Assembly: GCA_035473995.1 (NCBI GenBank)
Contig: DATINR010000132.1
Coordinates: 9,737-73,736, forward strand
Direction: 5' to 3'
Origin: Solirubrobacteraceae bacterium
GTDB lineage: Bacteria > Actinomycetota > Thermoleophilia > Solirubrobacterales > Solirubrobacteraceae
DNA length: 64,000 nucleotides
In this document: positions 1 through 64,000 of the stretch, in pieces
How the letters are laid out: each line of letters begins with the position of its first letter
Numbering within the stretch: position 1 is the stretch's first letter
Made by a program: the position numbers and the translations under genes
The notes under the pieces: generated by a model
The model's input: only the letters and a program-made list of their open reading frames with translations
Told to the model about the DNA's origin: nothing
Database searches by the model: none

Positions 1-1
1 G

Positions 2-40
2 CCGCGCGCAACGCACTCCCTGCTGAGCTACGACGCCTAG
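2..40 (+). CDS. 3' end of an upstream gene (partial, ...PRATHSLLSYDA*)
   Basis: Open frame 2 from window edge to TAG at 38-40, same strand as the next gene; product unknown. Confidence 0.3.
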   Translation, partial: PRATHSLLSYDA

Positions 41-69
41 GCCGGGCGGCACCGGAGAGCCAGAAGCCC

Positions 70-531
70 GTGCCGAGCGCAATCCGCAGCCGCACGATCG
101 CCTTGCCCCTGGCGGAGCTGTGGGAGCTGATCGGCGATCCGCACCACCTGCCGCGCTGGTGGCCGCGCGTGGATCGCGTGGAGGACGTCGACGGCGAGGC
201 CTTCACCGAGGTGATGCGCACGGCCAAGGGCAAACTCGTGCGCGCCGACTTCCGCGTGCTGCAGAGCGAGGAGACGGGGCACTCGGTCACGTGGGAGCAG
301 CAGCTCGAGGGGACCCCGTTCGCACGACTGCTGAGCGAGGCGCGCACGCGCGTGACGCTCGAGCCGGCCGAGGCGGGCTCGGGGCCTGCGCCGGCGGGCA
401 CGCGCGTGACGATCGAGCTGCACCAGCGCCTGACCGGCTTCTTCCCGCGCTTCGGCGGCTTCATGGTCAGCCGCGCGGCGCTGAAGACGCTCGACGAGGC
501 GCTCGACGGCTTGGAGCGGATCGGTGGCTGA
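70..531 (+). CDS. SRPBCC/START-fold (polyketide cyclase/dehydrase-like) protein
   Basis: N-terminal 'LWELIGDPHHLPRWWPRV' pattern, 153 aa; 8-bp overlap with next gene. Confidence 0.8.
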   Translation: MPSAIRSRTIALPLAELWELIGDPHHLPRWWPRVDRVEDVDGEAFTEVMRTAKGKLVRADFRVLQSEETGHSVTWEQQLEGTPFARLLSEARTRVTLEPAEAGSGPAPAGTRVTIELHQRLTGFFPRFGGFMVSRAALKTLDEALDGLERIGG

Positions 532-2170
532 GCAGGGGATCCCGCGGATGCGCTGGTGGGGCTGGGGCGACCCCGAGCATCCGTCCGCGCTGCCGGGCGA
601 GGCGCTGTCGTTCCTGAGCAAGGCGGTCGGCACGTTGCCGCCCCCGCGTCCCCCGGTGGCGCTCTCGCGCGTGCAGCTCGAGCCCTCGGCGTTGAGCGAG
701 GCGACGCTCGACCGGCTGCGCACGATCGTCGGCTCCGAGCACGTTCGCGCCGATCACTCCGAACGCGTCTTGCACGCCGCCGGCAAGGGCTATCCGGACC
801 TCGTGCGGATACGCGCGGGCGAACCGGACGGGGCGCCGGACGCGGTCGTGCTGCCGGACGGCGCCGAGCAGCTGACGGCCTTGTTGGCGCTGTGCGCGCA
901 GAGCTCCCTGGCGGTCGTTCCATTCGGCGGCGGCACGAGCGTCGTCGGCGGCGTCTCGCCGCTGCGCGGCGGGCATGCGGGTGTGATCGCGCTCGACACG
1001 AGCCGCATGGGCGATCCGATCGCCCTGGACGCCGAGTCGCGCACGGTCACGGTGGGAGCCGGCATGCGCGCGCCCGCGCTCGAGCGCCACCTGGCAAGCA
1101 GCGGCCTCACGCTCGGGCACTACCCGCAGTCCTACGAGTACGTCTCGCTCGGCGGCTGCGCGGCGACGCGCTCGGCGGGGCAGGCCTCGACGGGCTACGG
1201 CAGGATCGAGCAGATGATCGCCGGGCTGCGGATGAGCTCGCCGAGCGGCGAGATCGCATTGCCGGCACTGCCCGCGAGCGCGGCCGGCCCCTCGCTGCGC
1301 CAGCTCCTGATCGGCTCGGAGGGCACGCTGGGCGTGATCTCCGAGCTGTCGCTGCGCGTGCGCCCGGCGCCGCGCCAGCGGATCTACGAAGGCGTCTTCT
1401 TCGAGGGCTTCTCGGCCGGTGCGAGTGCGCTGCGCGAGCTGATCCAGCGCGGCGCGGCGCCCGACGTGGCGCGCCTCTCAGACGAGGCCGAGACGCGCAT
1501 GTCGCTGGCGCTGGCCGGCTCGGGCGGCGTCAAGGGCAGGCTCGGGCGCGTCTACCTGCGCGCGCGCGGCTACAGCTCCGGCTGCATCGCGATCTTCGGC
1601 TACGAGGGCGAGCAGGCGGGCGCACGGCGCGAGCGAGGGCTTCAGATCGCGCGCGAGAACGGCGGCCTGCCGGTCGGGCGCTCGCCCGGCGAGGCGTGGC
1701 TGAAGGGGCGCTTCGCGGCGCCGTACCTGCGCGATGAGCTGCTGACGCTAGGCGTGATGGTCGAGACGCTCGAGACGGCCACGCAGTGGTCGAACGTGGA
1801 GCTCCTGCACGCGGCCGTGGGCCAGGCGATCACCGACGCCTTGCGCGACGATGGCACGCCGGGCCTCGTGATGTGCCACCTGTCGCACCTGTATGAGACG
1901 GGCGCCTCGCTGTACTTCACGTTCATCGCCCGCCAGCACGAGGGCGAGGAGATCGCGCAGTGGCATCGCGTCAAGGAAGCCGCCAGCCGGGCGATCGCCG
2001 AGGGCGGCGGGACGATCACCCACCACCACGCCGTCGGTGTCGATCACGCGCCGTGGATGAACGCCGAGGTGGGGGAGGGCGGCGTGCGTGCGCTGCGTGC
2101 GCTGAAGGACGAGCTCGACCCGGCCGGGATCATGAATCCCGGGAAGCTGGTGGGGGGCAGGGCAAGCTAG
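524..2170 (+). CDS. FAD-binding oxidoreductase, alkyl-dihydroxyacetonephosphate synthase-like
   Basis: PFGGGTSVVGG, GHYPQSYE, GSEGTLGVI, C-terminal TITHHHAVG and GIMNPGKL motifs. Confidence 0.85.
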   Translation: MAEQGIPRMRWWGWGDPEHPSALPGEALSFLSKAVGTLPPPRPPVALSRVQLEPSALSEATLDRLRTIVGSEHVRADHSERVLHAAGKGYPDLVRIRAGEPDGAPDAVVLPDGAEQLTALLALCAQSSLAVVPFGGGTSVVGGVSPLRGGHAGVIALDTSRMGDPIALDAESRTVTVGAGMRAPALERHLASSGLTLGHYPQSYEYVSLGGCAATRSAGQASTGYGRIEQMIAGLRMSSPSGEIALPALPASAAGPSLRQLLIGSEGTLGVISELSLRVRPAPRQRIYEGVFFEGFSAGASALRELIQRGAAPDVARLSDEAETRMSLALAGSGGVKGRLGRVYLRARGYSSGCIAIFGYEGEQAGARRERGLQIARENGGLPVGRSPGEAWLKGRFAAPYLRDELLTLGVMVETLETATQWSNVELLHAAVGQAITDALRDDGTPGLVMCHLSHLYETGASLYFTFIARQHEGEEIAQWHRVKEAASRAIAEGGGTITHHHAVGVDHAPWMNAEVGEGGVRALRALKDELDPAGIMNPGKLVGGRAS

Positions 2171-2229
2171 TAGTCTCCGCCGCGCACGAGTCCCGATAGT
2201 CAGACGGGATCGCGTGATAGGACTTCGAG

Positions 2230-3228
2230 ATGGCTCCGCGTCTCGACGGGACTCTCGAATTCTGGCCTGATCTCGCAGAGGACTACGCGGGCGCCGCGCT
2301 GTTGTGCGGGAATGGCCTGAGCGTCAACGTCTGGCCGGCCTTCGCCTACGGATCGCTGTTCGAACACGCGCGCGATGGCGGGCTGACCGCCGAGGATCTC
2401 GAGCTCTTCGCCGACACCGAGAACTTCGAGCGGGTCCTCAGCGACCTCAATACCGCGATCCGTGTAAACGAGACACTGGCGCAGCCGACGGATGCGATCT
2501 TTGAGCGCTACCGCAGCATCCAGCGCGGTCTGGGTCATGCCGTGCGCGAGGTCCATCTAACGCGTACTCAGGTGCCGGACAGCGTCTTGACGCGGATCCG
2601 CGACGAGATCGTGGGCTACGAGTGGATCTTCAGCACCTCCTACGATCTCCTGCTCTATTGGGCGATGGGATGCGGCGGCAGCTTCTCCCCGTTCATCGAT
2701 CACTTCAGGCAGGCAGGCCTTCGCTTCGACCCCGACCGGGCGGACGTGTACGCGGGCCAGGTGCCGGTTTACTTCCTTCACGGCGCCCTCCATCTCGTAG
2801 TGGGTGGATCCGGTGTCACGTGGAAGCTGCGCCGCAACGCGATTCAGTCCGTGCTCGATCAATTCGGTGAGCCGATCGAGGGCGACCCGCAGGCCAGGCC
2901 GTTGCTTGTCAGCGAGGGCACCGCGCGCGACAAGCTGCGCGCGATCGAGGGGAACGCCTACCTTGCGAGTGCGCTGCAGACGCTGCGTGAGCTCGAGCTG
3001 CCGGTGGTCGTGTTCGGGAGCAGCCTGGGGCTGCAGGACGACCATCTGCTCGACGCGTTGAACGAGCATCCGACGCGACCGATCGCGATTTCGCTGCTGC
3101 CCGGCAACAGACGCCAAGTCGCAGCACGGCAGGCCGATATCTACGCCCGTCTGGAAACGGACGAGTTGCGATTCTTCGATGCGACCAGCCACCCACTGGG
3201 CGATCGAGCGCTCAAAGTCCCGCAGTGA
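2230..3228 (+). CDS. DUF4917-family SIR2-like (DHS-like NAD-binding fold) protein
   Basis: LLCGNGLS, FSTSYDLLLYW, YFLHGALHL, VVFGSSL motifs. Confidence 0.7.
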   Translation: MAPRLDGTLEFWPDLAEDYAGAALLCGNGLSVNVWPAFAYGSLFEHARDGGLTAEDLELFADTENFERVLSDLNTAIRVNETLAQPTDAIFERYRSIQRGLGHAVREVHLTRTQVPDSVLTRIRDEIVGYEWIFSTSYDLLLYWAMGCGGSFSPFIDHFRQAGLRFDPDRADVYAGQVPVYFLHGALHLVVGGSGVTWKLRRNAIQSVLDQFGEPIEGDPQARPLLVSEGTARDKLRAIEGNAYLASALQTLRELELPVVVFGSSLGLQDDHLLDALNEHPTRPIAISLLPGNRRQVAARQADIYARLETDELRFFDATSHPLGDRALKVPQ

Positions 3229-3302
3229 TCACGTTCAGCGAGCCGTCACCAGGCGTGCGTAAGATGAGAAGCGTTGTCGAGAGAGATCGAGAAAGGCTCC
3301 CA

Positions 3303-3545
3303 ATGGCGAGCACGCGAAAAGTCAGGAAGCACCCCTCGGGAGGTTGGGACATTCTCCGGGAGGGCGACCGCCGCGCTGCGGTCCGCGTCGAGACCAAGGA
3401 GAAGGCGTTGGCGCGGGCACGGGATCAGGTGCGTCGCGAGGGCGGCGGGGAGGTCCGGGTCGTGAATGACGCCGGCAAGATCGTGCGGTCGAGTCGCATC
3501 AAAGCGCAGCCCGGACGCGGAACCCGGCGCGCCAAAGCGGCGTAG
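3303..3545 (+). CDS. DUF2188-family small basic protein
   Basis: HPSGGWDI...TKEKALARAR...GGEVRVVNDAGKI pattern; AAAGG RBS before ATG 3303 (ORF track start 3225). Confidence 0.7.
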   Translation: MASTRKVRKHPSGGWDILREGDRRAAVRVETKEKALARARDQVRREGGGEVRVVNDAGKIVRSSRIKAQPGRGTRRAKAA

Positions 3546-3581
3546 TCGGCGCCGCGAGTTCGCTTTAGACGCTCCTGCCGG

Positions 3582-4559
3582 CTAGTGCAGCGCGAACGCC
3601 CCGCGCAGGATGACCGGACCGGGTTTGGTCGGCTTCGAGGCCGTCTCGCGGGTGAGCAGCATCGTGTGGTACTTGGCGGCGTCTTTGGGCAGCAGTGCGC
3701 CGCCCTGCACGTTGCCGCTCGAGCCGACGTCGGGCGCGCGGCTGAGCGCCTCGTAGCTCGACGGCGAGTTGTACAGCCAGACGGCGTAGAAGAAGCCCTT
3801 GCCTTTGGAGGGGGCGAGGTGCTGGGCGGCTAGGTAGAAGGCGTACTGGTTGCCTTCGGAGAGCACCTCGGCGACGCCGACCGCCTTGCTGCCGGCGTCG
3901 GCCGGCGTCAGCGTGATGCGCTTGTCTTCTTTGGCCTGCGGTTTCTGCGTGCTCGTGGTGCCTGAGCCGGTCGTTTCGCCGCCGCCGCCCGAATTGGCCG
4001 AGTCGCTCGAGGAACCGCCACCCCCGGTCAGCAGCACGATCGCGACGACGATCGCCGCGACGATCGCGGCCAGCAGCAGCGCGCCGCGGATGCGCGCGGG
4101 CGAGGCCGAGCGGGGCCGGGCCCCGCGCGGCGGGCGAGGCGACGTGGCGGGCGGGGTACCGGCTACTCCGGTTGCGGTGGTCGCAGGCGTCGCGGCCGGG
4201 CTGGCGCCGTTGGGAATCTCGGGCAGGGGTGCACCTGCCAGCGGCTCGAGCTCGCCCGTGAGCGCCGTGGCCCACGCGCGCGCTTGCGGCGAGCCGTCGA
4301 GGTACGTGCGTGTGGCTAGGCGCTCGGCTACGCCTGTGCGCTGCCCCAGCAGGTAGTCGCCGACCTCCTCGCGCTGCGGTGCCGTCAGCTCACGGGCCTG
4401 GGGCGCCGCGAGCACGGCGAGCGCCGCGTGCGCGCGATCGTGCACGGCGCGCTCGTCGATGTCGAGCATGCCGGCGACCTCCGCGTAGCTCTTGCCCCTG
4501 CGAAGGAGCAGCGAGAGCGTCGCGCGCTGGTCGGGGGGGAGGTCGTCCAGTCGGCTCAT
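3582..4559 (-). CDS. Sigma-70 region-4-like HTH fused to anti-sigma (RskA-like) architecture with one TM helix
   Basis: N-term LDDLPPDQRATLSL...SYAEVAGMLDIDERAVHDR, helical segment, Pro/Ala linker, TM, Ser/Gly/Thr linker, C-terminal beta domain (FYAVWLY...MLLTRE...PGPVIL). Confidence 0.65.
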   Translation of the reverse strand: MSRLDDLPPDQRATLSLLLRRGKSYAEVAGMLDIDERAVHDRAHAALAVLAAPQARELTAPQREEVGDYLLGQRTGVAERLATRTYLDGSPQARAWATALTGELEPLAGAPLPEIPNGASPAATPATTATGVAGTPPATSPRPPRGARPRSASPARIRGALLLAAIVAAIVVAIVLLTGGGGSSSDSANSGGGGETTGSGTTSTQKPQAKEDKRITLTPADAGSKAVGVAEVLSEGNQYAFYLAAQHLAPSKGKGFFYAVWLYNSPSSYEALSRAPDVGSSGNVQGGALLPKDAAKYHTMLLTRETASKPTKPGPVILRGAFALH

Positions 4560-4634
4560 CGATCTAGGCTCGCCCCTGCCGTAGGCCGCTCGCGGCGGCG
4601 GGAAGGGGGATTCGTAGGCTATCGTGGCGCCGCG

Positions 4635-5069
4635 ATGGCCAAGCCGACTGCCCAGGAGCTAGCCGCGTCGGTGCAGGGGTTCGACCGGCTCTACGGCCTC
4701 GAGATCCTCTCCTACGACGACGAGCAGGTCACCGCGCAGGTCGCCGTTCGCGATGAGCTCAAGCAGCCCGCCGGGCTCGTGCACGGCGGCGTCTACGCCT
4801 CGATCGCCGAGTCCGTCGCGTCGATGGCCACGGCGCTGGCCGTGATCCCCGAAGGCAGCATGGCGATGGGGCTGTCGAACAACACGAGCTTCCTGCGACC
4901 CGTGACCGAGGGCACCGTGCACGCGCAGGCCACGCGCCTGCACCGCGGGCGCACGACATGGGTGTGGGACGTCCGCTTCAGCGACGACGCCGGGCGCACG
5001 TGCGCGCTCACGCGGATGACGATCGCCGTACGGCCGCTGCCCGAGGGCGTCGACGCGCCGATTCGCTGA
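4635..5069 (+). CDS. PaaI-family (hotdog-fold) thioesterase
   Basis: KQPAGLVHGGVYASIAE motif. Confidence 0.9.
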   Translation: MAKPTAQELAASVQGFDRLYGLEILSYDDEQVTAQVAVRDELKQPAGLVHGGVYASIAESVASMATALAVIPEGSMAMGLSNNTSFLRPVTEGTVHAQATRLHRGRTTWVWDVRFSDDAGRTCALTRMTIAVRPLPEGVDAPIR

Positions 5070-5096
5070 AGCTCGGAAGCTGGCGCGGCGTCGGGA

Positions 5097-5714
5097 CTAG
5101 CGCAGCGCGCGCAGCGGCGAAGGCACCTGCGAGGGCAGCGGCGTCGAGGCGAAGCCCGTGTCCGGCAGGCGCGCAGGCAGCGGCGCGCCCGGTTCGCCGA
5201 CCTCGTTGATCGGCACGATCGTGTGTGCAGCCGCGCGCGCCAGGCGCGCGCTGTCGGCGTAGACGCTGACCACGACGCCGCCCGTGGCGACCGCGATCGT
5301 GCGCCCGCGCTGCGCGAGCACGGCCTGCACGCCGCGCAGCGGGGCCGTGCGCTGCGGCGAGGAGCCGCCCGCCACGAAGCTGTTGTCGGGTGAGGTGATC
5401 ACGGTGACCGGCGTCACGCACGTGCTCTGCCCGCCGACCACGCAGTCGCCGTACTGCACCGAGAACGCGCCGCTCGGGTCGTGCGAGGCGTCGGTGATCT
5501 GCAGGCCCTGGAAGGAGCCTCCGAGCCAGTACACCGGGTAGGGCGCGACGATCAGGCTCTCCAGCGCGTTGTGCGGGATCGGGCGGTCCTGCAGCGTGTC
5601 GCCGCACGCGCCGAGCGCAAGCGCGCAGCCGGCGAGCAGCGCAGCGAGCACGCCGAGGGCTCCGACCCGCGTGCGGGCAGGCAGTCGCTTGCCGGTGTTG
5701 CGCCAGGCGCTCAT
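5097..5714 (-). CDS. Hypothetical lipoprotein
   Basis: Basic N-terminus, hydrophobic stretch, lipobox LALGAC; YPVYWLG, Cys pair; ATG 8 bp after nadE stop. Confidence 0.6.
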   Translation of the reverse strand: MSAWRNTGKRLPARTRVGALGVLAALLAGCALALGACGDTLQDRPIPHNALESLIVAPYPVYWLGGSFQGLQITDASHDPSGAFSVQYGDCVVGGQSTCVTPVTVITSPDNSFVAGGSSPQRTAPLRGVQAVLAQRGRTIAVATGGVVVSVYADSARLARAAAHTIVPINEVGEPGAPLPARLPDTGFASTPLPSQVPSPLRALR

Positions 5715-5722
5715 CCGCCCGC

Positions 5723-7483
5723 TCAGTCGCGGTAGCGGTTGGTGATCGGCATGCGCCGGTCGCGCCCGAACGCAAGCGGCGTGACCTTGATGCCCGGCGG
5801 CGCCTGGCGGCGCTTGTACTCGGCGAGGTCGACCAGCCGCGACGCGCGCTGCACCTCCTCCGCCGGCAGCCCCTCGGCGACGAGCTGCTCGCGGCTGCGG
5901 TGCAGCTCTACGTAGCCGTGCAGGATCCGGTCGAGCACGTCGTAGGGCGGCAGCGAGTCCTCGTCGCGCTGGTCGGCCCGCAGCTCGGCCGAGGGCGCGC
6001 GCTCGACGATCGAGTCCGGGATCGGCGAGGACACGCGTCCGTCGGCGGCCGCCTGCGGCGAGTTGCGCCACGCGCAGAGGCGGTACACGAGCGTCTTCGG
6101 CACGTCCTTGATCACCGCGAAGCCCCCCGCCAGGTCGCCGTACAGCGTCGTGTAGCCGACCGACATCTCCGACTTGTTGCCCGTCGTCAGCACGAGCCAG
6201 CCGAACTTGTTCGACAGCGCCATCAGCAGGTTGCCGCGGATGCGCGCCTGTAGGTTCTCCTCGGTCAGGTCGTGCTCGTGGCCCTCGAACGCGCCCCCCA
6301 GCGTCTCCGCGTAGGAGTCGTACACCGGCTCGATCGCCAGCTCGTGCACCTGCACGCCCAGCGCCGCCGCCAGCGCGCGCGCATCTTCCTGCGTGGCCGA
6401 GGAGGAGAACTGCGAGGGCATGATCGCCACGCTGACGCGCTCGGCGCCGAGCGCATCCACCGCAAGGCAGGCGACCAGCGCCGAGTCGATCCCGCCCGAG
6501 AGGCCGAGCACGACGTGGCCGAAGCCGTTCTTCTGCACGTAGTCGCGCAGGCCGAGCGTGAGCGCCGCGTAGATCTCCGCCTCGATCGGCTGCAGCGGCT
6601 CTGCCAGTGATCCGCCCGCCGGGCGCCCGCCCGTGCCCGCCTCGGCCGATGCCGGCAGACCGGGCAACACGGCGACGCGGGCCGGACCGCCGCCGGCGCC
6701 GATCGGCGAGCGCGTGCTCGCGCGATGGCCCGCCTCGCGCAGGCGCGCCGCCGCGGCCGCTTCGAGATCGACGTCGCAGATCAGCAGCTGCTCCTCGAAC
6801 TGCGCCGCGCGCGCGATCGTCTGACCCGTGTGGTCGACCACGAACGAGTGCCCGTCGAAGATCAACTCGTCCTGGCCGCCGACGAGTGCGCAGAAGGCAA
6901 CGCACGCGAGGTTGTCGCGCGCGCGCTGGGCGAACATCCGCTCGCGCTCGGCGCCCTTGCCCGCGTGGTAGGGGGAGGCCGAGATGTTGAGGATCAGCGT
7001 CGCGCCCGCCAGCGCCTCGTCGCTCGCCGGAGGGCCAGGCTCCCAGATGTCCTCGCACACGGTCAGCCCGAGGCGCTCCTGGCCGATGTCGATCACCGCG
7101 CCCTTCGGCCCGGCCGCGAAGTAGCGCTCCTCGTCGAACACGCCGTAGTTGGGCAGGTACACCTTGCGGTAGACCGCGTGCACCGTTCCGTCGGCGAGCA
7201 CGGCGGCTGAGTTGTAGACGTCCTCGGCGCGCTCCGGGTAGCCGACCACCGCGACCAGCCCGTGCGTGTCGGCCGCCAGCTCGCGCAGCGCCGCCGCCGT
7301 GTCGGCGAGGAAGTGCTCGCGCAGCAGCAGGTCCTCCGGGGGGTAGCCCGTCAGCGCGAGCTCCGGGAACAGCACGAGGTCCGCGCCGGCCTCCAGCGCC
7401 TTCGCGCGTCCGGCGCGAATCAGCTCGGCGTTGCCGGCAATGTCGCCGACCGTCGCATTCATCTGGCAGAGCGCTATGCGCAT
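5723..7483 (-). CDS. nadE: Glutamine-dependent NAD+ synthetase
   Basis: Nitrilase domain (FPELALTGYPPED, YRKVYLPNYGVFDE, VCEDIW) plus synthetase domain (LGLSGGIDSAL, ENLQARIRG, TGNKSE, PSAEL); alternative start 7492. Confidence 0.97.
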   Translation of the reverse strand: MRIALCQMNATVGDIAGNAELIRAGRAKALEAGADLVLFPELALTGYPPEDLLLREHFLADTAAALRELAADTHGLVAVVGYPERAEDVYNSAAVLADGTVHAVYRKVYLPNYGVFDEERYFAAGPKGAVIDIGQERLGLTVCEDIWEPGPPASDEALAGATLILNISASPYHAGKGAERERMFAQRARDNLACVAFCALVGGQDELIFDGHSFVVDHTGQTIARAAQFEEQLLICDVDLEAAAAARLREAGHRASTRSPIGAGGGPARVAVLPGLPASAEAGTGGRPAGGSLAEPLQPIEAEIYAALTLGLRDYVQKNGFGHVVLGLSGGIDSALVACLAVDALGAERVSVAIMPSQFSSSATQEDARALAAALGVQVHELAIEPVYDSYAETLGGAFEGHEHDLTEENLQARIRGNLLMALSNKFGWLVLTTGNKSEMSVGYTTLYGDLAGGFAVIKDVPKTLVYRLCAWRNSPQAAADGRVSSPIPDSIVERAPSAELRADQRDEDSLPPYDVLDRILHGYVELHRSREQLVAEGLPAEEVQRASRLVDLAEYKRRQAPPGIKVTPLAFGRDRRMPITNRYRD

Positions 7484-7552
7484 CGCGCCCATCGTCGCAG
7501 CCCGTCGTCGCTCACGCCGCCTCGCGAGCTGCGCACGATCCGGCCGGACGGC

Positions 7553-8140
7553 TCAGCGGGCCTCGCGCCACATCGACGCGATCGCCGGGCCGTGCGGAGC
7601 TGAAAAGCTGCCCACCGCGGCGAAGCCGAGCGCCTCGTAGCGGGGCACGTTGACCGGGTTCGTCGACTCCAGGTAGGCCGGCATGTGCTGCTCGTCGATC
7701 TCCGCGAGGCACTGCTCGATCAGCTCCGTGCCGAGGCCCCTGCCGGCGCTGTCGCGGTGCGTGCCCCACAGGCTCAGGTAGTAGTGAGGGGCGTCCGACG
7801 GATGGTGCCGCTCGAAGCCGTCGAACAGCTCGATCAGCTCCGGCGCACGCGGGCCGAGCGCGCGGCCGAGGAACGCCTCGAACCCGGCCTGCTCCTCGTC
7901 GGCCAGCTCCGGCGCGCCGGGTGGCAGCCACACGGCGACGGCCTCGGCCCGCCCACCGATCCGCACCCATCCATGTGGCAACGCGCCGAGCACCCAGAAG
8001 CGCATCAGCTGCGGCAGCTCGACCAGCCGCGTGGCCTGGTCGGGGAACGCCCAGTGACCCCAGAGCGGGTCCTCGTGGAAGGCACTCGCCAGGCAGGCGC
8101 AGACGGCCGGGGCGTCCGCCGTCCCGGCGGCGCGCGCCAT
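7553..8140 (-). CDS. GNAT-family N-acetyltransferase
   Basis: YYLSLWGTHRDSAGRGLG acetyl-CoA motif, AYLESTNPVNVPRYEALGF. Confidence 0.85.
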   Translation of the reverse strand: MARAAGTADAPAVCACLASAFHEDPLWGHWAFPDQATRLVELPQLMRFWVLGALPHGWVRIGGRAEAVAVWLPPGAPELADEEQAGFEAFLGRALGPRAPELIELFDGFERHHPSDAPHYYLSLWGTHRDSAGRGLGTELIEQCLAEIDEQHMPAYLESTNPVNVPRYEALGFAAVGSFSAPHGPAIASMWREAR

Positions 8141-8141
8141 C

Positions 8142-9662
8142 TCAGCGCGCAGCGGACTTGCGCGCGCTCGAGCGGGCGCCGTTGCTGCTCGCCGCGGCTT
8201 TCGCCGTGGCTTTCTTCGCCGAGCCCGAGGAGGCGCGTTTGGCGGCGCGGCGTTTCGCCGGCGGCGCGACCCCTGCCGCGCGCGCCAGCGAGGAGATCGC
8301 CCACTTCATGTCGCTCGCGATCGTCTCGAGCCCGGGCAGCGCGTCGAAGTCGCCGAGCAGGCCGAAGCCGAGGTGCCCGTCGTAGCTCATCACCGCGATC
8401 CCCAGCGCCTGGCGCTGGGCCAGCGGCACGACCGGGTAGAGCACGCGCAGGCGTCGCCCGAGCACGTACAGCGGGAACTGCGGGCCCGGCACGTTCGTCA
8501 CGACGAGGTTGAAGAAACGCTGGCGCGCCTGCAGGCGCGCCGCCTGGCTGAGGATCGTCGGCGGCGCGAAGCCCGCCAGGTTCGTCAGCACCTGCGCGCC
8601 GACCGCCTGTCCGGAATGCTTCAAGTCCTCCATCGAGCGCGTGATCTGCTGCAGCGACTCCGCCGGGTTCTGCACGCCGACCGGCAGCGGCGCCCACATC
8701 GCAGCGACCTGGTTGCCGAGCGCGCCGCGGTCGGAGTCCGCGCGCACCGACACCGGCACCATCGCCTTCAGCTCGAGTCCCTCCGTGTCGATGCCCTCGC
8801 GGCGCAGGTAGCGGCCGAGGCCGAGGCTGACCGTCGCCAGCACGACGTCGTTGAGCGTGCCCCCGAGCGAGGCCTTGATCGCTTTGAACTGCTCGAGGTC
8901 GGCGTCGATGAACGTGTAGCGGCGGTGCGGGCCGATCTCGACGTTGAACGGGCTGTCCGGGGCAGGCGCTTTGACGCCCGCGATCGTCGTCGCGCCGATG
9001 CTCGTCAGGCCGTCCACGAGCTGCGTGGCCGCGCGGCGCGGGGCGCGCAGCAGCCGGCGCGCGCCACGCACGATCTCGGCCGGGACCGTCGTGCGTTCGC
9101 GCAGCGCCTCGCCGAGCAGCTTCGCCTGGCCCGGCAGCGGCTTCGCCGTCCACGGCATCGGCGGGCGCGAGGTCGGCACCGGATCCGGCGCCGTGTCGAA
9201 CAGCACCGTCGTGATGTCCACGCCCGAGATCCCGTCGACCAGCGCGTGGTGGGTCTTGGCGATCAGCGCAAAGCGTTCGCCGGCCATCTTCTCGACCAGC
9301 CAGATCTCCCACAGCGGCTTGGAGCGGTCCAGGCGCTGTGAGAACAGGCGCCCCGCCAGCTGCTTGAGCGCTTTGTCGTCGGCCGGCTTCGGCAGCGCCG
9401 TGTGGCGGATGTGGTAGCGCGGGTTGAAGTGCGGATCGTCCGCCCACACCGGCCGGCCCTGTCCGTAGGGGACGTAGGCCAGGCGCTGGCGGTAGCGCGG
9501 CACGAGGTGCAGGCGGCTGACGATGTGGTCGACCAGCTCCTGCGGCGTCGGCGCCGTGCCTTCGAAGACCATCACCGACGCCACGTGCATGTGCGCCGTG
9601 GAGTTGTCCTCCAGGTGCAGGAAGGTCGAGTCGAGCGCCGTCAGCCGGTCCGGGTTGGCCAC
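8142..9662 (-). CDS. Wax ester synthase / diacylglycerol acyltransferase (WS/DGAT)
   Basis: LTALDSTFL, catalytic HHALVDG, NLVVTNVPGPQ; GTG start chosen 6 nt after GACAAT. Confidence 0.92.
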   Translation of the reverse strand: MANPDRLTALDSTFLHLEDNSTAHMHVASVMVFEGTAPTPQELVDHIVSRLHLVPRYRQRLAYVPYGQGRPVWADDPHFNPRYHIRHTALPKPADDKALKQLAGRLFSQRLDRSKPLWEIWLVEKMAGERFALIAKTHHALVDGISGVDITTVLFDTAPDPVPTSRPPMPWTAKPLPGQAKLLGEALRERTTVPAEIVRGARRLLRAPRRAATQLVDGLTSIGATTIAGVKAPAPDSPFNVEIGPHRRYTFIDADLEQFKAIKASLGGTLNDVVLATVSLGLGRYLRREGIDTEGLELKAMVPVSVRADSDRGALGNQVAAMWAPLPVGVQNPAESLQQITRSMEDLKHSGQAVGAQVLTNLAGFAPPTILSQAARLQARQRFFNLVVTNVPGPQFPLYVLGRRLRVLYPVVPLAQRQALGIAVMSYDGHLGFGLLGDFDALPGLETIASDMKWAISSLARAAGVAPPAKRRAAKRASSGSAKKATAKAAASSNGARSSARKSAAR

Positions 9663-9789
9663 GCGCCGATTGTCGCTGTTTGTCAAGCCGCAGTCAACGA
9701 CCTCGTTGCCCAATCGCTGCGCGGGGGCGGATCCATCCCGGCTCGCGGGCGCCTGCGACTGAAAGTTCGGCCGAGCCCGCGTCACGCGA

Positions 9790-9816
9790 TTCAAGGCTCC
9801 GCCGCCTGCGGCCGAG
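9790..9816 (+). promoter_or_regulatory. Putative sigma28/WhiG-type promoter (TTCA-N17-GCCGAG)
   Basis: Same design as 57065-57089; ends 8 nt before the diguanylate cyclase ATG. Confidence 0.4.
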
Positions 9817-9824
9817 AAGGACGC

Positions 9825-10961
9825 ATGGCCAGCCCGAAGCCCGGGCCAGGCGCGCCGTTCGTATCCGCCGCCGCCCGCGACGACCTATCCGCCGACCCTC
9901 ACACGGCCGAGCACTTGATGCGCTGGGTCGGCGTCGCGATGTTCCTGCTCGGCTCCGCCACGCTGCTCGCGACGCTGCCGCTGCCCGACCCGAACACCAG
10001 CGACCACCCGGCGATCAGGGTCATCGCCCTGCTGCTGGCGCTAGGCGCCGTGATCGTCGCCGTGCTGCGCCCCGGCCGTCGCTGGGTCTCGCGCGTGACG
10101 ATCCTCTACGGCGTCCTGCTCGTCAGCGCGCTGATGGCCGTCACGCGCCCGATCGAGGCGACGCCCTTCTTCTACCTCTGGCCGCTCGTCTTCTCGGCTT
10201 ACTTCTGCACGCGTCGCGAGGTCGTCTTCGACCTCGCCCTGATGTGGGTGACGCTCGGCCTGGCCGTGTTCATCTGGTCACACGACCCGATGAAGCCCGG
10301 GCTGTTCATGGGCGTCGGCGTGTCTGTCACGCTCACCACACTCGTCGTCAAGCTGCTCGCCGAGCACGTCTCCGCCGTGATCCGCCAGCTCGAGCGGGCC
10401 GCCGACACCGACTACCTGACCGGGCTGTACAACCGGCGCGCGTTCGACCTCGAGTTCCGCGAGCAGTGCGACCGCGCGCGCCGCAGCGGGCTGCCGCTCG
10501 CGCTCGTCACGTTCGACCTCGATCACTTCAAGCAGGTCAACGACCGCTACGGCCACGCCGAGGGCGACCGCGTGCTGGGCGAGTTCGCCACGCTGCTGCA
10601 GCGCGAGCTGCGCGGCGGCGACACGCTCGCGCGCGTCGGCGGCGAGGAGTTCGGCGTTGTGCTGTTCGGCGTCGGCCGCCAGGAGGCCGTCGCCTTCGCC
10701 GAGCGGATCGGCCGCGAGCTGGCTGCCCGTCCGTCCGGCTCGGGACCGGAGCTCAGCACGAGCGCCGGCGTCGCCGCGCTCTCCTCCGGCGCGCCCGATC
10801 CGGCCGCGCTGATGCTCGCCGCCGATCGTGCGCTGTATGCCGCCAAGGCAGCCGGACGTCGGCGCGTGGCCGTCTGGGAAGGCGGTGCGACGCAGATCGC
10901 CGCGCACATTCGCGAGCGCGCCGAACGCGGCGAGTCGAAGCTCGCCGCGCCCGCCGCTTGA
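9825..10961 (+). CDS. Membrane-anchored diguanylate cyclase (GGEEF)
   Basis: Several TM helices, DYLTGLYNRR, DLDHFKQVNDRYGH, RxxD I-site (RGGD) five residues before GGEEF. Confidence 0.92.
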   Translation: MASPKPGPGAPFVSAAARDDLSADPHTAEHLMRWVGVAMFLLGSATLLATLPLPDPNTSDHPAIRVIALLLALGAVIVAVLRPGRRWVSRVTILYGVLLVSALMAVTRPIEATPFFYLWPLVFSAYFCTRREVVFDLALMWVTLGLAVFIWSHDPMKPGLFMGVGVSVTLTTLVVKLLAEHVSAVIRQLERAADTDYLTGLYNRRAFDLEFREQCDRARRSGLPLALVTFDLDHFKQVNDRYGHAEGDRVLGEFATLLQRELRGGDTLARVGGEEFGVVLFGVGRQEAVAFAERIGRELAARPSGSGPELSTSAGVAALSSGAPDPAALMLAADRALYAAKAAGRRRVAVWEGGATQIAAHIRERAERGESKLAAPAA

Positions 10962-11007
10962 GCGACGCGGCTCGCCCTGAAGGCGCCGCGCCGCGAACGT
11001 TCGCTGC

Positions 11008-11379
11008 TCAGCCGCCCTGGCCGGCGAACTGGATCTTCTTGCCCGGCTTCGTGCACTGCTGCGGGATCGTGTACTTCGGCACCTTGAACTTGCCCGACGC
11101 GCATTTGAAGCCTTCGGTCGGCTTGCCGCTGTAGAGCGCCGTGATCACTTTGTAGGCCGAGCTGCAGCTGACTCCCTTGGTGACGATCTGCTTGACCGGA
11201 AGTTTGTATTTCGTCTTCGGCTTGCCCGGTTCCGTTTCCTGTTCGATCACGATCGTGTGGTTGCCGCAGGCGTGCGTGCTCGCGACCGCGGCCCCCGGGA
11301 TCAGCGCGAGCGCCCCGAGTGCGAACGCCAGCGCGCTTCCGATCGTGGCGGGTCCTTGCCATCTACGTACAGCTCTCAT
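11008..11379 (-). CDS. Small secreted Lys/Cys-rich hypothetical protein
   Basis: Signal peptide ending AVA-S, four Cys in mature part, GAAGG RBS. Confidence 0.6.
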   Translation of the reverse strand: MRAVRRWQGPATIGSALAFALGALALIPGAAVASTHACGNHTIVIEQETEPGKPKTKYKLPVKQIVTKGVSCSSAYKVITALYSGKPTEGFKCASGKFKVPKYTIPQQCTKPGKKIQFAGQGG

Positions 11380-11646
11380 CCAGCCTTCTTTCGCTCCGGC
11401 CGGCGCCCCCGTGACACCGAGATTCGCGGAGCATACCGGCGTCGATCCGGCGCTCATACGTACGAATACGCGCATCGCCACGCCGCTTGAGCGCCCGGAC
11501 GCGTTCGCTTGGAGACGCCGCGGGCGGTGCTGGGGGTGGGCCGATGTCTCCAGCCTCGGCCGGTTATGTCTTCTTCTATTTAATCGTCAAATCGTCAGCA
11601 ACGGCGGGCGAATCGGCAAATAGGCCGTATGTGCAGGGCGTTCTTG

Positions 11647-11662
11647 TGTGTCCGTGATCACA
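11647..11662 (+). promoter_or_regulatory. CRP/GlxR-like box TGTGT-N6-TCACA
   Basis: One mismatch to TGTGA-N6-TCACA; centred about 42 bp upstream of the start inferred from -10 TAGCCT (11685-11690). Confidence 0.5.
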
Positions 11663-11690
11663 GAACGACCTCCCCGGGACCTTCTAGCCT

Positions 11691-11706
11691 ACGAACAATT
11701 GTTCGA
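11691..11706. promoter_or_regulatory. LexA (SOS) box ACGAACAATTGTTCGA
   Basis: 15/16 match to actinobacterial TCGAAC-N4-GTTCGA; perfect 14-bp palindrome directly after -10 TAGCCT. Confidence 0.75.
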
Positions 11707-11707
11707 C

Positions 11708-11872
11708 TGCCGAGTCGTGACCGTCCATGGTCGCGAACGGGGGAACCACCGCCGGGCCCGACCGGGGCCCGGATGGGGCGAATCGCCCACTGATGTGGAC
11801 GTAACGCCCGGCCGACGCGCGGACTGTCCGCGCCGGCGCCGGTCGCGAGCCCGACAGCTAACCCCGTAGGCG
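11708..11872 (+). ncRNA. c-di-AMP riboswitch (ydaO/yuaA class)
   Basis: Ordered conserved segments GCCGAGTC...GGGGAACC...GGGGCGAATC...CCCGACAGCTAACCCCGTAGGC, then hairpin GCGG-AAA-CCGC, AAGGAGG RBS and a cell-wall enzyme gene (typical context). Confidence 0.85.
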
Positions 11873-11898
11873 GAAACCGCAAGGAGGTCTGGATCTAT

Positions 11899-12546
11899 AT
11901 GTACGCACCCGCGCCCCCGGCGCAGCCTGCTCTCGCGCTCGCACCCGTCGAGATCGCATCGACGACGCCGTCGTCCGGCGCAGCTCCGCTCGGGCGCCCG
12001 ACCTCGACCGCGCTGCACGTGCGCAAGGCGCGCCTGAACGTGCTCGACGGTCGCCGCGCCAGCGTCGCCGGCACGCTCAGCCCCGGACTCTCCGGACGCT
12101 CGATCGAGCTGCAGGCGATGGGCCCGCACGGCTGGCGCGAGGTCGCGCACACCCACACCGGCGCCGCCGGGCGCTTTCGCCTGCGCTACACCCCGCACGC
12201 CACCGGCAGCCGCCGCGTGCGCCTGCGCTTCGCCGGCGACGGCTATGACCTGCCCGCCCATCGCGTGCTCGGCAGGCTGAACGTCTACCGGCTCGCCGGC
12301 GCCTCCTGGTACGGCGGCGGCGGTTCGCTCGCCTGCGGCGGCTCGCTGACGAGCTCCACGCTCGGCGTCGCCAACAAGACGCTGCCCTGCGGCACGCTCG
12401 TCACGCTGCGCTACGGCGGGCGCTCCGTGCGCGTCCCCGTCGTCGATCGCGGCCCCTTCGTCGCCGGACGCGAATTCGACCTCACCGAAGCCACCAAGCA
12501 GGCGCTCGGCTTCGGCGACACCGGCGACGTTTGGACCACGCGCTAG
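11899..12546 (+). CDS. RlpA-like double-psi beta-barrel lytic transglycosylase
   Basis: ASWYG, VANKTLPCGT, VVDRGPF, EFDLT motifs; N-terminal beta-rich accessory domain. Confidence 0.85.
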   Translation: MYAPAPPAQPALALAPVEIASTTPSSGAAPLGRPTSTALHVRKARLNVLDGRRASVAGTLSPGLSGRSIELQAMGPHGWREVAHTHTGAAGRFRLRYTPHATGSRRVRLRFAGDGYDLPAHRVLGRLNVYRLAGASWYGGGGSLACGGSLTSSTLGVANKTLPCGTLVTLRYGGRSVRVPVVDRGPFVAGREFDLTEATKQALGFGDTGDVWTTR

Positions 12547-12579
12547 GCCCACTCGACGACAGCCCAACACCCTCTGCCG

Positions 12580-12621
12580 GGGGTGCCGAAATCCGCTGCA
12601 AAAGCGCCGTTTCGGCACCCC
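12580..12621 (+). terminator. Inverted repeat after rlpA-like gene
   Basis: GGGGTGCCGAAA (12580-12591) / TTTCGGCACCCC (12610-12621), perfect 12-bp arms. Confidence 0.55.
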
Positions 12622-12695
12622 GCGAGGGTTGCTCGCTTTTGGGCACGTTCATGCAGAGCTTGGGTTTCTGCCTGGGCGTTCGTTGAATCTTCTGG

Positions 12696-13931
12696 ATGTC
12701 CGCCGCAGTCAAGCAATCGCGCACGCAGGTATGGATGGACACTCCAGGCGACTGGAGCTGGCCCGGGCGCGCCGCCGAAGCCGTCGAAGCGCTGCCTTCG
12801 CCGCCCACCTGGGTGCCCGTCTTCCCGCCGCGCCTGGAGCCGCTCGCCTCGGGCGCCGGCGGCGGTCTCGCCGGCCGATCCGGCTCGCGCACGGGCGCCG
12901 CGCAGCCGCGCGCCAACCCGCGCCTCGTCGTCCTCGCAACGCTGATCAGCGGGCTGATCGCCGCCTGCTGCGCGCTGCTGCTGCTGCATGGCCCCGGCGG
13001 CTTCGAGCGCGTGTTCACCGGGCAGCGGTCCGCGCCCGCCGCCACCGCGAGCGCCGCCACGGCGCATGTTGCGCCCGCACCGCTGCCGACGCTGCTCGCC
13101 GGCAGCCACGACGCCGCCGGCAGCTCGATCGACACCGCCCGCTACACCTCGGCCGCGCTCGGCGGCGAGGGCTCCTTCCACGTCTACCTGCCGCCCGGCT
13201 TCGCCGAGAGCGGCGCGCGCTACCCCGTGCTCTACCTGCTGCACGGCAACGAACAGCGCGCCACCGCCTTCCTGCAGCTCGGCCTGCAAGGCGAACTCGA
13301 CCGCCTGATCGCCGCGCACGAGGTCCCGCCGATGATCGCCGTGATGATCCAGGGCGGCAAGGGCGCCAACAACTGGCGCGACCACGGCAGCCGCGGCTAT
13401 GAGAGCTACGTGATCGAAGTGCAGCAGCTGATCGATCGCATGCTGCCCACGCAGGCCGCCCGCTCCGCGCGCGCCATCGCCGGCGACTCGATGGGCGGCT
13501 ACGGCGCGATGAACGTCGCGCTCGGCAACCCGCGGCGCTTCTCGATCGTCGAGAGCTGGCTCGGCTTCTTCAACGGCCTCGAAGACGAGCTGCACGCCGC
13601 CCGGCCCGTGATCGCCCGCGAGGGCCTGCACGCCTACCTCTACGGCGGCGCCTCCGACCCGATCGCCGACCCCGCCGAGAACGCCCCCTTCGCCGCCCAG
13701 CTGCGCGATGCCGGCGCTCACGCGCACAGCGCCGTCTACGTCGGCGGGCACACGATGGAAACGCTGCAAACCCACCTGCGGCACATGCTGCTCTACGTCG
13801 GGCGCTCGCTGTTTGAGAACCAGCGCGCGGCCGCCCCGGCGACCGTCGCCTCGCCGGTTCGCGCCGTGAGCGTGCGCTCGACCCGTCCGGCCGGCAGCGC
13901 CGCGCCCGCGACGATTGCCGCCAGGCCTTGA
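12696..13931 (+). CDS. Membrane-anchored alpha/beta-hydrolase esterase (putative esterase/antigen-85-like family)
   Basis: TM helix, YPVLYLLHG, nucleophile elbow GDSMGG, C-terminal GGH. Confidence 0.8.
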   Translation: MSAAVKQSRTQVWMDTPGDWSWPGRAAEAVEALPSPPTWVPVFPPRLEPLASGAGGGLAGRSGSRTGAAQPRANPRLVVLATLISGLIAACCALLLLHGPGGFERVFTGQRSAPAATASAATAHVAPAPLPTLLAGSHDAAGSSIDTARYTSAALGGEGSFHVYLPPGFAESGARYPVLYLLHGNEQRATAFLQLGLQGELDRLIAAHEVPPMIAVMIQGGKGANNWRDHGSRGYESYVIEVQQLIDRMLPTQAARSARAIAGDSMGGYGAMNVALGNPRRFSIVESWLGFFNGLEDELHAARPVIAREGLHAYLYGGASDPIADPAENAPFAAQLRDAGAHAHSAVYVGGHTMETLQTHLRHMLLYVGRSLFENQRAAAPATVASPVRAVSVRSTRPAGSAAPATIAARP

Positions 13932-14227
13932 GCTCGAACCGCCGTCCTCGCATGAAGAGTCCTCGCATGAAGGGCCGTGGCAAGATTCGCCCCGAGCTTT
14001 TCGGCGTGCGCGTCGCGGGCGCCCTCGGCAGCGGATCCGTCGGATCTGTCGCCCTCGGCGCTCTCGCCGGAGGCGCCGTCGCGATCGGCGCGCTTGCGAT
14101 CGGCAGGCTCGCCGTCGGCAGGCTCGCGATCGGGCGTGCCCGGATCGGCTCGCTCGAGGTCGGCGAGCTCGAGGTCGGGCGGCTGACCGTCGGTGAGCTG
14201 ATCGTCGAGCGCAAGACCGGCGCCTAG
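13928..14227 (+). CDS. Small protein with Gx[LV]x[IV] five-residue repeats
   Basis: AIGAL-AIGRL-AVGRL-AIGRA-RIGSL-EVGEL-EVGRL-TVGEL; TTGA overlap with esterase; ATG alternatives 13952/13967. Confidence 0.6.
   Translation: MSSNRRPRMKSPRMKGRGKIRPELFGVRVAGALGSGSVGSVALGALAGGAVAIGALAIGRLAVGRLAIGRARIGSLEVGELEVGRLTVGELIVERKTGA
13944..13973 (+). repeat. 15-bp tandem duplication GTCCTCGCATGAAG(A/G)
   Basis: Two adjacent copies, each carrying an in-frame ATG. Confidence 0.8.
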
Positions 14228-14299
14228 TAGCTGCAGCGGCCAGTGGGCCGGCCTGCGCCCCGGTCTGAGCGCGGTGTCCTGGCGCGCGATACTGCGCCG

Positions 14300-14752
14300 A
14301 TGGCCTTCGCACCGCCAGAGCGTCACCTGCTGCGCGCCCGCGACCTCGTCGACGTGCGCTACTTCGAGCCGATCGGCGTCGAGCAGATGGCGCACGCTGC
14401 AGGGCTCTCGCGCGCCCACTTCAGCCGCGAGTTCCGCCGCGTGTTCGGCGAGTCTCCGCACGCCTACCTGCTGACACGCCGGCTCGAGCGCGCGGCGGCG
14501 CTGTTGCGCAACACCGACCGCTCGGTCACAGAGGTCTGCTTCTCGGTCGGGCTGCGCAGCGTCGGCTCGTTCACGACCAGCTTCAAGCGGGCGTACGGCG
14601 TCACGCCGAGCGCATACCGGGCGAGCTTCCCGCCGGCGGCCGAGCAGGTGCCGATCCCGGCCTGCGTCGTGCGCATGTACTCGCGCCCCAAACACGACGC
14701 TTGCCCCAAACACAGCACGTTTCGAGAAGACAGCGCGGCACTCGCGAACTAG
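14300..14752 (+). CDS. Short AraC-family transcriptional regulator
   Basis: AGLSRAHFSREFRRVFGESP and VGLRSVGSFTTSFKRAYG double HTH. Confidence 0.92.
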   Translation: MAFAPPERHLLRARDLVDVRYFEPIGVEQMAHAAGLSRAHFSREFRRVFGESPHAYLLTRRLERAAALLRNTDRSVTEVCFSVGLRSVGSFTTSFKRAYGVTPSAYRASFPPAAEQVPIPACVVRMYSRPKHDACPKHSTFREDSAALAN

Positions 14753-14814
14753 CCTCGGCGAACGGTCGCACGGTGCGGCCACGAGACCGCGAACAGCGAG
14801 GAGACCGGACAGAG

Positions 14815-15231
14815 ATGCTCAGAGTCAACGCCCTGCAGGTGCTCGTCAACGACCAGGACGAGGCGCTTGCCTTCTACACCGAGAAGCTCGGCATGGAGAC
14901 GCGCGTCGACGCCGCCATGCCCGGCGGCGAAGGAATGCGCTGGCTGACGGTCGGCCCCGTCGGCCAGCCCGAGATCGAGATCGCGCTGATGGCCGTGCCG
15001 ATGCCGCCGTTCGTCGCCGCCGAGACGGCCGAGGACGTGCGCGCGCTGATGGCCAAGGGCGTCGGCACGACCGTGTTCCTCGAAAGCGACGACTGCCAGG
15101 CGACATACGACGAACTCACGGCGCGCGGCGTCGAATACGCCCAGCCGCCCGAAGAGCGCCCGTACGGCTGGGAATCGGGGCTGCGCGACCCCTCGGGCAA
15201 CTACATCCGCATCACGCAGAACCGCTCGTAG
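14815..15231 (+). CDS. VOC/glyoxalase-family protein
   Basis: DQDEALAFYTEKLG, RWLTVGP, ERPYG...LRDPSGN; GGAG RBS. Confidence 0.9.
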   Translation: MLRVNALQVLVNDQDEALAFYTEKLGMETRVDAAMPGGEGMRWLTVGPVGQPEIEIALMAVPMPPFVAAETAEDVRALMAKGVGTTVFLESDDCQATYDELTARGVEYAQPPEERPYGWESGLRDPSGNYIRITQNRS

Positions 15232-15331
15232 CCGGCGACGACAGGCGCGGCGACCGCCTGCCGCCCGTCAGCGCTCGCTGTCGAGCGTGGCCATCCCGTG
15301 CTCGGGATAGCGCTCGCCCTTCGGGGCCGCG

Positions 15332-15985
15332 CTGACCGCCGAACTTGACGCTCAGCAGCGAAACGAGGAGTACGAGCGCCTCGGCGTCACGCCGACGCCG
15401 GACGACGGCACGCGCCTGAGCGAGCAGGCGGCGTGGGACGAGGCGACGCGCCCGCACCGCGCGCCGTCGGCCGAGGACACGGTGTACAGCGAGCGCGGCC
15501 GCCACACGGGGCAGCACCTGATCGACGTGCACGACATGCTGCGGCGCGAGCTGGAGGAGCTGCGCAGGCTGCTGGAGCAGGTGCGCGAAGGCGCGATCGG
15601 CGCGGGCGAGGCGCGCTCGGCGCTGAACGAGATGGCGATGCGCCAGAACGACTGGACGCTGGGCGCGTTCTGCGCGCGCTACTGCCGCGCGGTGGCCCAG
15701 CACCACGGGCTGGAGGACGACGCCGTGTTCCCGCACCTCGCTCAGAGCGATCCGAGCCTGGCGCCGGTGATCGACCGCCTCGGCGAGGAGCACCTCGCGA
15801 TCCACGACGCGATCGAGCAGGTCGACGGCGCGCTCGTGCAGCACATCAACCACCGCGAGGACTTCGAGCCGCTGCAGGGCGCGCTCGACTTCCTCACGGA
15901 CGCGCTGCTCTCGCACCTCTCATACGAGGAGCAGGAGCTCGTCGAGCCGCTCGCGCGGCTGGGCTTCTACGCAGACCAGCTGTAG
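15332..15985 (+). CDS. Hemerythrin (HHE)-domain protein
   Basis: HDMLRREL, HHGLEDDAVFP, EEHLAIH, HLSYEEQE; frame open upstream of the ORF-track GTG (15482) back to TAG 15308, CTG 15332 is the first plausible start. Confidence 0.75.
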   Translation: MTAELDAQQRNEEYERLGVTPTPDDGTRLSEQAAWDEATRPHRAPSAEDTVYSERGRHTGQHLIDVHDMLRRELEELRRLLEQVREGAIGAGEARSALNEMAMRQNDWTLGAFCARYCRAVAQHHGLEDDAVFPHLAQSDPSLAPVIDRLGEEHLAIHDAIEQVDGALVQHINHREDFEPLQGALDFLTDALLSHLSYEEQELVEPLARLGFYADQL

Positions 15986-16063
15986 CGGAGCAAGGTCACA
16001 CGCCCTGGCCGGTCGGCCAGTATGATCGGCCCCGAGCGATCCGCGACGACGAGGGGAGACCAG

Positions 16064-17293
16064 ATGGCGTCGGTTGGCAGCGATCTCGAGCACACGCTGA
16101 TGGCAGAGCGGGCGCTGTGGAAGGACGGCCCGCCGCACGAGGTGTTCAAGCAGATGCGCAGCGAGTGCCCGGTGCACTGGACGGCGGGGGTCACGGAGTA
16201 CCCGGAGGAGCGCGGCTTCTGGTCGGTGACGACGGCTGAGGACATCCACACGGTCAGCCGCGACTGGCAGACGTACTCGTCGGGCACGGGCGTGACGGCG
16301 GTCTCGGACGTGTTCCCGCTGGAGCTGACGCAGGCGATGTTCATCGGCATGGACCCGCCGAAGCACGACCGCCTGAAGGCGCTGTTCCAGGCGGGCTTCA
16401 CGCCGAAGCGGATCGCGGCGCACGAGGACGACATCCGCGCGATCGTGGTCGAGCTGCTCGACCGGCTGCAGGGCCGGGAGAGCTGCGACCTGGTCAACGA
16501 CGTCGCCCAGCCGGCGGTCTCGCGCGTGATCGGCAGCTTCATGGGCATCCCACCGGAGGACGACGCGGCGTGGGCGCGGCTGATGAACTCGGCGCTGGCG
16601 GGCGATGACAAAGACCTCAACCCGGAGGGAATCCCGGGCGTGCTCGAGAAAGACATCCCGGAGATCTTCGAGCGCTGCAACCGGATGATCGAGGAACGCC
16701 GCGAGAACCCGACGGACGACCTGACCACGGTGCTCGTCAACGCGGAGGTCGACGGCGAAAAGCTCGAGCAGCACGAGATCGTGATGGGCTTCTTCCTGCT
16801 CGTGGCGGCGGGCAACGACAGCACGAAGGCGACGTACTGCAGCGGCATGCGCGCGCTGATGGAAGACGGCGAGCAGATGCAGAAGCTGCTGGACGACCCG
16901 TCGCTGATCCCGAGCGCGGTCGAGGAGGCGCTGCGCATGTTCCCGGCGTTCGCGCACTTCCGCCGCACGGCGACGCGCGACGTGGAGCTGCACGGCACGC
17001 AGATCAAGCAGGGCGAGAAGGTGGTCATGTGGTACGTCTCGTCCAACCGCGACGAGACGCGCTACGAGGACCCGGACCAATTCGACGTCGAACGAAACCC
17101 CGAGCACCAGGCCTTCGGCGCGGGTGGGCGGCACTTCTGCCTCGGTACGGCGCTCGCACGTCTGGAGTTGAAGATCATGTTCGAGGAGACGCTCAAACGT
17201 TTCCCGGAGATCCGCATGGACGGCGAGCCGAGCTACGTCGAATCCGGCTTTCTCAACCAGATGAAGACCTTGCCGGTGCGGCTCGCCGGCTGA
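16064..17293 (+). CDS. Cytochrome P450 (CYP124/125/142-like)
   Basis: MDPPKHDRLK, AGNDST I-helix, EEALR, heme motif FGAGGRHFCLG. Confidence 0.93.
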   Translation: MASVGSDLEHTLMAERALWKDGPPHEVFKQMRSECPVHWTAGVTEYPEERGFWSVTTAEDIHTVSRDWQTYSSGTGVTAVSDVFPLELTQAMFIGMDPPKHDRLKALFQAGFTPKRIAAHEDDIRAIVVELLDRLQGRESCDLVNDVAQPAVSRVIGSFMGIPPEDDAAWARLMNSALAGDDKDLNPEGIPGVLEKDIPEIFERCNRMIEERRENPTDDLTTVLVNAEVDGEKLEQHEIVMGFFLLVAAGNDSTKATYCSGMRALMEDGEQMQKLLDDPSLIPSAVEEALRMFPAFAHFRRTATRDVELHGTQIKQGEKVVMWYVSSNRDETRYEDPDQFDVERNPEHQAFGAGGRHFCLGTALARLELKIMFEETLKRFPEIRMDGEPSYVESGFLNQMKTLPVRLAG

Positions 17294-17328
17294 GTTCAGG
17301 ACGCATCGCGCCCGGATAGGCTGGCGGC

Positions 17329-18066
17329 ATGGCGGCAGAGCGACCCCGCGTCCGATTGCGCCAGGCGGTGCTGGCCGCGGCGGAGCTCGAGCCGGTGGCG
17401 GAGGCGCTGCGCTCGGCGCTCGGCCTGGGCGAGCCGTTTCGCGATCCGGGCGTCGGCCTGTTCGGCCTGCAGAACACGGTCTTCGCACTCGGCGACTGCT
17501 TTCTCGAGATCGTCTCGCCGACGCAGCCGGATACTGCCGCCGGTCGTTACCTCGAGCGCCACGGCGGCGACTGCGGCTACATGGTGATGTTCGACCTCGA
17601 GGATCTTCCGGCCGCGCGGGCCCGCGCGGCCGATGGCGGCGTGCGCACGGTCTGGGAGATCGACCTGCCGGACATCTCGGGCACCCACCTGCACCCGGCC
17701 GACATCGGCGCCGCGATCGTCTCGATCGACGGCTCGGAGCCCTACGGCAGTTGGCGTTGGGGCGGGCCCGAGTGGACTGAGCAGACCGGTGAAGGTGCGC
17801 CGGGGAGGCTCGGGGGGGTGACGCTTGCCGTGGCCGAGCCCGCGGCGGTGGCCGCGCGGTGGTCGCACGTGCTCGGCGTGCCGCTCAGCGGGGATGGGGC
17901 CGTGGGTGGTGACGCGGTGCTCGCGCTGGAGGACGCCGAGGTGCGCTTCGCGCCCGCAGTCGACGGAGTGGAGGGACTTGTGGAGATCGCCGTGGCAGAC
18001 GTGCCCGGACTGACGGGCGACGGCGTCGAGGTCGGCGGCGTGCGGCTGCGGTCGCTCGGCGGGTAG
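17329..18066 (+). CDS. VOC/glyoxalase-like domain protein
   Basis: FGLQNTVFALGDCFLEIVSP, GYMVMF, HLHPADIGAAIVSID; leaderless TAGGCT-N6-ATG. Confidence 0.75.
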   Translation: MAAERPRVRLRQAVLAAAELEPVAEALRSALGLGEPFRDPGVGLFGLQNTVFALGDCFLEIVSPTQPDTAAGRYLERHGGDCGYMVMFDLEDLPAARARAADGGVRTVWEIDLPDISGTHLHPADIGAAIVSIDGSEPYGSWRWGGPEWTEQTGEGAPGRLGGVTLAVAEPAAVAARWSHVLGVPLSGDGAVGGDAVLALEDAEVRFAPAVDGVEGLVEIAVADVPGLTGDGVEVGGVRLRSLGG

Positions 18067-18105
18067 CTCAGCAGAGATATCCCAAGCGATCCCTACGGTT
18101 GGGGC

Positions 18106-18576
18106 ATGCCCAGCCTTGAGGAGATCACGTACGAAGCGGGTCGCCATGCGCTGGCCGATCAGGAGATGGTCGTGTCAGGGATCAGGCAGCGGACGGGCAC
18201 GCTTCTGGCCGCGCACGCTTTGGTTGCATCCTTCCTCGGGGCCGCGGCGATCCACGCGCGCGGAGTCGATGCCCTGGGCTGGACAGCGCTGATTGCGCTG
18301 GTCCTGGGACTGTGCGCTTCGGCGGTGTTGCTCGTGCCGTGGCCGATCACATTCGCGGTCGACGCACCCACGCTCTATGCCGAACTGTTTGAGCGGGCCA
18401 CCGACGATGTCGAGGCGGGCACGTTGGGTTGGCTCGCCGCCGCCGGCTATGGCTACCAGAGGCTACGCGAGCAGAACGCGCGGAAGGTGCGGTGGATGGC
18501 GTTGCTATCCGGCGTTGTCGGACTCCTGATGATCGCCCAGACCGTTTCATGGCTGGCTGCGCTGGCGCTAGAGTGA
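18106..18576 (+). CDS. Hypothetical membrane protein (about 3 TM)
   Basis: 156-aa ORF with hydrophobic segments; TACGGT-N6-ATG. Confidence 0.6.
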   Translation: MPSLEEITYEAGRHALADQEMVVSGIRQRTGTLLAAHALVASFLGAAAIHARGVDALGWTALIALVLGLCASAVLLVPWPITFAVDAPTLYAELFERATDDVEAGTLGWLAAAGYGYQRLREQNARKVRWMALLSGVVGLLMIAQTVSWLAALALE

Positions 18577-18581
18577 CGACC

Positions 18582-18710
18582 ATGACTCCCAAGCCGTTGC
18601 CACCGGACGAGATCAAGGCGCCTTCGACGGCGATTGGCATCAATCAGTTCGACGGAGGATCGGCCCACCGTCCGCGGCCGCCGAAGGCACCGGACAAGGC
18701 GAACAAATAG
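18582..18710 (+). CDS. Possible small Pro-rich protein (42 aa)
   Basis: ORF fills the gap between 18576 and the convergent gene; no family motif. Confidence 0.3.
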   Translation: MTPKPLPPDEIKAPSTAIGINQFDGGSAHRPRPPKAPDKANK

Positions 18711-18721
18711 CTCGGGACTGG

Positions 18722-19573
18722 CTAGCCCGCCAGCGCCGCGAACCGCGGGTCCCGCCGCTCCACGAAGCTGCTCACACCCTCAGCGAAGTCGGGCTCGGCG
18801 AACGAGGCGAGCATCAGCCTGTCGGCCTCGGCCAATGCGTCGGCGAGTGGTTCCTCCATCGCCGCATAGACCTGGCGCTTCATCTGCGCCATGCTCGCGG
18901 GCGAGCACTGCGTGGCGAGCTCGCGCGCGTAGGCGAGCGTCTCCTCGAGCACGGTTTCCGGGGGCGTCACGCGGTTGCACAGGCCCATCTCAACCGCCTC
19001 GCGCCCGAGCACGACGCGCCCCGAGAGCAGCAGGTCGAGCGCCCGCGCGGGGCCGACGAGGCGCGGCAGGATCCAGGAGATCCCGTGCTCGGCGACGAGG
19101 CCGCGGCGCGCGAAGGCGGTCGTCAGCTTGGCGTTCTCGGCCACGAACCGCACGTCGCACATCAACGCGAGCACGAGGCCAATGCCGGCGCAGGGGCCGT
19201 TGATCGCCGCGATCACGGGCTTGGGCAGGCCGAGCGTGAAAGTCTGCGAGGTCTGTTCCCGCGCAGCGGCTTGCGCGTCGGCGTCGGTGCCAGCGGCCGC
19301 GCCGTCTGTGCTCGCGGCGCCGTTCTCGCCGCGTGCTCCACTCACGGCGGTGCCGATGTCCTGAAGCGACTGCATGTCGGCACCGGCGCAGAATCCGCGT
19401 CCGGCGCCGGTCACGACGATCACGCGCACCTGCTCGGAGGCCGCGCACTCCCGCAGCGCGCCGAAGTACTGCTGCTCGAGCTCGCCGGTCCACGCGTTCA
19501 GCCGCTCGGGCCGGTTCAGCGTGAGCACGGCCACGCCGTCGTCGTGCACCTCTTTGAGCACCACTTCAGACAT
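18722..19573 (-). CDS. Enoyl-CoA hydratase/isomerase family
   Basis: LTLNRPERLNA, GRGFCAGAD, KPVIAAINGPCAGIG, RRGLVAEHG; GGAG RBS. Confidence 0.92.
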   Translation of the reverse strand: MSEVVLKEVHDDGVAVLTLNRPERLNAWTGELEQQYFGALRECAASEQVRVIVVTGAGRGFCAGADMQSLQDIGTAVSGARGENGAASTDGAAAGTDADAQAAAREQTSQTFTLGLPKPVIAAINGPCAGIGLVLALMCDVRFVAENAKLTTAFARRGLVAEHGISWILPRLVGPARALDLLLSGRVVLGREAVEMGLCNRVTPPETVLEETLAYARELATQCSPASMAQMKRQVYAAMEEPLADALAEADRLMLASFAEPDFAEGVSSFVERRDPRFAALAG

Positions 19574-19643
19574 CTCCACTCCTTTCGCCGCGGTCCATCG
19601 AGCGTACACGCCCTGCGCCCGAGCGCGGCCCGCGTTCTCGTCT

Positions 19644-20165
19644 CTAGGCCCGCCGCCGCCGCGCACCCAGCGCGGCCCGGGCGATCGTCAAAGGGTGGGT
19701 GAGCACCAGCGCGAGCCGGCCGGCGAGCGAGGACGGATCGTGCGCGAGCCCGAGCTGGTGCAGGATCGTGTTCTGGTCGAAGTACACGCGCTCGTTGACG
19801 AGGCGATCGCCGTCGAAGACGAAGAACGCCGTCATCTGACAGCGGAACGAGCGACCGGTCGGCGGAAGCCCACGCAATGGGCCGAGGTGCGTGCCGAGCA
19901 GGATGAACTCGACGGCGACCGTGTCGTCTGAGTGGTGCAGCTCGAGCACTTCGTTGCGCTGGTCGGGGAAGGCCGTGCGGCTCTCGGCGTAGTAGCCGCG
20001 CACGGCCTGCTCGCCGTCGTAGACCTCGCCGGTCGCGATCAGCTCGTAGCGCGGGTGGCCGAACGTGTCGATCGTCGTGTCGAAGTCGTGCACGTTCTCC
20101 GAGGCCATGTGCTCGCGCACGACCGCCTCGCGGCGCTCGCGCAGCTCAGGCGGCGGCGGAGGCAC
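19644..20165 (-). CDS. SnoaL-like ester cyclase (NTF2 fold)
   Basis: EHMASEN, TAFPDQ, GTHLGPLRGLPPTGRSF, ERVYFD; GTG start overlaps upstream ACAD. Confidence 0.8.
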   Translation of the reverse strand: MPPPPPELRERREAVVREHMASENVHDFDTTIDTFGHPRYELIATGEVYDGEQAVRGYYAESRTAFPDQRNEVLELHHSDDTVAVEFILLGTHLGPLRGLPPTGRSFRCQMTAFFVFDGDRLVNERVYFDQNTILHQLGLAHDPSSLAGRLALVLTHPLTIARAALGARRRRA

Positions 20166-21168
20166 TGACCTTGTCGGCCAGGATCGCGGCGATCCGGGCG
20201 CGGTGGCGCTTGGCGCCGCCGAGCAGCGCGGCGTCGACCTGGGCACGCTTGAACAGCCAGTGCACGTCGGCCTCCCAGGTGAAGCCGATGCCGCCGTGCA
20301 TCTGGATCGCGGCGGCCGTCACCTCGCGCCCGGCGTCGGACGCCGCGGCCTTGGCCATCGCTGCGGTCTCGGCGAGGCGCTCGGGGTCGGCGTCGGCCGT
20401 CCACGCGGCGAGGGCGGCCGTCGAGCGCGCCTTCTCGGTGTCGAGCAGCATCTGCGCGCAGCGGTGCGAGACGGCCTGGTAGGAGGCGACGGGCACGCCG
20501 AACTGTTTGCGGTCCTTGACGTACTCGACGGTCATCGAGAGCGCGCGCTCGCACACGCCGACGAGCTCGGAGCTGACGCAGATCAGCGCACGGCCGAGGC
20601 CGGCGCAGCCGTCGGGCAACTCCTCGCCCGAGCCGCTCGCGCTGACAGCCGCGGCCGAGCGCGTCGGGTCGATCGACTCGATCGGCGTCAGCTCGGCGTC
20701 CTCGGCTGCGAGCACGCGCGCGCTGCCGTCGTTTTCGACGAGCACGATCACCTGCGCGTCGGGGGCGCCGATCACGAGCTCGGCCGTGCCGTCGACGGCG
20801 GCGCCGAGCGCGCCGACGGTCTCGCCGGAGGCAAGGCCGGGGAGCCACTTCTCGCACAGCTCGGGCGAGCCGCCGTGCTCGATCACGGTCGCGGCCATCG
20901 CGCTGGCGAGGAACGGCACGGGCGCGAGCGCGCGGCCGAGCTCCTCACAGAGGATCGAGAGCTCGATCTGGCCGAGCCCCTGGCCGCCGTACTGCTCGGA
21001 GACGGCGATTCCGGGCCAGCCGAGCTCGCTCAGCTCCTTCCACAGCGCCGTGTCGAGCGTGCGCGCCTCGGCGTGCTCGCGCACGCGCGCCGGCGTGGCG
21101 CGTTCTCCGAGCAGGTCGCTCGCTGTGCGTTGGATGTCGCGCTGGTCGTCGGTGAGGCCGAAGTCCAT
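20146..21168 (-). CDS. Acyl-CoA dehydrogenase, short (beta-type) subunit
   Basis: RKQFGVPVASYQAVSHRCA, QMHGGIGFTWE; 340 aa; 1-bp overlap with partner. Confidence 0.9.
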   Translation of the reverse strand: MDFGLTDDQRDIQRTASDLLGERATPARVREHAEARTLDTALWKELSELGWPGIAVSEQYGGQGLGQIELSILCEELGRALAPVPFLASAMAATVIEHGGSPELCEKWLPGLASGETVGALGAAVDGTAELVIGAPDAQVIVLVENDGSARVLAAEDAELTPIESIDPTRSAAAVSASGSGEELPDGCAGLGRALICVSSELVGVCERALSMTVEYVKDRKQFGVPVASYQAVSHRCAQMLLDTEKARSTAALAAWTADADPERLAETAAMAKAAASDAGREVTAAAIQMHGGIGFTWEADVHWLFKRAQVDAALLGGAKRHRARIAAILADKVSASAAA

Positions 21169-22319
21169 CAGGCGGCGACCTTCAGGCGGGGAAGTCCGAG
21201 CACGCGCTCGGCGACGATGTTCTTGAGGACCTCGGTCGTGCCGCCCTCGATCGTGTTGCCGCGGGCGCGCAGCAGCTCATAGCCCCAGCTCGTGCCGATC
21301 GTCAGCGCGTCGGGGCCGACGATGTCGACGGCGAGCTGGGTCAGGCGTTGGTTGGTGTCCGACCACAGCCACTTGACGAGCGAGCCCTCGGGGCCGGGCT
21401 GGCCGTAGCGCTCGACGTCGGTCAGGCCCTTCCAGGCGAGCAGGCGGATCGACTCGCAGCGCACGTGCAGCTCGGCGAGCGCGTCGCCGTACAGCGGGTC
21501 CTCGAGCAGGCCGCGCTCGGCGGCGATCGCGATCACGTCGTCGAGCAGCTGGCGCAGGCGGATCTGCAGCGCGAAGCCGAGGCCGGCGCGCTCGTTCATC
21601 AGCGTCGTCAGCGCGACCTTCCAGCCGTTGCCGACGCCGCCGACGACGTTGGCGTCGGGGATCCGCGCCTCCTCCAAGAACAGCTCGTTGAACTCGGCCT
21701 CGCCGGTGATCTGGCGCAGCGGGCGAATCTGCACGGCGTCCTGCTCCATGTCCATCAGGAAGTACGTCAGGCCCTTGTGCTTGGGCACGTCTGAGTCGGT
21801 GCGCGCGACGAGCATGCACCACTTGGAGTACTGCGCGCCGCTCGTCCACACCTTCTGGCCGGTGACGACCCACTCGTCGCCGTCTTTGACGGCGCGCGTT
21901 TTCAGCGCGGCGAGGTCCGAGCCGGCATCAGGCTCGGAGAAGCCCTGGCACCAGATCTCCTCGGCCGAGAGGATCGGTGACAGATAGCGCTCCTTCTGCT
22001 CGTCGGTGCCCCACACCATCAGCGTCGGGCCGCCGAGCAGCAGGCCGAGCACGTTGGCGGGCAGCGGCACGCGTGCGCGGCCGAGCTCTTCGAAGTAGAT
22101 CGCGGACTCGCTCAGCGAGGCGCCGCGCCCGCCGTACTCGGTCGGCCACGCGGGGGCGGCCCAGCCGGCGTCGTAGAGGCGGCGCTGCCAGTCCCGGCGC
22201 CAGGCGTAGTGCGCGTCCTCGCCGCCGTCGGTCGGGGCGGCGTCGGGCTGGTTGCCGGAGAGCCACTCGCGCAGCTCGTCGCGGAAGGCGATCTCCTTCT
22301 CGCTGAAGGTCAGGTCCAT
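21168..22319 (-). CDS. Acyl-CoA dehydrogenase, catalytic (alpha-type) subunit
   Basis: WCQGFSEPDAGSDLAAL, GQKVWTS, TLMNER, TIEGGTTEV. Confidence 0.93.
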   Translation of the reverse strand: MDLTFSEKEIAFRDELREWLSGNQPDAAPTDGGEDAHYAWRRDWQRRLYDAGWAAPAWPTEYGGRGASLSESAIYFEELGRARVPLPANVLGLLLGGPTLMVWGTDEQKERYLSPILSAEEIWCQGFSEPDAGSDLAALKTRAVKDGDEWVVTGQKVWTSGAQYSKWCMLVARTDSDVPKHKGLTYFLMDMEQDAVQIRPLRQITGEAEFNELFLEEARIPDANVVGGVGNGWKVALTTLMNERAGLGFALQIRLRQLLDDVIAIAAERGLLEDPLYGDALAELHVRCESIRLLAWKGLTDVERYGQPGPEGSLVKWLWSDTNQRLTQLAVDIVGPDALTIGTSWGYELLRARGNTIEGGTTEVLKNIVAERVLGLPRLKVAA

Positions 22320-22446
22320 CGCAGCAAGCGTATCCCAGGAAGGAACTCGACGGAACTGCGACACGCGATCCGATCTGTCTCACCGCTTGATCTGCGGAGA
22401 CGCGGTGGATCTGCGCGCCGGGGGCGAGAGTATTTTTGATCAGTTG

Positions 22447-23586
22447 ATGACCGCCGAGGACTCGAGCCAGCGCATCGCGCACCTCGATGCAGACGCCTTC
22501 TACGTCTCGATCGAGCTGACCCGCCGCCCGGAGCTGCGCGGCCTGCCGGTCGTCGTCTCGGGCACGGGGCCGCGCGCGGTCGTGACGACGGCGAGCTACG
22601 AGGCGCGCAAGTACGGCGTCGGCTCGGCGATCCCGGCCTCGCGCGCACGCCGGCTGTGCCCGCAGGCGGTGTTCCTGCCGCCCGACTTCCCGACCTACCG
22701 CGCCGTCTCGCGCACGATGATGGACCTCGTGCGCGCGCACGTGGAGCGGGTCGAGGTCGTGGGGCTCGACGAGGCCTACCTCGACCTGACCGGCTTGCAC
22801 TCGCCGAACGCGGCGATGCGCAGGCTGATCGCCGAGATCAAGCGCGCCACGCAGCTGACGTGCTCGGTCGGGATCGGCCCGAACAAGCTCGTCGCGAAGG
22901 TCGCCTCGGACGCGGAGAAGCCGGCGGGCTTCGTCGTGCTCTCGCGCGAGCAGGCGTGTGAGCGCTTCGCGCAGTCCCCGCCTGGGCTGATCCCGGGGAT
23001 CGGGCCGAAGACGGCGGCGCGGCTGGCCGAGCTCGGCCTGCACACGCTCGCGGCCGTCGCGGCGGCGCCCGAGGAGCAGCTCACGGCGCGCTTCGGGCCG
23101 AACCTCGGCCGCCAGTTGCAGCGCCGCGCGTGCTTTGAAAGCGACGGCGAGGTCGGCGCGGCGCGCAAGGTCGTCTCGGAGTCGCGCGAGCGCACGTTCG
23201 ACTACGACATCAGCGACTTCGCGCAACTGACCGAGTCGCTCGCGGCGATGACGCGCTCGCTCTGCGACAGCCTGACCATGCACGGTCGGCGCGGGCGCAC
23301 GATCGGGATCAAGGTGCGCCTGGACGACTGGACGACGATCACGCGCGCCCGCTCGATCGAGCAGCCGACGTGCGAGTACGAGACGGTCGCGGCCGTTGCG
23401 CTGAAGCTGCTCGAGGAGAACGCGCCGCAGCGGCCGGTGCGGCTGCTCGGCGTGCGCGTGGCCGGACTGACGCACGGCGAGGGCGCCGAGGGCAGCGCAG
23501 GGACGAGCGCGGGTGAGGCCGCTCAGGGCGCCGCCGGGCCGGGCGACGGGGGCGAGGCGATCACGCAGATGGCGCTCCCCGTCTAG
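22447..23586 (+). CDS. dinB: DNA polymerase IV (Y family)
   Basis: HLDADAFY, SYEARKYGV, GLDEAYLD, NKLVAKVASD..KP, little-finger RLLGVRV. Confidence 0.93.
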   Translation: MTAEDSSQRIAHLDADAFYVSIELTRRPELRGLPVVVSGTGPRAVVTTASYEARKYGVGSAIPASRARRLCPQAVFLPPDFPTYRAVSRTMMDLVRAHVERVEVVGLDEAYLDLTGLHSPNAAMRRLIAEIKRATQLTCSVGIGPNKLVAKVASDAEKPAGFVVLSREQACERFAQSPPGLIPGIGPKTAARLAELGLHTLAAVAAAPEEQLTARFGPNLGRQLQRRACFESDGEVGAARKVVSESRERTFDYDISDFAQLTESLAAMTRSLCDSLTMHGRRGRTIGIKVRLDDWTTITRARSIEQPTCEYETVAAVALKLLEENAPQRPVRLLGVRVAGLTHGEGAEGSAGTSAGEAAQGAAGPGDGGEAITQMALPV

Positions 23587-23595
23587 GATCCAGGC

Positions 23596-24408
23596 ATGAC
23601 CGTCGTCTCCGCCGGCGAGATCGAGCTCGACTACGAACGCAGCGGCAACGCTTCCGGGCCGCCGCTGCTGTTGATCATGGGCATGAGCGGCACGGCGCTC
23701 CACTGGGGCGAACCGTTCCTCGAGCTGCTGCGCGCCGACTTCGACGTGATCGCCTACGACCACCGCGGCGTCGGCGCGAGCACGCCGCCGGAGGGTCCGG
23801 TCACGATCCGCCAGATGGCCGACGACGCAGCGGGCCTGCTCGCGGCGCTCGAGCTCGACTCGGCGCACGTGCTGGGCATCTCGATGGGCGGCATGATCGC
23901 GCAGGAGCTGGCGCTCGAGCACCGCGAGCGGATCCGCACGCTGACGCTCGGCTGCACCTACTGCGGCGGCCCGGGCAGCGCGCTCGCCTCCGAAGCGGTG
24001 ACGGGCAAGCTCGGCGCGGCGATGGCCTCGGGCGACATGGAACGGGCGACCCGTGCCGCCTGGGAGATCAACGTCTCGCCTGCAATGGCCGCCGACGAGC
24101 AGGCGTGGGAGCGGTTCCGCGCGACCGGCATGCGCCGGGCCGTGGCTGTGCCCGTGATCGTGCAGCAGCTGCAAGCCTGCGCGGCGCACGACACCTACGA
24201 GCGCCTGCCCGAGCTGGCGGGGCTGCCGACGCTCGTGATCCACGGCACCGAGGACGAACTGCTGCCGGTGCAGAACGGCAAGCTGATCGCCTCGCGCATC
24301 CCCGGCTCGCAGCTGGAGATCTTCGACGGCGTCGGGCACCTGTTCTTCTGGGAGCGCCCCGAGCGCTCGGCCGAGCTCGTGCGCGCGCTTGCCTCCGTCC
24401 CAGCCTGA
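23596..24408 (+). CDS. Alpha/beta-fold hydrolase
   Basis: YDHRGVGAS, GISMGG, HGTEDELL, GHL; TAGGAT-N6-ATG. Confidence 0.9.
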   Translation: MTVVSAGEIELDYERSGNASGPPLLLIMGMSGTALHWGEPFLELLRADFDVIAYDHRGVGASTPPEGPVTIRQMADDAAGLLAALELDSAHVLGISMGGMIAQELALEHRERIRTLTLGCTYCGGPGSALASEAVTGKLGAAMASGDMERATRAAWEINVSPAMAADEQAWERFRATGMRRAVAVPVIVQQLQACAAHDTYERLPELAGLPTLVIHGTEDELLPVQNGKLIASRIPGSQLEIFDGVGHLFFWERPERSAELVRALASVPA

Positions 24409-25237
24409 GGAGCTGAACGTCGAGACCGGCGGCGTCACGCTGTCGGGCGAGCGCGTGGGGGAGGGCGTGCCGATCGTGTTGCTGCATGGGTTGACGGCGA
24501 CGCGCCGCTACGTCGTGATGGGTTCGCGAGCGCTCGAGCGCTCGGGTCATCTCGTCGTCTCCTACGACGCGCGCGGGCACGGGCGCTCCTCGCCGGCGCC
24601 GAAGCCGGGCGCCTACGGCTACGAGCTGCTTGCGGCGGACCTCGTCGCCGTGCTCGACGAGCTTGGCCTCGAGCGGGCCGTGCTGGCGGGCGCCTCGATG
24701 GGCGCGCACACGGCGCTCGCGCTCGCGCTGTCGGCGCCCGAGCGCGTCGCCGGGCTGGTGCTGATCACGCCGTCCTTCGACCCCGGCGATCCGCGCGAGC
24801 ACAGTGAGCTGGCGCGCTGGGATGCGCTCGCGCGGGGGCTGCGCGAGGGCGGCGTCGACGGCTTCGTCGCGGCCTATGACTTGGACGAGGTGCCCGAGGC
24901 GTGGCGCGCGACGGTAGAGACCGTGCTGCGCCAGCGCCTGTCCGCGCACGAGCACCCGCTCGCCGTTGCCGACGCGCTGGAAGCCGTGCCGCGCTCGCAC
25001 CCGTTCGAGCGGATCGAGCAGCTGGGGGCGCTGCGCATGCCGACGGTCGTCGTCGGCAGTCGCGACGAAGCCGATCCGGGGCATCCGCTGGCCGTGGCCG
25101 AGCGCTACGCCGCCGCGATTCCCGGCGCGCGACTGGTCGTGGAGGACGCCGCGGAGCCCGCGCGCTCGCCGATCGCCTGGCAGGGGGGACAGCTCTCTCG
25201 CGTGATCGCCGAACTCGCCTCGCCGTCTTCGTCCTGA
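24389..25237 (+). CDS. Alpha/beta-fold hydrolase
   Basis: LLHGL, YDARGHGRS, GASMGA; 20-bp overlap with previous gene. Confidence 0.85.
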   Translation: MPPSQPEELNVETGGVTLSGERVGEGVPIVLLHGLTATRRYVVMGSRALERSGHLVVSYDARGHGRSSPAPKPGAYGYELLAADLVAVLDELGLERAVLAGASMGAHTALALALSAPERVAGLVLITPSFDPGDPREHSELARWDALARGLREGGVDGFVAAYDLDEVPEAWRATVETVLRQRLSAHEHPLAVADALEAVPRSHPFERIEQLGALRMPTVVVGSRDEADPGHPLAVAERYAAAIPGARLVVEDAAEPARSPIAWQGGQLSRVIAELASPSSS

Positions 25238-25246
25238 TTATTGATA

Positions 25247-25260
25247 TACGTGATAACGTA
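25247..25260. promoter_or_regulatory. Palindrome TACGT-GATA-ACGTA overlapping -10-like TAACGT
   Basis: In an AT-rich 30-bp gap before the methyltransferase. Confidence 0.35.
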
Positions 25261-25267
25261 CAAGCGT

Positions 25268-26032
25268 ATGCCAGAGACGCGGACATGGGACGGCAGCAGC
25301 TACGACCGGATCTCCGGTCCGATGGAGGCGCTCGGCCTGGCCGTGCTCTCGCGCCTGGAGCTCACCGGCGATGAGACGGTGCTCGACGCGGGCTGTGGCT
25401 CGGGGCGGATCACGCAGGCGCTGATCGAGCGGCTGCCGGAGGGGCATGTCGTCGCCGCCGACGCGTCCGCCTCGATGGTCGCCGCCGCGCGCGAGCGGCT
25501 GCCCGGCGCCGACGTGCGCCGGATCGATCTGCTCGAGCTCGACCTCGCCGCGCTCGGCCTGAGCGAGCCGCTCGACGCGATCCTCTCGACGGCCACCTTC
25601 CACTGGATCCTCGATCACGATGCCCTGTTCCGGCGGGTGCGCGGCGTGCTGCGCGCGGGTGGGCGGCTCGTCGCGCAGTGCGGCGGGCGCGGCAACATCG
25701 ACGTGCTGCGCGGGCATGCGCACGATGTGCTCGCGCGCGAACCGTACGCCGCGCACTTCGGCGACTTCCGCCAGCCGTGGAACTACGCCGGGCCCGAGGA
25801 GACGCAGCGACGGCTGCTCGATGCCGGCTTCGCCGAGGCCGAGTGCTGGCTCGAGCCGGCGCCGAAGGAGCCCGATCAGCCGCGCGAGTTCCTCTCGACG
25901 ATCGTGCTCGGGCCCCACTACCAGCACCTGCCCGAGGATCTGCGCGAGCCGTTCATCGACGACGTGCTCGCCGAGCTGGGCGAGCCCGTGGTCGTCGACT
26001 ACGTGCGACTGAACATCGACGCTACGGCGTAG
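25268..26032 (+). CDS. Class I SAM-dependent methyltransferase (Tam-like)
   Basis: VLDAGCGSG, ILSTATFHWI, LRAGGRLVAQCGG. Confidence 0.88.
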   Translation: MPETRTWDGSSYDRISGPMEALGLAVLSRLELTGDETVLDAGCGSGRITQALIERLPEGHVVAADASASMVAAARERLPGADVRRIDLLELDLAALGLSEPLDAILSTATFHWILDHDALFRRVRGVLRAGGRLVAQCGGRGNIDVLRGHAHDVLAREPYAAHFGDFRQPWNYAGPEETQRRLLDAGFAEAECWLEPAPKEPDQPREFLSTIVLGPHYQHLPEDLREPFIDDVLAELGEPVVVDYVRLNIDATA

Positions 26033-27860
26033 CCACGGCGACGTCGACGCCGCGCAGCAGCTCCGCGTAGCGGCCGCCGCGCTCGACCAGCTCCTCGTGC
26101 GTGCCGCGCTCGACGATCTGACCGGCGTCGAGCACGAGGATCTGGTCGGCGTCGCGGATCGTCGAGAGGCGGTGGGCGATCGCGATCGTCGTGCGCCCGC
26201 GCGCGAGCTCGTCGAGCGCGTGCTGCACGGCGCGCTCGGTCTCGTTGTCTAGCGCCGAAGTCGCCTCGTCGAGGATCAGCACCGGCGGATTTCGCAGCAC
26301 CGTGCGCGCGATCGCCATGCGCTGCTTCTCCCCGCCCGAGAAGCGGTAGCCGCGCTCGCCGACCGGCGTGTCATACCCATCCGGCAGCGAGGCGATCAGC
26401 TCGTGGATCTGCGCCGCGCGGGCCGCGTCTTCGATCTGCTCGTCCGTGGCCTCGGGGCACGCGAAGCGCAGGTTCTCGCGGATCGAGGCATGGAACAGGT
26501 AGGTCTCCTGCGAGACGAGCCCGACCGTCGCCGCCAGCGAGGCGAGCGTCATGTCGCGGATGTCGACGCCGTCGATGCTCACGCTGCCGCGCTCGGGCTC
26601 GTACAGGCGTGCGACGAGATAGGCCAGCGTCGTCTTGCCCGAGCCCGTCTCGCCGACCAGGGCCGTCGTGCTGCCCGCGGGGATCTCGGCGGAGATGGCC
26701 GACAACGTCCACGGCGAGTCGGCGGCGTAGCGAAACCAGACGTCCGCCAGACGCACATCGCCGCGCACGTCGCCGATCGCCCGTGCATCCGGGTGCTCGA
26801 CGATGTCGACCGGCAGATCGAGGTACTCGAAGATACGGCCGAAAAGCGCCAGCGAGGTCTGCACTTCGAGGCCGACCGAGAGCAGCGACTGAATCGGGAA
26901 CAGCAGGCGCGTCTGCAGCGTCGTGAAGGCGACGACCGTGCCGATCGAGATCGCGTTGCCGCCTGAGCCGTGATCGACGCCCGAGAACAGGTACACGAGC
27001 GCGGGCATGATCGCGAAGCTCATCTGCACCGAGGCCATGCGCCAGCGCCCGGCCATCCGCGCGCGCACCTCCAGGTCGGCGAGCTCGCCCGACTCGCCGC
27101 TGAAGCGCCTGACGAGCTCGGGCGAGCGGCCCATCGTCTTGCCGAGCAGGATGCCCGAGACCGAGAGCGACTCCTCGACGAGCGTCGACATGTCGGCGAG
27201 GCGACTCTGCCTGACCGACTGGATGCGCCGGCGCTCCTCGCCGACGCGGCGGGTCAGCCACACGAAGAAGGGGAGCAGCACGAGCGAGAACGCGGCCAGA
27301 CGCCAGTCCAGCAGCACCATCGCGACGACCGTCGCCATCACCGTCGTCACGTTCTGAACGATCGAGGTCGCCGTCGAGGTGACGACGCTGTCGACGCCGC
27401 CGATGTCGTTGGCGATCCGCGACTGCACCTCGCCCGTGCGCGTGTGCGTGAAGAAGGCCAGCGACATGCGCTGCAGGTGCGCGTAGACGGCCGCGCGCAG
27501 GTCGTGCATCACGCGCTGGCCGACCTGGTTGGAGATCCACGTCTGCGCGACGCCGATCACGCTCGTGATGATCGACAGCGCGATCATCCCCGAGACGAGC
27601 TCGATCACCAACGTCGTGTCGTGCTGCGGATAGGCCTTGTTGATGAATTCCCGCAGCAGGAACGGACTGATCACGCCGAGTCCCGCCGAGACGAAGATCA
27701 GGCCGAGCAGCAGGCTCAGGCGGGGGCGGTAGGGTCGGAACAGGCGAGCTACGCGCCTGAGTGAGACCGGGGTCGAGGGTACGTCCTCGGGCCGGAGCTC
27801 CGGACGCGGCGAGTGGCGTCCTTCCCCCGAGCGGCCCTGAGAGAAGGGCTGGCTGCTCAC
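26022..27860 (-). CDS. ABC exporter, fused permease/ATPase half transporter
   Basis: TM domain, Walker A GETGSGKT, signature FSGGEKQR, Walker B LILDEATSALD, AHRLST. Confidence 0.95.
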   Translation of the reverse strand: MSSQPFSQGRSGEGRHSPRPELRPEDVPSTPVSLRRVARLFRPYRPRLSLLLGLIFVSAGLGVISPFLLREFINKAYPQHDTTLVIELVSGMIALSIITSVIGVAQTWISNQVGQRVMHDLRAAVYAHLQRMSLAFFTHTRTGEVQSRIANDIGGVDSVVTSTATSIVQNVTTVMATVVAMVLLDWRLAAFSLVLLPFFVWLTRRVGEERRRIQSVRQSRLADMSTLVEESLSVSGILLGKTMGRSPELVRRFSGESGELADLEVRARMAGRWRMASVQMSFAIMPALVYLFSGVDHGSGGNAISIGTVVAFTTLQTRLLFPIQSLLSVGLEVQTSLALFGRIFEYLDLPVDIVEHPDARAIGDVRGDVRLADVWFRYAADSPWTLSAISAEIPAGSTTALVGETGSGKTTLAYLVARLYEPERGSVSIDGVDIRDMTLASLAATVGLVSQETYLFHASIRENLRFACPEATDEQIEDAARAAQIHELIASLPDGYDTPVGERGYRFSGGEKQRMAIARTVLRNPPVLILDEATSALDNETERAVQHALDELARGRTTIAIAHRLSTIRDADQILVLDAGQIVERGTHEELVERGGRYAELLRGVDVAVATP

Positions 27861-27895
27861 GTATCGAGGGTAGCGGCGGCGATAGCTTGAGTCCT

Positions 27896-28474
27896 GTGAC
27901 AGCCTCGGTCGACCTCTACTGGCTGCCGCTGGGGGCGGGCGGATCGTTTGTGAGGCTCAACGGCCGGATCTTCGAGGCGCTCGCGGCGAGGTTCCAGCGG
28001 CGCCCGCCGCGCGACCTCTATCACTCGGCACTGCAGGTGCACGTGGACGGGGCGAGGTTCGTGATCGAGCAGACCCCGGTCCCCGACCTCAGCGGCGATC
28101 GACGGGGCGTCGTCGCGCAAGGCGCCGTCGGCGCCCGCTGGGCGGGTCGATTGCGGATCTTCCGCTACGAGATCCGCCTGTGGCGCGAAGGCTCCATCCC
28201 AGACGTCGCCGAGGCCGTGCAGAGTCCGGTGCGGCTTAGCGGCGAGGAGGCCTGCGCGCGGCGCGTGCTCGAGCAGGTCGAGCAGGTGCCGACGCCAGTG
28301 TGGGGCCGCGACGAGCTGGGGGCTGGGGAGATGTGGAACTCCAACGCCGTGATCGCCTGGGTGCTCGCGCGCAGCGGGATCGACGCAGCGTCGATCCGGC
28401 CGCCGGAGGGGGGACGCGCACCGGGCTGGCAGGCAGGGGTCGTCGTCGCGCGCCGCGAAGCTCAGCTGTCGTGA
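27896..28474 (+). CDS. Hypothetical protein, PPPDE/permuted papain-like pattern
   Basis: VDLYWL...YHSALQV...FRYEI...WNSNAVIAW...PGW; TAGCTT-N7-GTG. Confidence 0.55.
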   Translation: MTASVDLYWLPLGAGGSFVRLNGRIFEALAARFQRRPPRDLYHSALQVHVDGARFVIEQTPVPDLSGDRRGVVAQGAVGARWAGRLRIFRYEIRLWREGSIPDVAEAVQSPVRLSGEEACARRVLEQVEQVPTPVWGRDELGAGEMWNSNAVIAWVLARSGIDAASIRPPEGGRAPGWQAGVVVARREAQLS

Positions 28475-28508
28475 CCGGCGCTTCAACGGTGTTCTAGGCT
28501 CAAGCGCG

Positions 28509-29294
28509 ATGGATCCAGCAACTGCCGGCATGTCGGGCCTCTCTGCCGCCGAGACGCGCGTGCTCGGCTGCCTCTTGGAAAAGCAGCGCACGACGCCTGA
28601 GCAGTACCCGCTGTCGCTGAACGCGCTGCGGCTGGCGTGCAACCAGTCGACCAACCGCGACCCGGTAGTCGCTTACGACGAGGCGACGATCCGTGACGCC
28701 CTGCACCGGCTCGAGCGCCGGCGCCTGGTGCGCTTCGCCAGCGGCAGCCGCGCCGCGAAGTACCGCCACCTGCTCGAAGAAGTGCTGCCGCTGGAGGAGG
28801 GCGAACGCGCGGTGATGACCGTGCTGCTGCTGCGCGGCGCGCAGACACCGGGCGAGCTGAAGCAGCGCACCGAGCGGATGCATGCGTTTGCCGAGCTCGC
28901 GGGCGTGCAAGACACGCTCGAGCGACTGATCGGGCGCGAGCTGGTGAGAAGGCTCGACCGGCGCCCGGGGCAGAAGGAGGAGCGCTACGAGCAGTTGCTG
29001 CAGGGCGGGGAGGAGGGCGAGGTGGTCGGCACCGTCTCCGCGGCCACCGAGGCCGAGCAGACGAGCACGAATGGCGTCGGGGGTGCCGCGACTTCGGCAT
29101 CGCCGGCACAGGGCCCCGCGTCGGGCACTGCGGAGAACCCGAAGCCAGAGAGCGCGGAGCTGCAGGAGTTGCGCGAGCGCGTCGAGCGCCTGGAACGCGA
29201 AGTGGCCGAGCTGCGCTTCGCGATGCGCAATCCTTCACCTAACCCGTTGCCGGGCCCAGCCCATGATCCCTCCCGCTTTGATCCTCGCCTCTAG
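28509..29294 (+). CDS. YceH/DUF480-family protein
   Basis: RVLGCLLEKQRTTPEQYPLSLNALRLACNQSTNRDPV, LLLRGAQTPGEL, PGQKEERY. Confidence 0.9.
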   Translation: MDPATAGMSGLSAAETRVLGCLLEKQRTTPEQYPLSLNALRLACNQSTNRDPVVAYDEATIRDALHRLERRRLVRFASGSRAAKYRHLLEEVLPLEEGERAVMTVLLLRGAQTPGELKQRTERMHAFAELAGVQDTLERLIGRELVRRLDRRPGQKEERYEQLLQGGEEGEVVGTVSAATEAEQTSTNGVGGAATSASPAQGPASGTAENPKPESAELQELRERVERLEREVAELRFAMRNPSPNPLPGPAHDPSRFDPRL

Positions 29295-30036
29295 CGCCGA
29301 CACGGCCACCGGCGTCGGCATTCCGCTGGCGCTTGCAGCCGGCTTCGTGTCGTTCCTCTCGCCGTGTGTGCTGCCGCTCGTGCCGGGCTACCTCTCGACG
29401 GTGATCGGCGTCACGCCGAACGACCTGAAGGCAGGCGTGGGCGTGCGCCGCGTGCTCGTGCCGAGCCTCTTGTTCATCGCGAGCTTCTCGCTGATCTTCA
29501 TCCTGCTGGGCCTCTCGGCGACGGTGATCGGCTCGACGCTGAACGAACACAAACAGCTGCTCAACCACGTCGGCGGCGCCGTGATCATCGCGCTTGGCGT
29601 CGTCTTCCTGGCGAGCCCATTCATCAACATGCTCAACCGCGAGTGGCACTCCGAAACTTTGCTGCGGCTGGCGGGGAAGGGGGGACCGCTGATGGCCGGC
29701 GCGGCTTTCGCGATCGCCTGGACGCCCTGCACGAGCATCACGCTCGGGGCGATCCTCACGCAGGCCGCCGTTTCGAGCTCGGCAGCGCACGGGGCCCTGC
29801 TGCTCGCGTTCTACTCGCTCGGGCTGGCGATCCCGTTCCTGCTGATCGCCGTGGCGTTCGAGCGGATGACCGGGGCGCTGGCGGTCGTCAAGCGGCACTT
29901 CCCCGTGATCATCGGGATCGGCGGGGCCGTGATGATCGTGCTGGGGGTGTTGATCGTGACGGGGGAGTTCACGGTGCTGAATGCCGAAGCGAACAAGCTG
30001 CTGCAAGGGACGGGGTTGGACGTTTCGGGGGTTTGA
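29263..30036 (+). CDS. ccdA: Cytochrome c biogenesis / thiol-disulfide transporter CcdA
   Basis: SFLSPCVLPLVPGYL and AWTPC Cys motifs, six TM. Confidence 0.88.
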   Translation: MIPPALILASSADTATGVGIPLALAAGFVSFLSPCVLPLVPGYLSTVIGVTPNDLKAGVGVRRVLVPSLLFIASFSLIFILLGLSATVIGSTLNEHKQLLNHVGGAVIIALGVVFLASPFINMLNREWHSETLLRLAGKGGPLMAGAAFAIAWTPCTSITLGAILTQAAVSSSAAHGALLLAFYSLGLAIPFLLIAVAFERMTGALAVVKRHFPVIIGIGGAVMIVLGVLIVTGEFTVLNAEANKLLQGTGLDVSGV

Positions 30037-30046
30037 CGCGACGCGC

Positions 30047-30084
30047 CGGCGACGCGCGGAGTCCGATGGCTCCACGCGTCGCCG
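30047..30084. terminator. Hairpin between convergent genes
   Basis: CGGCGACGCG / CGCGTCGCCG 10-bp arms plus inner GGAG/CTCC. Confidence 0.5.
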
Positions 30085-30105
30085 AAAGGGATGCCCGGAC
30101 CGGCG

Positions 30106-30789
30106 CTATGCCGCGATTTCTACTTCGATTTCTTTTCCTTCTTTTTTGAAGGCGGTCATCGTGTCGACCGTTTCCACGCCCGCAAATTCGAATTCAGGCG
30201 AGTTGCGCGCGGTTTCGAGCTTGCAGGTGATGAATTTTTCTTCCTCGTTGAAGACTTCGACGATGTCGTTGACGCCTTTTTCCTGCTTGAATTCCGTCAC
30301 GAGTTCTTTCGTTTTTTTATTGAGAGGTTTGACTAAGCCAGCCATACAGCCTCGAAGTTTCACGATCGTTTTGCCGCATTCGATTTTCGCTTCGGTTGGT
30401 AAGAAGACGAGTCCCGTTTGTAATGCTTTCGTTAATAAGACGTACCACACGTGGAAGGCGCCTTTGAGCGTGATCTGCTGTTCTTTGTCGCCGGTGCCTA
30501 AGCAGGAGGTTTTTCCTTCGGTTAAGCAGGCCATGAAGGTGGTCGAGAATTCGCCTAATTTTAAGCCCGTAACTTTGCCTGTGCCCGTGCCTTTTTCGCA
30601 GTTGATCTGAAAGCCGTTTTTTTCTTCGAAGTGAGTGATGCCGTGTTTGGCGGTGAATTCGATCGGTACTTTTGCCGTTGCTTCGGGTAAGAATTGAGGT
30701 TTCACCGCGGCGCTCGCCGGGGCAGCTGCGATTGCGCTCATTGCGGCAACTGCCACGAGCGCGCCGATCAGTGCTCTTGGCAACTTCAT
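30106..30789 (-). CDS. Secreted Lys/Glu-rich hypothetical protein with 6 Cys and AT-rich coding sequence
   Basis: Signal peptide MKLPRALIG...PASA, AAGGAG RBS, beta-rich mature part. Confidence 0.75.
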   Translation of the reverse strand: MKLPRALIGALVAVAAMSAIAAAPASAAVKPQFLPEATAKVPIEFTAKHGITHFEEKNGFQINCEKGTGTGKVTGLKLGEFSTTFMACLTEGKTSCLGTGDKEQQITLKGAFHVWYVLLTKALQTGLVFLPTEAKIECGKTIVKLRGCMAGLVKPLNKKTKELVTEFKQEKGVNDIVEVFNEEEKFITCKLETARNSPEFEFAGVETVDTMTAFKKEGKEIEVEIAA

Positions 30790-31058
30790 GTTTGACACTC
30801 CTTGTGTTGGTGTGCGGTGAGTCCGCCCCCTCCGCTGCGCGCGTCGGCGGCGGATCTTCTCGAGGCCGAGGAATACTTTCTGGGAGTTACGGCCTAGGCG
30901 ATAATCCCATGTGGCCGTTGAGCTCGGCAAGCGATCTGGATGCCTGTCTCCGACGCTAAGCACCCTTCTGTAAACGCAGGCCGATGGCTACAATGGTCAC
31001 GGCGCCGCAGTGATCAAAACGGCCGCTGCGGCCGTCCAGCAACACGGCGAGCGCCGTA

Positions 31059-31838
31059 TCAGAGGGCCGGCTGCCCGGTCGTCCGCGTGGCGCGTGGCCG
31101 CTGTCTGTATCGCCCTTCCCAAGCCTCCTGATTGCGCTTCGCATCCAGCACAAACGGCGACCACCCGATCGCCCTTACGATCCAGCGGTTGATCGTCGAC
31201 TCAGGCTCAGGCAGCGGCCGCAGCACGTCCACGAACAGCACGACGCGAGTCTCATCGGTGTCGTTCCACACCTCGTGGTTGAAGGTGTCGTCGAAGACCA
31301 TGCTCTTGCCGGCTTCCCAGTGGCGGTAGTCCTCGCCGACGCGGATGCGGCAGGACTCGGCGTCCTCGGGCACGACAAGCCCCAGGTGGTAGCGCAGCAC
31401 GCCCTTGTAGGGCCCCCGGTGGTCGAGGATGTGCTTGCGCGGGGAGAGGATCGAGAACATCGCCGTCGTCATGCCCGGGATCTCGCGCATCAGCGCCGCC
31501 GTGTTCGGGCACATCTCGACGCCCAGCTTCGCCTCGAAGCCGTAGCCGTAGAGGAAGAACGTCTTCCAGCGGTCGTCGTCGGTGATCTCGATCTGGTCCT
31601 TGGAGATGTCCTGAAAGTTTGCCAGCGCGTCGCGATCCTCGAGCAGCCGCTCGGCCTCCTCGCGGATCACCTCCCAGTTCTGCTCGATGTGCGCCACCCA
31701 CGGGAAGCGCTCGAGCGGGAAGAACGTCGCATCGCCGACGAGCGAGCGTTTGCCGATGAAGCGCTCGATCGGTGCGAGGACTCGTTCGCCGACCGAGATA
31801 GTCGTCTCGACGATGCGCTCCCATAGCGACTTGGACAC
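31059..31838 (-). CDS. Aspartyl/asparaginyl beta-hydroxylase-domain 2OG-Fe(II) dioxygenase
   Basis: HRGPYKGVLRYHLGL, FDDTFNHEVWN, RVVLFVD. Confidence 0.88.
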   Translation of the reverse strand: MSKSLWERIVETTISVGERVLAPIERFIGKRSLVGDATFFPLERFPWVAHIEQNWEVIREEAERLLEDRDALANFQDISKDQIEITDDDRWKTFFLYGYGFEAKLGVEMCPNTAALMREIPGMTTAMFSILSPRKHILDHRGPYKGVLRYHLGLVVPEDAESCRIRVGEDYRHWEAGKSMVFDDTFNHEVWNDTDETRVVLFVDVLRPLPEPESTINRWIVRAIGWSPFVLDAKRNQEAWEGRYRQRPRATRTTGQPAL

Positions 31839-31966
31839 GTTGATCGCCTCCCGTGCTTGATGTCACCTTCGCGGCTTGCCATGGCGAGCCGTTGCGCGGC
31901 CAGCCTAGCCGACCACTACCCCGGATCGGCCCCATCCACTAGCCTGCGCCACCGAGGGGAGACACC

Positions 31967-32785
31967 GTGACGATCGACGCCTGGATGCAGCACCCGACGG
32001 TCCGCTTCAGCGAGCACGAGATGTTCGACTCGCTGCGGCGCTGGACCGGCCAGCAGCCGCTCGAGCAGGAGCTGCCGATCGCGATGACGCTCGCCGCGAT
32101 GGACCACGCCGGCGTCGACTTCGCCCTGCTCAGCGCCTGGCACGCCCCGCGCGAGGGCGCGCTGATATCGAACGACGAGGTCGCCGGCTGGGTCTCCGAG
32201 CACCCCGACCGCCTCGCCGGCCTCGCCGCCGTCGATCTCGACAAGCCGATGCAGGCCGTGCGCGAGCTGCGCCGCTGCGTGGGCGAGCTCGGCTTCAAGG
32301 GACTGCGGGCGCTGCCGTGGCTGTGGGACGCGCCGCCGACCGACCGCCGCTACTACCCGCTGTATGCAGCCTGCGTCGAGCTCGGCGTGCCCTTCTGCAC
32401 GCAGGTCGGCCACGCCGGCCCGCTGCGGCCCTCAGAGCCCGGCCGCCCGATTCCCTACATCGACCAGGTCGCGATCGACTTTCCCGAGCTCGTGATCGTC
32501 GGCGGGCACATCGGCTACCCGTGGACCGAGGAGATGATCGCCGTCGCGCGCAAGCACGAGAACGTCTACATCGACACCTCTGCCTACACGAGCAAGCGCA
32601 TCCCGCCCGAGTTCGTCGCCTACATGCACACCGCCAGCGGCGCGCGCAAGGTCCTCTACGGCAGCAACTACCCGATGATCATGCCCCAGGCCGCGCTGGC
32701 CGACCTCGACGCGCTCGGGCTGGACGACGAGACGCGCGAGCTGTACCTCGCCGGCAACGCCCGGCGCGTGTTCGGTCTCGCTTGA
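31967..32785 (+). CDS. Amidohydrolase_2-family metal-dependent hydrolase
   Basis: IDAWMQH, GGHIGYPW, VYIDTS, LYGSNYP. Confidence 0.88.
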   Translation: MTIDAWMQHPTVRFSEHEMFDSLRRWTGQQPLEQELPIAMTLAAMDHAGVDFALLSAWHAPREGALISNDEVAGWVSEHPDRLAGLAAVDLDKPMQAVRELRRCVGELGFKGLRALPWLWDAPPTDRRYYPLYAACVELGVPFCTQVGHAGPLRPSEPGRPIPYIDQVAIDFPELVIVGGHIGYPWTEEMIAVARKHENVYIDTSAYTSKRIPPEFVAYMHTASGARKVLYGSNYPMIMPQAALADLDALGLDDETRELYLAGNARRVFGLA

Positions 32786-32822
32786 GCAGCCACGGCGGCC
32801 GGCGGCGGAGTCGGTTAAACAG

Positions 32823-32850
32823 CGAGGCCCCGTCTCTCGACAGGGCCTCG
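32823..32850 (-). terminator. Intrinsic terminator of sigma factor gene
   Basis: Minus strand CGAGGCCC-TGTC-GAGA-GACG-GGGCCTCG followed by CTGTTT; GNRA loop. Confidence 0.7.
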
Positions 32851-32882
32851 TCTGCGCATCTAGATGCTTGTGGAGCTTTGGC

Positions 32883-33863
32883 TTACGCGGCCTCGCGCAG
32901 TGCCGCCAGCTCAGGCGACTCGGCGAGCTTCTTCAGCGCGCGCTGCTCGAGCTGTGAGGCACGCTCGGCCGAGAAGCCGAGCCTTTTGCCGATCGCCGTC
33001 AGCGTCTGCGGCTCCTCTCGGCCGGTGCCGAAGCGCAGCGTCAGCACGGTGCGCTCGGTCTCGGGCAGCTCGGAGATCGCGCGGTGCACGATCCGCTCGC
33101 GCTCGTTGTCCCAGGCCGTCTCCTCCGGCGCCTCCGCGTCGGAGGGGAGCAGGTCGCCGAGCGCGGTGTCGCCGTCTTCGCCGATCTGCTGGTCGAGCGA
33201 TACGAGGGCCGCGCGCTGGTGGCGCACCTCCTCGACCTGCTCGATCGGCAGCCCGGTCTCCTCGGCGAGCTCCTCGATCGTCGGCTCGCGCCCGAGCCTG
33301 ACCGACAGCTCGCGCTCGACCCGGCCGACCTTGCGCGAGCGCTGAGCGACGTGCACGGGCAGGCGGATCGTGCGCCCCGAGTTCTCCAGGCCGCGCTGAA
33401 TGGCCTGGCGGATCCACAGGGTCGCGTACGTGGAGAAGCGGAAGCCCTTGCGCCAATCGAACTTCTCCGAGGCGCGAATCAGGCCGAGCATGCCCTCCTG
33501 GACAAGATCGCCCAAGGGCAGGCCCTGGTTCTGGTAGCGCCTGGCGTTCGAAGCCACGAGGCGCAGGTTGGAGTTGACGAGCAGTTCCTTGGCGTGCAGG
33601 TCGCCGCGCTCGATCCGCTGAGCCAGGTCGATCTCCTGGGCCGGCGTGAGCAGCGGGTAGCGGCGCGAATGCGCCAGCAGCTGGTCTACCGCCTCCGGGA
33701 TGAACGAATCGGGCGTGCTCAGGTCGAGCTTCTCGATCGGGCTGTCGAGCCTGTCCGGCGCAGCCTTCGGCGTCTCCTCAACCGTCTCAGGCTCGTGCTC
33801 AGCCGTGATCTCGGTCGTGGGCCGCTCTATCGTTGGGGTTGAACTTCTGGGGGAATCTGGCAT
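32883..33863 (-). CDS. RNA polymerase sigma-70 factor, RpoD/SigA-like but lacking region 1.1 (group-2-like)
   Basis: Region 1.2 PLLTPAQE, NLRLV, DLVQEG..GLIRA.EKFD..KGFRFSTYA..WIRQAI, TIRLPVH, region-4 HTH. Confidence 0.93.
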   Translation of the reverse strand: MPDSPRSSTPTIERPTTEITAEHEPETVEETPKAAPDRLDSPIEKLDLSTPDSFIPEAVDQLLAHSRRYPLLTPAQEIDLAQRIERGDLHAKELLVNSNLRLVASNARRYQNQGLPLGDLVQEGMLGLIRASEKFDWRKGFRFSTYATLWIRQAIQRGLENSGRTIRLPVHVAQRSRKVGRVERELSVRLGREPTIEELAEETGLPIEQVEEVRHQRAALVSLDQQIGEDGDTALGDLLPSDAEAPEETAWDNERERIVHRAISELPETERTVLTLRFGTGREEPQTLTAIGKRLGFSAERASQLEQRALKKLAESPELAALREAA

Positions 33864-33895
33864 TTGAACCTTCTAATCCGATGCTTGGAGTCGGA

Positions 33896-33924
33896 ATTAT
33901 ACGCCGCGATAGTTGCGTTGTCAA
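33896..33924 (-). promoter_or_regulatory. Perfect consensus promoter TTGACA-N17-TATAAT
   Basis: Minus strand TTGACA ACGCAACTATCGCGGCG TATAAT, 32 bp upstream of the sigma factor ATG. Confidence 0.85.
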
Positions 33925-33928
33925 CTAT
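33909..33928. promoter_or_regulatory. Operator-like palindrome ATAGTTG-N6-CAACTAT overlapping the -35 box
   Basis: Perfect 7-bp arms read directly. Confidence 0.6.
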
Positions 33929-34136
33929 GTCTTGGGCACACCCGTTTCGGGGTCTCGTTCGACGTTCCCTGTGCAACTACCTGCCCGCTGGGACATGAAA
34001 CTATGCGGCGCTTACCCGGACATAAACCCGTAAGACCGGCAAAAGGCTCTGCGCCTGCAAGCTGCCGCAGGGACCGTCTTTGCCGATATCGGGCCGCGCC
34101 CGCCCGGGGCTGAGCGAAGCGGGCTAAGCTCGGCGA

Positions 34137-34883
34137 ATGGGCATCGACCTCTCCGATCGCGTCGTAGCCGTGACCGGCGCCTCCTCGGGCATCGGCGAGG
34201 CAACGGCGCTCGCCTGCGCCAAGGCCGGCGCCGCCGTCGCGCTGGCCGCGCGGCGCAGCGACCGGATCGATGCGCTCGCCCAGCGCATCCGGAGCGAGGG
34301 CGGGCGGGCGATCGCCGTGCAGACCGATGTCGGCGAGGAGGACCAGGCGCGCGCCTTCGTCGAGCGCACCAACGACGAGCTCGGCCGGATCGACGTGCTC
34401 GTCAACAACGCCGGCACGATGCTGCTCGGGCCGATCCTCGGCGCGCCGACCGAGGAATGGCGGCAGATGATCCACGCCAACGTCTACGGCGTCCTCTACT
34501 GCACCCACGCCGCGCTGCCGCTGATGGCCAAGCAGGGATCCGGGCACATCGTCAACGTCAGCTCCGTCGCCGGGCGCTTCGCCCGCGAGGGCTCAGGCGT
34601 CTACAACCTGACCAAGTTCGGCGTCGGCGCCTTCTCGGAGTCGCTGCGCCAGGAGGGCGTGCGCTACGGCGTGCGCGTCACGCTGATCGAGCCCGGCGCA
34701 GTGGCCACCGAGCTCTCCGGGCACAATCGGCCCGAGATCAGGGAGCAGATCAAGCAGATCTTCGCCGAAGTCGAGCCGCTCACGGCCGAGGACATCGCGG
34801 CTGCCGTGCTCTATGCGATCGGCCAGCCGCCGAACGTGAGCGTCAACGAGGTGCTCGTGCGCCCCAGCGGGCAGGCTCGCTGA
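34137..34883 (+). CDS. Short-chain dehydrogenase/reductase (YdfG/NADP-type)
   Basis: TGASSGIG, NNAG, NVSS, YNLTK; TAAGCT-N6-ATG. Confidence 0.93.
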   Translation: MGIDLSDRVVAVTGASSGIGEATALACAKAGAAVALAARRSDRIDALAQRIRSEGGRAIAVQTDVGEEDQARAFVERTNDELGRIDVLVNNAGTMLLGPILGAPTEEWRQMIHANVYGVLYCTHAALPLMAKQGSGHIVNVSSVAGRFAREGSGVYNLTKFGVGAFSESLRQEGVRYGVRVTLIEPGAVATELSGHNRPEIREQIKQIFAEVEPLTAEDIAAAVLYAIGQPPNVSVNEVLVRPSGQAR

Positions 34884-34926
34884 GCGAAGCAGCTGATCGG
34901 CTCCCGCGGGGGTCCGCCTCGCCTGC

Positions 34927-34953
34927 GGGAAGGTTCTCCACTGCGCGGCGTCT
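34927..34953 (+). promoter_or_regulatory. ECF-sigma-like promoter copy 1 (GGGAAG-N17-GTCT)
   Basis: GGGAAGGTTCTCCACTGCGCGGCGTCT; same spacing as 38555 and 41988. Confidence 0.65.
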
Positions 34954-35001
34954 GAGGGTCTGAAGCAAGAAGCACCGACCCCAGCGACAGGAGGCCACAC
35001 A

Positions 35002-35583
35002 GTGAGACGTCCCCTTGCGCTCGGCGCAGCCGCGACCGCAGTCGCGCTGCTCGCCGGATGCGGCAGCAGCAGCTCGAGCAGCAGCAGCTCCACCGCCGCC
35101 TCGACCCCGGCGTCGACGGCGAGCACGGCTGCATCGACGAGCACGACCGCCGCAGCAGGCCCCGGCGTAGCCGTCGAAAGCAAGCACGCCAAGCTCGGCA
35201 CGATCCTCGCCGCCGGGCCGAAGAAGCTGACCGTGTACATGTTCGAGGCCGACAAGGGGACGACGTCGAGCTGCAGCGGCGCCTGCGCCAAGGTGTGGCC
35301 GCCCGTGACCACCTCCGGTGCGCCCACCGCCGCCGGCGGCGCCGTCAGCGCCGACCTCGGCACGACCAAGCGCTCCGACGGCACAGAACAGGTCACCTAC
35401 AAGGGCCACCCGCTGTACTTCTACGACGACGACAAGGACGCCGGCGACGCCTACGGCCAGGGCTCGAAGGCGTTCGGCGCGAGTTGGTACGTGCTCAACC
35501 CGAGCGGCGCGAAGATCGACGAGGACTCGGGCGGCAGCAAGGGCGGCGGCTCCGGCGGCTCGGGCTACGGTTCGCAATCGTGA
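35002..35583 (+). CDS. COG4315-type (Lipoprotein_15 repeat) lipoprotein
   Basis: Lipobox LLAGC, Ser/Thr linker, TVYMFEAD..C.GACAKVWPP and QVTYKGHPLYFY..D repeats; AGGAGG RBS. Confidence 0.85.
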   Translation: MRRPLALGAAATAVALLAGCGSSSSSSSSSTAASTPASTASTAASTSTTAAAGPGVAVESKHAKLGTILAAGPKKLTVYMFEADKGTTSSCSGACAKVWPPVTTSGAPTAAGGAVSADLGTTKRSDGTEQVTYKGHPLYFYDDDKDAGDAYGQGSKAFGASWYVLNPSGAKIDEDSGGSKGGGSGGSGYGSQS

Positions 35584-35712
35584 GGTAGCCGCAATGCTTG
35601 CGCCGGGCTGTGGCGGCCCGGCGTCGAGGGGGGTGGGGATGAACAGCTCGGCGGGGGCGGTCGCGACTGGCGGCGGCCGCTCCGCCGGGTCCCCATCCCG
35701 CGCGCCCAGGCG

Positions 35713-36150
35713 CTAGTCGACCGCCTGCCCGTTGGCCGTCAGCAGCACGTCGATGTTGCCGCGCGTCGCGTTCGAGTACGGGCAGACCTTGTGCCCCGCG
35801 CGCACGAGCTCGGCCGCCTGCTCGGCGTCCTCGATCGAGGGCAGCCTCACGTGCAGCTCCACCGCGACCGTGAACGCGCGGTCCTCGGTCGTGACCAGCG
35901 AGACCTTCGAGTCGACTTCGACATCGTCTGCCTCCACCTTCATCCGCCGCGACACCGTTTGCAGCGCGCTCTCGAAGCACGCCGCGTAGCCGACCGCGAA
36001 CAGCTGCTCCGGGTTCGTGCCGTCCTCCTCGCCGCCAAGCTCCTTCGGCACGCGCAGGTCGACCTCGAGCGCGCCGTCCGACGTGCGCCCGTGGCCGTCT
36101 TTGCGCCCGCCAGTGACGTGCGCTTCGGCTGTGTACAGAGCTTTGCTCAT
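35713..36150 (-). CDS. ohr: Organic hydroperoxide resistance protein
   Basis: GGRKDG, TNPEQLFAVGYAACF, HKVCPYSNATRGN. Confidence 0.93.
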   Translation of the reverse strand: MSKALYTAEAHVTGGRKDGHGRTSDGALEVDLRVPKELGGEEDGTNPEQLFAVGYAACFESALQTVSRRMKVEADDVEVDSKVSLVTTEDRAFTVAVELHVRLPSIEDAEQAAELVRAGHKVCPYSNATRGNIDVLLTANGQAVD

Positions 36151-36201
36151 GCAGTTCCCTCCGGCTGGTTCGTTCTGATCAATTAATAAATAGATGGCCG
36201 C

Positions 36202-37143
36202 TCAGGCAGTCCCGCCGGTCGGCGCGACGGACTCGATCTCGAGCAGCTCGCCGCCCGCGTGGTCGACCTGCAGTGTCGTGTGGTCGAGCGCGAAGCGCTC
36301 GTGCAGCATCGCCTCCATCGCGCGCCGTGCCTGGTGGCAGTTGCAGTCGGCGCCGACCAGCACGTGCGCCGAGAGCGCCGGGAAGCCGCTCGAGATTTCC
36401 CACACGTGCAGGTCGTGCACCTCGACCACGCCCGGTGCTGCCACCAGCGCACGGCCGATCGCCTGCGGGTCGAGGTCCTCCGGCGCCGCCTCCATGAAGA
36501 TCCGCGCCGAGGCCTTCACCAGCATCACGCCCGAGCGCGTCATCAGCGCCGCGATCAGCAGCGAGACGATCGGGTCCGCGCGCTGAAAGTGAGTCGCCAG
36601 GATCACGATCGCCGCCACCGCCGTGCCGATGAACGCCCACAGGTCCGTCAGCAGGTGCTGGAAGGAGCCCTCGATGTTGAGGCTTTCGCGGTTCGCCTTC
36701 GCCAGCGTCCACGTCGCCACCAGGTTGACGAGCACGCCAACGAGCGCCACGACCAGGATCAGCCAGCCGCGCACGACCGGCGGGTCGAACAGGCGGCGGA
36801 TGCCCTCGTATGCGATGAACGCCGCCAGGATCAACAGCGTCACGCCGTTGGCCTGCGCCGAGAGGATCTCCGCGCGCTTGAAGCCGAACGTCATCGCGCC
36901 CTTCGCCGGACGCGCCGCCAGCGTGATCGCGAACAGCGAGAAGCCGATCGCAGCTGCGTCCGTGAGCATGTGCCCCGCGTCCGAGAGCAGCGCCAGCGAG
37001 TGCGCGACCACGCCGACGGCCACCTCCGCCGCCATGAACGCCAGGATCAGCCCGAGCGCCAGCGCCAGGCGACCGCGGTCCGCGTCGGCGCGCACAGCGT
37101 GCGTGTGGCCTGCATGGGAGTGCCCCGCGTGCTCGTTCCTCAT
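36202..37143 (-). CDS. Cation diffusion facilitator, CzcD/ZitB-like (Zn/Co/Cd)
   Basis: His-rich N-terminus, LSDAGHMLTD, HLLTD, VHDLHVW, HTTLQ. Confidence 0.92.
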   Translation of the reverse strand: MRNEHAGHSHAGHTHAVRADADRGRLALALGLILAFMAAEVAVGVVAHSLALLSDAGHMLTDAAAIGFSLFAITLAARPAKGAMTFGFKRAEILSAQANGVTLLILAAFIAYEGIRRLFDPPVVRGWLILVVALVGVLVNLVATWTLAKANRESLNIEGSFQHLLTDLWAFIGTAVAAIVILATHFQRADPIVSLLIAALMTRSGVMLVKASARIFMEAAPEDLDPQAIGRALVAAPGVVEVHDLHVWEISSGFPALSAHVLVGADCNCHQARRAMEAMLHERFALDHTTLQVDHAGGELLEIESVAPTGGTA

Positions 37144-37165
37144 CGACCCAGATTAGGCTCTAGTC
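37144..37165. promoter_or_regulatory. Back-to-back overlapping -10 elements of two leaderless CDF genes
   Basis: Plus TAGGCT 37154-37159 then N6-ATG; minus TAATCT 37155-37150 then N6-ATG; shared TA. Confidence 0.65.
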
Positions 37166-38545
37166 ATGGCGTCCGCTGGCGAGAGGCACGAGACGCTCAC
37201 TCCACGGCGCACCACGCTCGTCTCGATCGCCGCCGCCTCGCTGCTCGTCGCGCTGAAGCTCGGCGTCGGTCTCGCCACCGGCAGCCTCGGCCTGATCTCG
37301 ACCGGGATCGAGTCCAGCGGCGACGTCGTCGCCGCCGTGCTGACCTTCTTCGCCGTGCGCCTCGGCGGGCGCCCCGCCGACCCCGAGCACCCCTACGGCC
37401 ACCGCCGCGCCGAGAACCTCGGGGCGCTCGGCGAGGCCGGCATCCTGCTCGCCGGCGGGCTGTTCGTCGCCACCGAAGCGATCGGCCACCTCGTGCGCGA
37501 CTCCGCGCCCCCGACGATCCACTGGTTCCAGTTCGCCGTGATCGCCGTCGCGCTGATCGTCGATCTCAGTCGCACGCTCGTCTCGCTGCGCGTCGCCCGG
37601 CGCTTCTCCAGCGCCGCGCTGCGCTCCAACGCCTTCCACTTCGCCGGCGACATGACCGCCTCCGTCGCCGTGCTCGTCGGCCTCGTGCTCGTCGACGCCG
37701 GCTTCGCCCAGGGCGACTCGATCGCCGCGCTGCTCGTCGCCGTGATCGTCTGCGCCGCGGCCGTGCGCCTGATCGGCGAGAACGCCAACGTGCTGATGGA
37801 CCGCACGCCCGTCGAGGCGCGCCAGGCCGCCGAGCGCGCGATCGCCGCGCTCGGCGCCGATATTGAGCTGAGCCGCCTGCGCCTGCGCGAGTCCGCCGGG
37901 CGCTACTTCGCCGACGTCGTCGTCACCGTGCCGCCCGGGCAGGCCGTCGTCGAGGGCCACCAGTCCGCCAACCTGATCGAGGCCGCCGTCGAGTCCGCGC
38001 TGCCCGGCTCCGACGTCGTCGTGCACGTCGAGCCGCGCCGCCGTGGCCTCGACCTGCGCGATCGGATCCTCGCGAGCGCCCTCGCCGAGCCGCTCGTGCG
38101 CGAGGCACACGACATCACCATCTTCGAGCAGCCCGGCGGCGTCAACGTCTCACTGCACCTCAAGTTCCCCGCCGAGCTGGAGCTGCGCGAGGCCGCCCAG
38201 ATCGCCGATCGCGTCGAGCGCGCCATCTGCGAGCGCCCCGAGGTCGCCGCCGTGCAAACCCATCTCGAGCCGCTCGAGCGCCCGCTCGCCGAGCGCCCCG
38301 CCGACGTCAGCGCCGACCTGCGCGCCACGCGCGAGATCGAACGGCTCGTGCGTGAGCGCACGGGGGAGGGGCCCGAGCGGATCAAGCTGCTCTCCACCGA
38401 CGCCGGGCGCGTCGTCTTTCTCACGCTCGAGGTCGATCCTGACGAGTCGCTGACCGCCGCGCATCGGCTTGCCTCCGAGCTGGAGGAGGCGCTGCGCCAG
38501 CGGGTGCCCGACATCGCCGATGTCGTGATTCGGACCGAGCCCTGA
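37166..38545 (+). CDS. Cation diffusion facilitator, FieF-like, with three C-terminal dimerisation-type domains
   Basis: ESSGD and HFAGD metal motifs, PAD..HPYGH.R.E; three repeats ending HVEP/HLEP/RTEP. Confidence 0.85.
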   Translation: MASAGERHETLTPRRTTLVSIAAASLLVALKLGVGLATGSLGLISTGIESSGDVVAAVLTFFAVRLGGRPADPEHPYGHRRAENLGALGEAGILLAGGLFVATEAIGHLVRDSAPPTIHWFQFAVIAVALIVDLSRTLVSLRVARRFSSAALRSNAFHFAGDMTASVAVLVGLVLVDAGFAQGDSIAALLVAVIVCAAAVRLIGENANVLMDRTPVEARQAAERAIAALGADIELSRLRLRESAGRYFADVVVTVPPGQAVVEGHQSANLIEAAVESALPGSDVVVHVEPRRRGLDLRDRILASALAEPLVREAHDITIFEQPGGVNVSLHLKFPAELELREAAQIADRVERAICERPEVAAVQTHLEPLERPLAERPADVSADLRATREIERLVRERTGEGPERIKLLSTDAGRVVFLTLEVDPDESLTAAHRLASELEEALRQRVPDIADVVIRTEP

Positions 38546-38554
38546 GCCACGCCG

Positions 38555-38581
38555 GGGAAGCTTCCGGCGCACGCGGCGTCT
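38555..38581 (+). promoter_or_regulatory. ECF-sigma-like promoter copy 2
   Basis: GGGAAGCTTCCGGCGCACGCGGCGTCT. Confidence 0.65.
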
Positions 38582-38622
38582 AGAGGTGCAGAGGACCCAG
38601 ACGACCGAAAGGTAGCCCCCCG

Positions 38623-39243
38623 ATGCCCAAGTCAGCGCGAGCAGCACAAGCCGGATCCCGCAATCCCAACCGCCACAGGCGTATGTGGCTCGTCCTCGGC
38701 GCAGTCGCGGCCGCGGCGCTCGCCACGGTCGTTGCCACGGCGCTCGCCGCCGGCTCCTCGCTGACGCTCAGCTCGAACTCGAGCTCGATGCTCGGCAAGC
38801 CGGTCGTCGTAAACCCGCAAGGCCGCACGCTCTACCACCTGAGCCCCGAGACGAGTAGGCACTTGCTGTGCAAGAGCAAGGAATGCCTGACCAACTGGCC
38901 CCCGCTGACGGTCAAGTCGGCGAAGACGAAGCTGAAGGCCGGCTCTGGCGTCAAAGGCAAGCTAGCCCTGCTGCACCGTAGTAACGGGACGCTCCAGGTC
39001 ACGCTGAACGGCCTGCCGCTGTATCGCTACGCCGGCGACAGCGCCAAGAACGACGTCAACGGCGAGGGGATCGAAAGCTTCGGCGGGATCTGGCACGCCG
39101 TGAAGGCTTCGAGCAGCTCCGGCACGACACCAACGACACCAACGACGCCAACGACGCCAACGACGACGACCGGTACGACGACCACGCCGACGACGACGAC
39201 ACCGACCACCACGACCCCGGAACCGCCGCCCTACAAATACTGA
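38623..39243 (+). CDS. Secreted COG4315-type protein with Thr/Pro tail
   Basis: GRTLYHL..C..KECLTNWPPL, QVTLNGLPLYRYAGD, GIWH. Confidence 0.8.
   Translation: MPKSARAAQAGSRNPNRHRRMWLVLGAVAAAALATVVATALAAGSSLTLSSNSSSMLGKPVVVNPQGRTLYHLSPETSRHLLCKSKECLTNWPPLTVKSAKTKLKAGSGVKGKLALLHRSNGTLQVTLNGLPLYRYAGDSAKNDVNGEGIESFGGIWHAVKASSSSGTTPTTPTTPTTPTTTTGTTTTPTTTTPTTTTPEPPPYKY
39124..39159 (+). repeat. 9-bp tandem repeat ACGAC(A/G)CCA x4 (TTP repeats)
   Basis: Read directly in the Thr/Pro tail. Confidence 0.8.
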
Positions 39244-39256
39244 TTGGACTCGGCCG

Positions 39257-40510
39257 CTACTCGCGTTCGAGCTCGGCCATCTGCGCGGGCACGATCGCGA
39301 GGAAGCCCGTGCAGAGGAAGCCGAGCAGGGCGAGCACGCCGATCGCGTGCGCCCAGCCGGCTTCGGCGACGGTGAGCGTGCCGAAGCCGACCAGCAGGCA
39401 GGCGCCGGCAGCGCGCGTGAGCAGCCCCGAGGAGGAGACGGCGAGCAGTTGCGTCAGCCCGCCGCCGTCGGAAGCAGCCAGCGCCGGGGCGCCGCCTGCG
39501 TCCTCGCCGTAGTCCAGGCGCCCGCGCAGCACGAGGCGGAACAGCAGCGCGAGCGAGGGGAAAAGGATCAGCCCGCCGCCGAGCACGGCGACGATCACGA
39601 GCACGAGCGTGTCGTGTGGGGCGGCGGCCTGCTGCACGGTCAGCCCTTGCAGCAGCACCGGCCGCTGCGCGAGCGCCCAGCCGGCGATCACGGCGGCGAC
39701 GGCCAGCGCGGCGCTGTAGCGGGCGAGCTCGAAGCGGCGCACGAACACGAGCGCGAGCGTGACAAGGCCGGCCAGCGCGGAGACGATCACGGCCGCGAGC
39801 GCGCTGCCTTCGAGCAGGCGCGTGTAGAGGAAGTGCGCGTCTGAATGCAGCACCACGAGCCCCGCGACGGCGACGAGTCCGGCCACGGCGCCCGCCACGA
39901 GCGCCCGCACGCGCAGCGCCTCCTGCAGCTCGCGCGGGCGCCCGGTGCGCTTGGCGTCCGCGGCGAGGAAGACGGCCGCGACGTAAGCGCTGTTGGCGAC
40001 GGCAAGCGACCCCACGAGCAGCGCCGTGGCGCCGGTCCAGCTGGAGAGCAGGTCGCCGGCGGCGTTGCCGACGGGCACCTGCCGCGCGGCGATCGCGCCG
40101 ATCACGGTGCCCAGCGCGAATGGCGTGAGCACCGAGGAGAGCGCGAACACGAGGTCGACGCGGTCCTGCTCGCGCACGCTCGAAGTGCCGGCGCGCAGCG
40201 CGTAGGCGGCGCCGCGCATGACGATCCCCAGCGCGGCGATGAACAGCGGCACGCACAGCGTCGAGGCGATCGCGCCGAACGCGCTCGGGTAGGCCGTCCA
40301 GGTGACGGTCAGCACGAAGATCAGCCACACGTGGTTGGCCTCCCACACGGGCGCCATCGCCTCGTGCGCGTGGTCGCGGATCGGCGCGCCGCGCTCGCCG
40401 GGGCCTGCCAGGAGCTGCCAGAAGCCGGCGCCGAAATCGGCCCCGGCGAGCACCGCGTAGAGCGCGAGGCCGACGAGCACGAAGATCAGCGGGATCTCGT
40501 ACAGGTGCAT
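39257..40510 (-). CDS. cydB: Cytochrome bd ubiquinol oxidase subunit II with C-terminal extension
   Basis: LAGADFGAG, PVWEANHVWLIF; directly downstream of cydA. Confidence 0.92.
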   Translation of the reverse strand: MHLYEIPLIFVLVGLALYAVLAGADFGAGFWQLLAGPGERGAPIRDHAHEAMAPVWEANHVWLIFVLTVTWTAYPSAFGAIASTLCVPLFIAALGIVMRGAAYALRAGTSSVREQDRVDLVFALSSVLTPFALGTVIGAIAARQVPVGNAAGDLLSSWTGATALLVGSLAVANSAYVAAVFLAADAKRTGRPRELQEALRVRALVAGAVAGLVAVAGLVVLHSDAHFLYTRLLEGSALAAVIVSALAGLVTLALVFVRRFELARYSAALAVAAVIAGWALAQRPVLLQGLTVQQAAAPHDTLVLVIVAVLGGGLILFPSLALLFRLVLRGRLDYGEDAGGAPALAASDGGGLTQLLAVSSSGLLTRAAGACLLVGFGTLTVAEAGWAHAIGVLALLGFLCTGFLAIVPAQMAELERE

Positions 40511-40511
40511 C

Positions 40512-41837
40512 TCAGCCGGCCGCCTTCAGCGGCGCGCGTGCCAACCGGCGCAGGATCCACACGACGCCGCAGGCGACGCCGAGGTAGACGAGCGCGAGTG
40601 CGGTGTAGCCGACGACGATCCCGCCGGCGCCGGTGACGGCTTCGGAGGTGAGCATCACGTGGTAGACGACCCACGGCTGGCGCCCGACCTCGGTCGTCAC
40701 CCAGCCCGCGATCAGCGCGACCAGCGAGGCCGGCCCGGCGAGCGCGACGGCGCGGTAGAACCACGGCGACTCGGGCAATCGCTTGCGTCTGATGCGCACG
40801 CCGAGCAACCACACGCCGAGCAGCGCGAGCAGCGTGCCGATCCCGACCATCGCCTGGAAGGCGAAGCGCACGACGTTGATCGGCGGCTGGCGGTCCTTGG
40901 GCACCGTGTCGAGACCCTGGACGGTCGCTTCGGGGTTGTGGAAAGCGAGCAAGGACAGCAGTTTGGGGATGGCGATCCCGTATTTGATCTTTTCGTCTTC
41001 GTACCAGCCGAGGATGTGCTCGGAGGCGCCCTTGGTCGTGTGCGCGAGACCCTCCAAGGCGGCGAGCTTGACGGGCTGCTGCACGGCGACGTCGCGCGCG
41101 GCCCAGTCGCCGACGAGCACCTGCACGGGCGAGGCCAGGGCGGCGATCGTCAGCGGGATCGCGAGCGCGGTGCGCTCGTAGCGGGTGGGCGGGCGTCCCT
41201 TACCGCGCAGCCTGCCGATCGCATAGGCGCCGGCGACGAGGAAGCCGGTGACGATGTAGCCGGCGATGTACATGTGCGTGAGCTCGGGCCAGAGGAAGCC
41301 GTTGGCGAACAGGGCCTTCAGCGGGTGCACGTCGACGGCGTGCCCGCCGACCATGCGAAAGCCGCCGGGATGGTTCATCCAGGCGTTGACGGCGATCACC
41401 ATCAGCGAGCCGGTCATGCCGGCGATCACGATCGGGATCCCGCTCCGGAAATGCGCGCGCGGCGAGAGTCGGTTCCAGCCGTAGATGTAGATGCCGATGA
41501 AGATGGCCTCCATGAAGAAGGAGAAGCCCTCGATCGCGAAGCCGAGCCCGAACACGCTGCCGAAGGTGGCCGTGAAGTTCGGCCACAAGAGCCCCATCTC
41601 GAAGCTGAGGATCGTGCCGGTGATCACGCCGACGGCGAACAGCGCCGCCATGATCCGCGTCCAGCGGCGCGCGAGCGTGCGGTAGAGCTCGTCGCCGGAG
41701 CGCAGGTACAGCCACTCGCAGAACAGCACCATCGCGGGGAAGGCGATGCCGAAGCAGACGAGCGGGATGTGCACGGCGAACGACAGAGCCTGCATCTGTC
41801 GCGCCTCCGGCAGGTAGGCCTGGTGCGCCGCGCCCAT
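40512..41837 (-). CDS. cydA: Cytochrome bd ubiquinol oxidase subunit I (short Q-loop)
   Basis: VHIPL, GTILSFEMG, EGFSFFME, QPVKLAALEG, FQAMVG, GWVTTEVGRQPW. Confidence 0.95.
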   Translation of the reverse strand: MGAAHQAYLPEARQMQALSFAVHIPLVCFGIAFPAMVLFCEWLYLRSGDELYRTLARRWTRIMAALFAVGVITGTILSFEMGLLWPNFTATFGSVFGLGFAIEGFSFFMEAIFIGIYIYGWNRLSPRAHFRSGIPIVIAGMTGSLMVIAVNAWMNHPGGFRMVGGHAVDVHPLKALFANGFLWPELTHMYIAGYIVTGFLVAGAYAIGRLRGKGRPPTRYERTALAIPLTIAALASPVQVLVGDWAARDVAVQQPVKLAALEGLAHTTKGASEHILGWYEDEKIKYGIAIPKLLSLLAFHNPEATVQGLDTVPKDRQPPINVVRFAFQAMVGIGTLLALLGVWLLGVRIRRKRLPESPWFYRAVALAGPASLVALIAGWVTTEVGRQPWVVYHVMLTSEAVTGAGGIVVGYTALALVYLGVACGVVWILRRLARAPLKAAG

Positions 41838-41987
41838 CGCACCTGTTGGTATACCGGCGCGGGCGGTCGGCCGTCGGTTGCCTTCGAGCACCCGGCCACC
41901 GCGTCGCGCGTGCGGCCGAGGCGTATGCTGCGCAGCGGTGAAGGCGCCCGGACGTTCGTGCGGCCGAAGGGGGCGGTGCAGCGGAGC

Positions 41988-42014
41988 GGGAAGGATCCAC
42001 GCCGGGCGGTGTCC
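41988..42014 (+). promoter_or_regulatory. ECF-sigma-like promoter copy 3
   Basis: GGGAAGGATCCACGCCGGGCGGTGTCC. Confidence 0.55.
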
Positions 42015-42048
42015 TATGTTGCGAAGACCCCGACCAATGGAGGATCTG

Positions 42049-42513
42049 ATGCGTAGCAAGGCCCTGTTCTCGATGGCGGCGCTCGCCGCGGCGCTGCTGG
42101 CGCTCGCCGGCTGCGGCAGCTCGTCATCCAGCTCCTCCTCGTCCTCGGCGAGCACGCCGGCCGAAGCGCCGACGACGAGCTCGGCGAGCACCTCGACACC
42201 CGCGCCCGCGAGCGAATCGGGCGGCTCGGAAAAGGTCAGCCTGGAAGCCAATCCGGAAGGCCAGCTCGAATACAACACGAAGTCACTGAGTGCAAAGGCC
42301 GGCAAGGTCTCGGTCGACTTCACCAACTCCTCCTCGCTGCCGCACAACGTGACGATCGAATCCTCGGGCGGCGAACAGGTCGGCGCGACACCGACGTTCT
42401 CGGGCGGCTCGAAGAGCGTGTCGGTGAACCTCAAGCCGGGCACGTACAAGTTCTTCTGCTCCGTCCCCGGCCATCGCCAGGCGGGCATGGAAGGGACGCT
42501 GACGGTCAAGTAG
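42049..42513 (+). CDS. Blue-copper (plastocyanin/azurin-like) lipoprotein
   Basis: Lipobox LALAGC, PHNV and FFCSVPGHRQAGM type-1 Cu ligands; GGAGG RBS. Confidence 0.92.
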   Translation: MRSKALFSMAALAAALLALAGCGSSSSSSSSSSASTPAEAPTTSSASTSTPAPASESGGSEKVSLEANPEGQLEYNTKSLSAKAGKVSVDFTNSSSLPHNVTIESSGGEQVGATPTFSGGSKSVSVNLKPGTYKFFCSVPGHRQAGMEGTLTVK

Positions 42514-42554
42514 CGCTGAGCAACGGGCCGAGCGGCCCGGCACGACCGCCGCGC

Positions 42555-43283
42555 TCAGCTCCGGGTCCAGGCCGCATCGGACCCGGAGAGCGCGCCGGCG
42601 ATGAATGCGATCGCCGCGGCGAGCGCCATCGCGACGGCGACGGCAGCGACGACGGACACTTTCAGCACGAGCAGCGCGCCGCACAGCGCGCCGAGCAGCA
42701 TTGCCGCGACGGCGACGCTGCGCCGCCCGAGCTGCGAGCCGGGGCCGCCGACGATCCCCGCCTGCGAGGCCAGGCCGGTGAGCGTGCGCGTCAGCACCGT
42801 CGTCGTCAGCTCCGGCACGGCGAGCCGCAGCGCGGCGGCGTTCTGCACGCCCATCGCGAGCGCCAGCAACAGGATCAAGCCGTAGCGCGAGCCCTCTGCG
42901 AGCGGTTCGCTGACGGCCACGGAGAGCACGAGCGCGGCGAGGATCAGCGCCGCCTGCACGACGCAGGCCACGCGCAGCAGGCGGCCGCGATGCTCGGGAT
43001 GGCGCGCGACCAGCCAGCCGCCGGCGAGCGCGCCGAGCAGGAACGAGCCGAGCGCGACGAGTGAGGCGGTGACCGACAAGCTCCCGGCGCCGGCCAGCGC
43101 GAAGCCGAGGAAGACGACGTTGCCGGTCATGTTCGCGACGAACACGTGCCCGAGCTCGAGATAGCTGACGGCATCGACCACGCCGGTGAGCACGGTCAGC
43201 GCGACCAGCATCGGCACGAGCGGGCCGTGGCGCTCGTCGGCGCCGGGGCGCAGCGTCAGAGCGATGTCGCGCAGCACGCTCAC
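42555..43283 (-). CDS. YoaK/DUF1275-family membrane protein
   Basis: GVVDAVSY...FVANMTGNVV, AMGVQNA, TTVLTRTLT. Confidence 0.88.
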   Translation of the reverse strand: MSVLRDIALTLRPGADERHGPLVPMLVALTVLTGVVDAVSYLELGHVFVANMTGNVVFLGFALAGAGSLSVTASLVALGSFLLGALAGGWLVARHPEHRGRLLRVACVVQAALILAALVLSVAVSEPLAEGSRYGLILLLALAMGVQNAAALRLAVPELTTTVLTRTLTGLASQAGIVGGPGSQLGRRSVAVAAMLLGALCGALLVLKVSVVAAVAVAMALAAAIAFIAGALSGSDAAWTRS

Positions 43284-43327
43284 GCCCCGAAGTGTCGCCG
43301 CGGACGCGGACGTGCTTGGCTGGCCGG

Positions 43328-44083
43328 GTGAGCGCAGGGGAGATCATCGCGATCGCATTCGCCGGGATGGCGGCCGGGACGATCAACACGGTCGTGGGCA
43401 GCGGCACGCTGATCACGTTTCCCGTGCTGCTCGCGTTCGGCTACGCGCCGGTCACGGCGAACGTCTCGAACACGATCGGGCTCGTGCCGGGCTCGGTCTC
43501 GGGCGCGATCGGCTACCGCCGCGAGCTGGCCGGGCAGCGGGGGAGGGCGCTGCGCTTCGGCACGGCCTCGCTACTCGGCGGGGTCACGGGCGCGGTGCTG
43601 CTGCTCGTGCTGCCCGCCTCGACGTTCAAGGACATCGTGCCGGCCTTCATCGTGCTCGCGCTCGTGCTGACGCTCGCCCAGCCGACGCTCAACCGCCGCC
43701 TGGCCGGGCACGTGGCGAGCGGCGCGCGGCGCGTCAAGCTGCTGCTGCCTGTCGCGATCTACGCGACCGGCGTGTACGGCGGCTACTTCGGCGCCGGGCA
43801 AGGGATCCTGCTGCTCGCGATCCTCGGCGCCACGCTGCCGCAGAGCCTGCACGACTCAAACGCGCTGAAGAACGTGCTGGCGGGGCTCGTCAACGGCGTC
43901 GCCGGCGTCTACTTCATGTTCGCCGCGCACGTCGAGTGGGGACCGGCGGGCATCATCGCCGTCTCCTCGATCGTCGGCGCGCAGCTCGGCGCGCGTTACG
44001 GCCGGCGCCTGCCGCCCGACGCGCTGCGCGCGCTGATCGTCGTCGTGGGGATTGCGGCGATCGTGCGACTGCTCACGGAATGA
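43328..44083 (+). CDS. Sulfite exporter TauE/SafE family
   Basis: AGTINTVVGSGTLITFP, GVYGGYFGAGQG, NALKN. Confidence 0.88.
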   Translation: MSAGEIIAIAFAGMAAGTINTVVGSGTLITFPVLLAFGYAPVTANVSNTIGLVPGSVSGAIGYRRELAGQRGRALRFGTASLLGGVTGAVLLLVLPASTFKDIVPAFIVLALVLTLAQPTLNRRLAGHVASGARRVKLLLPVAIYATGVYGGYFGAGQGILLLAILGATLPQSLHDSNALKNVLAGLVNGVAGVYFMFAAHVEWGPAGIIAVSSIVGAQLGARYGRRLPPDALRALIVVVGIAAIVRLLTE

Positions 44084-44714
44084 GCTCGCCGAGCCACTGC
44101 CGAGCGCCGGGAAGCACGGCCGGCGGAATCGCGTGACCGCCGTGGAACTCCTCGTAGTCCACGTCGAGGCCGCCGGCGCTCAGAGCCTCGCGTGCGGCAC
44201 GGCCGAAGGCGATCTCGATCACGGGGTCCTCGGTGCCGTGACGCACGAGGGCGCGCAGCGAGCGGCGGTCTTCGAAGTGCGCCTGCCAGCCCTCGACGCT
44301 CGGGATGAAGCCCGAGAAGGCGAGGATCCCAGCCGGCGCCGGGCGGTCCCCGCCGAGCGCCAGCGCGTAGCTCATCACGCAGCCCATCGAGAAGCCGCCG
44401 AGCACGGTCCGCTCGGGACCGATCCCGGTCCGCTGCCACAGCTCGTCGTGGAAGTCGCCGAGCAGGGCGTAGGAGGCGGCGAACGTCTCAGGATCGGGGT
44501 AGCCGACGCGCGGGACCACATACCAGTGGTGACCTGCCCACCCCGGCAGCGTCAGCGGCGCGCGCGGCGTGACGACGTGCAGGCGACGTTGCGGGTCGAG
44601 CGCGTCGGCGAGCGGCAGCAGGTCGTGCTCGTCGGTGCCGCGGCCGTGGTGCAGCACGAGCAGGCCGCCGGCCTCGCCCGCCGCTGGGCGCTCGCGGAAT
44701 ACTGGTGCGCTCAC
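44073..44714 (-). CDS. Phospholipase/carboxylesterase
   Basis: LHHGRG, GGFSMG, HGTEDPV, GGH; TAGGCT-N7-GTG. Confidence 0.9.
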   Translation of the reverse strand: MSAPVFRERPAAGEAGGLLVLHHGRGTDEHDLLPLADALDPQRRLHVVTPRAPLTLPGWAGHHWYVVPRVGYPDPETFAASYALLGDFHDELWQRTGIGPERTVLGGFSMGCVMSYALALGGDRPAPAGILAFSGFIPSVEGWQAHFEDRRSLRALVRHGTEDPVIEIAFGRAAREALSAGGLDVDYEEFHGGHAIPPAVLPGARQWLGELIP

Positions 44715-44758
44715 GCCCCGAAGCCTATTGCGCTGCGGCGCCCGGAAAGGAACGGTCG

Positions 44759-45421
44759 TTGAGCAAGCCGCGGCTGGTCATCTTCGACTGCGACGGAACG
44801 CTGGTCGACAGCGAGGAGATCTCGACCGAGGTGCTCGCGGACTCGCTTAGCGAGCACGGGCTGGCAACGACGACCGCAGAGGCACGGCGGGAGTACCAGG
44901 GACTCCTGCTCACCGAGATCGACGCGCGAGCGCAGGCCAAGCTCGGTCGCCCCCTGCCCGACGGTTGGCTCGAGCGCTTCGAGCACGACCGCGCCGAGCG
45001 CTTTCGCCGCGAGCTGCGACCGGTCGCCGGCGCGGAAGAGACGGTGCGCGAGATCAAGGCCGCCGGGATCGCCGTCTGCGTCGCCTCGCAGGGCAAGCTC
45101 GAGAAGACACGGCTGACACTCGAGCTGACGGGGCTGCGCGCGCTGTTCGCCGAGCAGCAGCTGTTCTCGGCCTGGTCGGTCGAGCGTGGCAAGCCACACC
45201 CGGACTTGTTCCTGCACGCCGCGGGCGCGATGGGCGTCGAGCCGCGCGACTGCGTAGTCGTCGAGGACTCGGCGTCGGGAATCGATGCGGCCCGGGCGGC
45301 GGGAATGCACGCCGTCGGCTTCGCGCCGCGGGACGGCGGCGAGCTGCTGCAGGCCGGAGCTGACGAGTTGGTCAGCTCGCTGTACGAGTTGCCGGCGCGG
45401 CTCGGGCTCGCAGCCACCTAA
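44759..45421 (+). CDS. HAD-IA family hydrolase
   Basis: IFDCDGTLVDSE, GKPHPDLF, VVEDS. Confidence 0.9.
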   Translation: MSKPRLVIFDCDGTLVDSEEISTEVLADSLSEHGLATTTAEARREYQGLLLTEIDARAQAKLGRPLPDGWLERFEHDRAERFRRELRPVAGAEETVREIKAAGIAVCVASQGKLEKTRLTLELTGLRALFAEQQLFSAWSVERGKPHPDLFLHAAGAMGVEPRDCVVVEDSASGIDAARAAGMHAVGFAPRDGGELLQAGADELVSSLYELPARLGLAAT

Positions 45422-45452
45422 ATGCGAGAGCGGCGCGGTGCGAGCCGCCGGC

Positions 45453-46352
45453 TCATTGCGTCGAGCCCATTGCCGGGAGCGGCTCGGACGCGAAGGCCGC
45501 GACCAGCTCGGCGGTCCGCTCCGGCTGGTCGATCGCGACGAACGTGTAGCTGTCCTCGATTCGCTCGAGACGCGCATCGGGGAAGGCGGCGGCGAGGCGC
45601 TCGGCGTAGCGCAGCTTGAAGAAACGATCCTCGGGCGCCCAAGCGATCAGCACGGGCTTGTCGAACTCGCCGAAGCGCTCGGCCGCCTGCAGCGTGTAGC
45701 GGTTGGAGATGCCCTTGAGGATCGCGGCGATCTCGCGGCGGATTGCGGCGCTCGAGAGCGCGGGCGCGAGCCAAGCGTCGCTGAGCTCGTCGGGGATGCC
45801 GCGCTTGGACAGCCAGCCGAATGCGAACGGCAGTCGCCGCGCCGCCCGTGGACGGAGCGACTGCGCGACCAGGAAGACCGCACCGGGGACGCGTGCGAGC
45901 GCCTGCAACGGGCGGAACATCGGCGGCAGGAAGTTCTCATAGGCGTCGCACGGCGTGAGTACGAGGCGGGCCAACCGCTCGGGATGGTGCACGGCGACGA
46001 GCTGGCAGATCGCGCCGCCGGTGTCGTTGCCCACGAGCGTGACCCCCTCCAGGTCGAGCGCCTGGAGGAAGTCGGCGACGATCGCGGCCAGACCGAGGGG
46101 AGAGAGATCGGTCCCGGCGTTCATCGGCGGCTCCTGGGAGCCGAGCGGCAGATCGGGCACGATCACGCGGAAGTCGCGCGCTAGGCGCGGCGCCACCTCG
46201 CGCCACAGCTGGCCGTTGACGAGCAGACCGTGCACGAGCACGATCGGCTCACCGGTGCCCAGCTCGCGATAGCGGATCACGCCCTGGGGCAGTCGTGCCT
46301 CGCGCATCGCGACATCGCTCATCGGGGTCTCGCCGATCGGTTGCGCGCTCAT
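45453..46352 (-). CDS. Alpha/beta hydrolase (epoxide hydrolase/dehalogenase-like, Asp nucleophile)
   Basis: VHGLLVN, GNDTGG; 4-bp overlap with upstream NTF2 gene. Confidence 0.85.
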   Translation of the reverse strand: MSAQPIGETPMSDVAMREARLPQGVIRYRELGTGEPIVLVHGLLVNGQLWREVAPRLARDFRVIVPDLPLGSQEPPMNAGTDLSPLGLAAIVADFLQALDLEGVTLVGNDTGGAICQLVAVHHPERLARLVLTPCDAYENFLPPMFRPLQALARVPGAVFLVAQSLRPRAARRLPFAFGWLSKRGIPDELSDAWLAPALSSAAIRREIAAILKGISNRYTLQAAERFGEFDKPVLIAWAPEDRFFKLRYAERLAAAFPDARLERIEDSYTFVAIDQPERTAELVAAFASEPLPAMGSTQ

Positions 46353-46879
46353 CGTGCCGACCTCTCCGTGACCGGTGCGAGGGGGCGTGCCATGCGCAAG
46401 CGCGCGAAGCGCGGCCAGCTGCGCGGGCTGCGCGCGATCGCGGCAAGCAGCGGCGTGGCGTCGTAGTAGGACTCGCGCTCGACCGCGAGGCCGTCGCACA
46501 GCGTGATCCTGTCGCACGCGCGCCATGCGATCGCCCGCCGGCCCAGCGTGCCGCGCAGCGTCAGCTCGACGTAGAGCGTGTCCTCGCGCGCCGCCCACCG
46601 CTCTACCTCCCCGTACAGATCAGGGATCAGCGTGAACAGTGGCCTGACGAAGCGCTTCTCGAAATCGGCGTACCCGACGATCGCGGGCAACTGTGGCTGG
46701 ATCAGGCGCACGTCCTCGGCGAGCAGCTGGCGGAAGTGGGCGACGAAGGCGTCCGGGCCGCGCCGTGCGCGCCACCCCTCGGCAAAGCTCGCGACCCAGT
46801 CATCGGGTGTTCTCGCGCGAGCGGCCACATGATCGGCCACTACCGGGTCGGTCTCGACTGCCAGGCCTGACGGGCTCAC
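46349..46879 (-). CDS. SnoaL/NTF2-like protein
   Basis: DVRLIQP, LYVELTLRG, RESYYD; AAGGAG RBS before GTG 46879. Confidence 0.75.
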   Translation of the reverse strand: MSPSGLAVETDPVVADHVAARARTPDDWVASFAEGWRARRGPDAFVAHFRQLLAEDVRLIQPQLPAIVGYADFEKRFVRPLFTLIPDLYGEVERWAAREDTLYVELTLRGTLGRRAIAWRACDRITLCDGLAVERESYYDATPLLAAIARSPRSWPRFARLRMARPLAPVTERSAR

Positions 46880-46952
46880 GATCTCGCTCCTTCGGCTTTG
46901 GTGGGAAGCGACATCCGCTTCCGGGAGGGTAGAGGCGGCGTTGCAGAGGTTC

Positions 46953-46990
46953 ACATACAGCCTGTATGTATCTAGCATACAGACAGTATG
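46953..46990. promoter_or_regulatory. Two TetR-type operators ACATACAG-C-CTGTATGT and CATAC-AGACA-GTATG
   Basis: Perfect palindrome 46953-46969; second copy 46976-46990 overlaps the TetR ATG. Confidence 0.75.
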
Positions 46991-47641
46991 GATGTCAAAT
47001 CTGAGTCGACGGAGCGGGGGGGTCCCGCGCGTACGCTCAAGGCCGAGCAGTCGGAGGCGACGCGCGCGGCGCTCGTCTCCGCTGCCCGCGGACTGTTCGC
47101 CGAGCGTGGATACGCGGCCGTCGGGACAGAGGAGATCGTGCGCGCGGCGGGCGTCACGCGGGGGGCGCTCTACCACCACTTCGAGGGCAAGCGCGAGCTC
47201 TTCCAGGCCGTCTACGAAGACGTCGAGCAGGCCCTGCTGGAACGGATCGCCGAGCTGGCCGACCAGTCGGCGCGCGATCCGCTGGAGGTGCTGCACGCCG
47301 GCGCGCAGGCCTTCCTCGACGCCTGCGAAGACCCCGCGGTGCAGCGCATCGCGCTGCTCGACGCGCCCTCGGTGCTCGGCTGGGAGCTGTGGCGCGAGAT
47401 CGGCATGCGCTACGGCCTCGGTCTCGTCGAAGGCACCGTGCAGGCGTCGATCGAGGCGGGCTTGATCGAGCCGCAGCCGGCCGGTCCGCTCGCGCACCTG
47501 CTGCTCGGCGCGATCGACGAGGGTGCGATGCTCGTCGCGCGGGCCGATGACGGAGGGCAGACGCGCGAGCAGGTCGGCGCCTCGGTGGCGCGCATGCTCG
47601 ACTCGCTGCGCTCGACCGACGTGCAGCCGGGCAGCGGCTGA
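46988..47641 (+). CDS. TetR/AcrR-family regulator
   Basis: ARGLFAERGYAAVGTEEIVRAAGVTRGALYHHF. Confidence 0.95.
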   Translation: MDVKSESTERGGPARTLKAEQSEATRAALVSAARGLFAERGYAAVGTEEIVRAAGVTRGALYHHFEGKRELFQAVYEDVEQALLERIAELADQSARDPLEVLHAGAQAFLDACEDPAVQRIALLDAPSVLGWELWREIGMRYGLGLVEGTVQASIEAGLIEPQPAGPLAHLLLGAIDEGAMLVARADDGGQTREQVGASVARMLDSLRSTDVQPGSG

Positions 47642-47648
47642 GCTCGTC

Positions 47649-47972
47649 TCAGGCCTTCTGCTGCTCGATCCACGCGAAGATCCCGCGCGAGTGCGTGATC
47701 ACGGTGCCGTCGGCGAGCTTCAGCGTCGGCAGCTTCGTCTCGCCGGTGGCAGCACGCAGCTCCTCGCGCGAGCCTTTGCGCAGGAACGGAATCGGGTTGC
47801 CGTGCGCGGCGACGACCTTCTCGTACTCGATCCCGGCCTCGCGCAGCGCTTCCTGCACGCGCCTGCACGGATGGATGCGCGGTCCGCCGTCGTCGCCGTG
47901 GCATACGTACAGCGTGGGGGCCTGCGCCGTCTGATCGCCGAGTTGCGTCACCTGCTGCTCGACCTCCGCCAT
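47649..47972 (-). CDS. GST N-terminal/glutaredoxin-like protein
   Basis: HPCRRVQEAL, KLPTLKLADGTVITHS; AGGAGG RBS. Confidence 0.75.
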   Translation of the reverse strand: MAEVEQQVTQLGDQTAQAPTLYVCHGDDGGPRIHPCRRVQEALREAGIEYEKVVAAHGNPIPFLRKGSREELRAATGETKLPTLKLADGTVITHSRGIFAWIEQQKA

Positions 47973-48132
47973 CTGATCCTCCTGTCCTCGGAGCCTTCGG
48001 AAGGGCTCAGCGTGTCATCTACAGCAGAGACGGGGCGGAGAGGGGAAGCTCATCGGTGCGGCGCACGGCACGTGAAGTTCTCGGCGCCGGCATGGCGTCG
48101 CGGCGCGCTAGCGTGGCGCCATCGCAGCGCTG

Positions 48133-48723
48133 ATGCCCCGCATCCAGTTGATCCTCGGCTCCACGCGGGAGGGACGCTTCGGCGAGAAAGCCGCCGGCTG
48201 GGCGCTCGCCCGCGTGGCCCGGCGCGAGGATCTCAGCGTCGAGCCGGTCGATCTGCGCGACTACCCGATGCCCTTCTACGAGCAGGTCGTCCCGCCGGCT
48301 CGCAGGCAGCGCGACTACCCGCCCGAGGTTGCGCGCTGGGCGGAGAAGGTCGATGCCGCCGACGGCTACCTGATCGTCACGCCCGAGTACAACCACGGCT
48401 ACCCGGCCGAGCTGAAGAACGCGCTCGACCAGGTCTTCCCCGAGCTCAACCGCAAGCCGGTCGCGTTCATCGGCTACGGCAACACCGGGGGAGCGCGGGC
48501 GATCGAGCAGCTGCGCCTCGTCTGCGTCGAGCTCGAGATGGCGCCGCTGCGCCATGCCGTGCACATCCTGCCGTCCGTGATGATCCCGGCGCGGCAAGCC
48601 GAGGGGCCGTTCGACCCGGAGGTGTTCGCCTCGCTCGACGAGCGCCTGGACACGGCGGTGACCGATCTCGTGTGGTGGGCAAGGGCACTCGCGCGTGCGC
48701 GCGCGGAGGATCCCGTCGACTGA
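48133..48723 (+). CDS. NADPH-dependent FMN reductase
   Basis: LGSTREGRFG, VTPEYNHGYPAELKNALD. Confidence 0.92.
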   Translation: MPRIQLILGSTREGRFGEKAAGWALARVARREDLSVEPVDLRDYPMPFYEQVVPPARRQRDYPPEVARWAEKVDAADGYLIVTPEYNHGYPAELKNALDQVFPELNRKPVAFIGYGNTGGARAIEQLRLVCVELEMAPLRHAVHILPSVMIPARQAEGPFDPEVFASLDERLDTAVTDLVWWARALARARAEDPVD

Positions 48724-48793
48724 AGCGAACGCTGCGCCGAGCCCGTACCTGTGGCTCGCCTCACATTTCCGGCCGTGCGCGCGTTGAGAATGG

Positions 48794-49336
48794 GTGAGCG
48801 TGAACGTCGACGATCAGATCAGGGATGGCGCGGGGCAGGTCTCCTTCGAGACCGCGCTCGGCACGTGTGGCGTGTGCTGGAGCGCGCTTGGGATCACCGA
48901 GGTGCTGCTGCCTCCGGCGAGGGGGCTGGCGCCGGGCCGGGATCAGGGAGACGTGCCAGAGGCGATCGGTGAGGCGATTGCAGGTATCGCTGCGCTGCTC
49001 GGTGGCGAGCGGCGCGACCTGCGCTCGGTCGTGCTCGACGAACGCGCGCTCGACGAGTTCCAGCGGCGCGTGTATGCGGCAACGCGTGTGATCGGGCCGG
49101 GGGAGACGGCCAGCTACGGCCAGATCGCCGGAGCGCTCGGTGCGCCGCAGGAGGCACGTGCCGTCGGTGCTGCGCTCGGGCGCAACCCGTTCCCGGTCGT
49201 CGTGCCGTGCCACCGGGTGCTGTCGGCCAACGGCGCACTGCACGGTTTCTCGGCGCCGGGCGGTCTGCGCACCAAGCGGCGCATGCTCGAGATCGAGGGC
49301 GCTCCGGGGTTCACGCAGCAGGCGCTGTTCGCGTGA
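48794..49336 (+). CDS. ogt: Methylated-DNA-protein-cysteine methyltransferase
   Basis: SYGQIA, ARAVGAA, active site VVPCHRV. Confidence 0.92.
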   Translation: MSVNVDDQIRDGAGQVSFETALGTCGVCWSALGITEVLLPPARGLAPGRDQGDVPEAIGEAIAGIAALLGGERRDLRSVVLDERALDEFQRRVYAATRVIGPGETASYGQIAGALGAPQEARAVGAALGRNPFPVVVPCHRVLSANGALHGFSAPGGLRTKRRMLEIEGAPGFTQQALFA

Positions 49337-49357
49337 GCCGCACGTAGCGGCCGCACG

Positions 49358-49636
49358 CTAGAGGATCGCCTCGGGCGGGATCCGCGCCTCGGCCATCACG
49401 ACCCGCCGGCCGCGAATCGAGACGCCCTCGGCGACCAGCTTGGCACGCTGCTCGGCGCCCTTCGGCCATGTGCCGTCGCTGCGCACGACACGCCACCACG
49501 GAAGGTCCTGTGGCATCTGCGAGAGCGCACGCCCGGCGTGACGCGGGGCGCCCGGGGCCAAGTCTCCATAAGTCGTGACGAAGCCGGGCGGGACGCGGCG
49601 CACGCGGTCGTAGATCGTTTGCGGGCTGACGGCCAT
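49358..49636 (-). CDS. Alkyltransferase-like (ATL) protein
   Basis: VPPGFVTTYGD, PWWRVV (Trp at the catalytic Cys position). Confidence 0.8.
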   Translation of the reverse strand: MAVSPQTIYDRVRRVPPGFVTTYGDLAPGAPRHAGRALSQMPQDLPWWRVVRSDGTWPKGAEQRAKLVAEGVSIRGRRVVMAEARIPPEAIL

Positions 49637-49752
49637 CGCTCGTACATATCAACACGTGCATCTGCGTCGTGCAGGGACCCTTGGCACGCCCGATTCGGCG
49701 GGTCGCACCGAACTGGGCAGTAGGCGCGGACGCCTAGCGTCAAACTGGGCGG

Positions 49753-49964
49753 GTGCTCACGGCATTCGCGCGGCGGCGGTCAGCTTCATGATGCTGATGT
49801 ACGTGCTCGAGCGGCGTCATCGGCGCTACATCCTCGGCTTCGCCTGCGGCTGCGCTCTGTCCAGCGCCTACGGCTTCCTCTCGGGAACCTGGCCCTTCGG
49901 CGTCGTAGAGGCGATCTGGGCGGGGGTGGCGCTCAATCGCTTCCGGCGCTCTGAGTCCTATTGA
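49753..49964 (+). pseudogene. Small membrane protein gene with apparent 1-nt deletion near the 5' end
   Basis: GTG CTC ACG GCA TTC then 11 nt before GTC AGC TTC ATG; one added base gives MLTAFxAAAVSFMMLMYVLERR...WPFGVVEAIW. Confidence 0.5.
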
Positions 49965-49993
49965 GCAAAAGTTCGACGTTTAGCATGGCCCAG

Positions 49994-50617
49994 ATGTCCG
50001 CCGGCGACCGTGAGCCTGAGCAGACCCGCGCAAGGGACGGAGTGGCGTGGCGCATCGGCACAGACGCCGAGGTGGGCTGGATCAGGAGCCGGACGGTGGC
50101 TGGCCTGTCGATCACGTCGGCGATCCCGCCGGTGTTCGAGGACTACGCGACCGTGGTCCTGCCTGCGCCCGACTGGAACGACGAGTTCCGGAGCCGAGCG
50201 ATCGCCGAGCACGACCGAGCAGTACTGAAGCTGCTCGAGCGGCCTGCACCCCCGCAGCCGTGGTGGCTCGGATATCTGGAAACCGGCGACAGCGACATCG
50301 TCTTCGACGATGCACCGCGGGTGAGGCCCTACACCGTCGACTGGCGCTACGTGCTCGTTGAGGCGTACCCCGAGCAAGCGGCGAGCTGGCGAGCGACCAG
50401 CGACCAAGTCGGTTGGAAGGGCACCGAGCTTCCGGACGTGATCTTCCCGCAGGATCGCTCCTGGCTGCTGTCGACGCTCTGGGACGACGACTGGAGCTGC
50501 ATCGGCGGCTCGCGAGCACTGATCGCCGAGCTCCTCGCCGACCGTCTGCTCGGTCCTCGCGCCCGGCGAGTCACGATCGACCAGGACGCAACGCCGCCGG
50601 GGCACGTGGCTATTTAG
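49994..50617 (+). CDS. Conserved-looking hypothetical protein
   Basis: PWWLGYLETG, FPQDRSWLLSTLWDDDWSCIGG; TAGCAT-N7-ATG. Confidence 0.65.
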   Translation: MSAGDREPEQTRARDGVAWRIGTDAEVGWIRSRTVAGLSITSAIPPVFEDYATVVLPAPDWNDEFRSRAIAEHDRAVLKLLERPAPPQPWWLGYLETGDSDIVFDDAPRVRPYTVDWRYVLVEAYPEQAASWRATSDQVGWKGTELPDVIFPQDRSWLLSTLWDDDWSCIGGSRALIAELLADRLLGPRARRVTIDQDATPPGHVAI

Positions 50618-50745
50618 CCAGCGAAGGCGAGGTAGGCGTCAAGCGGTCCTCAGCGCGTTCCCATCCAACGCTCGATAATGCATGTTATGTAAATAAGACG
50701 ATTTCTGTGCTGGCGTGAATGCCCCGCCCCAGAACAGCCCCACGC

Positions 50746-51447
50746 CTACTTCTCGAGGTCGCGATGGGTGATCGTGCCCGAACGCAGCGCCTGCTCGGCC
50801 AGCGCGGCTCGCTTCTGGTTCTGCGCCAGCTCGCCGAGGCCGAACTTGGCGAACATCGCGCGCAAATGCAGCTTCACGGCGTCGACGCTGAGGAACAGCT
50901 CGCCCGCGATCTCCCGGTTCGTCGCGGGAGTCGCGTAGGCGCCGTCGCGGTATGGCCTGCACAGCGCGATCAGGACCTGGCGCTGCATGTCGGTCAGCCG
51001 CACGATGGCCTGCTCGCTCGCCGCCACGGTCTGGTCCACCAGCGTCGCCTGCGCCGCTCGGTACTCGAGCATCGTCCGCCCCACACGGATCAGGTCGCCG
51101 TCGCGCAGTCGCTGGCGAGCGGAGATTCGCTCTCCGTTTACATAAGTCCCGTTCGTCGACAGCCCATCGTCGACAATCGTCAGTTCGCCGCCGACGCGAT
51201 GCAACTCCAGATGAAGCCCCGAGACCTCGCCGTCCCAGCGCAGCGGCAGGTCCGCCTCGGCGCGGCGACCGACTGTCGCGACCGTGCGCTCGCCGGCCCC
51301 GAACGTGAAGAAGCGCAATACCTCCTCGTCGTCGCGGAAGGCGAGAAAGGCCTCCCCTCCGCGCTCGACGCCGAGCAGCTCCTTCAGCTCGGAGGCCGAC
51401 AGCGAGTGCTTCGCGAGCGGGGCTGTGCTGAACGACTGCTCGGGCAT
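50746..51447 (-). CDS. FHA domain plus C-terminal LuxR-like HTH regulator
   Basis: VGRR, VSGLH, STNGTYVNG; LTDMQRQVL...TNREIAGELFLSVDAVKLHL. Confidence 0.85.
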   Translation of the reverse strand: MPEQSFSTAPLAKHSLSASELKELLGVERGGEAFLAFRDDEEVLRFFTFGAGERTVATVGRRAEADLPLRWDGEVSGLHLELHRVGGELTIVDDGLSTNGTYVNGERISARQRLRDGDLIRVGRTMLEYRAAQATLVDQTVAASEQAIVRLTDMQRQVLIALCRPYRDGAYATPATNREIAGELFLSVDAVKLHLRAMFAKFGLGELAQNQKRAALAEQALRSGTITHRDLEK

Positions 51448-51462
51448 CGCGAGGTTCGCACG

Positions 51463-53220
51463 CTACGCCGCGCGCTTGCGCCGTTCCCCGGCCTCCGCCG
51501 CCGCGCCTGCCGAGGGAACGTGGCAGACGAACGCGCCACCCGCGAGCGCCGGCGCGAGATCCAGCGAGGCCGTGTATATGCCGCTCGAAGCGTTCTGCGC
51601 ACCGCCGGACGCGTTCTGCGCCGCGAGCAGCTGACCGCACAACGCCGGGGCCGTGGCGGTCGCCGGGACGCTCTTGCTCAGTTCGCTCGCGTCGAGCACG
51701 CCGCTGTAGATGCCCGTGCCGTCGTAGTCGGTGCCGTGCACGACGACGACGGCATCGCCGCGACGAATCGCCGTGGCGACGCTCGGCGGCAGCACGAGCG
51801 TGCGCGTGTAGTGCAACGCGCCTCCCGAGGGAAAGCGATGGAACGCGAGGATGCTCGCCACGCTCGTGTCGCCATGCGTCGTCAGCGCCTGCACGGGCGG
51901 GCCGTAGTAGTTGATTCCGTCTGAGGTGCTGATCGCCAGGTGGCCGTTGTGGCGCCGTGCCGCCGAGGCCGGCGGGCACTGGCCTTTGCCGCCCGCATGT
52001 ATGTGCATCAGGTGCACGAGTTCCGCGCCGTTGTCCAAGCCGCTTGTCGTGACCGTGACGGCTGCCTTGTCGCCGTCGAGGCGGACCAGCGCTTCACCGG
52101 AGCCCGTCACGTGATTGGAGGGCACCTCGGCAAGCGGCGCCTGTGAGAGCTTGCCGCTCGGCCCGCTCGAACCGGATGCGAGCACCACCACAACCACCGC
52201 CGCCACTGCCAGCCCCAGGAAGGCGGCAGCGACGGGCCACCACCTGCGCCGCCTCGCCTCCTGCCCGTCGCGCCCAGGCGAGGCGATCGCGGATGCCGGC
52301 TCGGGCGTCCCCGAAGGTGCAGGCTGCGAGTGTTCATCCACGGACGCCGGCATCGACGGCGTCGTCGTCGTGACGCCTCCGACGGCTGCACTCTCGCACG
52401 CGTCCAGAAACTCCTCGCAGGAGTCGTAGCGATCGGCCGGGTCGCGCGCGAGCGCCTTGGCGATCACCTCGTCGAGCTCGCCCGGCAGGCCCGGACGCAC
52501 GTGCGTCAGCGGCTCGAGCGGACCCTGCGGCGGGCGCGCGCCTTCGGCCAGCTCGCGCTGGAACGGGATCCTTCCGGCGAGGCACTCGTAGAACGTCACC
52601 GCGAGCGCGTACTCGTCCGTCTGCGCTGAGACTTCGCGGCCTCCCATCTGCTCCGGCGCCATGTACCCGACCGTGCCGATCGAGGCGCCCGTTGCGGTCA
52701 GTCCGGCGCCGAGCATCGCGGCGTCCTTGGCGATGCCGAAGTCCGTCAGGTACACGTGTTCGATCGAGCCCGTCGCGGATCGCTGCACGAGGATGTTGGC
52801 CGGCTTGACGTCGCGGTGGACGAGCCCGTGCGCGTGCGCCGCATCCAGCGCCAGCCCGATCGGCGTGAGGATTCGCAGCGCCTGCTCCGGGTCGAGCGGG
52901 CCGGCGCTCGAGAGCAGCGTTTTCAGGTCCCCTCCGGCGACATAGCGCATCACGATGTACAGCGAGTCCTCGTGCAAGCCCATGTCGTGGATCGGGATCA
53001 CGTTGGGGTGATCCAGGCTCGCCGCCGTCTGCGCCTCGCGCAGGAAGCGCTCGCGGAACGTGTCGTCGGAGCTCAGCTCCGGCGCCAGCACCTTCAGCGC
53101 GACCGTCATGCCGAGTCGCGCATGCTTGGCGCCGTACACGACGCTCATGCCGCCGCGCCCGATGACGGAGTCGATCAGGTAGTTGCCGAGCTGACCGCCG
53201 ACCACGAGATTGTCCGCCAC
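51463..53220 (-). CDS. Transmembrane Ser/Thr protein kinase with extracellular CHRD/Cu-Zn-SOD-like domain
   Basis: IGRGGM, VALKVL, HRDVKPANIL, DFG, YMAPE; TM; HLMHIH...C and VVVHG; TAGACT-N6-GTG. Confidence 0.88.
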   Translation of the reverse strand: MADNLVVGGQLGNYLIDSVIGRGGMSVVYGAKHARLGMTVALKVLAPELSSDDTFRERFLREAQTAASLDHPNVIPIHDMGLHEDSLYIVMRYVAGGDLKTLLSSAGPLDPEQALRILTPIGLALDAAHAHGLVHRDVKPANILVQRSATGSIEHVYLTDFGIAKDAAMLGAGLTATGASIGTVGYMAPEQMGGREVSAQTDEYALAVTFYECLAGRIPFQRELAEGARPPQGPLEPLTHVRPGLPGELDEVIAKALARDPADRYDSCEEFLDACESAAVGGVTTTTPSMPASVDEHSQPAPSGTPEPASAIASPGRDGQEARRRRWWPVAAAFLGLAVAAVVVVVLASGSSGPSGKLSQAPLAEVPSNHVTGSGEALVRLDGDKAAVTVTTSGLDNGAELVHLMHIHAGGKGQCPPASAARRHNGHLAISTSDGINYYGPPVQALTTHGDTSVASILAFHRFPSGGALHYTRTLVLPPSVATAIRRGDAVVVVHGTDYDGTGIYSGVLDASELSKSVPATATAPALCGQLLAAQNASGGAQNASSGIYTASLDLAPALAGGAFVCHVPSAGAAAEAGERRKRAA

Positions 53221-53276
53221 GCGCTAAGTCTAAGCGGAGCGCCCCCCGCCGATCGGGCGCGAGCGGTGCGTCGTGG

Positions 53277-53323
53277 AGCCGGCTCTCCCGTGTCGATCGC
53301 CGACCTGCACGGGAGAGCCGGCT
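53277..53323 (-). terminator. 16-bp perfect-stem hairpin
   Basis: AGCCGGCTCTCCCGTG / CACGGGAGAGCCGGCT downstream of the small secreted gene. Confidence 0.65.
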
Positions 53324-53350
53324 GCTGCTGGGCGCTGCTGCCTGGCGCTC

Positions 53351-53713
53351 TCAGCGAGCGCTCCGTGCGACGCGCAGGACGCCGTCGCGGGGCGCGCCGT
53401 ATTTGTGAGTCTCGCCACCCGTGACGGGGTTGGCCTTGACCTTCGCCCCGCTGACCGCGTTGATCAGCCAGCCGAAGTGCCATTCGCCGTCCTCGCCGCA
53501 CGTGAACAGCCCGACTTTCGACCCGACCGGGACCGTTTCGAGTTTGCCGTCGTTTTCGATCAGGCAGCCTTTGCTGCCGCCCGAGCCCTGCTTGGTGTCC
53601 GCGTGCGCCGGCGCGGCGCCGATGAACGCGACCGCGGCTGCGCCGATCGCGGCGGCGGCGAGGACCTTGCGGGAGATGCTCGTGAACGTTGAGGTGATCT
53701 GGAGGTTGTGCAT
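53351..53713 (-). CDS. Small secreted hypothetical protein with one Cys pair
   Basis: AAGGAG RBS, signal peptide ending PAHA-D, KGCLIE...FTCGEDGEW. Confidence 0.65.
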   Translation of the reverse strand: MHNLQITSTFTSISRKVLAAAAIGAAAVAFIGAAPAHADTKQGSGGSKGCLIENDGKLETVPVGSKVGLFTCGEDGEWHFGWLINAVSGAKVKANPVTGGETHKYGAPRDGVLRVARSAR

Positions 53714-53782
53714 TGTGCTGCTCCTTTGTGAGTGGATTGCTTGACAACCTCATCCTCGATTGCGCAGGAGCTCGCGCACAGG

Positions 53783-53794
53783 ACCCCTAGGGGT
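53783..53794. promoter_or_regulatory. Palindrome ACCCCTAGGGGT
   Basis: Perfect 12-bp palindrome between the divergent secreted gene and chrA. Confidence 0.5.
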
Positions 53795-53868
53795 AGTCCT
53801 GGTCACCCTTTCGCCACGTACACGCTCTCTGAACGAGACACGCCGATCGCAGTGCATACGCTGCAGCG

Positions 53869-55038
53869 ATGCCCGTGGCGAGCCCGTCCGCACCGAGGCC
53901 CTCGCTCGGCGAGATCGCACGCGAGTGGAGCCGCATCGGCTGCATCGGCTTCGGCGGCCCCCCGGCCCACATCGCGCTGTTGCGCACGCTGGCCGTCGAG
54001 CGAAAGCGCTGGCTGAGCGAGACGCAGTTCGAGCGCGCGATCGCGGCGACCAACCTGCTCCCCGGACCAGCCTCGACGCAGCTGGCGATCTACTGCGCCT
54101 GGCGGCTGCGCGGAGGCGCCGGGGCGCTCGTCGGCGGGGCCTGCTTCATCGTGCCCGGGCTGATCGTGATCCTCGCGCTGTCCGTGCTGTTCCTCGCCGG
54201 CTCTCCTCCGGCGTGGGTGCGCGGCGCCGGGCTCGGCGCCGGATCCGCAATCGCAGCCGTCGCCGTGCGCGTCGGCGGCGACGTGGCGCTGCCGATCTGG
54301 CGCCGGGCCCCCGGACGCGCTACGCACGTACGCATCGCCGCCTATGCGCTCGCCGGCGGAGCGGCAGCCGCGAGCGCCGGGCCGTGGCTCGTGCTCGTGC
54401 TGCTCGCTTGCGGCGCGCTCGAGCTGATCTGGCGCGGCCTGATCCGCGATGCGCGCGCCGCCTTGTTCCAGTGGCCGCTGCTCACCGCGATCACGGCGTC
54501 GGGCGACTTGGGCGCGCTTGCCTGGACCGCCTTCAAGGTTGGCGCGCTGGCCTTCGGCGGCGGCTTCGTGATCGTCCCGTTGATGGAAGCCGACGCCGTC
54601 GGCCATCACCACTGGATGACCCACGCGCAGTTCCTCAACGCCGTGGCGCTCGGGCAGATCACACCCGGTCCGGTGACCCAGACCGTCGCTGCCGTCGGCT
54701 ATGCGGCCGGCGGGCTCGGTGCCGGCCTGCTCGCCGCGCTGGTCGCCTTCGCGCCGTCGTTCTGCTTCATCCTGATCGGCGCCCAGCGCTTCGAGCGGCT
54801 GCTGCTCGACGAGCGGGTGATCGCCTTCCTCGCCGGCGCCGCCCCGGCGGCGGCCGGCGCGATCATCGGCGCGGCGATACCGCTCGCCGGCGCGCTTGGC
54901 GAGGACTGGCAGTACCCGCTGCTCGGCGCCGCCGCCCTGGCGCTGATCGTCCTTCGCCGCGGCGTCGTGACGACGCTGCTCATCGCCGGCCTGGTCGGGA
55001 CGCTCGCGGCACTGCTCGGCGCCCCCCTCCCCCATTGA
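53869..55038 (+). CDS. chrA: Chromate efflux transporter (long-chain CHR)
   Basis: FGGPPAHIA, LPGPASTQ, FGGGFV, TPGP; TACGCT-N6-ATG. Confidence 0.92.
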   Translation: MPVASPSAPRPSLGEIAREWSRIGCIGFGGPPAHIALLRTLAVERKRWLSETQFERAIAATNLLPGPASTQLAIYCAWRLRGGAGALVGGACFIVPGLIVILALSVLFLAGSPPAWVRGAGLGAGSAIAAVAVRVGGDVALPIWRRAPGRATHVRIAAYALAGGAAAASAGPWLVLVLLACGALELIWRGLIRDARAALFQWPLLTAITASGDLGALAWTAFKVGALAFGGGFVIVPLMEADAVGHHHWMTHAQFLNAVALGQITPGPVTQTVAAVGYAAGGLGAGLLAALVAFAPSFCFILIGAQRFERLLLDERVIAFLAGAAPAAAGAIIGAAIPLAGALGEDWQYPLLGAAALALIVLRRGVVTTLLIAGLVGTLAALLGAPLPH

Positions 55039-55090
55039 CGGCGTCGCGCCGAGCCCTGGATCCGATCTCAATCCAGCGATAATCGCGCCC

Positions 55091-56995
55091 ATGGCGAGCG
55101 CCGAAGCAAGCAGCAGCTCCTACAACGGCCGCACCGCCTGGGCGCGCAACCTCGCAGCGCCGGTGCGCGACTTCCTCAGCACCGAGACGGGCAGCGCGAT
55201 CTTCCTGCTCGCCGCGACGTGCGCGGCGCTCGTCTGGTCGAACGTGCCCGGCGCGCACTACGAGTCGGTCTGGACGACGAAGCTCTCGATCGAGCTCGGC
55301 GGCAGCGGCGTCTCGACCGACCTGCGCCATTGGGTCAACGAGGGCCTGATGACGTTCTTCTTCCTCGTCGTCGGGCTCGAGGCCAAGCGCGAGTTCGACG
55401 TCGGCGACATGCGCGAACGGCGCCGCCTGGCCGTTCCGGTGCTCGCGGCGCTCGGCGGCATGGCCGTGCCGATCGCGATCTTCCTGGCGATCAACGCCGG
55501 CGGGCCGGGCGCGCACGGATGGGGCGCCGCGATGTCGACCGACACCGCGTTCGCGCTCGGCGCGCTCGCGCTGCTCACGCCGCGCGCGGCCACGCGCCTG
55601 CGTGTGTTCCTGCTGACGCTCGCCGTCGTCGACGACCTCGGCGCGCTCGTCGTGATCGCCACGGCCTACACCAAACACGTCTCGATGACGGCGCTGCTCG
55701 TCGCGATCGGGCTGTTCGCGGCGCTGCTCGCGCTGCGCTTCGCGCCCGCGTGGCGCAGACAGCTGGCGGTGCTGATCGGCATCGCGCTGTGGGTGGCGAT
55801 GTTCAAGTCGGGCATCGACCCCGTGATCGCCGGTCTCGCCGCGGGTCTCGTCACGAGCGCCTACCCCCCGTCGCGCGAAGATCTCGAGCGTGCGACCGAG
55901 CTAACGCGCTCCTTCCGCGAGCAGCCGACGCCCGAACTGGCCCGCTCCGCGCAGCTCGGCGTGCTCTCGGCGATCTCGCTCAACGAGCGCCTGCAGTACG
56001 AGCTCCACCCGTGGACGAGCTACGTCGTCGTGCCGCTGTTCGCGCTCGCCAACGCCGGCATCCATGTGACGGGCTCGTTGCTGAGCAACGCCGTCAGCTC
56101 TCCGATCACGCTCGGAATCGTGATCGGCTACGTCGTCGGCAAGCCCGTCGGCATCGTCGGCGCGTCGTGGATCGCCTCGCGCCCGGCGTTGCGGGGGCCC
56201 AGGCCGCCGATCAGCTGGCCGCTGATCTTCGGCGGCGGCGCCGTCGCCGGGATCGGCTTCACCGTCTCGCTGCTGATCTCCGGGCTCGCTTTCACGGGCG
56301 AGCGCCTGGACGAGGCGAAGCTTGGCGTGCTCGGCTCGGCGATCCTTGCGCCACTCGTCGCCTGGGCGATCCTGTCATTCGTAAAACGCCTGCCGAGCAG
56401 CGTGCGCGCGCGCCAGATCAGCGCCACCGCCGAGGATCTGATCGACCTCGCCGTGGACGTCGACCCCGAGCGCGACCACATCCGCGGTCCCGAAGACGCG
56501 CCGGTCACGCTCGTCGAGTACGGCGACTTCGAGTGCCCTTACTGCGGGCAGGCCGAGCCGATCGTGCGCGAGCTGCTCGCCTCCTCCGAAGACGACGTGC
56601 GCTACGTATGGCGCCACCTGCCGCTGAGCGACGTGCACTCGAGCGCCCAGCTCGCCTCCGAGGCCTCGGAGGCCGCAGCCGCGCAGGGCGCCTTCTGGGA
56701 GATATACGACGCCTTCCTCGGCCACCAGGATGCGCTCACGCCGCAGGACATCAGCCGCGTGGCACACGAGCTGAAGCTCGATGTCGAGCGCCTGTGGGCC
56801 GAGGTTCGCCGTCACGAGTACGCGTCACGGGTGGCCGAGGACGTAGCCAGCGCCGACGCCAGCGGTGTGTCGGGCACGCCCACGTTCTTCATCAACGGCC
56901 GCCGCCACTACGGCGCTTATGACATCGGCACACTGAAGGCCGCCGTGCGCGCGGCGCGCAACCGCACGCGGCTGACGACCGCAGACACGGGGTAG
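55091..56995 (+). CDS. nhaA: Na+/H+ antiporter NhaA fused to a DsbA/thioredoxin-like domain
   Basis: WVNEGLMTFFF, AMSTDTAFA, LAVVDDL, GIGFTVS; EYGDFECPYC, GTPTFFING. Confidence 0.92.
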   Translation: MASAEASSSSYNGRTAWARNLAAPVRDFLSTETGSAIFLLAATCAALVWSNVPGAHYESVWTTKLSIELGGSGVSTDLRHWVNEGLMTFFFLVVGLEAKREFDVGDMRERRRLAVPVLAALGGMAVPIAIFLAINAGGPGAHGWGAAMSTDTAFALGALALLTPRAATRLRVFLLTLAVVDDLGALVVIATAYTKHVSMTALLVAIGLFAALLALRFAPAWRRQLAVLIGIALWVAMFKSGIDPVIAGLAAGLVTSAYPPSREDLERATELTRSFREQPTPELARSAQLGVLSAISLNERLQYELHPWTSYVVVPLFALANAGIHVTGSLLSNAVSSPITLGIVIGYVVGKPVGIVGASWIASRPALRGPRPPISWPLIFGGGAVAGIGFTVSLLISGLAFTGERLDEAKLGVLGSAILAPLVAWAILSFVKRLPSSVRARQISATAEDLIDLAVDVDPERDHIRGPEDAPVTLVEYGDFECPYCGQAEPIVRELLASSEDDVRYVWRHLPLSDVHSSAQLASEASEAAAAQGAFWEIYDAFLGHQDALTPQDISRVAHELKLDVERLWAEVRRHEYASRVAEDVASADASGVSGTPTFFINGRRHYGAYDIGTLKAAVRAARNRTRLTTADTG

Positions 56996-57064
56996 GCCAC
57001 CCGCGCGGGCGATCGAATCGGTCTCAGCCGCCCTCGCACACCCGTCGGGTCCGCAGGCCTGGAC

Positions 57065-57089
57065 TTCAGTGCCCGGCCGCGCTGCCGAA
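57065..57089 (+). promoter_or_regulatory. Putative sigma28/WhiG-type promoter (TTCA-N15-GCCGAA)
   Basis: Ends 8 nt before the GGDEF-EAL ATG, as at 9790-9816. Confidence 0.45.
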
Positions 57090-57097
57090 GCACCCCC

Positions 57098-59137
57098 ATG
57101 GCGCTCCTGCGCGCATTCCGCCGGCTGGCCGAACGGCTCACCCTCACCCAGCGCGTCGCTCTGACGAGCCTCGTGCCGATGGTCGTGCTCGGCTTCGTCC
57201 TGACGAGCGTGCTCGAGCAGCAGGTCGAGACGCACAGCGTCGCCGATGCCGGGCAGTCGGCGCGGCTGATCGCGAGCATCGGCATCCAGCCGCGGCTCAC
57301 GCCGAGCGAGGTGCGCAACGGGCTGACCGCGCAGCAGATCGAGGGGCTCGACAACCAGCTGCGCGCGCGCTCGGCGACCGAGAACCTCGCCCGCATCAAG
57401 ATCTGGAACGCGGCGCACACGATCGTCTACTCCGACGATCACAGCCTGATCGGCAGGACCTTCCACGACGTCGAGGATCTCGAATCGGCGCTCGCCGGAC
57501 ACACCTCCAAGGGCGAGGTCGTCAGGCCGGCCGCCAACACCGAGACCGCCGGCGAGGTCGGGCTCGGAGAACTCGTCGAGTCATACGTGCCGTTGCGCTT
57601 CTCCGCCAAGGGCCCGCCCGCGGGCGCGTTCGAGATCTACCTGAGCTACAAGCCGATCGCCGCGGCGATCGCGCACGACAAGCGCATCATCGTGCTCGTC
57701 GTGGCGGTCGGGCTGGCACTGCTGTGGGCGGTGCTGTTCCGGATCGTCGCCACCGCCTCCAAGCGCCTGCGCCGCCAGGCGCACGAAAACGACGTGCTCG
57801 CGCGCTATGACCCGCTCACCGGCCTGCCCAACCGCACCCTGTTCCGCGAACGCGTCGAGCAGGAGCTGCGCAGTGCCGGCTCACGCCGCCGCGACGTCGC
57901 CGTGCTCTTGATCGACCTCGACGGCTTCGCCGAGATCAACAACACGCTCGGCAGCTCGACGGGCGACGAGGTGCTGCGCGAGGCCGGGCGGCGCTTTCAG
58001 GCGCAGCTCGGCGACGACGCGCTGGTCGCGCGAATCGGCGGCGACGAGTACGCGATCCTCTGCCCGCACGCCGAGGGCGTGTCCGGGGCCCTGCGCACGA
58101 CGAGCAGCCTCCAGGCCGGCATGGTCGCGCCGATCGTCGTCGACGACCTCGCGCTGAACGTCGAGGCCAGCATCGGGCTGGCCGTCGCCGCGGCGGGCGG
58201 TGAGAAGCTCGACGAGCTGCTGCAGCACGCGGACGCCGCGCTCGCGCATGCACGCTCGCGCCACACCCGCGTCGAGGTCTACTCGGCCGAGCTGGAACGC
58301 TTCGACCCGGCGCGGTTGAAGCTGCTCGGCCAGGTTCGCCAGGCGCTCGAGCGCGGCGAGTTCGAGCTGCACTATCAGCCCAAGGTCAGGCTCGCCGACC
58401 GGCGCGTGTGCGGCGTCGAGGCGCTGCTGCGCTGGCGACACCCCGAGCACGGGCTGCTGATGCCCGCCGCCTTCATCTCGCTGGTCGAGCAGACGGCGCT
58501 GATCGGGCCGCTCACGCTGCAGACGATCGACACGGCGCTCGCGCAGATGGTCCGCTGGCGCAGGGCCGGGATCGACCTCGAGGTTGCCGTGAACCTCTCG
58601 GCGCGAAACCTGCTGGATCCCGACCTGCCCGGCCAGGTGGCCGCCGCGCTGCACCGACACGAGATCCCCGCCGAGCGCCTCACGCTCGAGGTGACCGAGA
58701 GCGCGACGATGATCGACCCGGCTCGCGCCCGCGAGGTGCTCTGCTCGCTGCGCGACAGCGGCGTGTCGATCTCGATCGACGACTTCGGCGCGGGCAACGC
58801 GTCGATCGGCTACCTCTCGAGCCTCCCGGCCGACGAGCTGAAGGTCGACCGCTCGCTCGCGAGCGGCGTCTGCGAGGACGAGCACACCGCGTCGATCGTC
58901 GGTTCGATCGTCGACCTCGCCAAACACCTCGGCCTGCGCGTCGTGGCCGAGGGGATCGAGACCGACGAGGTGATCGAACGCCTCACCGAGCTCGGCTGCG
59001 AGGTCGGCCAGGGCTACCTGATCGCGCGCCCGCTGAAAGAGCAGCAACTACGTGACTGGCTCGGCTCCGCTCGGTCCTCCGCAGCGCCGCCGTCTAGCCC
59101 CGCCGGTTCACGCGGGCGCGTCGCCACCGCGCGCTGA
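57098..59137 (+). CDS. Membrane GGDEF-EAL protein (c-di-GMP phosphodiesterase/cyclase)
   Basis: Two TM with periplasmic-type domain, [34 protein letters not shown]. Confidence 0.93.
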
Positions 59138-59881
59138 CCGGGGCCGCAGGCCGGCCAGCTCGCGCGCACGGACGAGCACGGCGTCGATCATCGGCTCGGT
59201 CAGCTTGCCCGTGAACGTGTTCTGCTGGCTCGGGTGAAAGCAGCCGAGCAGCGTGTATCCACCGGCTGGGGCCTCGGCGCCGTGGCCGAAGCGCGGCTTC
59301 GGGCGCAGCGGCTGCGGTAGCGCGCCGCTCGCCACGAGCAGGCGCAGCGCCGCATCCCACGCGAACGCGCCGAGGCACAGCAGCACGCGCACGTCGCCGA
59401 GCAGCTCCAGTTCGCGCGCCGTCCAGGGCAGGCACCGCTCGCGCTCCTCGGGCGTCGGCTTGTTCGCCGGCGGCGCGCAGCGCACGGCTGCCGTGATGCG
59501 CAGGTCGCCCAAGCGCAGGCCATCTCCCCGCGCCAGCGCCGTCGGCTGGTTCGCGAAGCCCGCGCGGTGCAGCGCCGCGTAGAGGAAGTCGCCCGAGCGA
59601 TCGCCCGTGAACATCCGTCCGGTGCGGTTGGCGCCGTGCGCCGCCGGCGCGAGGCCGACGACGAGCACGCGCGCTCGCGGGTCGCCGAAGGCCGGCACCG
59701 GGCGCCCCCAGTAGCTCTCCTGCGCGTACGCCGCCCGGCGCTCGCGCGCGACCTGCTCGCGCCAGCTCACCAGGCGCGGGCAGCGGCGGCATTCGGACAC
59801 AGCCTGCGACAGCGAGTCGAGCTCGCCGGTCCCGCCCACCGTCGCGGTTCGGGTCTTCCCGGCGCGCGCCTCCGCAGTCAC
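59108..59881 (-). CDS. Uracil-DNA glycosylase, family 5 (UdgB-like, 4Fe-4S)
   Basis: [44 protein letters not shown]; start uncertain. Confidence 0.9.
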
Positions 59882-59908
59882 CAGGGCAGTAGTAGCATCG
59901 TTCAGACC

Positions 59909-60220
59909 ATGCCGCTGTGGACGCTGATCGTGATGCTCGCGCTGATCAAGCTTCCGATCGCCGCGATGATGCTGTGGATCCCGTTCCGCAACGACGCCGC
60001 GATGAACAGCAGCGACCCGCCCGACCGCAGCGACGACGACGGTGGCTCGCGCGCGCTGCCGGCAGGCCCGCTGGATCCACGCCCGCGCCGCCCGCTGCCC
60101 GGCGGACCGTTTCCGCGGCGCCCGCGCAGGGGTCCGCACGCATCTCCTGCACCCCCCTCCCCGCGCCGCGTGCGGGGCGTCGCCTCGCGCGAGCGCCGCC
60201 GCGTGCGGGTCTCTCACTGA
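59909..60220 (+). CDS. Small membrane-anchored Pro/Arg-rich hypothetical protein
   Basis: N-terminal hydrophobic helix, low-complexity tail. Confidence 0.45.
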
Positions 60221-60245
60221 GCGGGCGCGACCAACTGCGCCGCGA

Positions 60246-60755
60246 CTAGCGGTTTCGTTTGCGCTGCTGGCGCGCCGCCTTGGCTTTGGCGCGCCGCTTG
60301 CGCAGCGTCGCCGCCGAGTCGTGCGCCGAGCGGGCTTCGGCCACCTGCGGGTCGCCGGCCGGCGCCATCCTGCGCGCGTCGCGCACGATCACGTAGGCGA
60401 TCGCCACGAGCAGCGCGACGGCCACGGCGATGATGATCAGCACCGTTTTCTTCGAGTTCGACGTCGAGGCCGTCGTCGTGCCGGTCGTTTCCGTCGCCGT
60501 CGTCGTCGGCGTCGTTTCCTGCTGTGCGCCCTGGCTCAGTTCGCTGAACGCGCTGCCGTTGGAGCCTTCGGGAGTCACCGGGGTCGTCCCGGTCGTGCTC
60601 GTCGTGCCCGTGGGCGTGATCTTCGTCGTGGTCGTGGCGAGAACCACCGACGTCGCCGGGCTGAGCAGCGCGAGCGCGAGCACCGCGATCGCACACAGGC
60701 AGCGCGCGCTCGTGCGCCCGCCCGCGCGCGACGCCTTTTCCGCTCCAGCCCTCAT
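60246..60755 (-). CDS. Hypothetical exported membrane protein
   Basis: Signal peptide, Thr-rich linker, C-terminal TM and basic tail. Confidence 0.6.
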
Positions 60756-60877
60756 GCGCCGAGCATACCGGCCAGGATCGGCTTCGCAACCGCGCGCGCA
60801 ACCGGCGAGCGGCGGGCGCCGAGCTTCGGCGGCGCCAGGCCCGGCGCGGCGTCCCGGCAAACCGTAGAATGACCGCC

Positions 60878-61480
60878 GTGGCTCCCAAACAACGGCAGAT
60901 ACGGATGGAGCAGCGCGGCGGCCTCGAGGCGATCCAGGCGCTCGAGACGCGCTCCGACGAGGAGCTCGAAGCCGAGACCAAATACAAGTCGGCGGCATTC
61001 GCGATCCTCGGCGCGCGCGCCGCCGAGCGCTTCGACGCCGAGCAGGCGCGCAGCTACTTCCAGCGGGCGATCGCCGCGGCCCGCCCGCAGGAGCGGATGC
61101 AGCTGCGGCGCATGGCCGACGCCTCGCTGGCGCTCGCCGAACGGCGCGCCGGAGATCTCAAGAGCGCCGTCGAGCGCCTCGGCCAGGCGCCCCCCTCCGG
61201 CCGCCAGATGCTCGCGCTGCGCGCGATGGGCCTGCTGATCCCGCCCGCCTCTGCCGGCATCCTCGCCCGCATCCGCGGAATTCTCTTGATCCTTCTGCTG
61301 ATCGTCGTGCTGCTCGCGATCGGCCTCGGCATCGTCGAGCTCGTCTCGCTGCCGTTCGGCGGGCTCGGCATCGCACCGGGCATCCTGCTCGGCCTGTTCG
61401 TCGTGATCGCCGCGCTCGGCATCGCCGCGGCGATCGGGCGCCGCCGGCGCGACCGCGCCAAGGCCGCAGCCGCGGGCTGA
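60878..61480 (+). CDS. Hypothetical protein, helical (TPR-like) N-terminus and two TM
   Basis: ARSYFQRAIAA helix pattern; TAGAAT-N7-GTG (ORF track start 60869). Confidence 0.65.
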   Translation: MAPKQRQIRMEQRGGLEAIQALETRSDEELEAETKYKSAAFAILGARAAERFDAEQARSYFQRAIAAARPQERMQLRRMADASLALAERRAGDLKSAVERLGQAPPSGRQMLALRAMGLLIPPASAGILARIRGILLILLLIVVLLAIGLGIVELVSLPFGGLGIAPGILLGLFVVIAALGIAAAIGRRRRDRAKAAAAG

Positions 61481-61538
61481 TCGCCCGCGCGCCGCCCCCA
61501 CCGCCTCGGCGAGGGCCTCGCGCACTACGCTTGGCGCC

Positions 61539-62489
61539 GTGCCCGAGAGCGCTTCGATCTGCCTGCTCGTCAATCCCGCCGCCGGCGGCGGCAAGGCCGC
61601 GCGCCTGGCGCCGCAGGCCGAGCGCGCCCTACGCTCGCACGGGCTGACCGTGCGTCGCGTCGATACGCGCGATCTGCAGCACGCGCGCGAGCTGGCCGTG
61701 TCCGCCGCGCGCGCAGGCGAGCGCGTCGTCGTGCTCAGCGGCGACGGTGCGATCGGCGTCGTCGCGGAGGCACTGCGCGACGTGCCCGGCGCGGTGCTCG
61801 GCGTGCTCCCGGGCGGGCGCGGCAACGATCTGGCGCGCGCACTAGGCGTCTCGCAGGAGATCGATCAGGCGTGCGCGACGATCGCCGGCGGCGTCGTGCG
61901 CCCGATGGACGTCGGCGAGGTGCTCGGCGCCGGCGGTGAGCCGGCGCGCAGCTTCGTCGGCATCGCCTCGGCCGGCTTCGACAGCGACGCGAACCGGATC
62001 GCCAACGAAGCGCCGTCCTGGCTCGGAAACCTCGTCTACGCCTACGGCGCTCTGCGCGCGCTGCTCGCCTGGCGTCCGGCGAGCATCGAGATCGAGCTCG
62101 ACCCGCCGGGCGAGCGCCGCAGCTTCCTCGCCTACACCGTCGGCGCATGCAACTCGCGCTCCTACGGCGGCGGCATGCGTGCCGCCCCCGACGCGCTGCT
62201 CGACGACGGGCTGCTCGAGGTGATCGTGCTCGAGAACGTGAGCAAGCTCGCCTTCCTGACGAAGATCCTGCCGCGCGTGTTCAGCGGCGAGCACGTGCGC
62301 GAGCCGTGCGTGCACATGTTCCGTGCGCGCGAGGTATCGATCGAGGCGGATCGCCCGTTCACGATGTACGCCGACGGCGACCCGATCGGCGAGCTGCCGC
62401 TGCGCGTGCGCGCGGTGCCCGCAGCGGTCAACGTGATCGTCCCGGCCGGCGCCACGACGGACTACGCCTTCGCCGGCCCCACGCGCTGA
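61539..62489 (+). CDS. Diacylglycerol-kinase-family lipid kinase (YegS/Rv2252-like)
   Basis: LVNPAAGGG, SGDG, GRGNDLA, SYGGGM, ADGDP. Confidence 0.88.
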   Translation: MPESASICLLVNPAAGGGKAARLAPQAERALRSHGLTVRRVDTRDLQHARELAVSAARAGERVVVLSGDGAIGVVAEALRDVPGAVLGVLPGGRGNDLARALGVSQEIDQACATIAGGVVRPMDVGEVLGAGGEPARSFVGIASAGFDSDANRIANEAPSWLGNLVYAYGALRALLAWRPASIEIELDPPGERRSFLAYTVGACNSRSYGGGMRAAPDALLDDGLLEVIVLENVSKLAFLTKILPRVFSGEHVREPCVHMFRAREVSIEADRPFTMYADGDPIGELPLRVRAVPAAVNVIVPAGATTDYAFAGPTR

Positions 62490-63901
62490 TGTCCGGCACG
62501 CTCGCGCCGAAGCTCGCCCTCGCGCGCGCCGTGGCCGCGCTTTCGCGGATGCGCGGGGGCGGCGCCACGAGCGCCCCCGGCAAGGTGCTGCTGGCGCTCG
62601 ACCGCGACGCGATCGCATCGCTCGGCGCGCGGCTGCCCGACGGCAGCGTGCTCGTCTCGGCGACCAACGGCAAGACAACGACCGCGGCGCTCGCGGCGAG
62701 CGTGTTCGAGCAGGCCGGGATCGAGCTCGTGCACAACGCCGAGGGCGCCAACATGGCGGGCGGCATCGCCACGGCGCTGCTCACGGCGGCGCGCCCGCGC
62801 GAGGGCATCGCCGGCGAGCTCGGCCTGTTCGAGGTGGACGAGCTGTGGCTCGACGCCGTCGCCGCCCAGCTTCGCCCGCGCGCGATCCTGCTGGGCAACC
62901 TGTTCCGCGACCAGCTCGACCGCTACGGCGAGCTGGAGACGATCGCCGAGCGCTGGGACACCGAGCTGCAGAGCGAACGGCTCGTGCTCAACGCCGACGA
63001 CCCGCTGATCGCCGACCTCGGCCGCGAGCGCCCGGGGACGCTGTACTTCGGCGTCGAGGACGATTCGCTCGCGCTGGCCGGGATGGCGCACGCGGCCGAC
63101 GCCAAGCACTGCCGCCGCTGCGGCGCGCCGTACATCTTCGACGCGATCTATCTCGGCCACCTCGGCCACTACCGCTGTCCGAGCTGCGGCCAGGAGCGCC
63201 CGCGGCCGCACGTGTGGGCGAGCGACGTCGTGCTCGAAGGCGTCCGCACGGCGTGCTTCACGCTGCACACGCCTGCCGGCGAGGCGCAGGTCGCGCTGGC
63301 GTTGCCGGGGCTCTACAACGTCTACAACGCGCTCGCGGCAGCCGCCCTGGCATGCGCGCTGGAGGTCCCGCTCGAGCACATCCTCGCCGGACTGCAGCAG
63401 ACACGCGCCGCGTTCGGGCGCGCCGAGACGATCGTGCTGAAGCCGGCATCCAACGGCGCCGGGCCGAACGCAGGCGGCGAAGCGCCGCGCGAGCTGCGCA
63501 TCCTGCTCGTGAAGAACCCGGCCGGCGCCAACGAGGTGCTGCGCACGCTCGCGCTCGAGCCGGGCGAGCACGACGTGCTGGGCGTGCTCAACGACAAGAT
63601 CGCCGACGGGCGCGACGTCTCGTGGATCTGGGATGCCGACTTCGAGCTGCTCGCGGGGCGCATCCGGCGCGTCACCTGCAGCGGCAGCCGCGCGCCCGAA
63701 CTGGCCGTGCGGATGAAGTACGCCGGGGTCGACCCCGCGCGGATCGCGATCGAGCCCGACCTGGGCGCCGCCCTGTCGCTGGCGGCGGCCGACCGCCCCG
63801 ACGCGCAGACGCCGCTCTACGCCTTGCCGACGTACACGGCGATGCTGTCGCTGCGCGAGCTGCTCGTCGCGCGCGGGGAGGCGAGCAGCTCGTGGGCGTG
63901 A
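62489..63901 (+). CDS. murT: Lipid II isoglutaminyl synthase subunit MurT (Mur ligase plus DUF1727)
   Basis: ATNGKTTT, EVDE, NLFRDQLDRYGE, CxxC...CxxC, DGRDVSWIWD; TGATG coupling with the kinase. Confidence 0.9.
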   Translation: MSGTLAPKLALARAVAALSRMRGGGATSAPGKVLLALDRDAIASLGARLPDGSVLVSATNGKTTTAALAASVFEQAGIELVHNAEGANMAGGIATALLTAARPREGIAGELGLFEVDELWLDAVAAQLRPRAILLGNLFRDQLDRYGELETIAERWDTELQSERLVLNADDPLIADLGRERPGTLYFGVEDDSLALAGMAHAADAKHCRRCGAPYIFDAIYLGHLGHYRCPSCGQERPRPHVWASDVVLEGVRTACFTLHTPAGEAQVALALPGLYNVYNALAAAALACALEVPLEHILAGLQQTRAAFGRAETIVLKPASNGAGPNAGGEAPRELRILLVKNPAGANEVLRTLALEPGEHDVLGVLNDKIADGRDVSWIWDADFELLAGRIRRVTCSGSRAPELAVRMKYAGVDPARIAIEPDLGAALSLAAADRPDAQTPLYALPTYTAMLSLRELLVARGEASSSWA

Positions 63902-64000
63902 GCGGCTCGAAGAGCGCCGGCGCGCACGGCGCTCCGTCGCGCGAGCGCGGCCGCGACGCGGCGCGCGCGGCCTCCCCCACGCCCGCCGAGGTCGTCTGGC
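63898..64000 (+). CDS. Possible 5' end of next gene (gatD expected by synteny), partial
   Basis: GTGA overlap with murT stop, frame open to window edge; identity is inference only. Confidence 0.3.
   Translation, partial: MSGSKSAGAHGAPSRERGRDAARAASPTPAEVVW

Follow-up and report, generated by a model that had tools for sequence, protein, structure and literature searches.

Layout of the locus and its product

The 64-kb window, i.e. the whole stretch of DNA analysed here, comes from a MAG of an uncultured soil actinobacterium of the Solirubrobacteraceae. Within it, an open reading frame on the plus strand (11899–12546), starting with an ATG at 11899, encodes a 215-aa protein with a Pfam DPBB_1 domain and is preceded by a series of candidate regulatory elements. 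The most upstream of these is a CRP/FNR-type palindrome, TGTGT-CCGTGA-TCACA (11647–11662, no strand assigned), with one mismatch to TGTGA-N6-TCACA, followed by a −10 hexamer of the TAnnnT type, TAGCCT (11685–11690, plus strand), and by ACGAACAATTGTTCGA (11691–11706), which encloses a perfect 14-bp palindrome core, the putative LexA (SOS) box CGAAC-AATT-GTTCG, i.e. CGAACAATTGTTCG (11692–11705, no strand assigned). The first spacer base of this box, a purine at position 11697, 7 nt after the −10 hexamer, is the inferred transcription start on the plus strand, placed there from the −10 geometry alone. A c-di-AMP riboswitch aptamer of the ydaO type, matching Rfam family RF00379, extends from 11698 to 11888 on the plus strand, the 5′ strand of its P1 helix beginning at 11708 (GCCG), and the Shine-Dalgarno (SD) sequence AAGGAGG (11881–11887, plus strand) is located a few nucleotides past the 3′ strand of P1 and 11 nt before the ATG. 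When the sequence was re-read, every element listed in an earlier, sequence-only reading of this DNA was re-found at the position given there. Downstream of the gene, 34 nt past the stop codon, a perfect 12-bp inverted repeat, GGGGTGCCGAAA ... TTTCGGCACCCC (12580–12621, plus strand), may, as a weak assignment, mark the transcript end; the repeat is without a T tract and was not called by the consensus terminator scan.

The product combines a conserved N-terminus (residues 1–33), predicted to be disordered, with an Ig-like beta-sandwich (approximately residues 38–125) and a DPBB domain of the RlpA type (approximately residues 130–215). The DPBB assignment comes from Pfam (DPBB_1, PF03330, E = 4e-13, residues 135–209), from an AlphaFold2 model (mean pLDDT 85.3) and from the top PDB match of that model, 4avr_A, the DPBB protein PA4485 (target-normalised TM-score 0.79, rmsd 1.6 Å, 31% identity); a DRGP motif and Cys146/Cys164 are invariant. 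RlpA is a septal-ring lytic transglycosylase, a lipoprotein that contains DPBB and SPOR domains. The protein studied here resembles RlpA and PA4485 in its DPBB_1 domain with the DRGP motif, PA4485 being the best structural match, but differs from RlpA in the added Ig-like domain, in the lack of a Pfam match to SPOR and in the N-terminus (MYAPAPPAQPALALAPVEIAS...), in which no classical signal peptide, lipobox or hydrophobic core was apparent by eye. It also scores below the NCBIfam cut-offs for the rlpA family (30.6 vs. 82.15 bits for TIGR00413 and 21.6 vs. 201 bits for PRK10672). Thus, of the lytic transglycosylase proposed from the letters alone, the RlpA-type DPBB domain held, whereas the name stands only as a family-level label. 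Neither a TM segment nor a LysM domain was detected in the protein (Pfam, AlphaFold2 model). Because inspection by eye revealed neither a classical signal peptide nor a lipobox, an enzymatic role in the periplasm or the cell wall is uncertain.

The palindrome at 11692–11705 and its conservation

Perfect matches to CGAAC-N4-GTTCG occur once in the window and 15 times genome-wide, compared to approximately 3 expected from base composition, whereas six composition-matched control palindromes yielded 0 to 11 matches genome-wide (three or fewer for five of the six). The extended form CGAACA-NN-TGTTCG accounts for 9 of the 15 perfect sites (~0.07 expected). Likewise estimated from composition, the probability that a perfect box would land in the ~20-nt slot between the −10 hexamer and P1 of any of the five c-di-AMP riboswitches of this genome is about 1e-4. 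The same motif is located upstream of lexA (identified by TIGR00498, 218 bits), uvrA (assigned from the sequence of its N-terminus), an imuB-like Y-family polymerase gene, comM/yifB, an Rv2578c-type radical SAM gene and dnaB. In a genome-wide scan with a position weight matrix (PWM) built from nine other boxes of this genome, with the site under study left out of the training, the box at 11692–11705 scored 22.6 bits (rank 11), immediately below the uvrA box (23.6 bits) and separated by a clear gap from the next site (15.9 bits). The palindrome proposed as a LexA box in the sequence-only reading therefore belongs, by its perfect core and its place in the top PWM cluster with the lexA and uvrA boxes, to the SOS-box family of this genome, and we consider it a putative LexA operator. 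The consensus quoted in that reading, TCGAAC-N4-GTTCGA, applies here in its core, CGAAC-N4-GTTCG, but not in its leading T, in place of which this genome has G or A. The same core is recognised by the LexA proteins of C. glutamicum ATCC 13032 and Mycolicibacterium smegmatis mc2155. Within the window, the PWM scan gave no second box scoring above 12 bits, and a motif regex search for dinB found none there.

The box begins 1 nt after the conserved TAnnnT hexamer and would occupy promoter positions −5 to +9, approximately, an overlap with the core promoter that depends on the inferred start. In other SOS genes of this genome, the start codon lies inside the box or directly after it, so that a box overlapping the core promoter appears to be the local rule. 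The recA gene begins at a contig edge, its promoter falling off the contig, and no box above 12 bits was found by the PWM scan at radA-disA; on both counts, the picture of the regulon is incomplete.

Conservation was assessed in 69 anchored species-level ortholog loci from Solirubrobacteraceae MAGs (52–97% protein identity). The box is perfect in 48 of these, carries a single mismatch in 4 and is absent from 17; accordingly, LexA control seems to be dispensable in several lineages. Wherever present, the box is located between the −10 hexamer and P1 of the riboswitch, and its placement is tightly constrained: in 38 of the 48 box-bearing orthologs, the end of the TAnnnT hexamer is 1 nt ahead of the box (2–4 nt in the rest), and 5–6 nt separate the end of the box from CCGAGTCG of P1 in 43 of the 48. 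Thus, the palindrome is not only kept in most orthologs (48 + 4 of 69), as the sequence-only reading had required, but is conserved beyond background at a fixed position relative to the −10 hexamer. The −10 footprint shows conservation of the T, the A and the last T, and the 20 nt between the CRP-like site and the −10 hexamer show ~0 bits of conservation. Across the 48 species, the arms of the box are fixed, whereas the RRYY spacers vary (AATT, AACT, GATT, AGTT, GACT and others), the first spacer base being A or G in every one of them.

Each half of the protein tree includes box-bearing loci, which requires at least four state changes; there were about four losses of the box, without loss of the riboswitch, and boxless loci retain decayed remnants, e.g. 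TCGAATGCGTTCGA. A wider search of 401 genomes of the class for CGAAC-N4-GTTCG-N(1-12)-CCGARTC gave 10 matches, compared to 2 for the reversed control pattern; only two of the 10, from the same genus, are riboswitches, and the other eight loci had no RF00379 match. At this search stringency, the stack of box and riboswitch looks restricted to the genus.

Riboswitch leader, CRP-like site and c-di-AMP supply

The match to RF00379, the sole Rfam match in the window, covers the full model (positions 1–134) with 42.8 bits, above the gathering score of 38 (E = 1.3e-6), and the same result was obtained in a whole-genome search, bearing out the ydaO-type leader that had been read from the sequence by eye. 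Among ortholog loci from other genomes, 25 of the 29 tested match RF00379 (41.8–61.1 bits). In an alignment of 61 ortholog leaders, obtained with MAFFT and RNAalifold rather than fitted to the covariance model, double-sided changes occur in 19 of the 51 predicted pairs, and 96% of the cells are paired; the helices are thus backed by compensatory changes, and the riboswitch is under RNA-level selection. The copy studied here is among the weakest-scoring ones, four of its pairs, all in one variable hairpin, being non-canonical. At the SD position, AAGGAGG or GGAGG is conserved in the orthologs, and the consensus terminator scan found no terminator-like site between the aptamer and the gene. Five c-di-AMP riboswitches were identified in this genome, all upstream of cell-wall-type genes and four of them without a LexA box; in the other four leaders, too, the Rfam match is closely preceded by a TAnnnT-like hexamer. 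Such riboswitches are off-switches, and nearly all actinobacterial ones precede cell-wall genes (PMC9960051); by analogy with these, in both direction and mechanism, c-di-AMP would lower expression here.

No sigma-70 −35/−10 pair was detected in the region, and there is no recognisable −35 element. Class II CRP-dependent promoters carry TGTGA-N6-TCACA centred near −41.5, in place of the −35 element, and the CRP-like palindrome at 11647–11662 is centred ~42–42.5 nt upstream of the inferred start. Nearly all anchored orthologs carry a TGTGA-N6-TCACA site, with up to two mismatches allowed, that is centred 35–39 nt (mode 37) upstream of the start of the LexA box. The genome encodes a Crp-family protein (contig C156; cNMP_binding, E = 4e-26, HTH_Crp_2, E = 4e-16) with the recognition helix R-E-x-x-x-R. 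Across the genome, perfect TGTGA-N6-TCACA sites show no enrichment (1 observed vs. 0.57 expected) and lend no regulon-level support, so the CRP assignment draws on conservation and geometry only. With these premises, a Crp-family activator probably binds at 11647–11662 in class II geometry relative to the inferred start. This conserved site lies outside the two-layer reading made from the sequence, which it extends to a three-input system.

The c-di-AMP-producing enzyme DisA was originally identified as a DNA-integrity scanning protein, and it is often the only cyclase in Actinobacteria. In this genome, which encodes LexA, DisA, RadA, RecA and the Crp-family protein, a single DAC-domain protein was detected, DisA (DAC, DisA-linker and a weak HhH match), encoded directly downstream of radA as a radA-disA pair. 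That DisA is the only cyclase found, and is encoded beside radA, fits the proposal in the sequence-only reading that c-di-AMP could report DNA integrity. DisA stops c-di-AMP synthesis at stalled forks and Holliday junctions (PMC10745434).

Proposed control logic and relation to known systems

Taken as a whole, the region 11647–11898 is likely to be a three-input control region, in which a Crp-type activator, the LexA repressor and a c-di-AMP off-switch would act on a monocistronic gene for an RlpA-type DPBB protein. Transcription would be initiated at a −10-only promoter, TAGCCT, which, having no recognisable −35 element, probably needs a Crp-family activator at TGTGT-N6-TCACA near −42. LexA bound to CGAACAATTGTTCG, 1 nt past the −10 hexamer, would cover the start and block initiation until, in the SOS response, RecA-stimulated self-cleavage of LexA lifts the block. 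The transcript would start directly with the c-di-AMP riboswitch, whose P1 3′ strand is a few nucleotides from the SD, and bound c-di-AMP would lower expression, as in other actinobacterial ydaO-type leaders. Synthesis of the protein would then require both the removal of LexA and a low level of c-di-AMP, and probably a loaded Crp-type activator as well. Because DisA is the only cyclase detected and is encoded beside radA, low c-di-AMP may also follow DNA lesions; DNA damage would then open both layers, and the two would form a coherent double check on DNA integrity. To our knowledge, what the c-di-AMP signal of DisA controls after DNA damage is poorly defined, especially in Actinobacteria. 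We propose tentatively, as a possibility short of a probable outcome, that in this genus SOS and the DisA/c-di-AMP signal converge on this one gene as a coherent AND gate, in which LexA cleavage would permit initiation and DisA, stalled at lesions, would let c-di-AMP fall and so open the riboswitch, and that the protein with Ig-like and DPBB domains is the SOS wall or division effector of the lineage, a functional counterpart of ChiZ and YneA, giving a direct, genetically encoded read-out of DisA scanning in an actinobacterium.

The same architecture could also consist of independent layers, with LexA conveying DNA damage and the riboswitch osmotic, potassium or wall status; the gene would then encode an ordinary riboswitch-controlled wall enzyme that was also recruited into the SOS regulon, with no double check. 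In other bacteria, c-di-AMP also reports the osmotic and cell-wall state, so that the riboswitch may serve an input other than DNA damage. The five riboswitches before cell-wall-type genes, four of them boxless, point to a generic riboswitch layer; the approximately four losses of the box with retention of the riboswitch and the boxless radA-disA pair also speak for independent layers, and c-di-AMP has been tied to potassium homeostasis and cell-wall maintenance besides DNA stress (PMC9960051). However, with DisA beside radA as the only DAC-domain protein detected, synthesis runs via a DNA-scanning cyclase (PMC10745434), and we judge independence of the two signals to be unlikely.

Two further explanations concern the palindrome itself. 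It might be the operator of another dimeric regulator, or a fortuitous LexA-like sequence unoccupied in vivo, given that conservation is higher in the 3′ flank, GTTCGAC, than in the 5′ flank and that TCGAC persists in some boxless lineages, a hint of an extra constraint unrelated to LexA. Nevertheless, the identity of the core with the boxes at lexA and canonical SOS genes, the gap below the top PWM cluster, the fixed arms with free spacers across 48 species, and the indels in box-loss lineages, which change half-site spacing as expected of dimer-operator decay, make this very improbable. Still less is to be said for a function of the palindrome as RNA, either as a stabilising 5′ hairpin or as an anti-SD segment of the expression platform, which we consider extremely improbable even though, in the single-sequence MFE fold, GUUCGACU is paired with GGUCUGGAUC beside the SD and the RNAalifold structure has a 5-bp hairpin at the box. 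With the start 7 nt after the −10 hexamer, only the 3′ arm would be transcribed. As an anti-SD segment, this arm was rejected: in the 48 box-bearing orthologs, leader–SD duplex energies are no better than those of shuffled leaders (mean z = +0.24; none below −1.64), and the partner sequence after the SD varies freely while the leader is fixed. The 5′ hairpin was likewise rejected, the apparent covariation stemming from boxless, misaligned loci and all four one-mismatch variants being single-sided and uncompensated.

Reading the region as LexA operator plus riboswitch under a Crp-type activator, the closest known arrangements are those of the rpfA genes. St-Onge and co-workers are said to have described, in 2015, Crp control of S. 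coelicolor rpfA. The riboswitch of that gene is without a terminator (PMC9960051), and a YdaO riboswitch candidate is reported for M. tuberculosis rpfA (PMC3384566), comparable to the ydaO-type leader on a wall-lytic-type gene found here; the M. tuberculosis gene is under transcriptional control of the Crp-family protein Rv3676 (PMC10745434, citing Rickman et al. 2005). The locus studied here differs from the rpfA systems of both species in the product (Ig-like and DPBB domains rather than an Rpf-domain protein) and in the putative LexA operator inserted between the −10 hexamer and the riboswitch. We found no published report of LexA control of rpfA or of any ydaO-controlled gene and no paper describing a stack of LexA box and c-di-AMP riboswitch, in line with the sequence-only reading, which knew of no description of this combination.

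In C. glutamicum, the riboswitch of nlpC (cg2402) has no terminator and represses, most likely at the level of translation, a gene for a cell-wall peptidase, and DisA is the cyclase, with disA in an operon with radA (PMC9960051). The layout of an aptamer followed directly by the SD is matched by the locus here. However, no LexA box is reported for nlpC, LexA being mentioned there only with radA; in the genome studied here, conversely, radA-disA is without a box and a riboswitch-controlled gene has one.

A c-di-AMP sensor and a putative site for the classical DNA-damage repressor share one 200-nt control region that is strongly conserved across dozens of species. If LexA acts as proposed, transcription-factor-plus-riboswitch tandems would extend to LexA, and an RlpA-type DPBB protein would join the SOS-controlled cell-envelope factors. 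The ~250 bp of DNA offer a compact construct with which to ask whether, and by what logic, SOS and c-di-AMP signalling are integrated; should the layers carry unrelated signals, the region would still be a clean natural three-input promoter-leader.

Among the SOS-controlled envelope factors, ChiZ (Rv2719c), YneA and DivS are under LexA control and act at the wall or the divisome after DNA damage; they are membrane proteins encoded beside lexA, with LysM in YneA and ChiZ, and we know of no riboswitches associated with them. The protein described here is not a small membrane protein of this type: it has a DPBB domain instead of a TM segment or LysM, and it is not encoded beside lexA. ChiZ has been described as a cell-wall hydrolase (PMC3989709). 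In this genome, lexA is located on another contig, C99, where its divergent neighbour is an integrase-like gene.

SOS boxes of the genome and the palindrome upstream of the DPBB gene

In the window (contig C132:9737–73736) of the genome studied here (3.2 Mb, 70% G+C, 202 contigs), the −10 hexamer TAGCCT (11685–11690, + strand) is followed by ACGAACAATTGTTCGA (11691–11706), with a perfect 14-bp palindromic core, CGAAC-N4-GTTCG, at 11692–11705. Downstream are a Shine-Dalgarno sequence, AAGGAGG (11881–11887, +), and an ORF encoding a 215-aa protein with the double-psi beta-barrel (DPBB) domain (11899–12546, +; ATG at 11899), all of these elements lying exactly where an earlier sequence-only reading had placed them. 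Perfect CGAAC-N4-GTTCG sites occur 15 times genome-wide vs. about 3 expected from base composition, composition-matched control palindromes having mostly 0–3 sites (one has 11); for the extended form CGAACA-NN-TGTTCG, there are 9 sites vs. about 0.07 expected. The neighbours of the perfect sites are a textbook SOS set: lexA (TIGR00498, 218 bits), uvrA (assigned from the N-terminal sequence), an imuB-like Y-family polymerase gene, comM/yifB, the gene for an Rv2578c-type radical SAM protein, dnaB, and two small genes of unknown function that appear to be leaderless. With a position weight matrix trained on nine of those SOS sites, the window's box being left out, this box scored 22.6 bits and ranked 11 in the genome (23.6 for the uvrA box and 15.9 for the next site down). 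Judged by sequence, the palindrome is a member of the SOS-box class of this organism, as the sequence-only reading had proposed in calling it a LexA box; the TCGAAC form assumed there as the consensus does not apply, G or A usually preceding CGAAC here. At several SOS genes of the genome, the start codon is located inside or right after the box, so that boxes overlapping core promoters are normal in this genome.

Conservation of the box and promoter geometry

We compared two collections of orthologous loci, one from same-genus genomes and one of 80 oriented loci, which overlap and are not independent. Anchoring on the riboswitch helix P1 left 69 loci of the second set with a well-placed promoter, among which the box is perfect in 48, has one mismatch in 4 and is absent from 17. 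Among the box-bearing loci, the arms are invariant by definition; a count free of that circularity is the 52 of 69 loci at which the palindrome is present, perfect or with one mismatch, and the recurrence in orthologs on which the LexA assignment had been made to depend was thus found. The box spacers (AATT in 22 loci, AACT in 10, GATT in 9, and five rarer forms) are all purine-purine-pyrimidine-pyrimidine. The approximately 20 nt from the CRP-like palindrome farther upstream to the −10 hexamer carry about 0 bits of information, which shows that outside the motifs, the ortholog promoters have been free to diverge. In the protein tree, the box appears in both major halves, requiring at least 4 state changes, and boxless loci whose sister taxa have perfect boxes often retain remnants of it in which the half-sites are differently spaced (TCGAATGCGTTCGA and TCGAATGACGTTCGA, for example); given these remnants, we read the box as a probable ancestral operator that was lost several times. 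In 401 genomes of the class, a pattern search that required a perfect box no more than 12 nt from P1 yielded true box-riboswitch stacks in this genus only. At one locus (L073, OY970362.1), a different perfect palindrome, TAAAA-GCGT-TTTTA, occupies the position of the LexA box, and the sister locus L085 keeps part of it; this could reflect chance or an operator swap.

The TAnnnT hexamer ends 1 nt before the box at 38 of the 48 box-bearing loci, and the first spacer base, 7 nt past the hexamer, is a purine in all 48. In the window, this base is 11697 (+), and we infer that transcription starts there, in agreement with the earlier proposal; the box would then span roughly −5 to +9, with P1 beginning near +12. 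No recognisable −35 element was found in the promoter region. A CRP-like site, TGTGT-CCGTGA-TCACA (11647–11662), lies upstream, and TGTGA-N6-TCACA is present in almost all orthologs, whether or not they have the LexA box, its centre being 35–39 nt before the box, i.e. at about −42 given the inferred start. A Crp-family protein is encoded on another contig (C156), and perfect CRP-like sites show no genome-wide enrichment. The arrangement is that of a class II CRP-dependent promoter, provided that the start is at the putative position.

Two RNA-level roles for the box were considered and rejected. A single-sequence fold paired the 3′ arm in the transcript with bases immediately past the Shine-Dalgarno sequence; across 48 orthologs, such duplexes are no better than those formed by leaders after shuffling (mean z = +0.24), and the would-be partner is free to vary. 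RNAalifold drew the box as a hairpin; the apparent covariation arises from loci that lack the box and are aligned there arbitrarily, none of the four one-mismatch variants has a compensating change, and with transcription from the putative start, the 3′ arm alone would be present in the RNA. In orthologs L047–L125, the two bases 3′ of the box (GTTCG-AC) are almost invariant, the base 5′ of it is free, and TCGAC is kept in some lineages without the 5′ arm. This asymmetry hints at some further constraint on the first nucleotides of the transcript, beyond LexA binding or Shine-Dalgarno pairing.

Riboswitch, gene product and combined control

The only above-gathering Rfam match in the whole window is RF00379 (11698–11888, +; 42.8 vs. 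38 bits, full model), which confirms the ydaO-type c-di-AMP leader recognized in the sequence-only reading. The model also exceeds its gathering score at 25 of 29 other-genome loci in the same-genus set, and in the ortholog alignment (RNAalifold), genuine double-sided changes are numerous in the helices of the riboswitch. Such riboswitches are off-switches, and cell-wall genes stand behind almost all of those in actinobacteria (PMC9960051). A terminator scan found no terminator-like site between the aptamer and the DPBB gene; the aptamer-then-Shine-Dalgarno layout matches that of the Corynebacterium glutamicum nlpC riboswitch, which has no terminator and most likely acts on translation (PMC9960051).

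The product matches Pfam DPBB_1, and rlpA-family NCBIfam models match only below their cut-offs. An AlphaFold2 model from 45 orthologs (mean pLDDT 85) comprises a disordered N-terminus (residues 1–33), an Ig-like beta-sandwich and, at the C-terminus, the DPBB domain; the PDB structure that matches this domain best is the Pseudomonas DPBB protein PA4485. The N-terminus, MYVPAxPAQPAxxALAPVxI (11899–11997), is conserved in orthologs and predicted to be disordered, with no classical signal peptide, lipobox or transmembrane helix seen in it. An RlpA-type DPBB protein is thereby established; the further attribution of exported lytic transglycosylase activity is not. Past the stop codon, by 34 nt, lies a perfect 12-bp inverted repeat with an 18-nt loop (GGGGTGCCGAAA/TTTCGGCACCCC, 12580–12621), which has no T tract and was not called in the terminator scan.

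The evidence best fits a control region with three inputs, in which a Crp-type protein would activate transcription, LexA would repress it at the start site, and the riboswitch would act as an off-switch in the leader, such that expression would require both LexA removal and low c-di-AMP. Low c-di-AMP may in turn result from DNA damage, as in the DNA-integrity gate of the sequence-only reading, or it may be an independent wall or osmotic signal. The former is favoured by the cyclase complement: the genome encodes one DAC-domain protein, with a DisA-linker and a weak HhH match (the DisA architecture), directly downstream of radA, no CdaA-type cyclase was detected in the genome, and DisA, the sole cyclase detected, halts c-di-AMP production at Holliday junctions and stalled forks (review PMC10745434). 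An independent signal is favoured by the several losses of the box and by the general use of the riboswitch, which also precedes four other wall genes in the genome, assigned by eye as NlpC/P60-like, peptidoglycan-binding-repeat-like, second DPBB and M23-like, none of which has a LexA box at its riboswitch.

Every layer has been described by itself: muralytic genes of actinobacteria with ydaO-type riboswitches (PMC3384566), rpfA under Crp control (Rickman et al. 2005, cited in PMC10745434), and the SOS-induced wall or division factors ChiZ, YneA and DivS (PMC3989709). Full-text searching for LexA together with c-di-AMP riboswitches returned a mention of LexA only with regard to radA (PMC9960051), and a wider literature search for the combination returned nothing relevant; as far as can be told, the stack is undescribed, as had been supposed.

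Other SOS boxes

Among the boxes at C42:6117, C46:29286, C66:24063 and C132:83984 (contig:position), several have the form TATG-CGAACATATGTTCG-TATG with the start codon directly after, and the radical SAM gene of the Rv2578c type has its start codon within the box spacer; such placements suggest that these SOS transcripts are leaderless. Two of the products, of 208 aa and 106 aa, match no NCBIfam model. The recA gene starts at the edge of contig C159, its promoter and any SOS box being outside the assembly. The gene of the replicative helicase, dnaB, has a strong box (24.9 bits, C116:2320) about 130 nt upstream and is, on this sequence evidence, an unusual member of the SOS regulon. On contig C180 (1255–1332), two boxes 58 nt apart, AAGCGAACATCTGTTCGTAA (30.4 bits) and ATGCGAACGTGTGTACGTAT (24.3 bits), lie about 290–340 nt upstream of murA and opposite a VOC/glyoxalase-like gene; their target may be murA, the VOC/glyoxalase-like gene or a small unannotated SOS gene between the boxes and murA. 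If it is murA, these boxes would provide a second link between the SOS response and the cell wall in this organism.

Follow-up and report, generated by a model that had tools for sequence, protein, structure and literature searches.

Purifying selection on AAA, GAA and TTA codons in a gene for a predicted secreted beta-barrel protein of an uncultured Solirubrobacteraceae bacterium

The gene at 30106-30789 of the window (the whole 64,000 nt stretch of DNA that was analysed) encodes a protein of 227 aa, and its synonymous choice of AAA, GAA and TTA is maintained by purifying selection. This selection on particular codons, rather than foreign ancestry, is the best explanation for the low GC content of the gene within its host MAG, which represents an uncultured soil actinobacterium of the Solirubrobacteraceae (3.2 Mb, 69.8% GC). 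The AAA and GAA usage is part of a secretome-wide, lineage-specific and codon-selective dialect, and the TTA codons appear to be confined to surface positions of a predicted beta-barrel. Our leading proposal, put forward tentatively, is that AAA, GAA and TTA make synthesis of the protein depend on scarce decoders, with the supply of tRNA(UAA) acting in a bldA-like manner.

The features of the gene and its flanks are listed in Table 1. The Leu codons of the predicted signal peptide are TTG, CTG and CTC, with no TTA, and in the AF2 model the peptide forms a helix (residues 5-20) of low pLDDT. No sigma-70-type promoter was found at the gene by consensus scan. The inverted repeat lies between the gene and a convergent ccdA-like gene and may represent a shared terminator of both; it was not called in the terminator scan because it is without a T run.

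Table 1. Features of the gene and its flanking sequences (positions of the window).
Feature	Position	Strand	Basis
CDS, secreted protein of 227 aa (P0001)	30106..30789	-	ORF and translation; 227 codons plus TAG
Start codon ATG	30787-30789	-	
Stop codon TAG	30106-30108	-	
Predicted signal peptide, codons 1-27	30709..30789	-	K/R n-region, Ala/Val/Leu h-region, A-S-A before predicted cleavage site
Mature domain, predicted 8-stranded up-and-down beta-barrel, six Cys	30109..30708	-	AF2 model m8a86a6a591a9; GC 48%
Ten TTA codons, span	30334..30690	-	Codon count
TTA codons 1-5	30688-30690, 30562-30564, 30556-30558, 30523-30525, 30499-30501	-	
TTA codons 6-10	30436-30438, 30433-30435, 30421-30423, 30400-30402, 30334-30336	-	
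Shine-Dalgarno-like AAGGAG	30798..30803	-	8 nt 5' of ATG; read from sequence
GC-rich inverted repeat, 9 bp (30048-30056 / 30075-30083)	30048..30083	.	Read from sequence

Over the 227 codons of the gene, leucine is encoded by ten TTA, six CTC and one each of TTG, CTG and CTT, lysine by 23 AAA and three AAG, and glutamate by 24 GAA and one GAG; the mature domain has AAA 23, AAG 2, GAA 24 and GAG 1. The TTA codons occupy positions 34, 76, 78, 89, 97, 118, 119, 123, 130 and 152 (118 and 119 forming a TTA TTA pair), and the six Cys are residues 64, 88, 96, 138, 148 and 189. An earlier sequence-only reading had reported ten in-frame TTA including the TTA TTA pair, six Cys, and about 28 GC-rich leading codons followed by an AAA/GAA-rich mature part, and all of this agrees with the codon counts and with the GC content, which is 66.7% for codons 1-28 and 47.9% for codons 29-227. 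The GC-rich leader can be explained by its Ala, Val and Leu content, together with the lack of TTA in signal peptides throughout the family. That reading had also placed TTT among the codons favoured in the mature part, mistakenly, as the gene has 2 TTT and 12 TTC; the TTT runs are the plus-strand complement of AAA. The pyrimidine-ending codons of the gene are C-ending and host-like, and only AAR, GAR and TTR usage is reversed relative to the host.

The lowest-GC 300-bp segment of the entire assembly (0.463) lies inside this gene. TTA is the rarest Leu codon of the genome, at about 0.2 per 1000 codons, in line with what the same reading had noted for high-GC actinobacteria. Among 2,500 called genes, TTA is absent from 2,343 and occurs once in 141, and just two genes carry at least five: the present gene (10) and a paralog on contig C111 (11). 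These two account for 21 of the 191 TTA codons of the genome, and apart from them no real gene has more than 2. The genes for DnaK, IF2, GAPDH and enolase have none.

Orthologs with 93% (L021) and 79% (L022) identity are collinear over their full length and share the same gene neighbourhood. At residues conserved with L022, the third base differs in 3 of 42 K/E codons and in none of 9 Leu TTR codons (together 3/51), compared with 14 of 36 for Y-ending two-fold codons and 52 of 80 for four-fold codons (Fisher p 2e-4 and 2e-12). All three K/E differences are AAG in the window's gene and AAA in the ortholog. Nine of the TTA sites are Leu TTR in both genes and unchanged, the tenth is AAG (Lys) in L022, and L021 has TTG at one TTA site.

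The preference for AAA and GAA extends across the secretome. Genes with signal peptides show fractions of 0.35 for AAA and 0.57 for GAA, compared with 0.125 and 0.128 in cytoplasmic genes, while usage of four-fold, Y-ending and CAA/CAG codons is unchanged between the two groups (CAA 0.09 in secreted and 0.11 in cytoplasmic genes, with no enrichment). When genes are ranked by A-fraction, the present gene is second, and all but four of the top 60 (56) encode a protein with a signal peptide or with one hydrophobic segment. The bias is found in all neighbouring-base contexts and along the entire gene length. It is present in another genome of the same genus (G005) and absent from G106, of another genus in the same family, and from G025, of another family. 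No report of such a secretome GAA/AAA dialect was found in the literature searched. Strong, lineage-specific synonymous selection in a secretome, acting on two amino acids, provides a natural system for the coupling of codon choice to export.

Several general causes of the dialect were considered and rejected. Shine-Dalgarno avoidance is not the main driver, because A is preferred in every context (somewhat more before G) and GGA, GGG and AGG are not avoided. General relaxation of GC3, or low expression, does not fit the identical four-fold and Y-ending usage of secreted and cytoplasmic genes, and the A-ending codons are not the translationally optimal set, since housekeeping genes prefer AAG and GAG. 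A tRNA-Glu(UUC) gene was not found by aragorn on G000 or by the Rfam tRNA model and aragorn on single-contig G005, nor by anticodon-loop patterns, blastn with the tRNA-Glu(UUC) of G025 or a group I intron search. However, blastn also detected only CUC-type tRNA-Glu in G106, G089, G031 and G039, where the dialect is absent or untested, so that a missing tRNA-Glu(UUC) does not by itself explain it.

A comparable pattern is known from Magnaporthe oryzae, in which mRNAs of cytoplasmic effectors are enriched in AA-ending codons, including CAA (bioRxiv 10.1101/2025.11.10.687658), an enrichment linked to tRNA U34 thiolation (PMC11705076). In both cases AAA/GAA-type codons mark the mRNAs of secreted proteins and highly expressed genes use the AG-ending synonyms. 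The fungal case is eukaryotic and concerns one secretion route, whereas here the bias reaches most predicted secreted proteins of a bacterial genus, CAA is not shifted, and no tRNA-Glu(UUC) gene was found.

The AF2 model of the 227-aa protein (pLDDT 91.9) is an 8-stranded beta-barrel. With VIA-align it matches the barrels of OprF-N, OmpA and OmpW (4rlc, 3nb3, 2f1t) at Z 9.8-10.3 over 123-138 aligned residues; Foldseek against PDB gave no match at E<=0.001, and searches of Pfam and NCBIfam gave chance-level matches only. The up-and-down 8-stranded topology is shared with these membrane barrels and with soluble avidin, YceI and the TbpB handle, but at 5-12% identity to known 8-stranded barrels the sequences are unrelated, and, unlike them, this family has no Pfam entry and combines a Sec signal peptide with three probable disulfides in an actinobacterium. 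Members without TTA have a polar exterior, as soluble barrels do. From the model, the product is best explained as a Sec-type secreted, disulfide-containing 8-stranded beta-barrel of a large, uncharacterised family. The protein has nine close homologs (55-93% identical); its family falls into 730 clusters at the 50% identity level and is expanded, with many paralogs, in one genus of uncultured Solirubrobacteraceae.

TTA loading in this family is bimodal, with either 0-2 or 6-20 TTA per gene, and loaded relatives of the present gene fall in the upper class. Paralogs only about 30% identical carry TTA at the same columns (column 77 in 9/9, column 120 in 8/9), and on strands the sites follow an i, i+2 spacing. 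In TTA-free homologs, the columns are hydrophobic at 3 of 29 TTA sites as against 16 of 22 CTN/TTG sites (p 6e-6). T makes up 17% of the residues aligned to TTA, E 14%, K 12% and S 8%; the hydrophobic share is only 19%, compared with 57% for CTN. Interchange of TTA and CTN is rare (about 5%), whereas CTN and TTG do interchange. In 18 TTA-rich relatives, none of the 70 Leu codons of the signal peptides is TTA, compared with 201 of 452 in the mature parts. Outward-facing positions that carry TTA in loaded members are T, E or K in those free of TTA, so that a hydrophobic, lipid-facing exterior of the loaded barrels would depend on what TTA encodes. TTA appears confined to surface positions of the barrel, solvent exposure being read from these homolog profiles. 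It is unusual for a protein family to be held to the rarest codon at surface sites that the structure defines.

Bacterial tRNA-Leu is class II, but the genus carries an orphan 73-nt tRNA(UAA) that joins a class-I body to a Leu anticodon and is unlike the remaining tRNAs of the genome. It folds as a canonical cloverleaf in which the anticodon loop is invariant and changes in the stem are compensatory, and is present alongside the canonical 84-nt tRNA-Leu(UAA). Among 81 genomes of the genus the orphan was detected in 47, and among the 37 of high quality in 30 (the counts 47/81 and 46/81 take in G248, an unpublished genome). A co-oriented ArgRS-like gene lies directly downstream of it in eight genomes (G003, G005, G015, G023, G252, G254, G258 and G279), and in two of these, G258 and G279, there is a second pair of a short tRNA(UAG) with its own ArgRS-like gene. 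Orphan tRNAs with rare-Leu anticodons, paired to divergent enzymes of ArgRS fold in the same genus, are likewise unusual, and no report of the tRNA(UAA)/ArgRS-like pair was found in the literature searched.

The canonical argS is located elsewhere in the genome (C79, 392 bits). The G000 copy of the ArgRS-like gene, cut because it lies at a contig start, scores 48.9 bits with TIGR00456, below the cut-off of 261.65, and the Pfam match (PF00750) of the tRNA-linked paralog is limited to the HIGH region. The AF2 model of the enzyme (pLDDT 77.9) aligns over 577-647 columns with ArgRS structures (E 2e-17, TM 0.63-0.70); the Foldseek match to 1f7u (E 2e-17, TM 0.69) includes the tRNA-binding domains. 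H-I-G-H is invariant in 27 sequences, and the second class-I signature motif looks degenerate in a poorly modelled region. Homolog searches returned only auto-annotated proteins of soil Solirubrobacteraceae, and no homologs were found at E<=1e-20 in 200 other genomes of the class. The neighbours of the tRNA (a PabAB-like fusion, a P450, a GNAT or deacetylase, and an N-oxygenase or lyase) have the look of a biosynthetic cluster. TTA-rich family genes lie within 5 kb of the tRNA cluster in G015 and G254, and at 10-27 kb in G279. The orphan occurs in 9 of 10 genomes with TTA-rich genes against a background of 58-81%, a difference that is statistically weak, and the genomes are related.

In the proposal that we favour, the gene combines two features: the dialect that distinguishes exported (GAA/AAA) from cytoplasmic (GAG/AAG) proteins, of which it is the second most extreme example, and membership of an all-or-none TTA-loaded subclass with TTA at 6-20 solvent-facing positions. 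The scarce decoders would be U34-type tRNAs and, for TTA, a tRNA(UAA) pool that includes the genus-specific orphan. How much is translated, or how fast, would then be set by the supply of tRNA(UAA), as with bldA, and TTA would be restricted to sites where slow or inaccurate decoding harms no structure. We infer that the orphan reads TTA on the ribosome and that decoding supply is limiting for genes rich in TTA, AAA and GAA. On this proposal TTA would still specify Leu; against this, the place of the orphan in an operon suggests that the ArgRS-like enzyme, and not LeuRS, charges it, in which case a residue other than Leu may be inserted. Two observations count against simple gating. Buried and signal-peptide Leu remain CTN/TTG even though silent steps reach TTA, and TTA takes up positions that are T, E or K in homologs without it, so that gating needs the added argument about accuracy.

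In Streptomyces, bldA is a regulated and dispensable tRNA-Leu(UAA) that limits the translation of TTA genes, and regulons of this type consist of many unrelated genes (regulators and accessory genes) with one or a few TTA each. The present case resembles it in being found in a high-GC actinobacterium where TTA is the rarest codon and nearly absent from housekeeping genes, and where translation of TTA genes plausibly depends on tRNA(UAA) supply. It differs in the 6-20 TTA per gene, concentrated at surface positions of one secreted family, in the presence of an additional tRNA(UAA), of 73 nt and with an unrelated structure, whose gene is linked to that of an aaRS paralog, and in the lack of any apparent developmental regulator. 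The suggestion of a translationally gated protein, made in the sequence-only reading, gains from the codon selection and from the tRNA(UAA) of the genus, but the pattern is unlike bldA-type gating. If the tRNA pair decodes the TTA genes, it would either be a bldA-like gate made of a private tRNA and synthetase, the first of its kind, or a case of recoding, and in both events would bear on genetic-code evolution, the annotation of soil metagenomes and synthetic biology.

Recoding or programmed ambiguity, in which the orphan tRNA(UAA), charged with an amino acid other than Leu by the ArgRS-fold paralog, reads TTA wholly or in part, is a possibility that we consider less likely. Arginine would be one candidate for the inserted residue, and another a special amino acid synthesised through the neighbouring genes (PabAB-like, P450, N-oxygenase or lyase). 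On the outside of the barrel, the TTA residues would make up a face that is polar or special in some other way. Much of the placement evidence favours it: the complementary distribution of TTA and other Leu codons, the mostly polar residues aligned to TTA, the rarity of exchange with CTN, the exclusion from signal peptides, the spacing on strands and the restriction of the TTA load to one family. So does the class-I tRNA with a Leu anticodon beside a full-length, co-oriented ArgRS-fold paralog that keeps HIGH and is separate from argS, as does the second, tRNA(UAG) pair. However, the canonical tRNA-Leu(UAA) is also present, so that decoding of TTA would at best be mixed, and the paralog has a degenerate-looking second signature motif. 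Judging from its neighbours, the tRNA may alternatively act as a carrier in a natural-product pathway. CTA enrichment does not cleanly track the UAG-type short tRNA (4-5 CTA per gene in G279, but 3-4 in G003 and G023, in which no UAG-type tRNA was detected), and AF2 folds the protein confidently with Leu at the TTA sites.

There is an experimental precedent in actinobacteria, the tRNAProX/ProRSx system of Streptomyces and Kitasatospora, which inserts proline proteome-wide at codons for Asn, Thr or Ala in a stress response (PMC10404621). Both systems involve sense codons, a mismatch between tRNA body and anticodon, and a distinct aaRS isoform adjoining the tRNA with the housekeeping enzyme encoded separately. 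The pair described here differs in its ArgRS fold and its UAA and UAG anticodons, and would differ in its mode of action, with the matching codon concentrated in a dedicated family of secreted genes. Overall, a family-restricted reassignment or ambiguity of TTA through the tRNA(UAA) and ArgRS-fold pair (and, in some species, the tRNA(UAG) pair) seems possible but on balance unlikely. If true, it would be a natural sense-codon expansion of the genetic code limited to secreted proteins, adding a further coded residue to the GAA/AAA dialect of the secretome; database entries of TTA-rich proteins would be mistranslated, and an orthogonal pair reading a sense codon would be of use to synthetic biology.

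It is more doubtful still that TTA is decoded in the ordinary way, in a subfamily with a Leu-rich hydrophobic outer face suited to membrane insertion, self-assembly or lipid binding, with the A-ending codons reflecting a local compositional or mRNA-level preference and the orphan tRNA serving secondary metabolism only. The best structural matches are indeed membrane 8-stranded barrels at Z of about 10, ACA, GTA, GCA, ATA and CTA are also raised in TTA-rich genes, and the genes around the orphan tRNA look biosynthetic. Yet this leaves unexplained why TTA is found only at the surface, with CTN/TTG in the core and signal peptide, and why TTA has resisted silent A-to-G change over deep divergence at 70% GC. 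In real membrane barrels the lipid-facing sites switch between L, V, I, F and A, whereas here TTA and T, E or K replace one another even from one TTA-rich member to the next, and the K/E shift is codon-specific, with no general fall in GC3.

Horizontal gain of an unameliorated AT-rich gene or passenger cassette is very improbable: local GC is low (0.46-0.50 against 0.70) and the gene is the fastest-evolving in its neighbourhood, but synteny is kept, the family is genus-restricted with the same K/E bias in all of its many paralogs, Y-ending codons keep the host-like preference for C, and conservation of A-ending K/E/L codons among otherwise scrambled silent sites is the reverse of amelioration. 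The sequence-only reading had pictured a cassette swapped in behind a conserved leader, which the collinear orthologs and kept gene order contradict, and had considered amino-acid bias as an alternative cause of a composition shared by orthologs; the composition is indeed shared, but the bias is one of synonymous choice. It was right that no mobile-element genes flank the gene: gene order is kept in two relatives, with no mobility genes nearby. Neighbouring genes in this syntenic region are 81-99.7% identical, mostly >92%, compared with 79% for the gene itself. Its paralogs are homologous throughout and not in the leader alone.

The window gene contains ten in-frame TTA codons (codons 34, 76, 78, 89, 97, 118, 119, 123, 130 and 152) and nine other Leu codons, a recount that matches the tally of the sequence-only reading, and the six Cys codons listed there were also found. 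Its description of a GC-rich start and an AAA/GAA-rich mature part is accurate (66.7% GC in codons 1–28, 47.9% in the remainder; AAA 23 vs. AAG 3, GAA 24 vs. GAG 1), but the TTT usage it ascribed to the mature part was mistaken. The host's preference for C is kept in every pyrimidine-ending family (TTC 12/TTT 2, ATC 12/ATT 0, AAC 5/AAT 1, GAC 3/GAT 0), and the reversal is limited to the purine-ending split boxes of Lys, Glu and Leu-TTR. The assembly, a MAG of 3.21 Mb in 202 contigs with 69.8% GC, has its lowest-GC 300 bp window inside this gene. TTA is as scarce in the host as had been supposed, at about 0.2 per 1000 codons, and is absent from 2,343 of 2,500 called genes. Only two of the 2,500 have more than three, namely the window gene and a distant paralog on contig C111, with 11.

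Among named relatives, the closest are two MAGs of uncultured Solirubrobacteraceae (OY969911.1 and CAVQNP010000002.1), whose orthologs (93% and 79% identity, respectively) are collinear with the window gene from Met to stop and flanked by the same aspartyl-hydroxylase-like and ccdA-like genes. Since the neighbouring proteins are 81–99.7% identical to those of CAVQNP010000002.1, the majority >92%, the secreted protein is the fastest-evolving of its block, yet resident. The sigma factor, CcdA-like and ABC-type proteins flanking it show 95–99.7% identity, so its protein evolution is fast despite frozen Lys, Glu and Leu codons. Where the window gene and the 79% ortholog share a residue, third-base differences are seen in 52 of 80 four-fold codons (65%) and 14 of 36 pyrimidine-ending two-fold codons (39%), compared with 3 of 42 Lys/Glu codons (7%) and 0 of 9 Leu TTR codons (0%), with Fisher p values of 2e-4 and 2e-12 for the contrasts. 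In each of the three Lys differences, the window gene has AAG and the ortholog AAA. Judging from these silent sites, the A-ending codons themselves are under purifying selection in a 70% GC genome, a pattern opposite to amelioration, and selection acts on codons, not composition.

The AAA/GAA bias is common to all paralogs of the window gene in its genome (G000), and every gene was therefore ranked by its use of A-ending Lys and Glu codons. The top of the ranking consists almost entirely of signal-peptide proteins of unrelated families, and the window gene is 2nd of 2,131. Using a crude gene caller and a signal-peptide rule, AAA makes up 35.4% of Lys and GAA 56.8% of Glu codons in 188 genes with a signal peptide and no TM segment, vs. 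12.5% and 12.8% in 1,663 genes with neither; the median A-fractions are 0.43 (secreted) and 0.105 (non-secreted). The two sets do not differ discernibly in four-fold boxes, in any pyrimidine-ending pair or in CAA/CAG. Almost all high-A outliers among the 'non-secreted' genes have an N-terminal hydrophobic segment missed by the rule, and a signal peptide or a single hydrophobic segment is present in 56 of the 60 top-ranked genes. Because DnaK, IF2, GAPDH and enolase have Lys and Glu written AAG and GAG, the A-ending codons cannot be the 'optimal' set, and Shine–Dalgarno avoidance is rejected as the main cause, since the preference holds for each preceding and following base and over the entire gene length. 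When three other genomes were put through the same pipeline, 400 kb of each, this dialect was seen only in G005, of the same genus (secreted vs. cytoplasmic, AAA 0.34 vs. 0.11 and GAA 0.60 vs. 0.13). Its absence from G025, of another family (0.07 vs. 0.10 and 0.15 vs. 0.14), and G106, of another genus of the same family (0.007 vs. 0.007 and 0.044 vs. 0.059), also controls for an artefact of the classifier. The K/E bias is a mark of one genus's secretome. No description of a comparable dialect was found in the literature searched, the nearest parallel being the cytoplasmic effector mRNAs of Magnaporthe oryzae, which are enriched in AA-ending codons. One 469-aa secreted, Glu-rich protein (GAA 52/GAG 1) is encoded about 100 nt from a tRNA-Lys(UUU) gene.

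Searches of Pfam and NCBIfam with the window protein gave only chance-level matches, but HMMER (all-against-library) placed it in a family of 730 clusters at 50% identity (E ≤ 0.001), mostly of ~230 aa. The AlphaFold2 model, made with an alignment of 100 of these clusters (pLDDT 91.9, pTM 0.84), predicts a helix for the signal peptide and, after it, an all-beta domain built from long antiparallel strands. Foldseek returned no match to it at E ≤ 0.001; VIA-align, run over ~48,000 PDB representatives, grouped it with 8-stranded up-and-down barrels, at Z 9.8–10.3 for OprF-N, OmpA and OmpW and 6.6–9.9 for designed barrels, avidins, YceI and the TbpB handle. The likeness probably reflects a common fold, not family membership. 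The barrel is also the C-terminal domain of several large multidomain secreted proteins of G000 and of a ~860-aa phospholipase-C-like protein, and elsewhere tandem small barrel genes adjoin the gene for a 1,337-aa NHL/Fn3-like secreted protein; both loci are GAA/AAA-biased.

TTA loading is a separate, all-or-none layer over the dialect, as family members have either 0–2 or 6–20 TTA codons. Loaded genes were found in G000, G003, G015, G022, G023, G237, G238, G254, G269, G277 and G279. When 35 members with known DNA were aligned to the family profile, the residues that TTA-free members had at TTA positions included T (17%), E (14%), K (12%), S (8%) and A (7%), with only 19% hydrophobic, whereas CTN/TTG positions held L, V, I, A or F (57–59% hydrophobic). 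Columns hydrophobic in TTA-free homologs numbered 3 of 29 for TTA and 16 of 22 for CTN/TTG (p = 6e-6). Replacement of TTA by CTN, or the reverse, is rare (~5%), while CTN and TTG do replace each other. Certain columns are TTA in nearly all loaded members at ~30% protein identity, such as column 77 (9/9 loaded; T in 16/26 TTA-free members) and column 120 (8/9 loaded; K commonest in TTA-free members, in 10). The sites are spaced i, i+2 along strands, corresponding to one sheet face, and those of the window gene show the same polar contrast in the 100-protein alignment. In 18 loaded genes, TTA accounts for 0 of 70 Leu codons in signal peptides and 201 of 452 in mature parts, which explains the native-looking leader of the window gene as a family-wide pattern. 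TTA marks one subclass of one family, at predicted surface positions only.

In addition to a normal 84-nt tRNA-Leu(UAA), G000 carries a 73-nt class-I tRNA with anticodon UAA, located after groEL, where a small contig ends, and unlike any other tRNA of the genome. Across 12 orthologs, the acceptor stem and anticodon loop are invariant and the anticodon stem shows compensatory changes. Of 81 genomes sampled from the genus (unpublished G248 included), 47 have it, as do 30 of the 37 high-quality ones; it was found in none of 16 genomes taken from the order's other families. In every genome with a readable flank, it immediately precedes, in the same orientation, a gene for a ~555–610-aa protein whose HIGH region matches ArgRS (PF00750; PDB 1iq0, E 4e-11). 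In its AF2 model (pLDDT 77.9), this protein can be aligned end to end with ArgRS structures (yeast ArgRS–tRNA complex: E 2e-17, TM 0.69, 16% identity), and its H-I-G-H motif is invariant. The genus has a private tRNA for TTA beside an enzyme of tRNA-synthetase fold. The paralog did not turn up in a search of 200 further genomes of the class, and its database relatives are all from soil Solirubrobacteraceae. Downstream are genes for a fused glutamine-amidotransferase/chorismate-binding (PabAB-type) protein, a GNAT or deacetylase-like protein and a conserved 200-aa protein; divergent from the cluster are a P450 and an argininosuccinate-lyase-like or Lys/Orn N-oxygenase-like gene. Two genomes, G279 and G258, have a second pair, a short tRNA(UAG) with its own ArgRS-like gene (43–47% identity to the UAA-linked one). 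A further ArgRS paralog of G000, on C144 (71.5 bits to argS, 35% identity to the tRNA-linked paralog), has H-A-G-Y where HIGH would stand and lacks a nearby tRNA. The distance from the tRNA cluster to TTA-rich family genes is at most 5 kb in G015 and G254 and 10–27 kb in G279. The short tRNA is present in 9 of the 10 loaded-gene genomes checked (the exception is 64% complete), which, against a background of 58–81% and with the genomes being related, is no more than a hint of a functional link.

Locations of the genes and tRNAs discussed (G000, genome of the window; other G numbers, genomes compared; C, contig; L, DNA stretch read from a genome)
Feature	Genome	Location	Remarks
Window gene ORF	G000	30106–30789 of the window, minus strand	227 codons + TAG
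Block of the window gene	G000	24106–36789 of the window	
Tandem barrel genes and NHL/Fn3-like gene	G000	C78:8291–14435	
Phospholipase-C-like gene	G000	C115:26784–29639	
Glu-rich secreted protein gene	G000	C87:49436–50845 (L065)	
tRNA-Lys(UUU)	G000	C87:49255–49327 (L065)	
tRNA-linked ArgRS-like gene	G000	start of C150	
Bona fide argS	G000	C79	
Second ArgRS paralog	G000	C144:1711–3156 (L083)	more degenerate
Short tRNA(UAG)	G279	L194:4384–4456	class I
UAG-linked ArgRS-like gene	G279	L194:4721–6394	followed by N-oxygenase-like gene
Short tRNA(UAG)	G258	L197:5299–5371	class I
UAG-linked ArgRS-like gene	G258	L197:3591–5348	
tRNA-Glu(UUC)	G025	L089:1480–1551	
97-nt tRNA-like gene	G000	C108:4951–5047	outside the window
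97-nt tRNA-like gene	G005	L120:1501–1597	
85-nt class-II tRNA	G005	L139:84–168	
Group I intron matches	G023	C1:1904152–1909374 (L167–L169)	

The mechanism rated highest, though held tentatively, is codon-dependent control of synthesis. Scarce decoders, the private tRNA(UAA) among them, would determine how much of these exported proteins is made or how fast, and TTA would be acceptable only at sites where being read slowly or inaccurately does no damage. Against this, buried and signal-peptide leucines could turn TTA silently but never do. Their lack of TTA is accounted for by recoding, in which the short tRNA would be charged by the ArgRS-like enzyme with a residue other than Leu, so that TTA must avoid true leucine sites and sit at polar ones. 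Recoding is nevertheless rather unlikely, given that a canonical tRNA-Leu(UAA) coexists with the short tRNA, that the second class-I signature motif of the ArgRS-like paralog looks degenerate, and that the neighbouring genes resemble a natural-product cluster, a possible user of the tRNA as a carrier. A purely protein-level cause, a hydrophobic outer face with no special decoding, leaves the codon exclusivity and its persistence unexplained and is distinctly improbable. Horizontal transfer of an AT-rich gene or cassette, proposed in the sequence-only reading as a swapped-in passenger, is contradicted by the full-length collinear orthologs, shared neighbours and frozen A-ending codons, and is scarcely credible.

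The new elements are the secretome-wide GAA/AAA dialect and its confinement to a single genus, the fold of the barrel, the quantitative tests on site classes and signal peptides, the second pair (UAG type) and the finding that loaded genes are physically linked to the tRNA cluster. Known kinds that these approach are bldA-type codon gating, tRNAProX/ProRSx-type pairs and codon-marked secreted mRNAs, and there is a substantial chance that the finding is something categorically new.

Neither G000 nor the single-contig G005, where all 47 tRNAs were typed, yielded a tRNA-Glu(UUC) gene. The sole tRNA-Glu of both is the CUC type, and GAA makes up 13% of their cytoplasmic and 57–60% of their secreted Glu codons. 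G025 has the UUC type. Several other genomes, G106 without the dialect among them, likewise showed the CUC type alone by blastn, so the absence of the UUC type is notable but insufficient as an explanation. Group I introns were not found in G000 or G005; G023 has three matches inside 5 kb, one above the Rfam cut-off. Aragorn draws a 97-nt tRNA-like gene identically in G000 and G005 and calls a 4-base anticodon (GGAG) for it; the acceptor and T arm are normal, the extra arm is long and the 'anticodon' loop has 8 nt. Another tRNA of the genus with a mismatch between body and anticodon is an 85-nt class-II tRNA of G005, which has a Leu-like body, a long variable arm and the anticodon AUC (Asp codon box).

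Follow-up and report, generated by a model that had tools for sequence, protein, structure and literature searches.

A predicted ECF-type promoter shared by COG4315 and type-1 copper protein genes in Solirubrobacteraceae, and its candidate sigma/anti-sigma pair

A 64,000-nucleotide stretch of a Solirubrobacteraceae genome (contig DATINR010000132.1, positions 9,737 to 73,736; hereafter the window) contains three copies of one motif, each directed at a gene for an exported protein, which raises the question of what reads them. Two of these genes encode members of PF03640 (Lipoprotein_15, or COG4315), to our knowledge a widespread family whose function and structure are not known, and the third encodes a type-1 copper protein. 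We consider it probable that the three sites are promoters of one ECF (group 4) sigma factor, most likely the factor encoded on contig C30 of the same genome that we call sigma A. A literature search returned no papers on COG4315, on ECF factors combined with cupredoxins and anti-sigmas, or on ECF factors in Solirubrobacter.

The three sites and the genes behind them

The sites and the genes behind and between them, the latter assigned by Pfam, are:

32883-33863, minus strand: neighbouring sigma gene, with sigma regions 1.2, 2, 3 and 4
34927-34953, plus strand: predicted ECF-type promoter 1, exact site GGGAAGGTTCTCCACTGCGCGGCGTCT (GGGAAGGTTC...CGGCGTCT; -35 GGGAAG, -10 CGTC(T))
35002-35583, plus strand: COG4315_1, a Lipoprotein_15 lipoprotein
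35713-36150, minus strand: OsmC/Ohr (ohr), non-member
36202-37143, minus strand: CDF, non-member
37166-38545, plus strand: CDF, non-member
38555-38581, plus strand: predicted ECF-type promoter 2, exact site GGGAAGCTTCCGGCGCACGCGGCGTCT (GGGAAGCTTC...CGGCGTCT), within the 77-nt gap 3' of the CDF gene
38623-39243, plus strand: COG4315_2, a Lipoprotein_15 protein that has a signal anchor and a tail rich in Thr and Pro
39257-40510, minus strand: cydB, non-member
40512 to about 41837, minus strand: cydA, non-member
41988-42014, plus strand: predicted ECF-type promoter 3, exact site GGGAAGGATCCACGCCGGGCGGTGTCC (GGGAAGGATCC...CGGTGTCC), between the divergent cydA and cupredoxin genes
42049-42513, plus strand: type-1 copper (plastocyanin/amicyanin-like) lipoprotein

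The original prediction had placed the sites at 34927, 38555 and 41988, each with 23 bp from the start of GGGAAG to GTC and 38-52 bp before a gene, and these coordinates proved exact: the G of GTC lies 52, 45 and 38 nt from the respective start codons (GTG 35002, ATG 38623 and ATG 42049), and the copies lie 35-49 nt 5' of those codons, oriented toward the gene. All three are exact plus-strand matches to the degenerate motif GGGAAG[GC][AT]TC-N7-[CG]GCGG[CT]GTC[CT], with the consensus cGGGAAGG(A/T)TC - about 9 nt - CGG(C/T/A)GTC(T/C), and share the architecture GGAAG-N16-CGTC, the spacer of which differs by one base in relatives. With a GGAAC-like -35 and a CGTC/GTC-like -10 element 16-17 nt apart, they have the bipartite make-up of ECF-type promoters.

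Chance, or recent duplication without function, could be invoked for the three copies because the loose core GGGAAG-N17-GTC exceeds expectation in the window by a modest margin only (3 found versus 0.5 expected, a count reached by 3 of 100 shuffles; 53 genome-wide). The full motif behaves otherwise: the degenerate pattern yields the same three window matches even with 2 mismatches allowed, against an expectation of 0.00 in 100 shuffles, and these are the only matches in the entire 3,212,880-base assembly; the original prediction, too, had noticed no full motif in other intergenic regions. The flanks of the three copies are unrelated to one another.

The products of the three genes are those originally named, two COG4315-type proteins (PF03640, 85.2 and 65.8 bits, cut-off 24.4) and a type-1 copper lipoprotein (PF00127 Copper-bind, 51.2 bits, cut-off 21.2). 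The COG4315 proteins possess an export signal (the lipobox LLAGC in COG4315_1, a signal anchor in COG4315_2) and the Yx(FWY)xxD-type repeats 'PLYFYDDD' and 'PLYRYAGD' expected of Lipoprotein_15 members, and the translation of COG4315_1 also displays CxxxC-x3-WPP and GHPLY. Close homologues are named 'predicted lipoprotein with Yx(FWY)xxD motif' or 'COG4315 family' by JGI and NCBI, and the best NCBIfam match of both is the 'SCO0930 family lipoprotein', with scores of 92.5 and 67.3 bits where the cut-off is 275. The copper lipoprotein has a lipobox (LAGC) and the ligand set His...Cys-x4-His-x4-Met ('LPHNV' and 'FFCSVPGHRQAGM') of a type-1 copper site, a pattern also present in a 113-aa protein encoded on C30 and in a 300-aa protein of relatives. 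The suggestion that all three products bind metal fits the cupredoxin and finds no support in the COG4315 proteins. Invariant in the latter are C91, C95, W99, P100 and P101, along with some Gly, Tyr, Asp and other positions, and H136 is nearly so, so that the only conserved candidate ligands are the CxxxC and one His. A PDB sequence search with COG4315 gave no match, and a structure model of COG4315_1 of moderate quality (mean pLDDT 64) gave no fold match with E below 1.

COG4315_1 is convergent with ohr and therefore monocistronic, as are the other two genes, and COG4315_2 is convergent with cydB. The motif is absent before the ohr, CDF and cydAB genes, including the minus-strand region upstream of cydA in both pattern and weight-matrix (PWM) scans, in line with the proposal that the regulon is interleaved with these genes and separate from them. 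Further cupredoxins encoded in the genome, those of C92 (fused to a cytochrome c), C113 and C87, lack the motif upstream and are therefore not regulon members. That the cognate sigma is not adjacent was also correct: the neighbouring sigma at 32883-33863 is ruled out as the cognate factor, since with regions 1.2 and 3 beside 2 and 4 it is not an ECF.

Conservation in relatives

The comparison drew on 61 genomes from the genus, which is an uncultured lineage within the Solirubrobacteraceae, with orthologues picked by protein similarity and not by motif, and with a spacer of N{12,13} in the motif scan. A -35/-10 variant stands before essentially all 29 COG4315_1 orthologues. The promoter precedes about 21 of 29 cupredoxin orthologues, the remainder being operonic behind a COG4315 gene; site 3 is conserved before orthologues of the window cupredoxin. 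Non-operonic COG4315_2-like genes have it in all cases (8/8), and site 2 is kept before orthologues in G046, G021, G067, G074, G024, G055, G014, G051, G063 and G005. By hand count the pattern occurs about 213 times in the 61 genomes versus about 61 times when read backwards. The gene order of CDF 3' end, promoter and COG4315 gene recurs in relatives, as do COG4315-(COG4315)-cupredoxin operons. Both the -35 and -10 blocks are kept across an order-level range of species while spacers and flanks diverge, and these orthologue comparisons effectively refute chance or duplication, to which we assign a practically negligible probability. They also bear out the central claim of the original prediction, a shared, putative ECF-type promoter defining a regulon of exported proteins.

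The size of that regulon had been underestimated. Its three members stand, and to them are added, in this genome, the anti-sigma gene described below and a small secreted cupredoxin, and in relatives a further two types of cupredoxin, a third type of COG4315 protein and a protein with NHL repeats. To score sites we trained a two-block PWM only on 51 target sites from other species, with the reversed genome as control (maximum 16.0); it replaced a PWM from 80 anti-sigma sites, dropped as overfitted to coding-constrained spacer positions. The top three scores of the genome are site 3 (29.4), the C30 cupredoxin site (28.7) and site 1 (28.5). Site 2 scores 15.1, which is within noise and counts against it. 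One further candidate, the high-scoring position C95:890 about 220 nt 5' of a crotonase-family gene, has no promoter kept in relatives.

At about 27 nt the conserved block is long, and it is rich in G+C; on that account it could be the operator of some DNA-binding regulator, whether activating or repressing, or could act as an RNA element, rather than as a promoter. We judge this very improbable. Conservation is bipartite with a spacer that tolerates a one-base change, the element shows no dyad symmetry, and its orientation toward the gene is strict while the distance to the start codon ranges in relatives from about 8 to over 150 nt. A scan of the three intergenic regions found no sigma-70-type promoter for such an operator to regulate, and an Rfam search with the element gave no match. 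The sequence fits the GGAAC/CGTC pattern of ECF promoters and is linked to a locus that encodes an ECF/anti-sigma pair.

The sigma A locus and a second ECF factor

The search for ECF genes bearing the motif that had been suggested led to an ECF/anti-sigma pair, with the motif before the anti-sigma gene; a second ECF factor, sigma B, lies elsewhere in the genome:

C30 of this genome (G000), 4180-4821, on a separate contig from the window: sigma A, ECF (PF04542 and PF08281, PF07638 weakly)
C30, 4818-5540: anti-sigma A, a single-pass membrane protein, translationally coupled to sigma A (ATGA overlap)
C80 of this genome (G000): sigma B, a sigma of 455 aa with a fused transmembrane segment and a tail rich in Gly and Ser

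A Pfam search of sigma A found neither region 3 nor region 1.2, as is proper to an ECF, and its TIGR02937 sigma70-ECF score is 62.9 bits versus a cut-off of 42.9. The extracytoplasmic domain of anti-sigma A is all-beta and confidently modelled, and has no match in Pfam, NCBIfam or PDB sequences; a fold search gave weak RseB-like matches only (E about 0.01, TM 0.28), to be taken as a lead. One Cys is invariant in the alignment of this domain, in which a conserved cluster of metal ligands was not seen. Members of the anti-sigma A family occur in 58 of the 61 genus genomes, including all 26 of high quality.

Among Solirubrobacterales loci the motif precedes the anti-sigma ATG in 80 of 80, and in 62 of these it does so at 20 nt. 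In 74/79 loci it lies inside the sigma open reading frame, within the last codons, and a single reading frame is used in 75/79. Within the embedded copy GGA, a rare codon that accounts for 5.4% of Gly codons genome-wide, is retained in 68 of 70 cases, and GAA (13% of Glu codons) is retained as well. Codon usage of this kind indicates that the predicted anti-sigma promoter is held within the sigma coding sequence by rare codons, through selection on silent sites. Nearly every anti-sigma site reads GGAGTC with GGGAA(C/G)AA, and most target sites read GGCGTC or GGTGTC with GGGAAGG(A/T)T; the difference is systematic and counts against the assignment to sigma A, and coding constraint may or may not be its cause.

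Other motif copies at sigma A loci are found chiefly before the same kinds of gene, 51 of 56 preceding the 300-aa cupredoxin (26), the 113-aa cupredoxin (19), COG4315 (5) or the NHL protein (1). In one clade (G002, G009, G011, G022, G041, G060 and G075) the COG4315_1 orthologue is divergent from, and directly beside, the sigma A orthologue, and is followed by the 113-aa cupredoxin in at least three genomes. The expectation that COG4315 genes often neighbour ECF pairs was borne out within the Solirubrobacterales only; the protein homologue search returned close relatives from this order only. Within the metagenome bin the window lies on a different contig from C30, which counts against a link to sigma A; G046, the closest complete genome, has one chromosome, and there the window-gene orthologues share a replicon with the sigma A locus.

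Autoregulation is usual for ECF factors, and not strictly required. In 79 loci the motif is absent upstream of the sigma A gene, which has a conserved CGGCGCTACAGTCGC and a housekeeping-type -10 (TACAGT) instead. The usual autoregulation argument is therefore inapplicable, and what ties the sites to sigma A is adjacency and the anti-sigma promoter; for the same reason the predicted wiring would be negative feedback only.

It is here that sigma B has to be weighed, because it might read the sites wholly or in part, with sigma A confined to the GGAGTC-type site of the anti-sigma gene, or with overlap between the two regulons. The sigma B gene has what sigma A lacks, the signature of an autoregulated ECF: its putative promoter, GGTAAGGATCGGGCGATTCCGGCGTCTT (GGTAAGGATC...CGGCGTCT), lies 30 nt 5' of the ATG and scores 23.4 on the target-site PWM versus 19.8 for the anti-sigma A site, and sigma B orthologues retain ECF-type promoters (GGTAAG, GCAAGG or GTGAAG ... 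CGTCT). Cross-talk between ECFs with similar promoters, as described for RpoE1 and RpoE4 of Sinorhizobium meliloti (PMC3511301), also speaks for it. Against this, only about 28 of the 61 genus genomes have a sigma B orthologue, and motif-bearing targets are present without sigma B in many (e.g. G024, G054, G072, G066, G021, G018 and G052). The targets flank the sigma A locus, none was seen beside sigma B in the upstream stretches read, and the -35 elements of sigma B (GGTAAG, GTGAAG) are unlike the GGGAAG that is almost invariant at the targets. We therefore regard sigma B as an unlikely reader of the sites, and sigma A as the favoured one.

Known systems, proposed wiring and meaning

The closest solved ECFs to sigma A are SigE and SigH of Mycobacterium tuberculosis (PDB E 1.7e-20 and 6.7e-15), both two-domain like sigma A. 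With 78.6 bits against a cut-off of 265 for NF007229, the NCBIfam SigE equivalogue, sigma A is not a SigE orthologue. SigE and SigH recognize a GGAAC-type -35 and a GTT -10, their anti-sigmas RseA and RshA are cytoplasmic and zinc-binding, and the mycobacterial sigma genes are positively autoregulated. Sigma A differs in having a membrane-spanning anti-sigma with a new extracytoplasmic domain, a gene without the motif, and GTC as its predicted -10. SigC of Corynebacterium glutamicum and M. tuberculosis, for which we know of no membrane anti-sigma, controls cydAB and copper-related regulons from a GGGAAC-type -35. Its theme of copper, respiration and cytochrome bd is echoed in the window, where site 3 is divergent to cydAB; a SigC-type cydAB/copper regulon was nevertheless ruled out because cydA lacks the motif and the similarity of sigma A to SigC is weak (region 4, E 5.5e-4).

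SigU-RsuA of Streptomyces coelicolor is likewise an actinobacterial ECF with a membrane anti-sigma, and has a reported regulon of secreted proteins that includes SCO0930, the namesake of the NCBIfam family best matching the window COG4315 proteins. However, the descriptions of that regulon list proteases and further secreted proteins, not cupredoxins, and the window proteins fall far below the SCO0930-family cut-off. The system also resembles S. meliloti RpoE4/SMc04050, an ECF/anti-sigma pair whose small regulon extends to the anti-sigma gene of the pair and to a blue copper protein: RpoE4 controls sorT, a cytochrome c, azu2 (pseudoazurin) and the anti-sigma SMc04050, the pseudoazurin is co-transcribed with the sulfite oxidase that it presumably serves, and the inducer is sulfite (PMC3511301). 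Both systems have a second ECF with a similar promoter, which in S. meliloti cross-talks with RpoE4. Unlike in the proteobacterial S. meliloti system, the cupredoxins here stand alone or with COG4315 genes, with no partner enzyme evident. ECF regulons with cupredoxins thus recur, and the kind of system is not new.

Under the favoured reading, in which sigma A reads the sites, the sigma/anti-sigma operon would be transcribed from its housekeeping-type promoter until an envelope cue inactivates anti-sigma A. Free sigma A would then transcribe the window's two Lipoprotein_15/COG4315 genes and the blue-copper lipoprotein gene from separate monocistronic promoters, along with the small secreted cupredoxin gene adjoining the anti-sigma gene. 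From the promoter embedded in its own last codons it would also produce extra anti-sigma mRNA, providing negative feedback without positive autoregulation. Although speculative, the gene content makes copper or a redox change a conceivable cue. A more tentative extension, which we think possible and rather less probable than the assignment itself, is that the pair is a dedicated switch for an extracytoplasmic PF03640 and type-1 copper module, wired by negative feedback only and triggered through a new RseB/LolA-like sensor, in which the PF03640 proteins might be, for instance, copper-delivery or redox partners of the cupredoxins.

With these results a motif that carried no annotation becomes a regulon open to testing, in the abundant uncultured soil Solirubrobacteraceae, for which no genetics exists, and an anti-sigma sensor domain without family assignment comes to light. 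PF03640/COG4315 is linked to blue-copper proteins three times independently: through the shared promoter, through the COG4315-(COG4315)-cupredoxin operons, and through the one sigma/anti-sigma pair that adjoins both. The locus also offers a clean example of a predicted promoter retained in coding sequence by silent-site selection, and of apparent ECF negative feedback without positive autoregulation. If the dedicated-switch reading is true, it would offer a first clue to what PF03640 does and reveal an undescribed ECF group in the Thermoleophilia.

Three sites and the genes behind them

The original prediction placed one ECF-type promoter motif before three genes of the window, and a search of the whole window with GGGAAG[GC][AT]TC-N7-[CG]GCGG[CT]GTC[CT] bore this out, returning three exact matches at 34927, 38555 and 41988 (sites 1 to 3), all on the + strand. 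No further match to the full pattern appeared in the window with two mismatches permitted, none arose in 100 dinucleotide-preserving shuffles of the window, and the pattern is absent from the rest of the assembly (3.21 Mb, 70% G+C, 202 contigs; the window is 9737-73736 of contig C132). The bare core GGGAAG-N17-GTC, found 3 times in the window versus 0.5 expected and 53 times genome-wide, is on its own only weakly special in either. Judged from its sequence, the motif read as GGAAG-N16-CGTC(T) matches an ECF promoter in its geometry. At all three sites it lacks dyad symmetry, is oriented toward the gene, ends 35-49 nt 5' of the start codon and is separated from it by a Shine-Dalgarno sequence. 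A search of the three intergenic regions for sigma-70-type promoters found none, and the motif regions gave no Rfam match. The predicted gene identities also held (Pfam, translation):

35002-35583, + strand, PF03640 Lipoprotein_15 lipoprotein (COG4315_1)
38623-39243, + strand, signal-anchored PF03640 protein (COG4315_2)
42049-42513, + strand, PF00127 cupredoxin with a lipobox and His/Cys/His/Met ligands

Because each of these genes is convergent with the next (COG4315_1 with ohr, COG4315_2 with cydB, and the cupredoxin gene with a DUF1275 gene), each is monocistronic; ohr, two CDF genes and cydAB, which are interleaved between them, are without the motif. The C-terminal tail of COG4315_2 (39120-39243) is Thr/Pro-rich (TTPTTPTTPTTTTGTTTTPTTTTPTTTTPEPPPYKY) and resembles a cell-wall spacer or glycosylated linker.

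Several other elements were seen in the window. In the cydA/cupredoxin intergenic region GGCGTATGCT (41920-41929) is kept in four loci of close relatives (L228, L229, L231, L252), and its TATGCT, which fits TANNNT, could be a -10 on the + strand or a candidate operator for cydAB. The sigma gene at 32883-33863 was rejected as an ECF factor, as it carries regions 1.2, 2, 3 and 4; 5' of this group 2/3 gene, on the minus strand, lies a perfect TTGACA-N17-TATAAT (33896-33924), which is unusual for 70% G+C DNA. A c-di-AMP (ydaO/yuaA) riboswitch (RF00379) is present at 11698-11888, scoring 42.8 bits versus a gathering score of 38.

Conservation and membership of the proposed regulon

A hand count over 61 genomes of the genus gave about 213 occurrences of GGGAAS-N12-13-GCGGNGTC, versus about 61 of the reversed pattern. 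All but a few of forty regions fetched from relatives by the motif alone precede genes for exported proteins of few families, namely lipoprotein cupredoxins orthologous to the third window gene, a 113-aa secreted cupredoxin (cupredoxin113), a ~300-aa cupredoxin (cupredoxin300), three PF03640 types, a 370-420-aa NHL-repeat protein and an anti-sigma factor. For unbiased tests, orthologues were collected via protein similarity and their upstream DNA was then inspected. Essentially 29/29 orthologues of COG4315_1 (46-89% identity) have a promoter variant upstream, with GGGAAGG(A/T)T or GTGAAAGGTTT as the -35 and G(C/A/G)(G/A)TCT as the -10. The motif precedes about 21 of 29 cupredoxin orthologues, the remainder lying directly 3' of a motif-bearing COG4315 gene, and COG4315_1-(COG4315)-cupredoxin operons are found in G023, G056, G055, G013, G059, G073 and G058. 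All 8 non-operonic COG4315_2-like genes carry it. Across orthologues the -35 and -10 blocks are kept while spacers and flanks diverge, as expected for a bipartite promoter. We regard the finding as real, and its original reading as supported and extended.

Two arrangements recur among these loci. In the first, a CDF metal-efflux gene ends (...CACACCGAGCCCTGA) and within the next 20-80 nt come the ECF promoter and a COG4315 gene, both in the window (38520-38581) and in relatives (L203, L204, L207, L211, L212, L214, L288, L292, L293, L295). A leader of ~150 nt (gaaagcgcgcgaaaggcgggccgtgcgttgatcgctgccgc...), kept between the ECF promoter and the gene for a 410-aa NHL-type lipoprotein (L029, L030, L037, L113, L115), gave no hit in Rfam and may be a cis-regulatory RNA.

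Scoring the genome with a two-block weight matrix trained on 51 foreign target sites (reversed-genome control maximum 16.0) gave the following sites:

Weight-matrix scores of sites in the genome
Window site 3, 29.4
Cupredoxin113 site on contig C30, 28.7
Window site 1, 28.5
C95:890, 27.7, ~220 nt 5' of a crotonase-family gene, not conserved
C80:4444, 23.4, 5' of a second ECF sigma gene (sigma B)
C30:4772, 19.8, anti-sigma site
C11:30546, 16.4, 5' of an SCO4226-like gene
Window site 2, 15.1, below the control maximum and rescued by orthologue conservation

Other cupredoxin genes of this genome lack the motif. The C95 sequence (890-1160; GGGAAGGTTCGCCGCCGGCGGGCGTCT) scores like true sites, and a strong hairpin between it and the crotonase-family gene is kept in two relatives, the promoter itself not being kept; the site could drive either a small RNA under ECF control or a transcript with a long leader. 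The C11 site (GGGAAGGAATCGGCTCGCGCGCAGTC, 30546-30571), borderline by score, lies 38 nt 5' of the gene for a 100-aa SCO4226-like cytoplasmic protein (PF14026, 'nickel responsive').

A candidate sigma factor and its anti-sigma factor

A Sigma70_r2 scan found 18 sigma genes in the genome, and on contig C30 an ECF sigma gene heads a row of three genes:

C30:4180-4821, ECF sigma factor with sigma2 and sigma4 only (sigma A)
C30:4818-5540, membrane protein (anti-sigma), overlapping the sigma stop via ATGA
C30:5609-5950, 113-aa secreted cupredoxin, third gene in the row

Here GGGAAGTTCTGCCCCAGGCGCGGCGTCT, whose spacer is one base longer than at the window sites, lies 8 nt 5' of the cupredoxin ATG, and GGGAACGAATCCGCTCCCGCGGAGTC, with the window spacing, lies inside the sigma ORF, 20 nt 5' of the membrane-protein ATG. 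The membrane protein itself matches no Pfam or NCBIfam family. A profile built from it recovered 189 relatives, from which 80 loci were kept, all in the Solirubrobacterales; the family is present in 58/61 genus genomes. The motif precedes the anti-sigma start in all 80 loci (ATG at +20 in 62), sits inside the sigma ORF in 74 of 79 and keeps one reading frame in 75 of 79. In 68/70 cases the embedded -10 has GGA as its Gly codon, although GGA accounts for 5.4% of Gly codons across the genome, and GAA, at 13% of Glu codons, is kept in the -35; with such rare codons retained, the constraint must act on the DNA. Among 56 other motif copies in the 80 loci, 51 precede a gene of one of four kinds: that for cupredoxin300 in 26 cases, where it is divergent from sigma, that for cupredoxin113 in 19, where it comes after the anti-sigma gene, a COG4315 gene in 5 and the NHL gene in 1. 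In seven genus genomes a COG4315_1 orthologue is divergent from the sigma A orthologue (60-68% identity), and in at least three of these cupredoxin113 follows it. G046, the closest complete genome, consists of one chromosome, on which the sigma A locus is at 2.967 Mb and the window orthologues are at 2.067-2.078 Mb; that the two loci fall on separate contigs here is therefore not a binning worry.

Sigma B (C80, ~3050-4444, minus strand; 455 aa) consists of a sigma factor, a transmembrane segment and a low-complexity Gly/Ser-rich tail of ~200 aa, and could either belong to the sigma A targets or overlap with sigma A in specificity. GGTAAGGATCGGGCGATTCCGGCGTCTT (GGTAAGGATC...CGGCGTCT) lies 30 nt 5' of its ATG, ECF-type promoters are kept at its orthologues, and S. 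meliloti RpoE1/RpoE4 are a precedent for overlapping promoter specificity (PMC3511301), the same overlap being conceivable for sigma A and sigma B. However, sigma B orthologues occur in only about 28/61 genus genomes and motif-bearing targets are present in genomes that lack it, and for these reasons we rank sigma A above sigma B.

No ECF motif lies 5' of the sigma A gene in 79 loci. Instead CGGCGCTACAGTCGC (C30:4123-4137) is kept in 71 of them, mostly 40-54 nt before the ATG and with no conserved -35 accompanying it; it fits a housekeeping -10 (TACAGT), and gCTACAGTc also occurs 5' of a tRNA gene in this genome. The sigma/anti-sigma operon would be expressed constitutively, while the sigma-dependent promoter would add extra anti-sigma, and such a circuit would give negative feedback without positive autoregulation. 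Conservation of CGGCGCTACAGTCGC (L117-L196, about 45-55 nt 5' of the sigma ATG) exceeds the need of a -10 alone, GGCG...CGCC forms a small inverted repeat at it, and many loci have the -35 of the divergent ECF promoter for cupredoxin300 directly beside it; the sigma A and cupredoxin300 promoters might be mutually exclusive.

Protein functions and known systems

Every cupredoxin of the proposed regulon has the complete set of type-1 copper ligands. The PF03640 proteins share conserved CxxxC-x3-WPP and GHPLY motifs; no solved relative was found by sequence, and a model of moderate quality gave no fold match. The CDF-promoter-COG4315 order and the cupredoxin operons hint at metal or redox biology. 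In the anti-sigma model (mean pLDDT 81, >94 in the C-terminal beta domain), two short helices lie in the cytoplasm, one helix spans the membrane and the extracytoplasmic domain is all-beta; the best PDB matches of this domain are to RseB and weak (E ~0.01, TM 0.28).

Among solved structures sigma A is nearest to M. tuberculosis SigE and SigH, and it falls below the SigE equivalogue cut-off. The only literature link found for PF03640 proteins is through the S. coelicolor SigU regulon, which is listed as including SCO0930 (PMC6295645); the NCBIfam family named after SCO0930 is the best match of both window PF03640 proteins, each below its cut-off. Cupredoxin-containing ECF regulons are already known (PMC3511301), and the present system is of that kind. 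Three of its features had no counterpart in the literature searched: the link between PF03640 proteins and cupredoxins, a promoter lying within coding sequence, and the new anti-sigma sensor domain.
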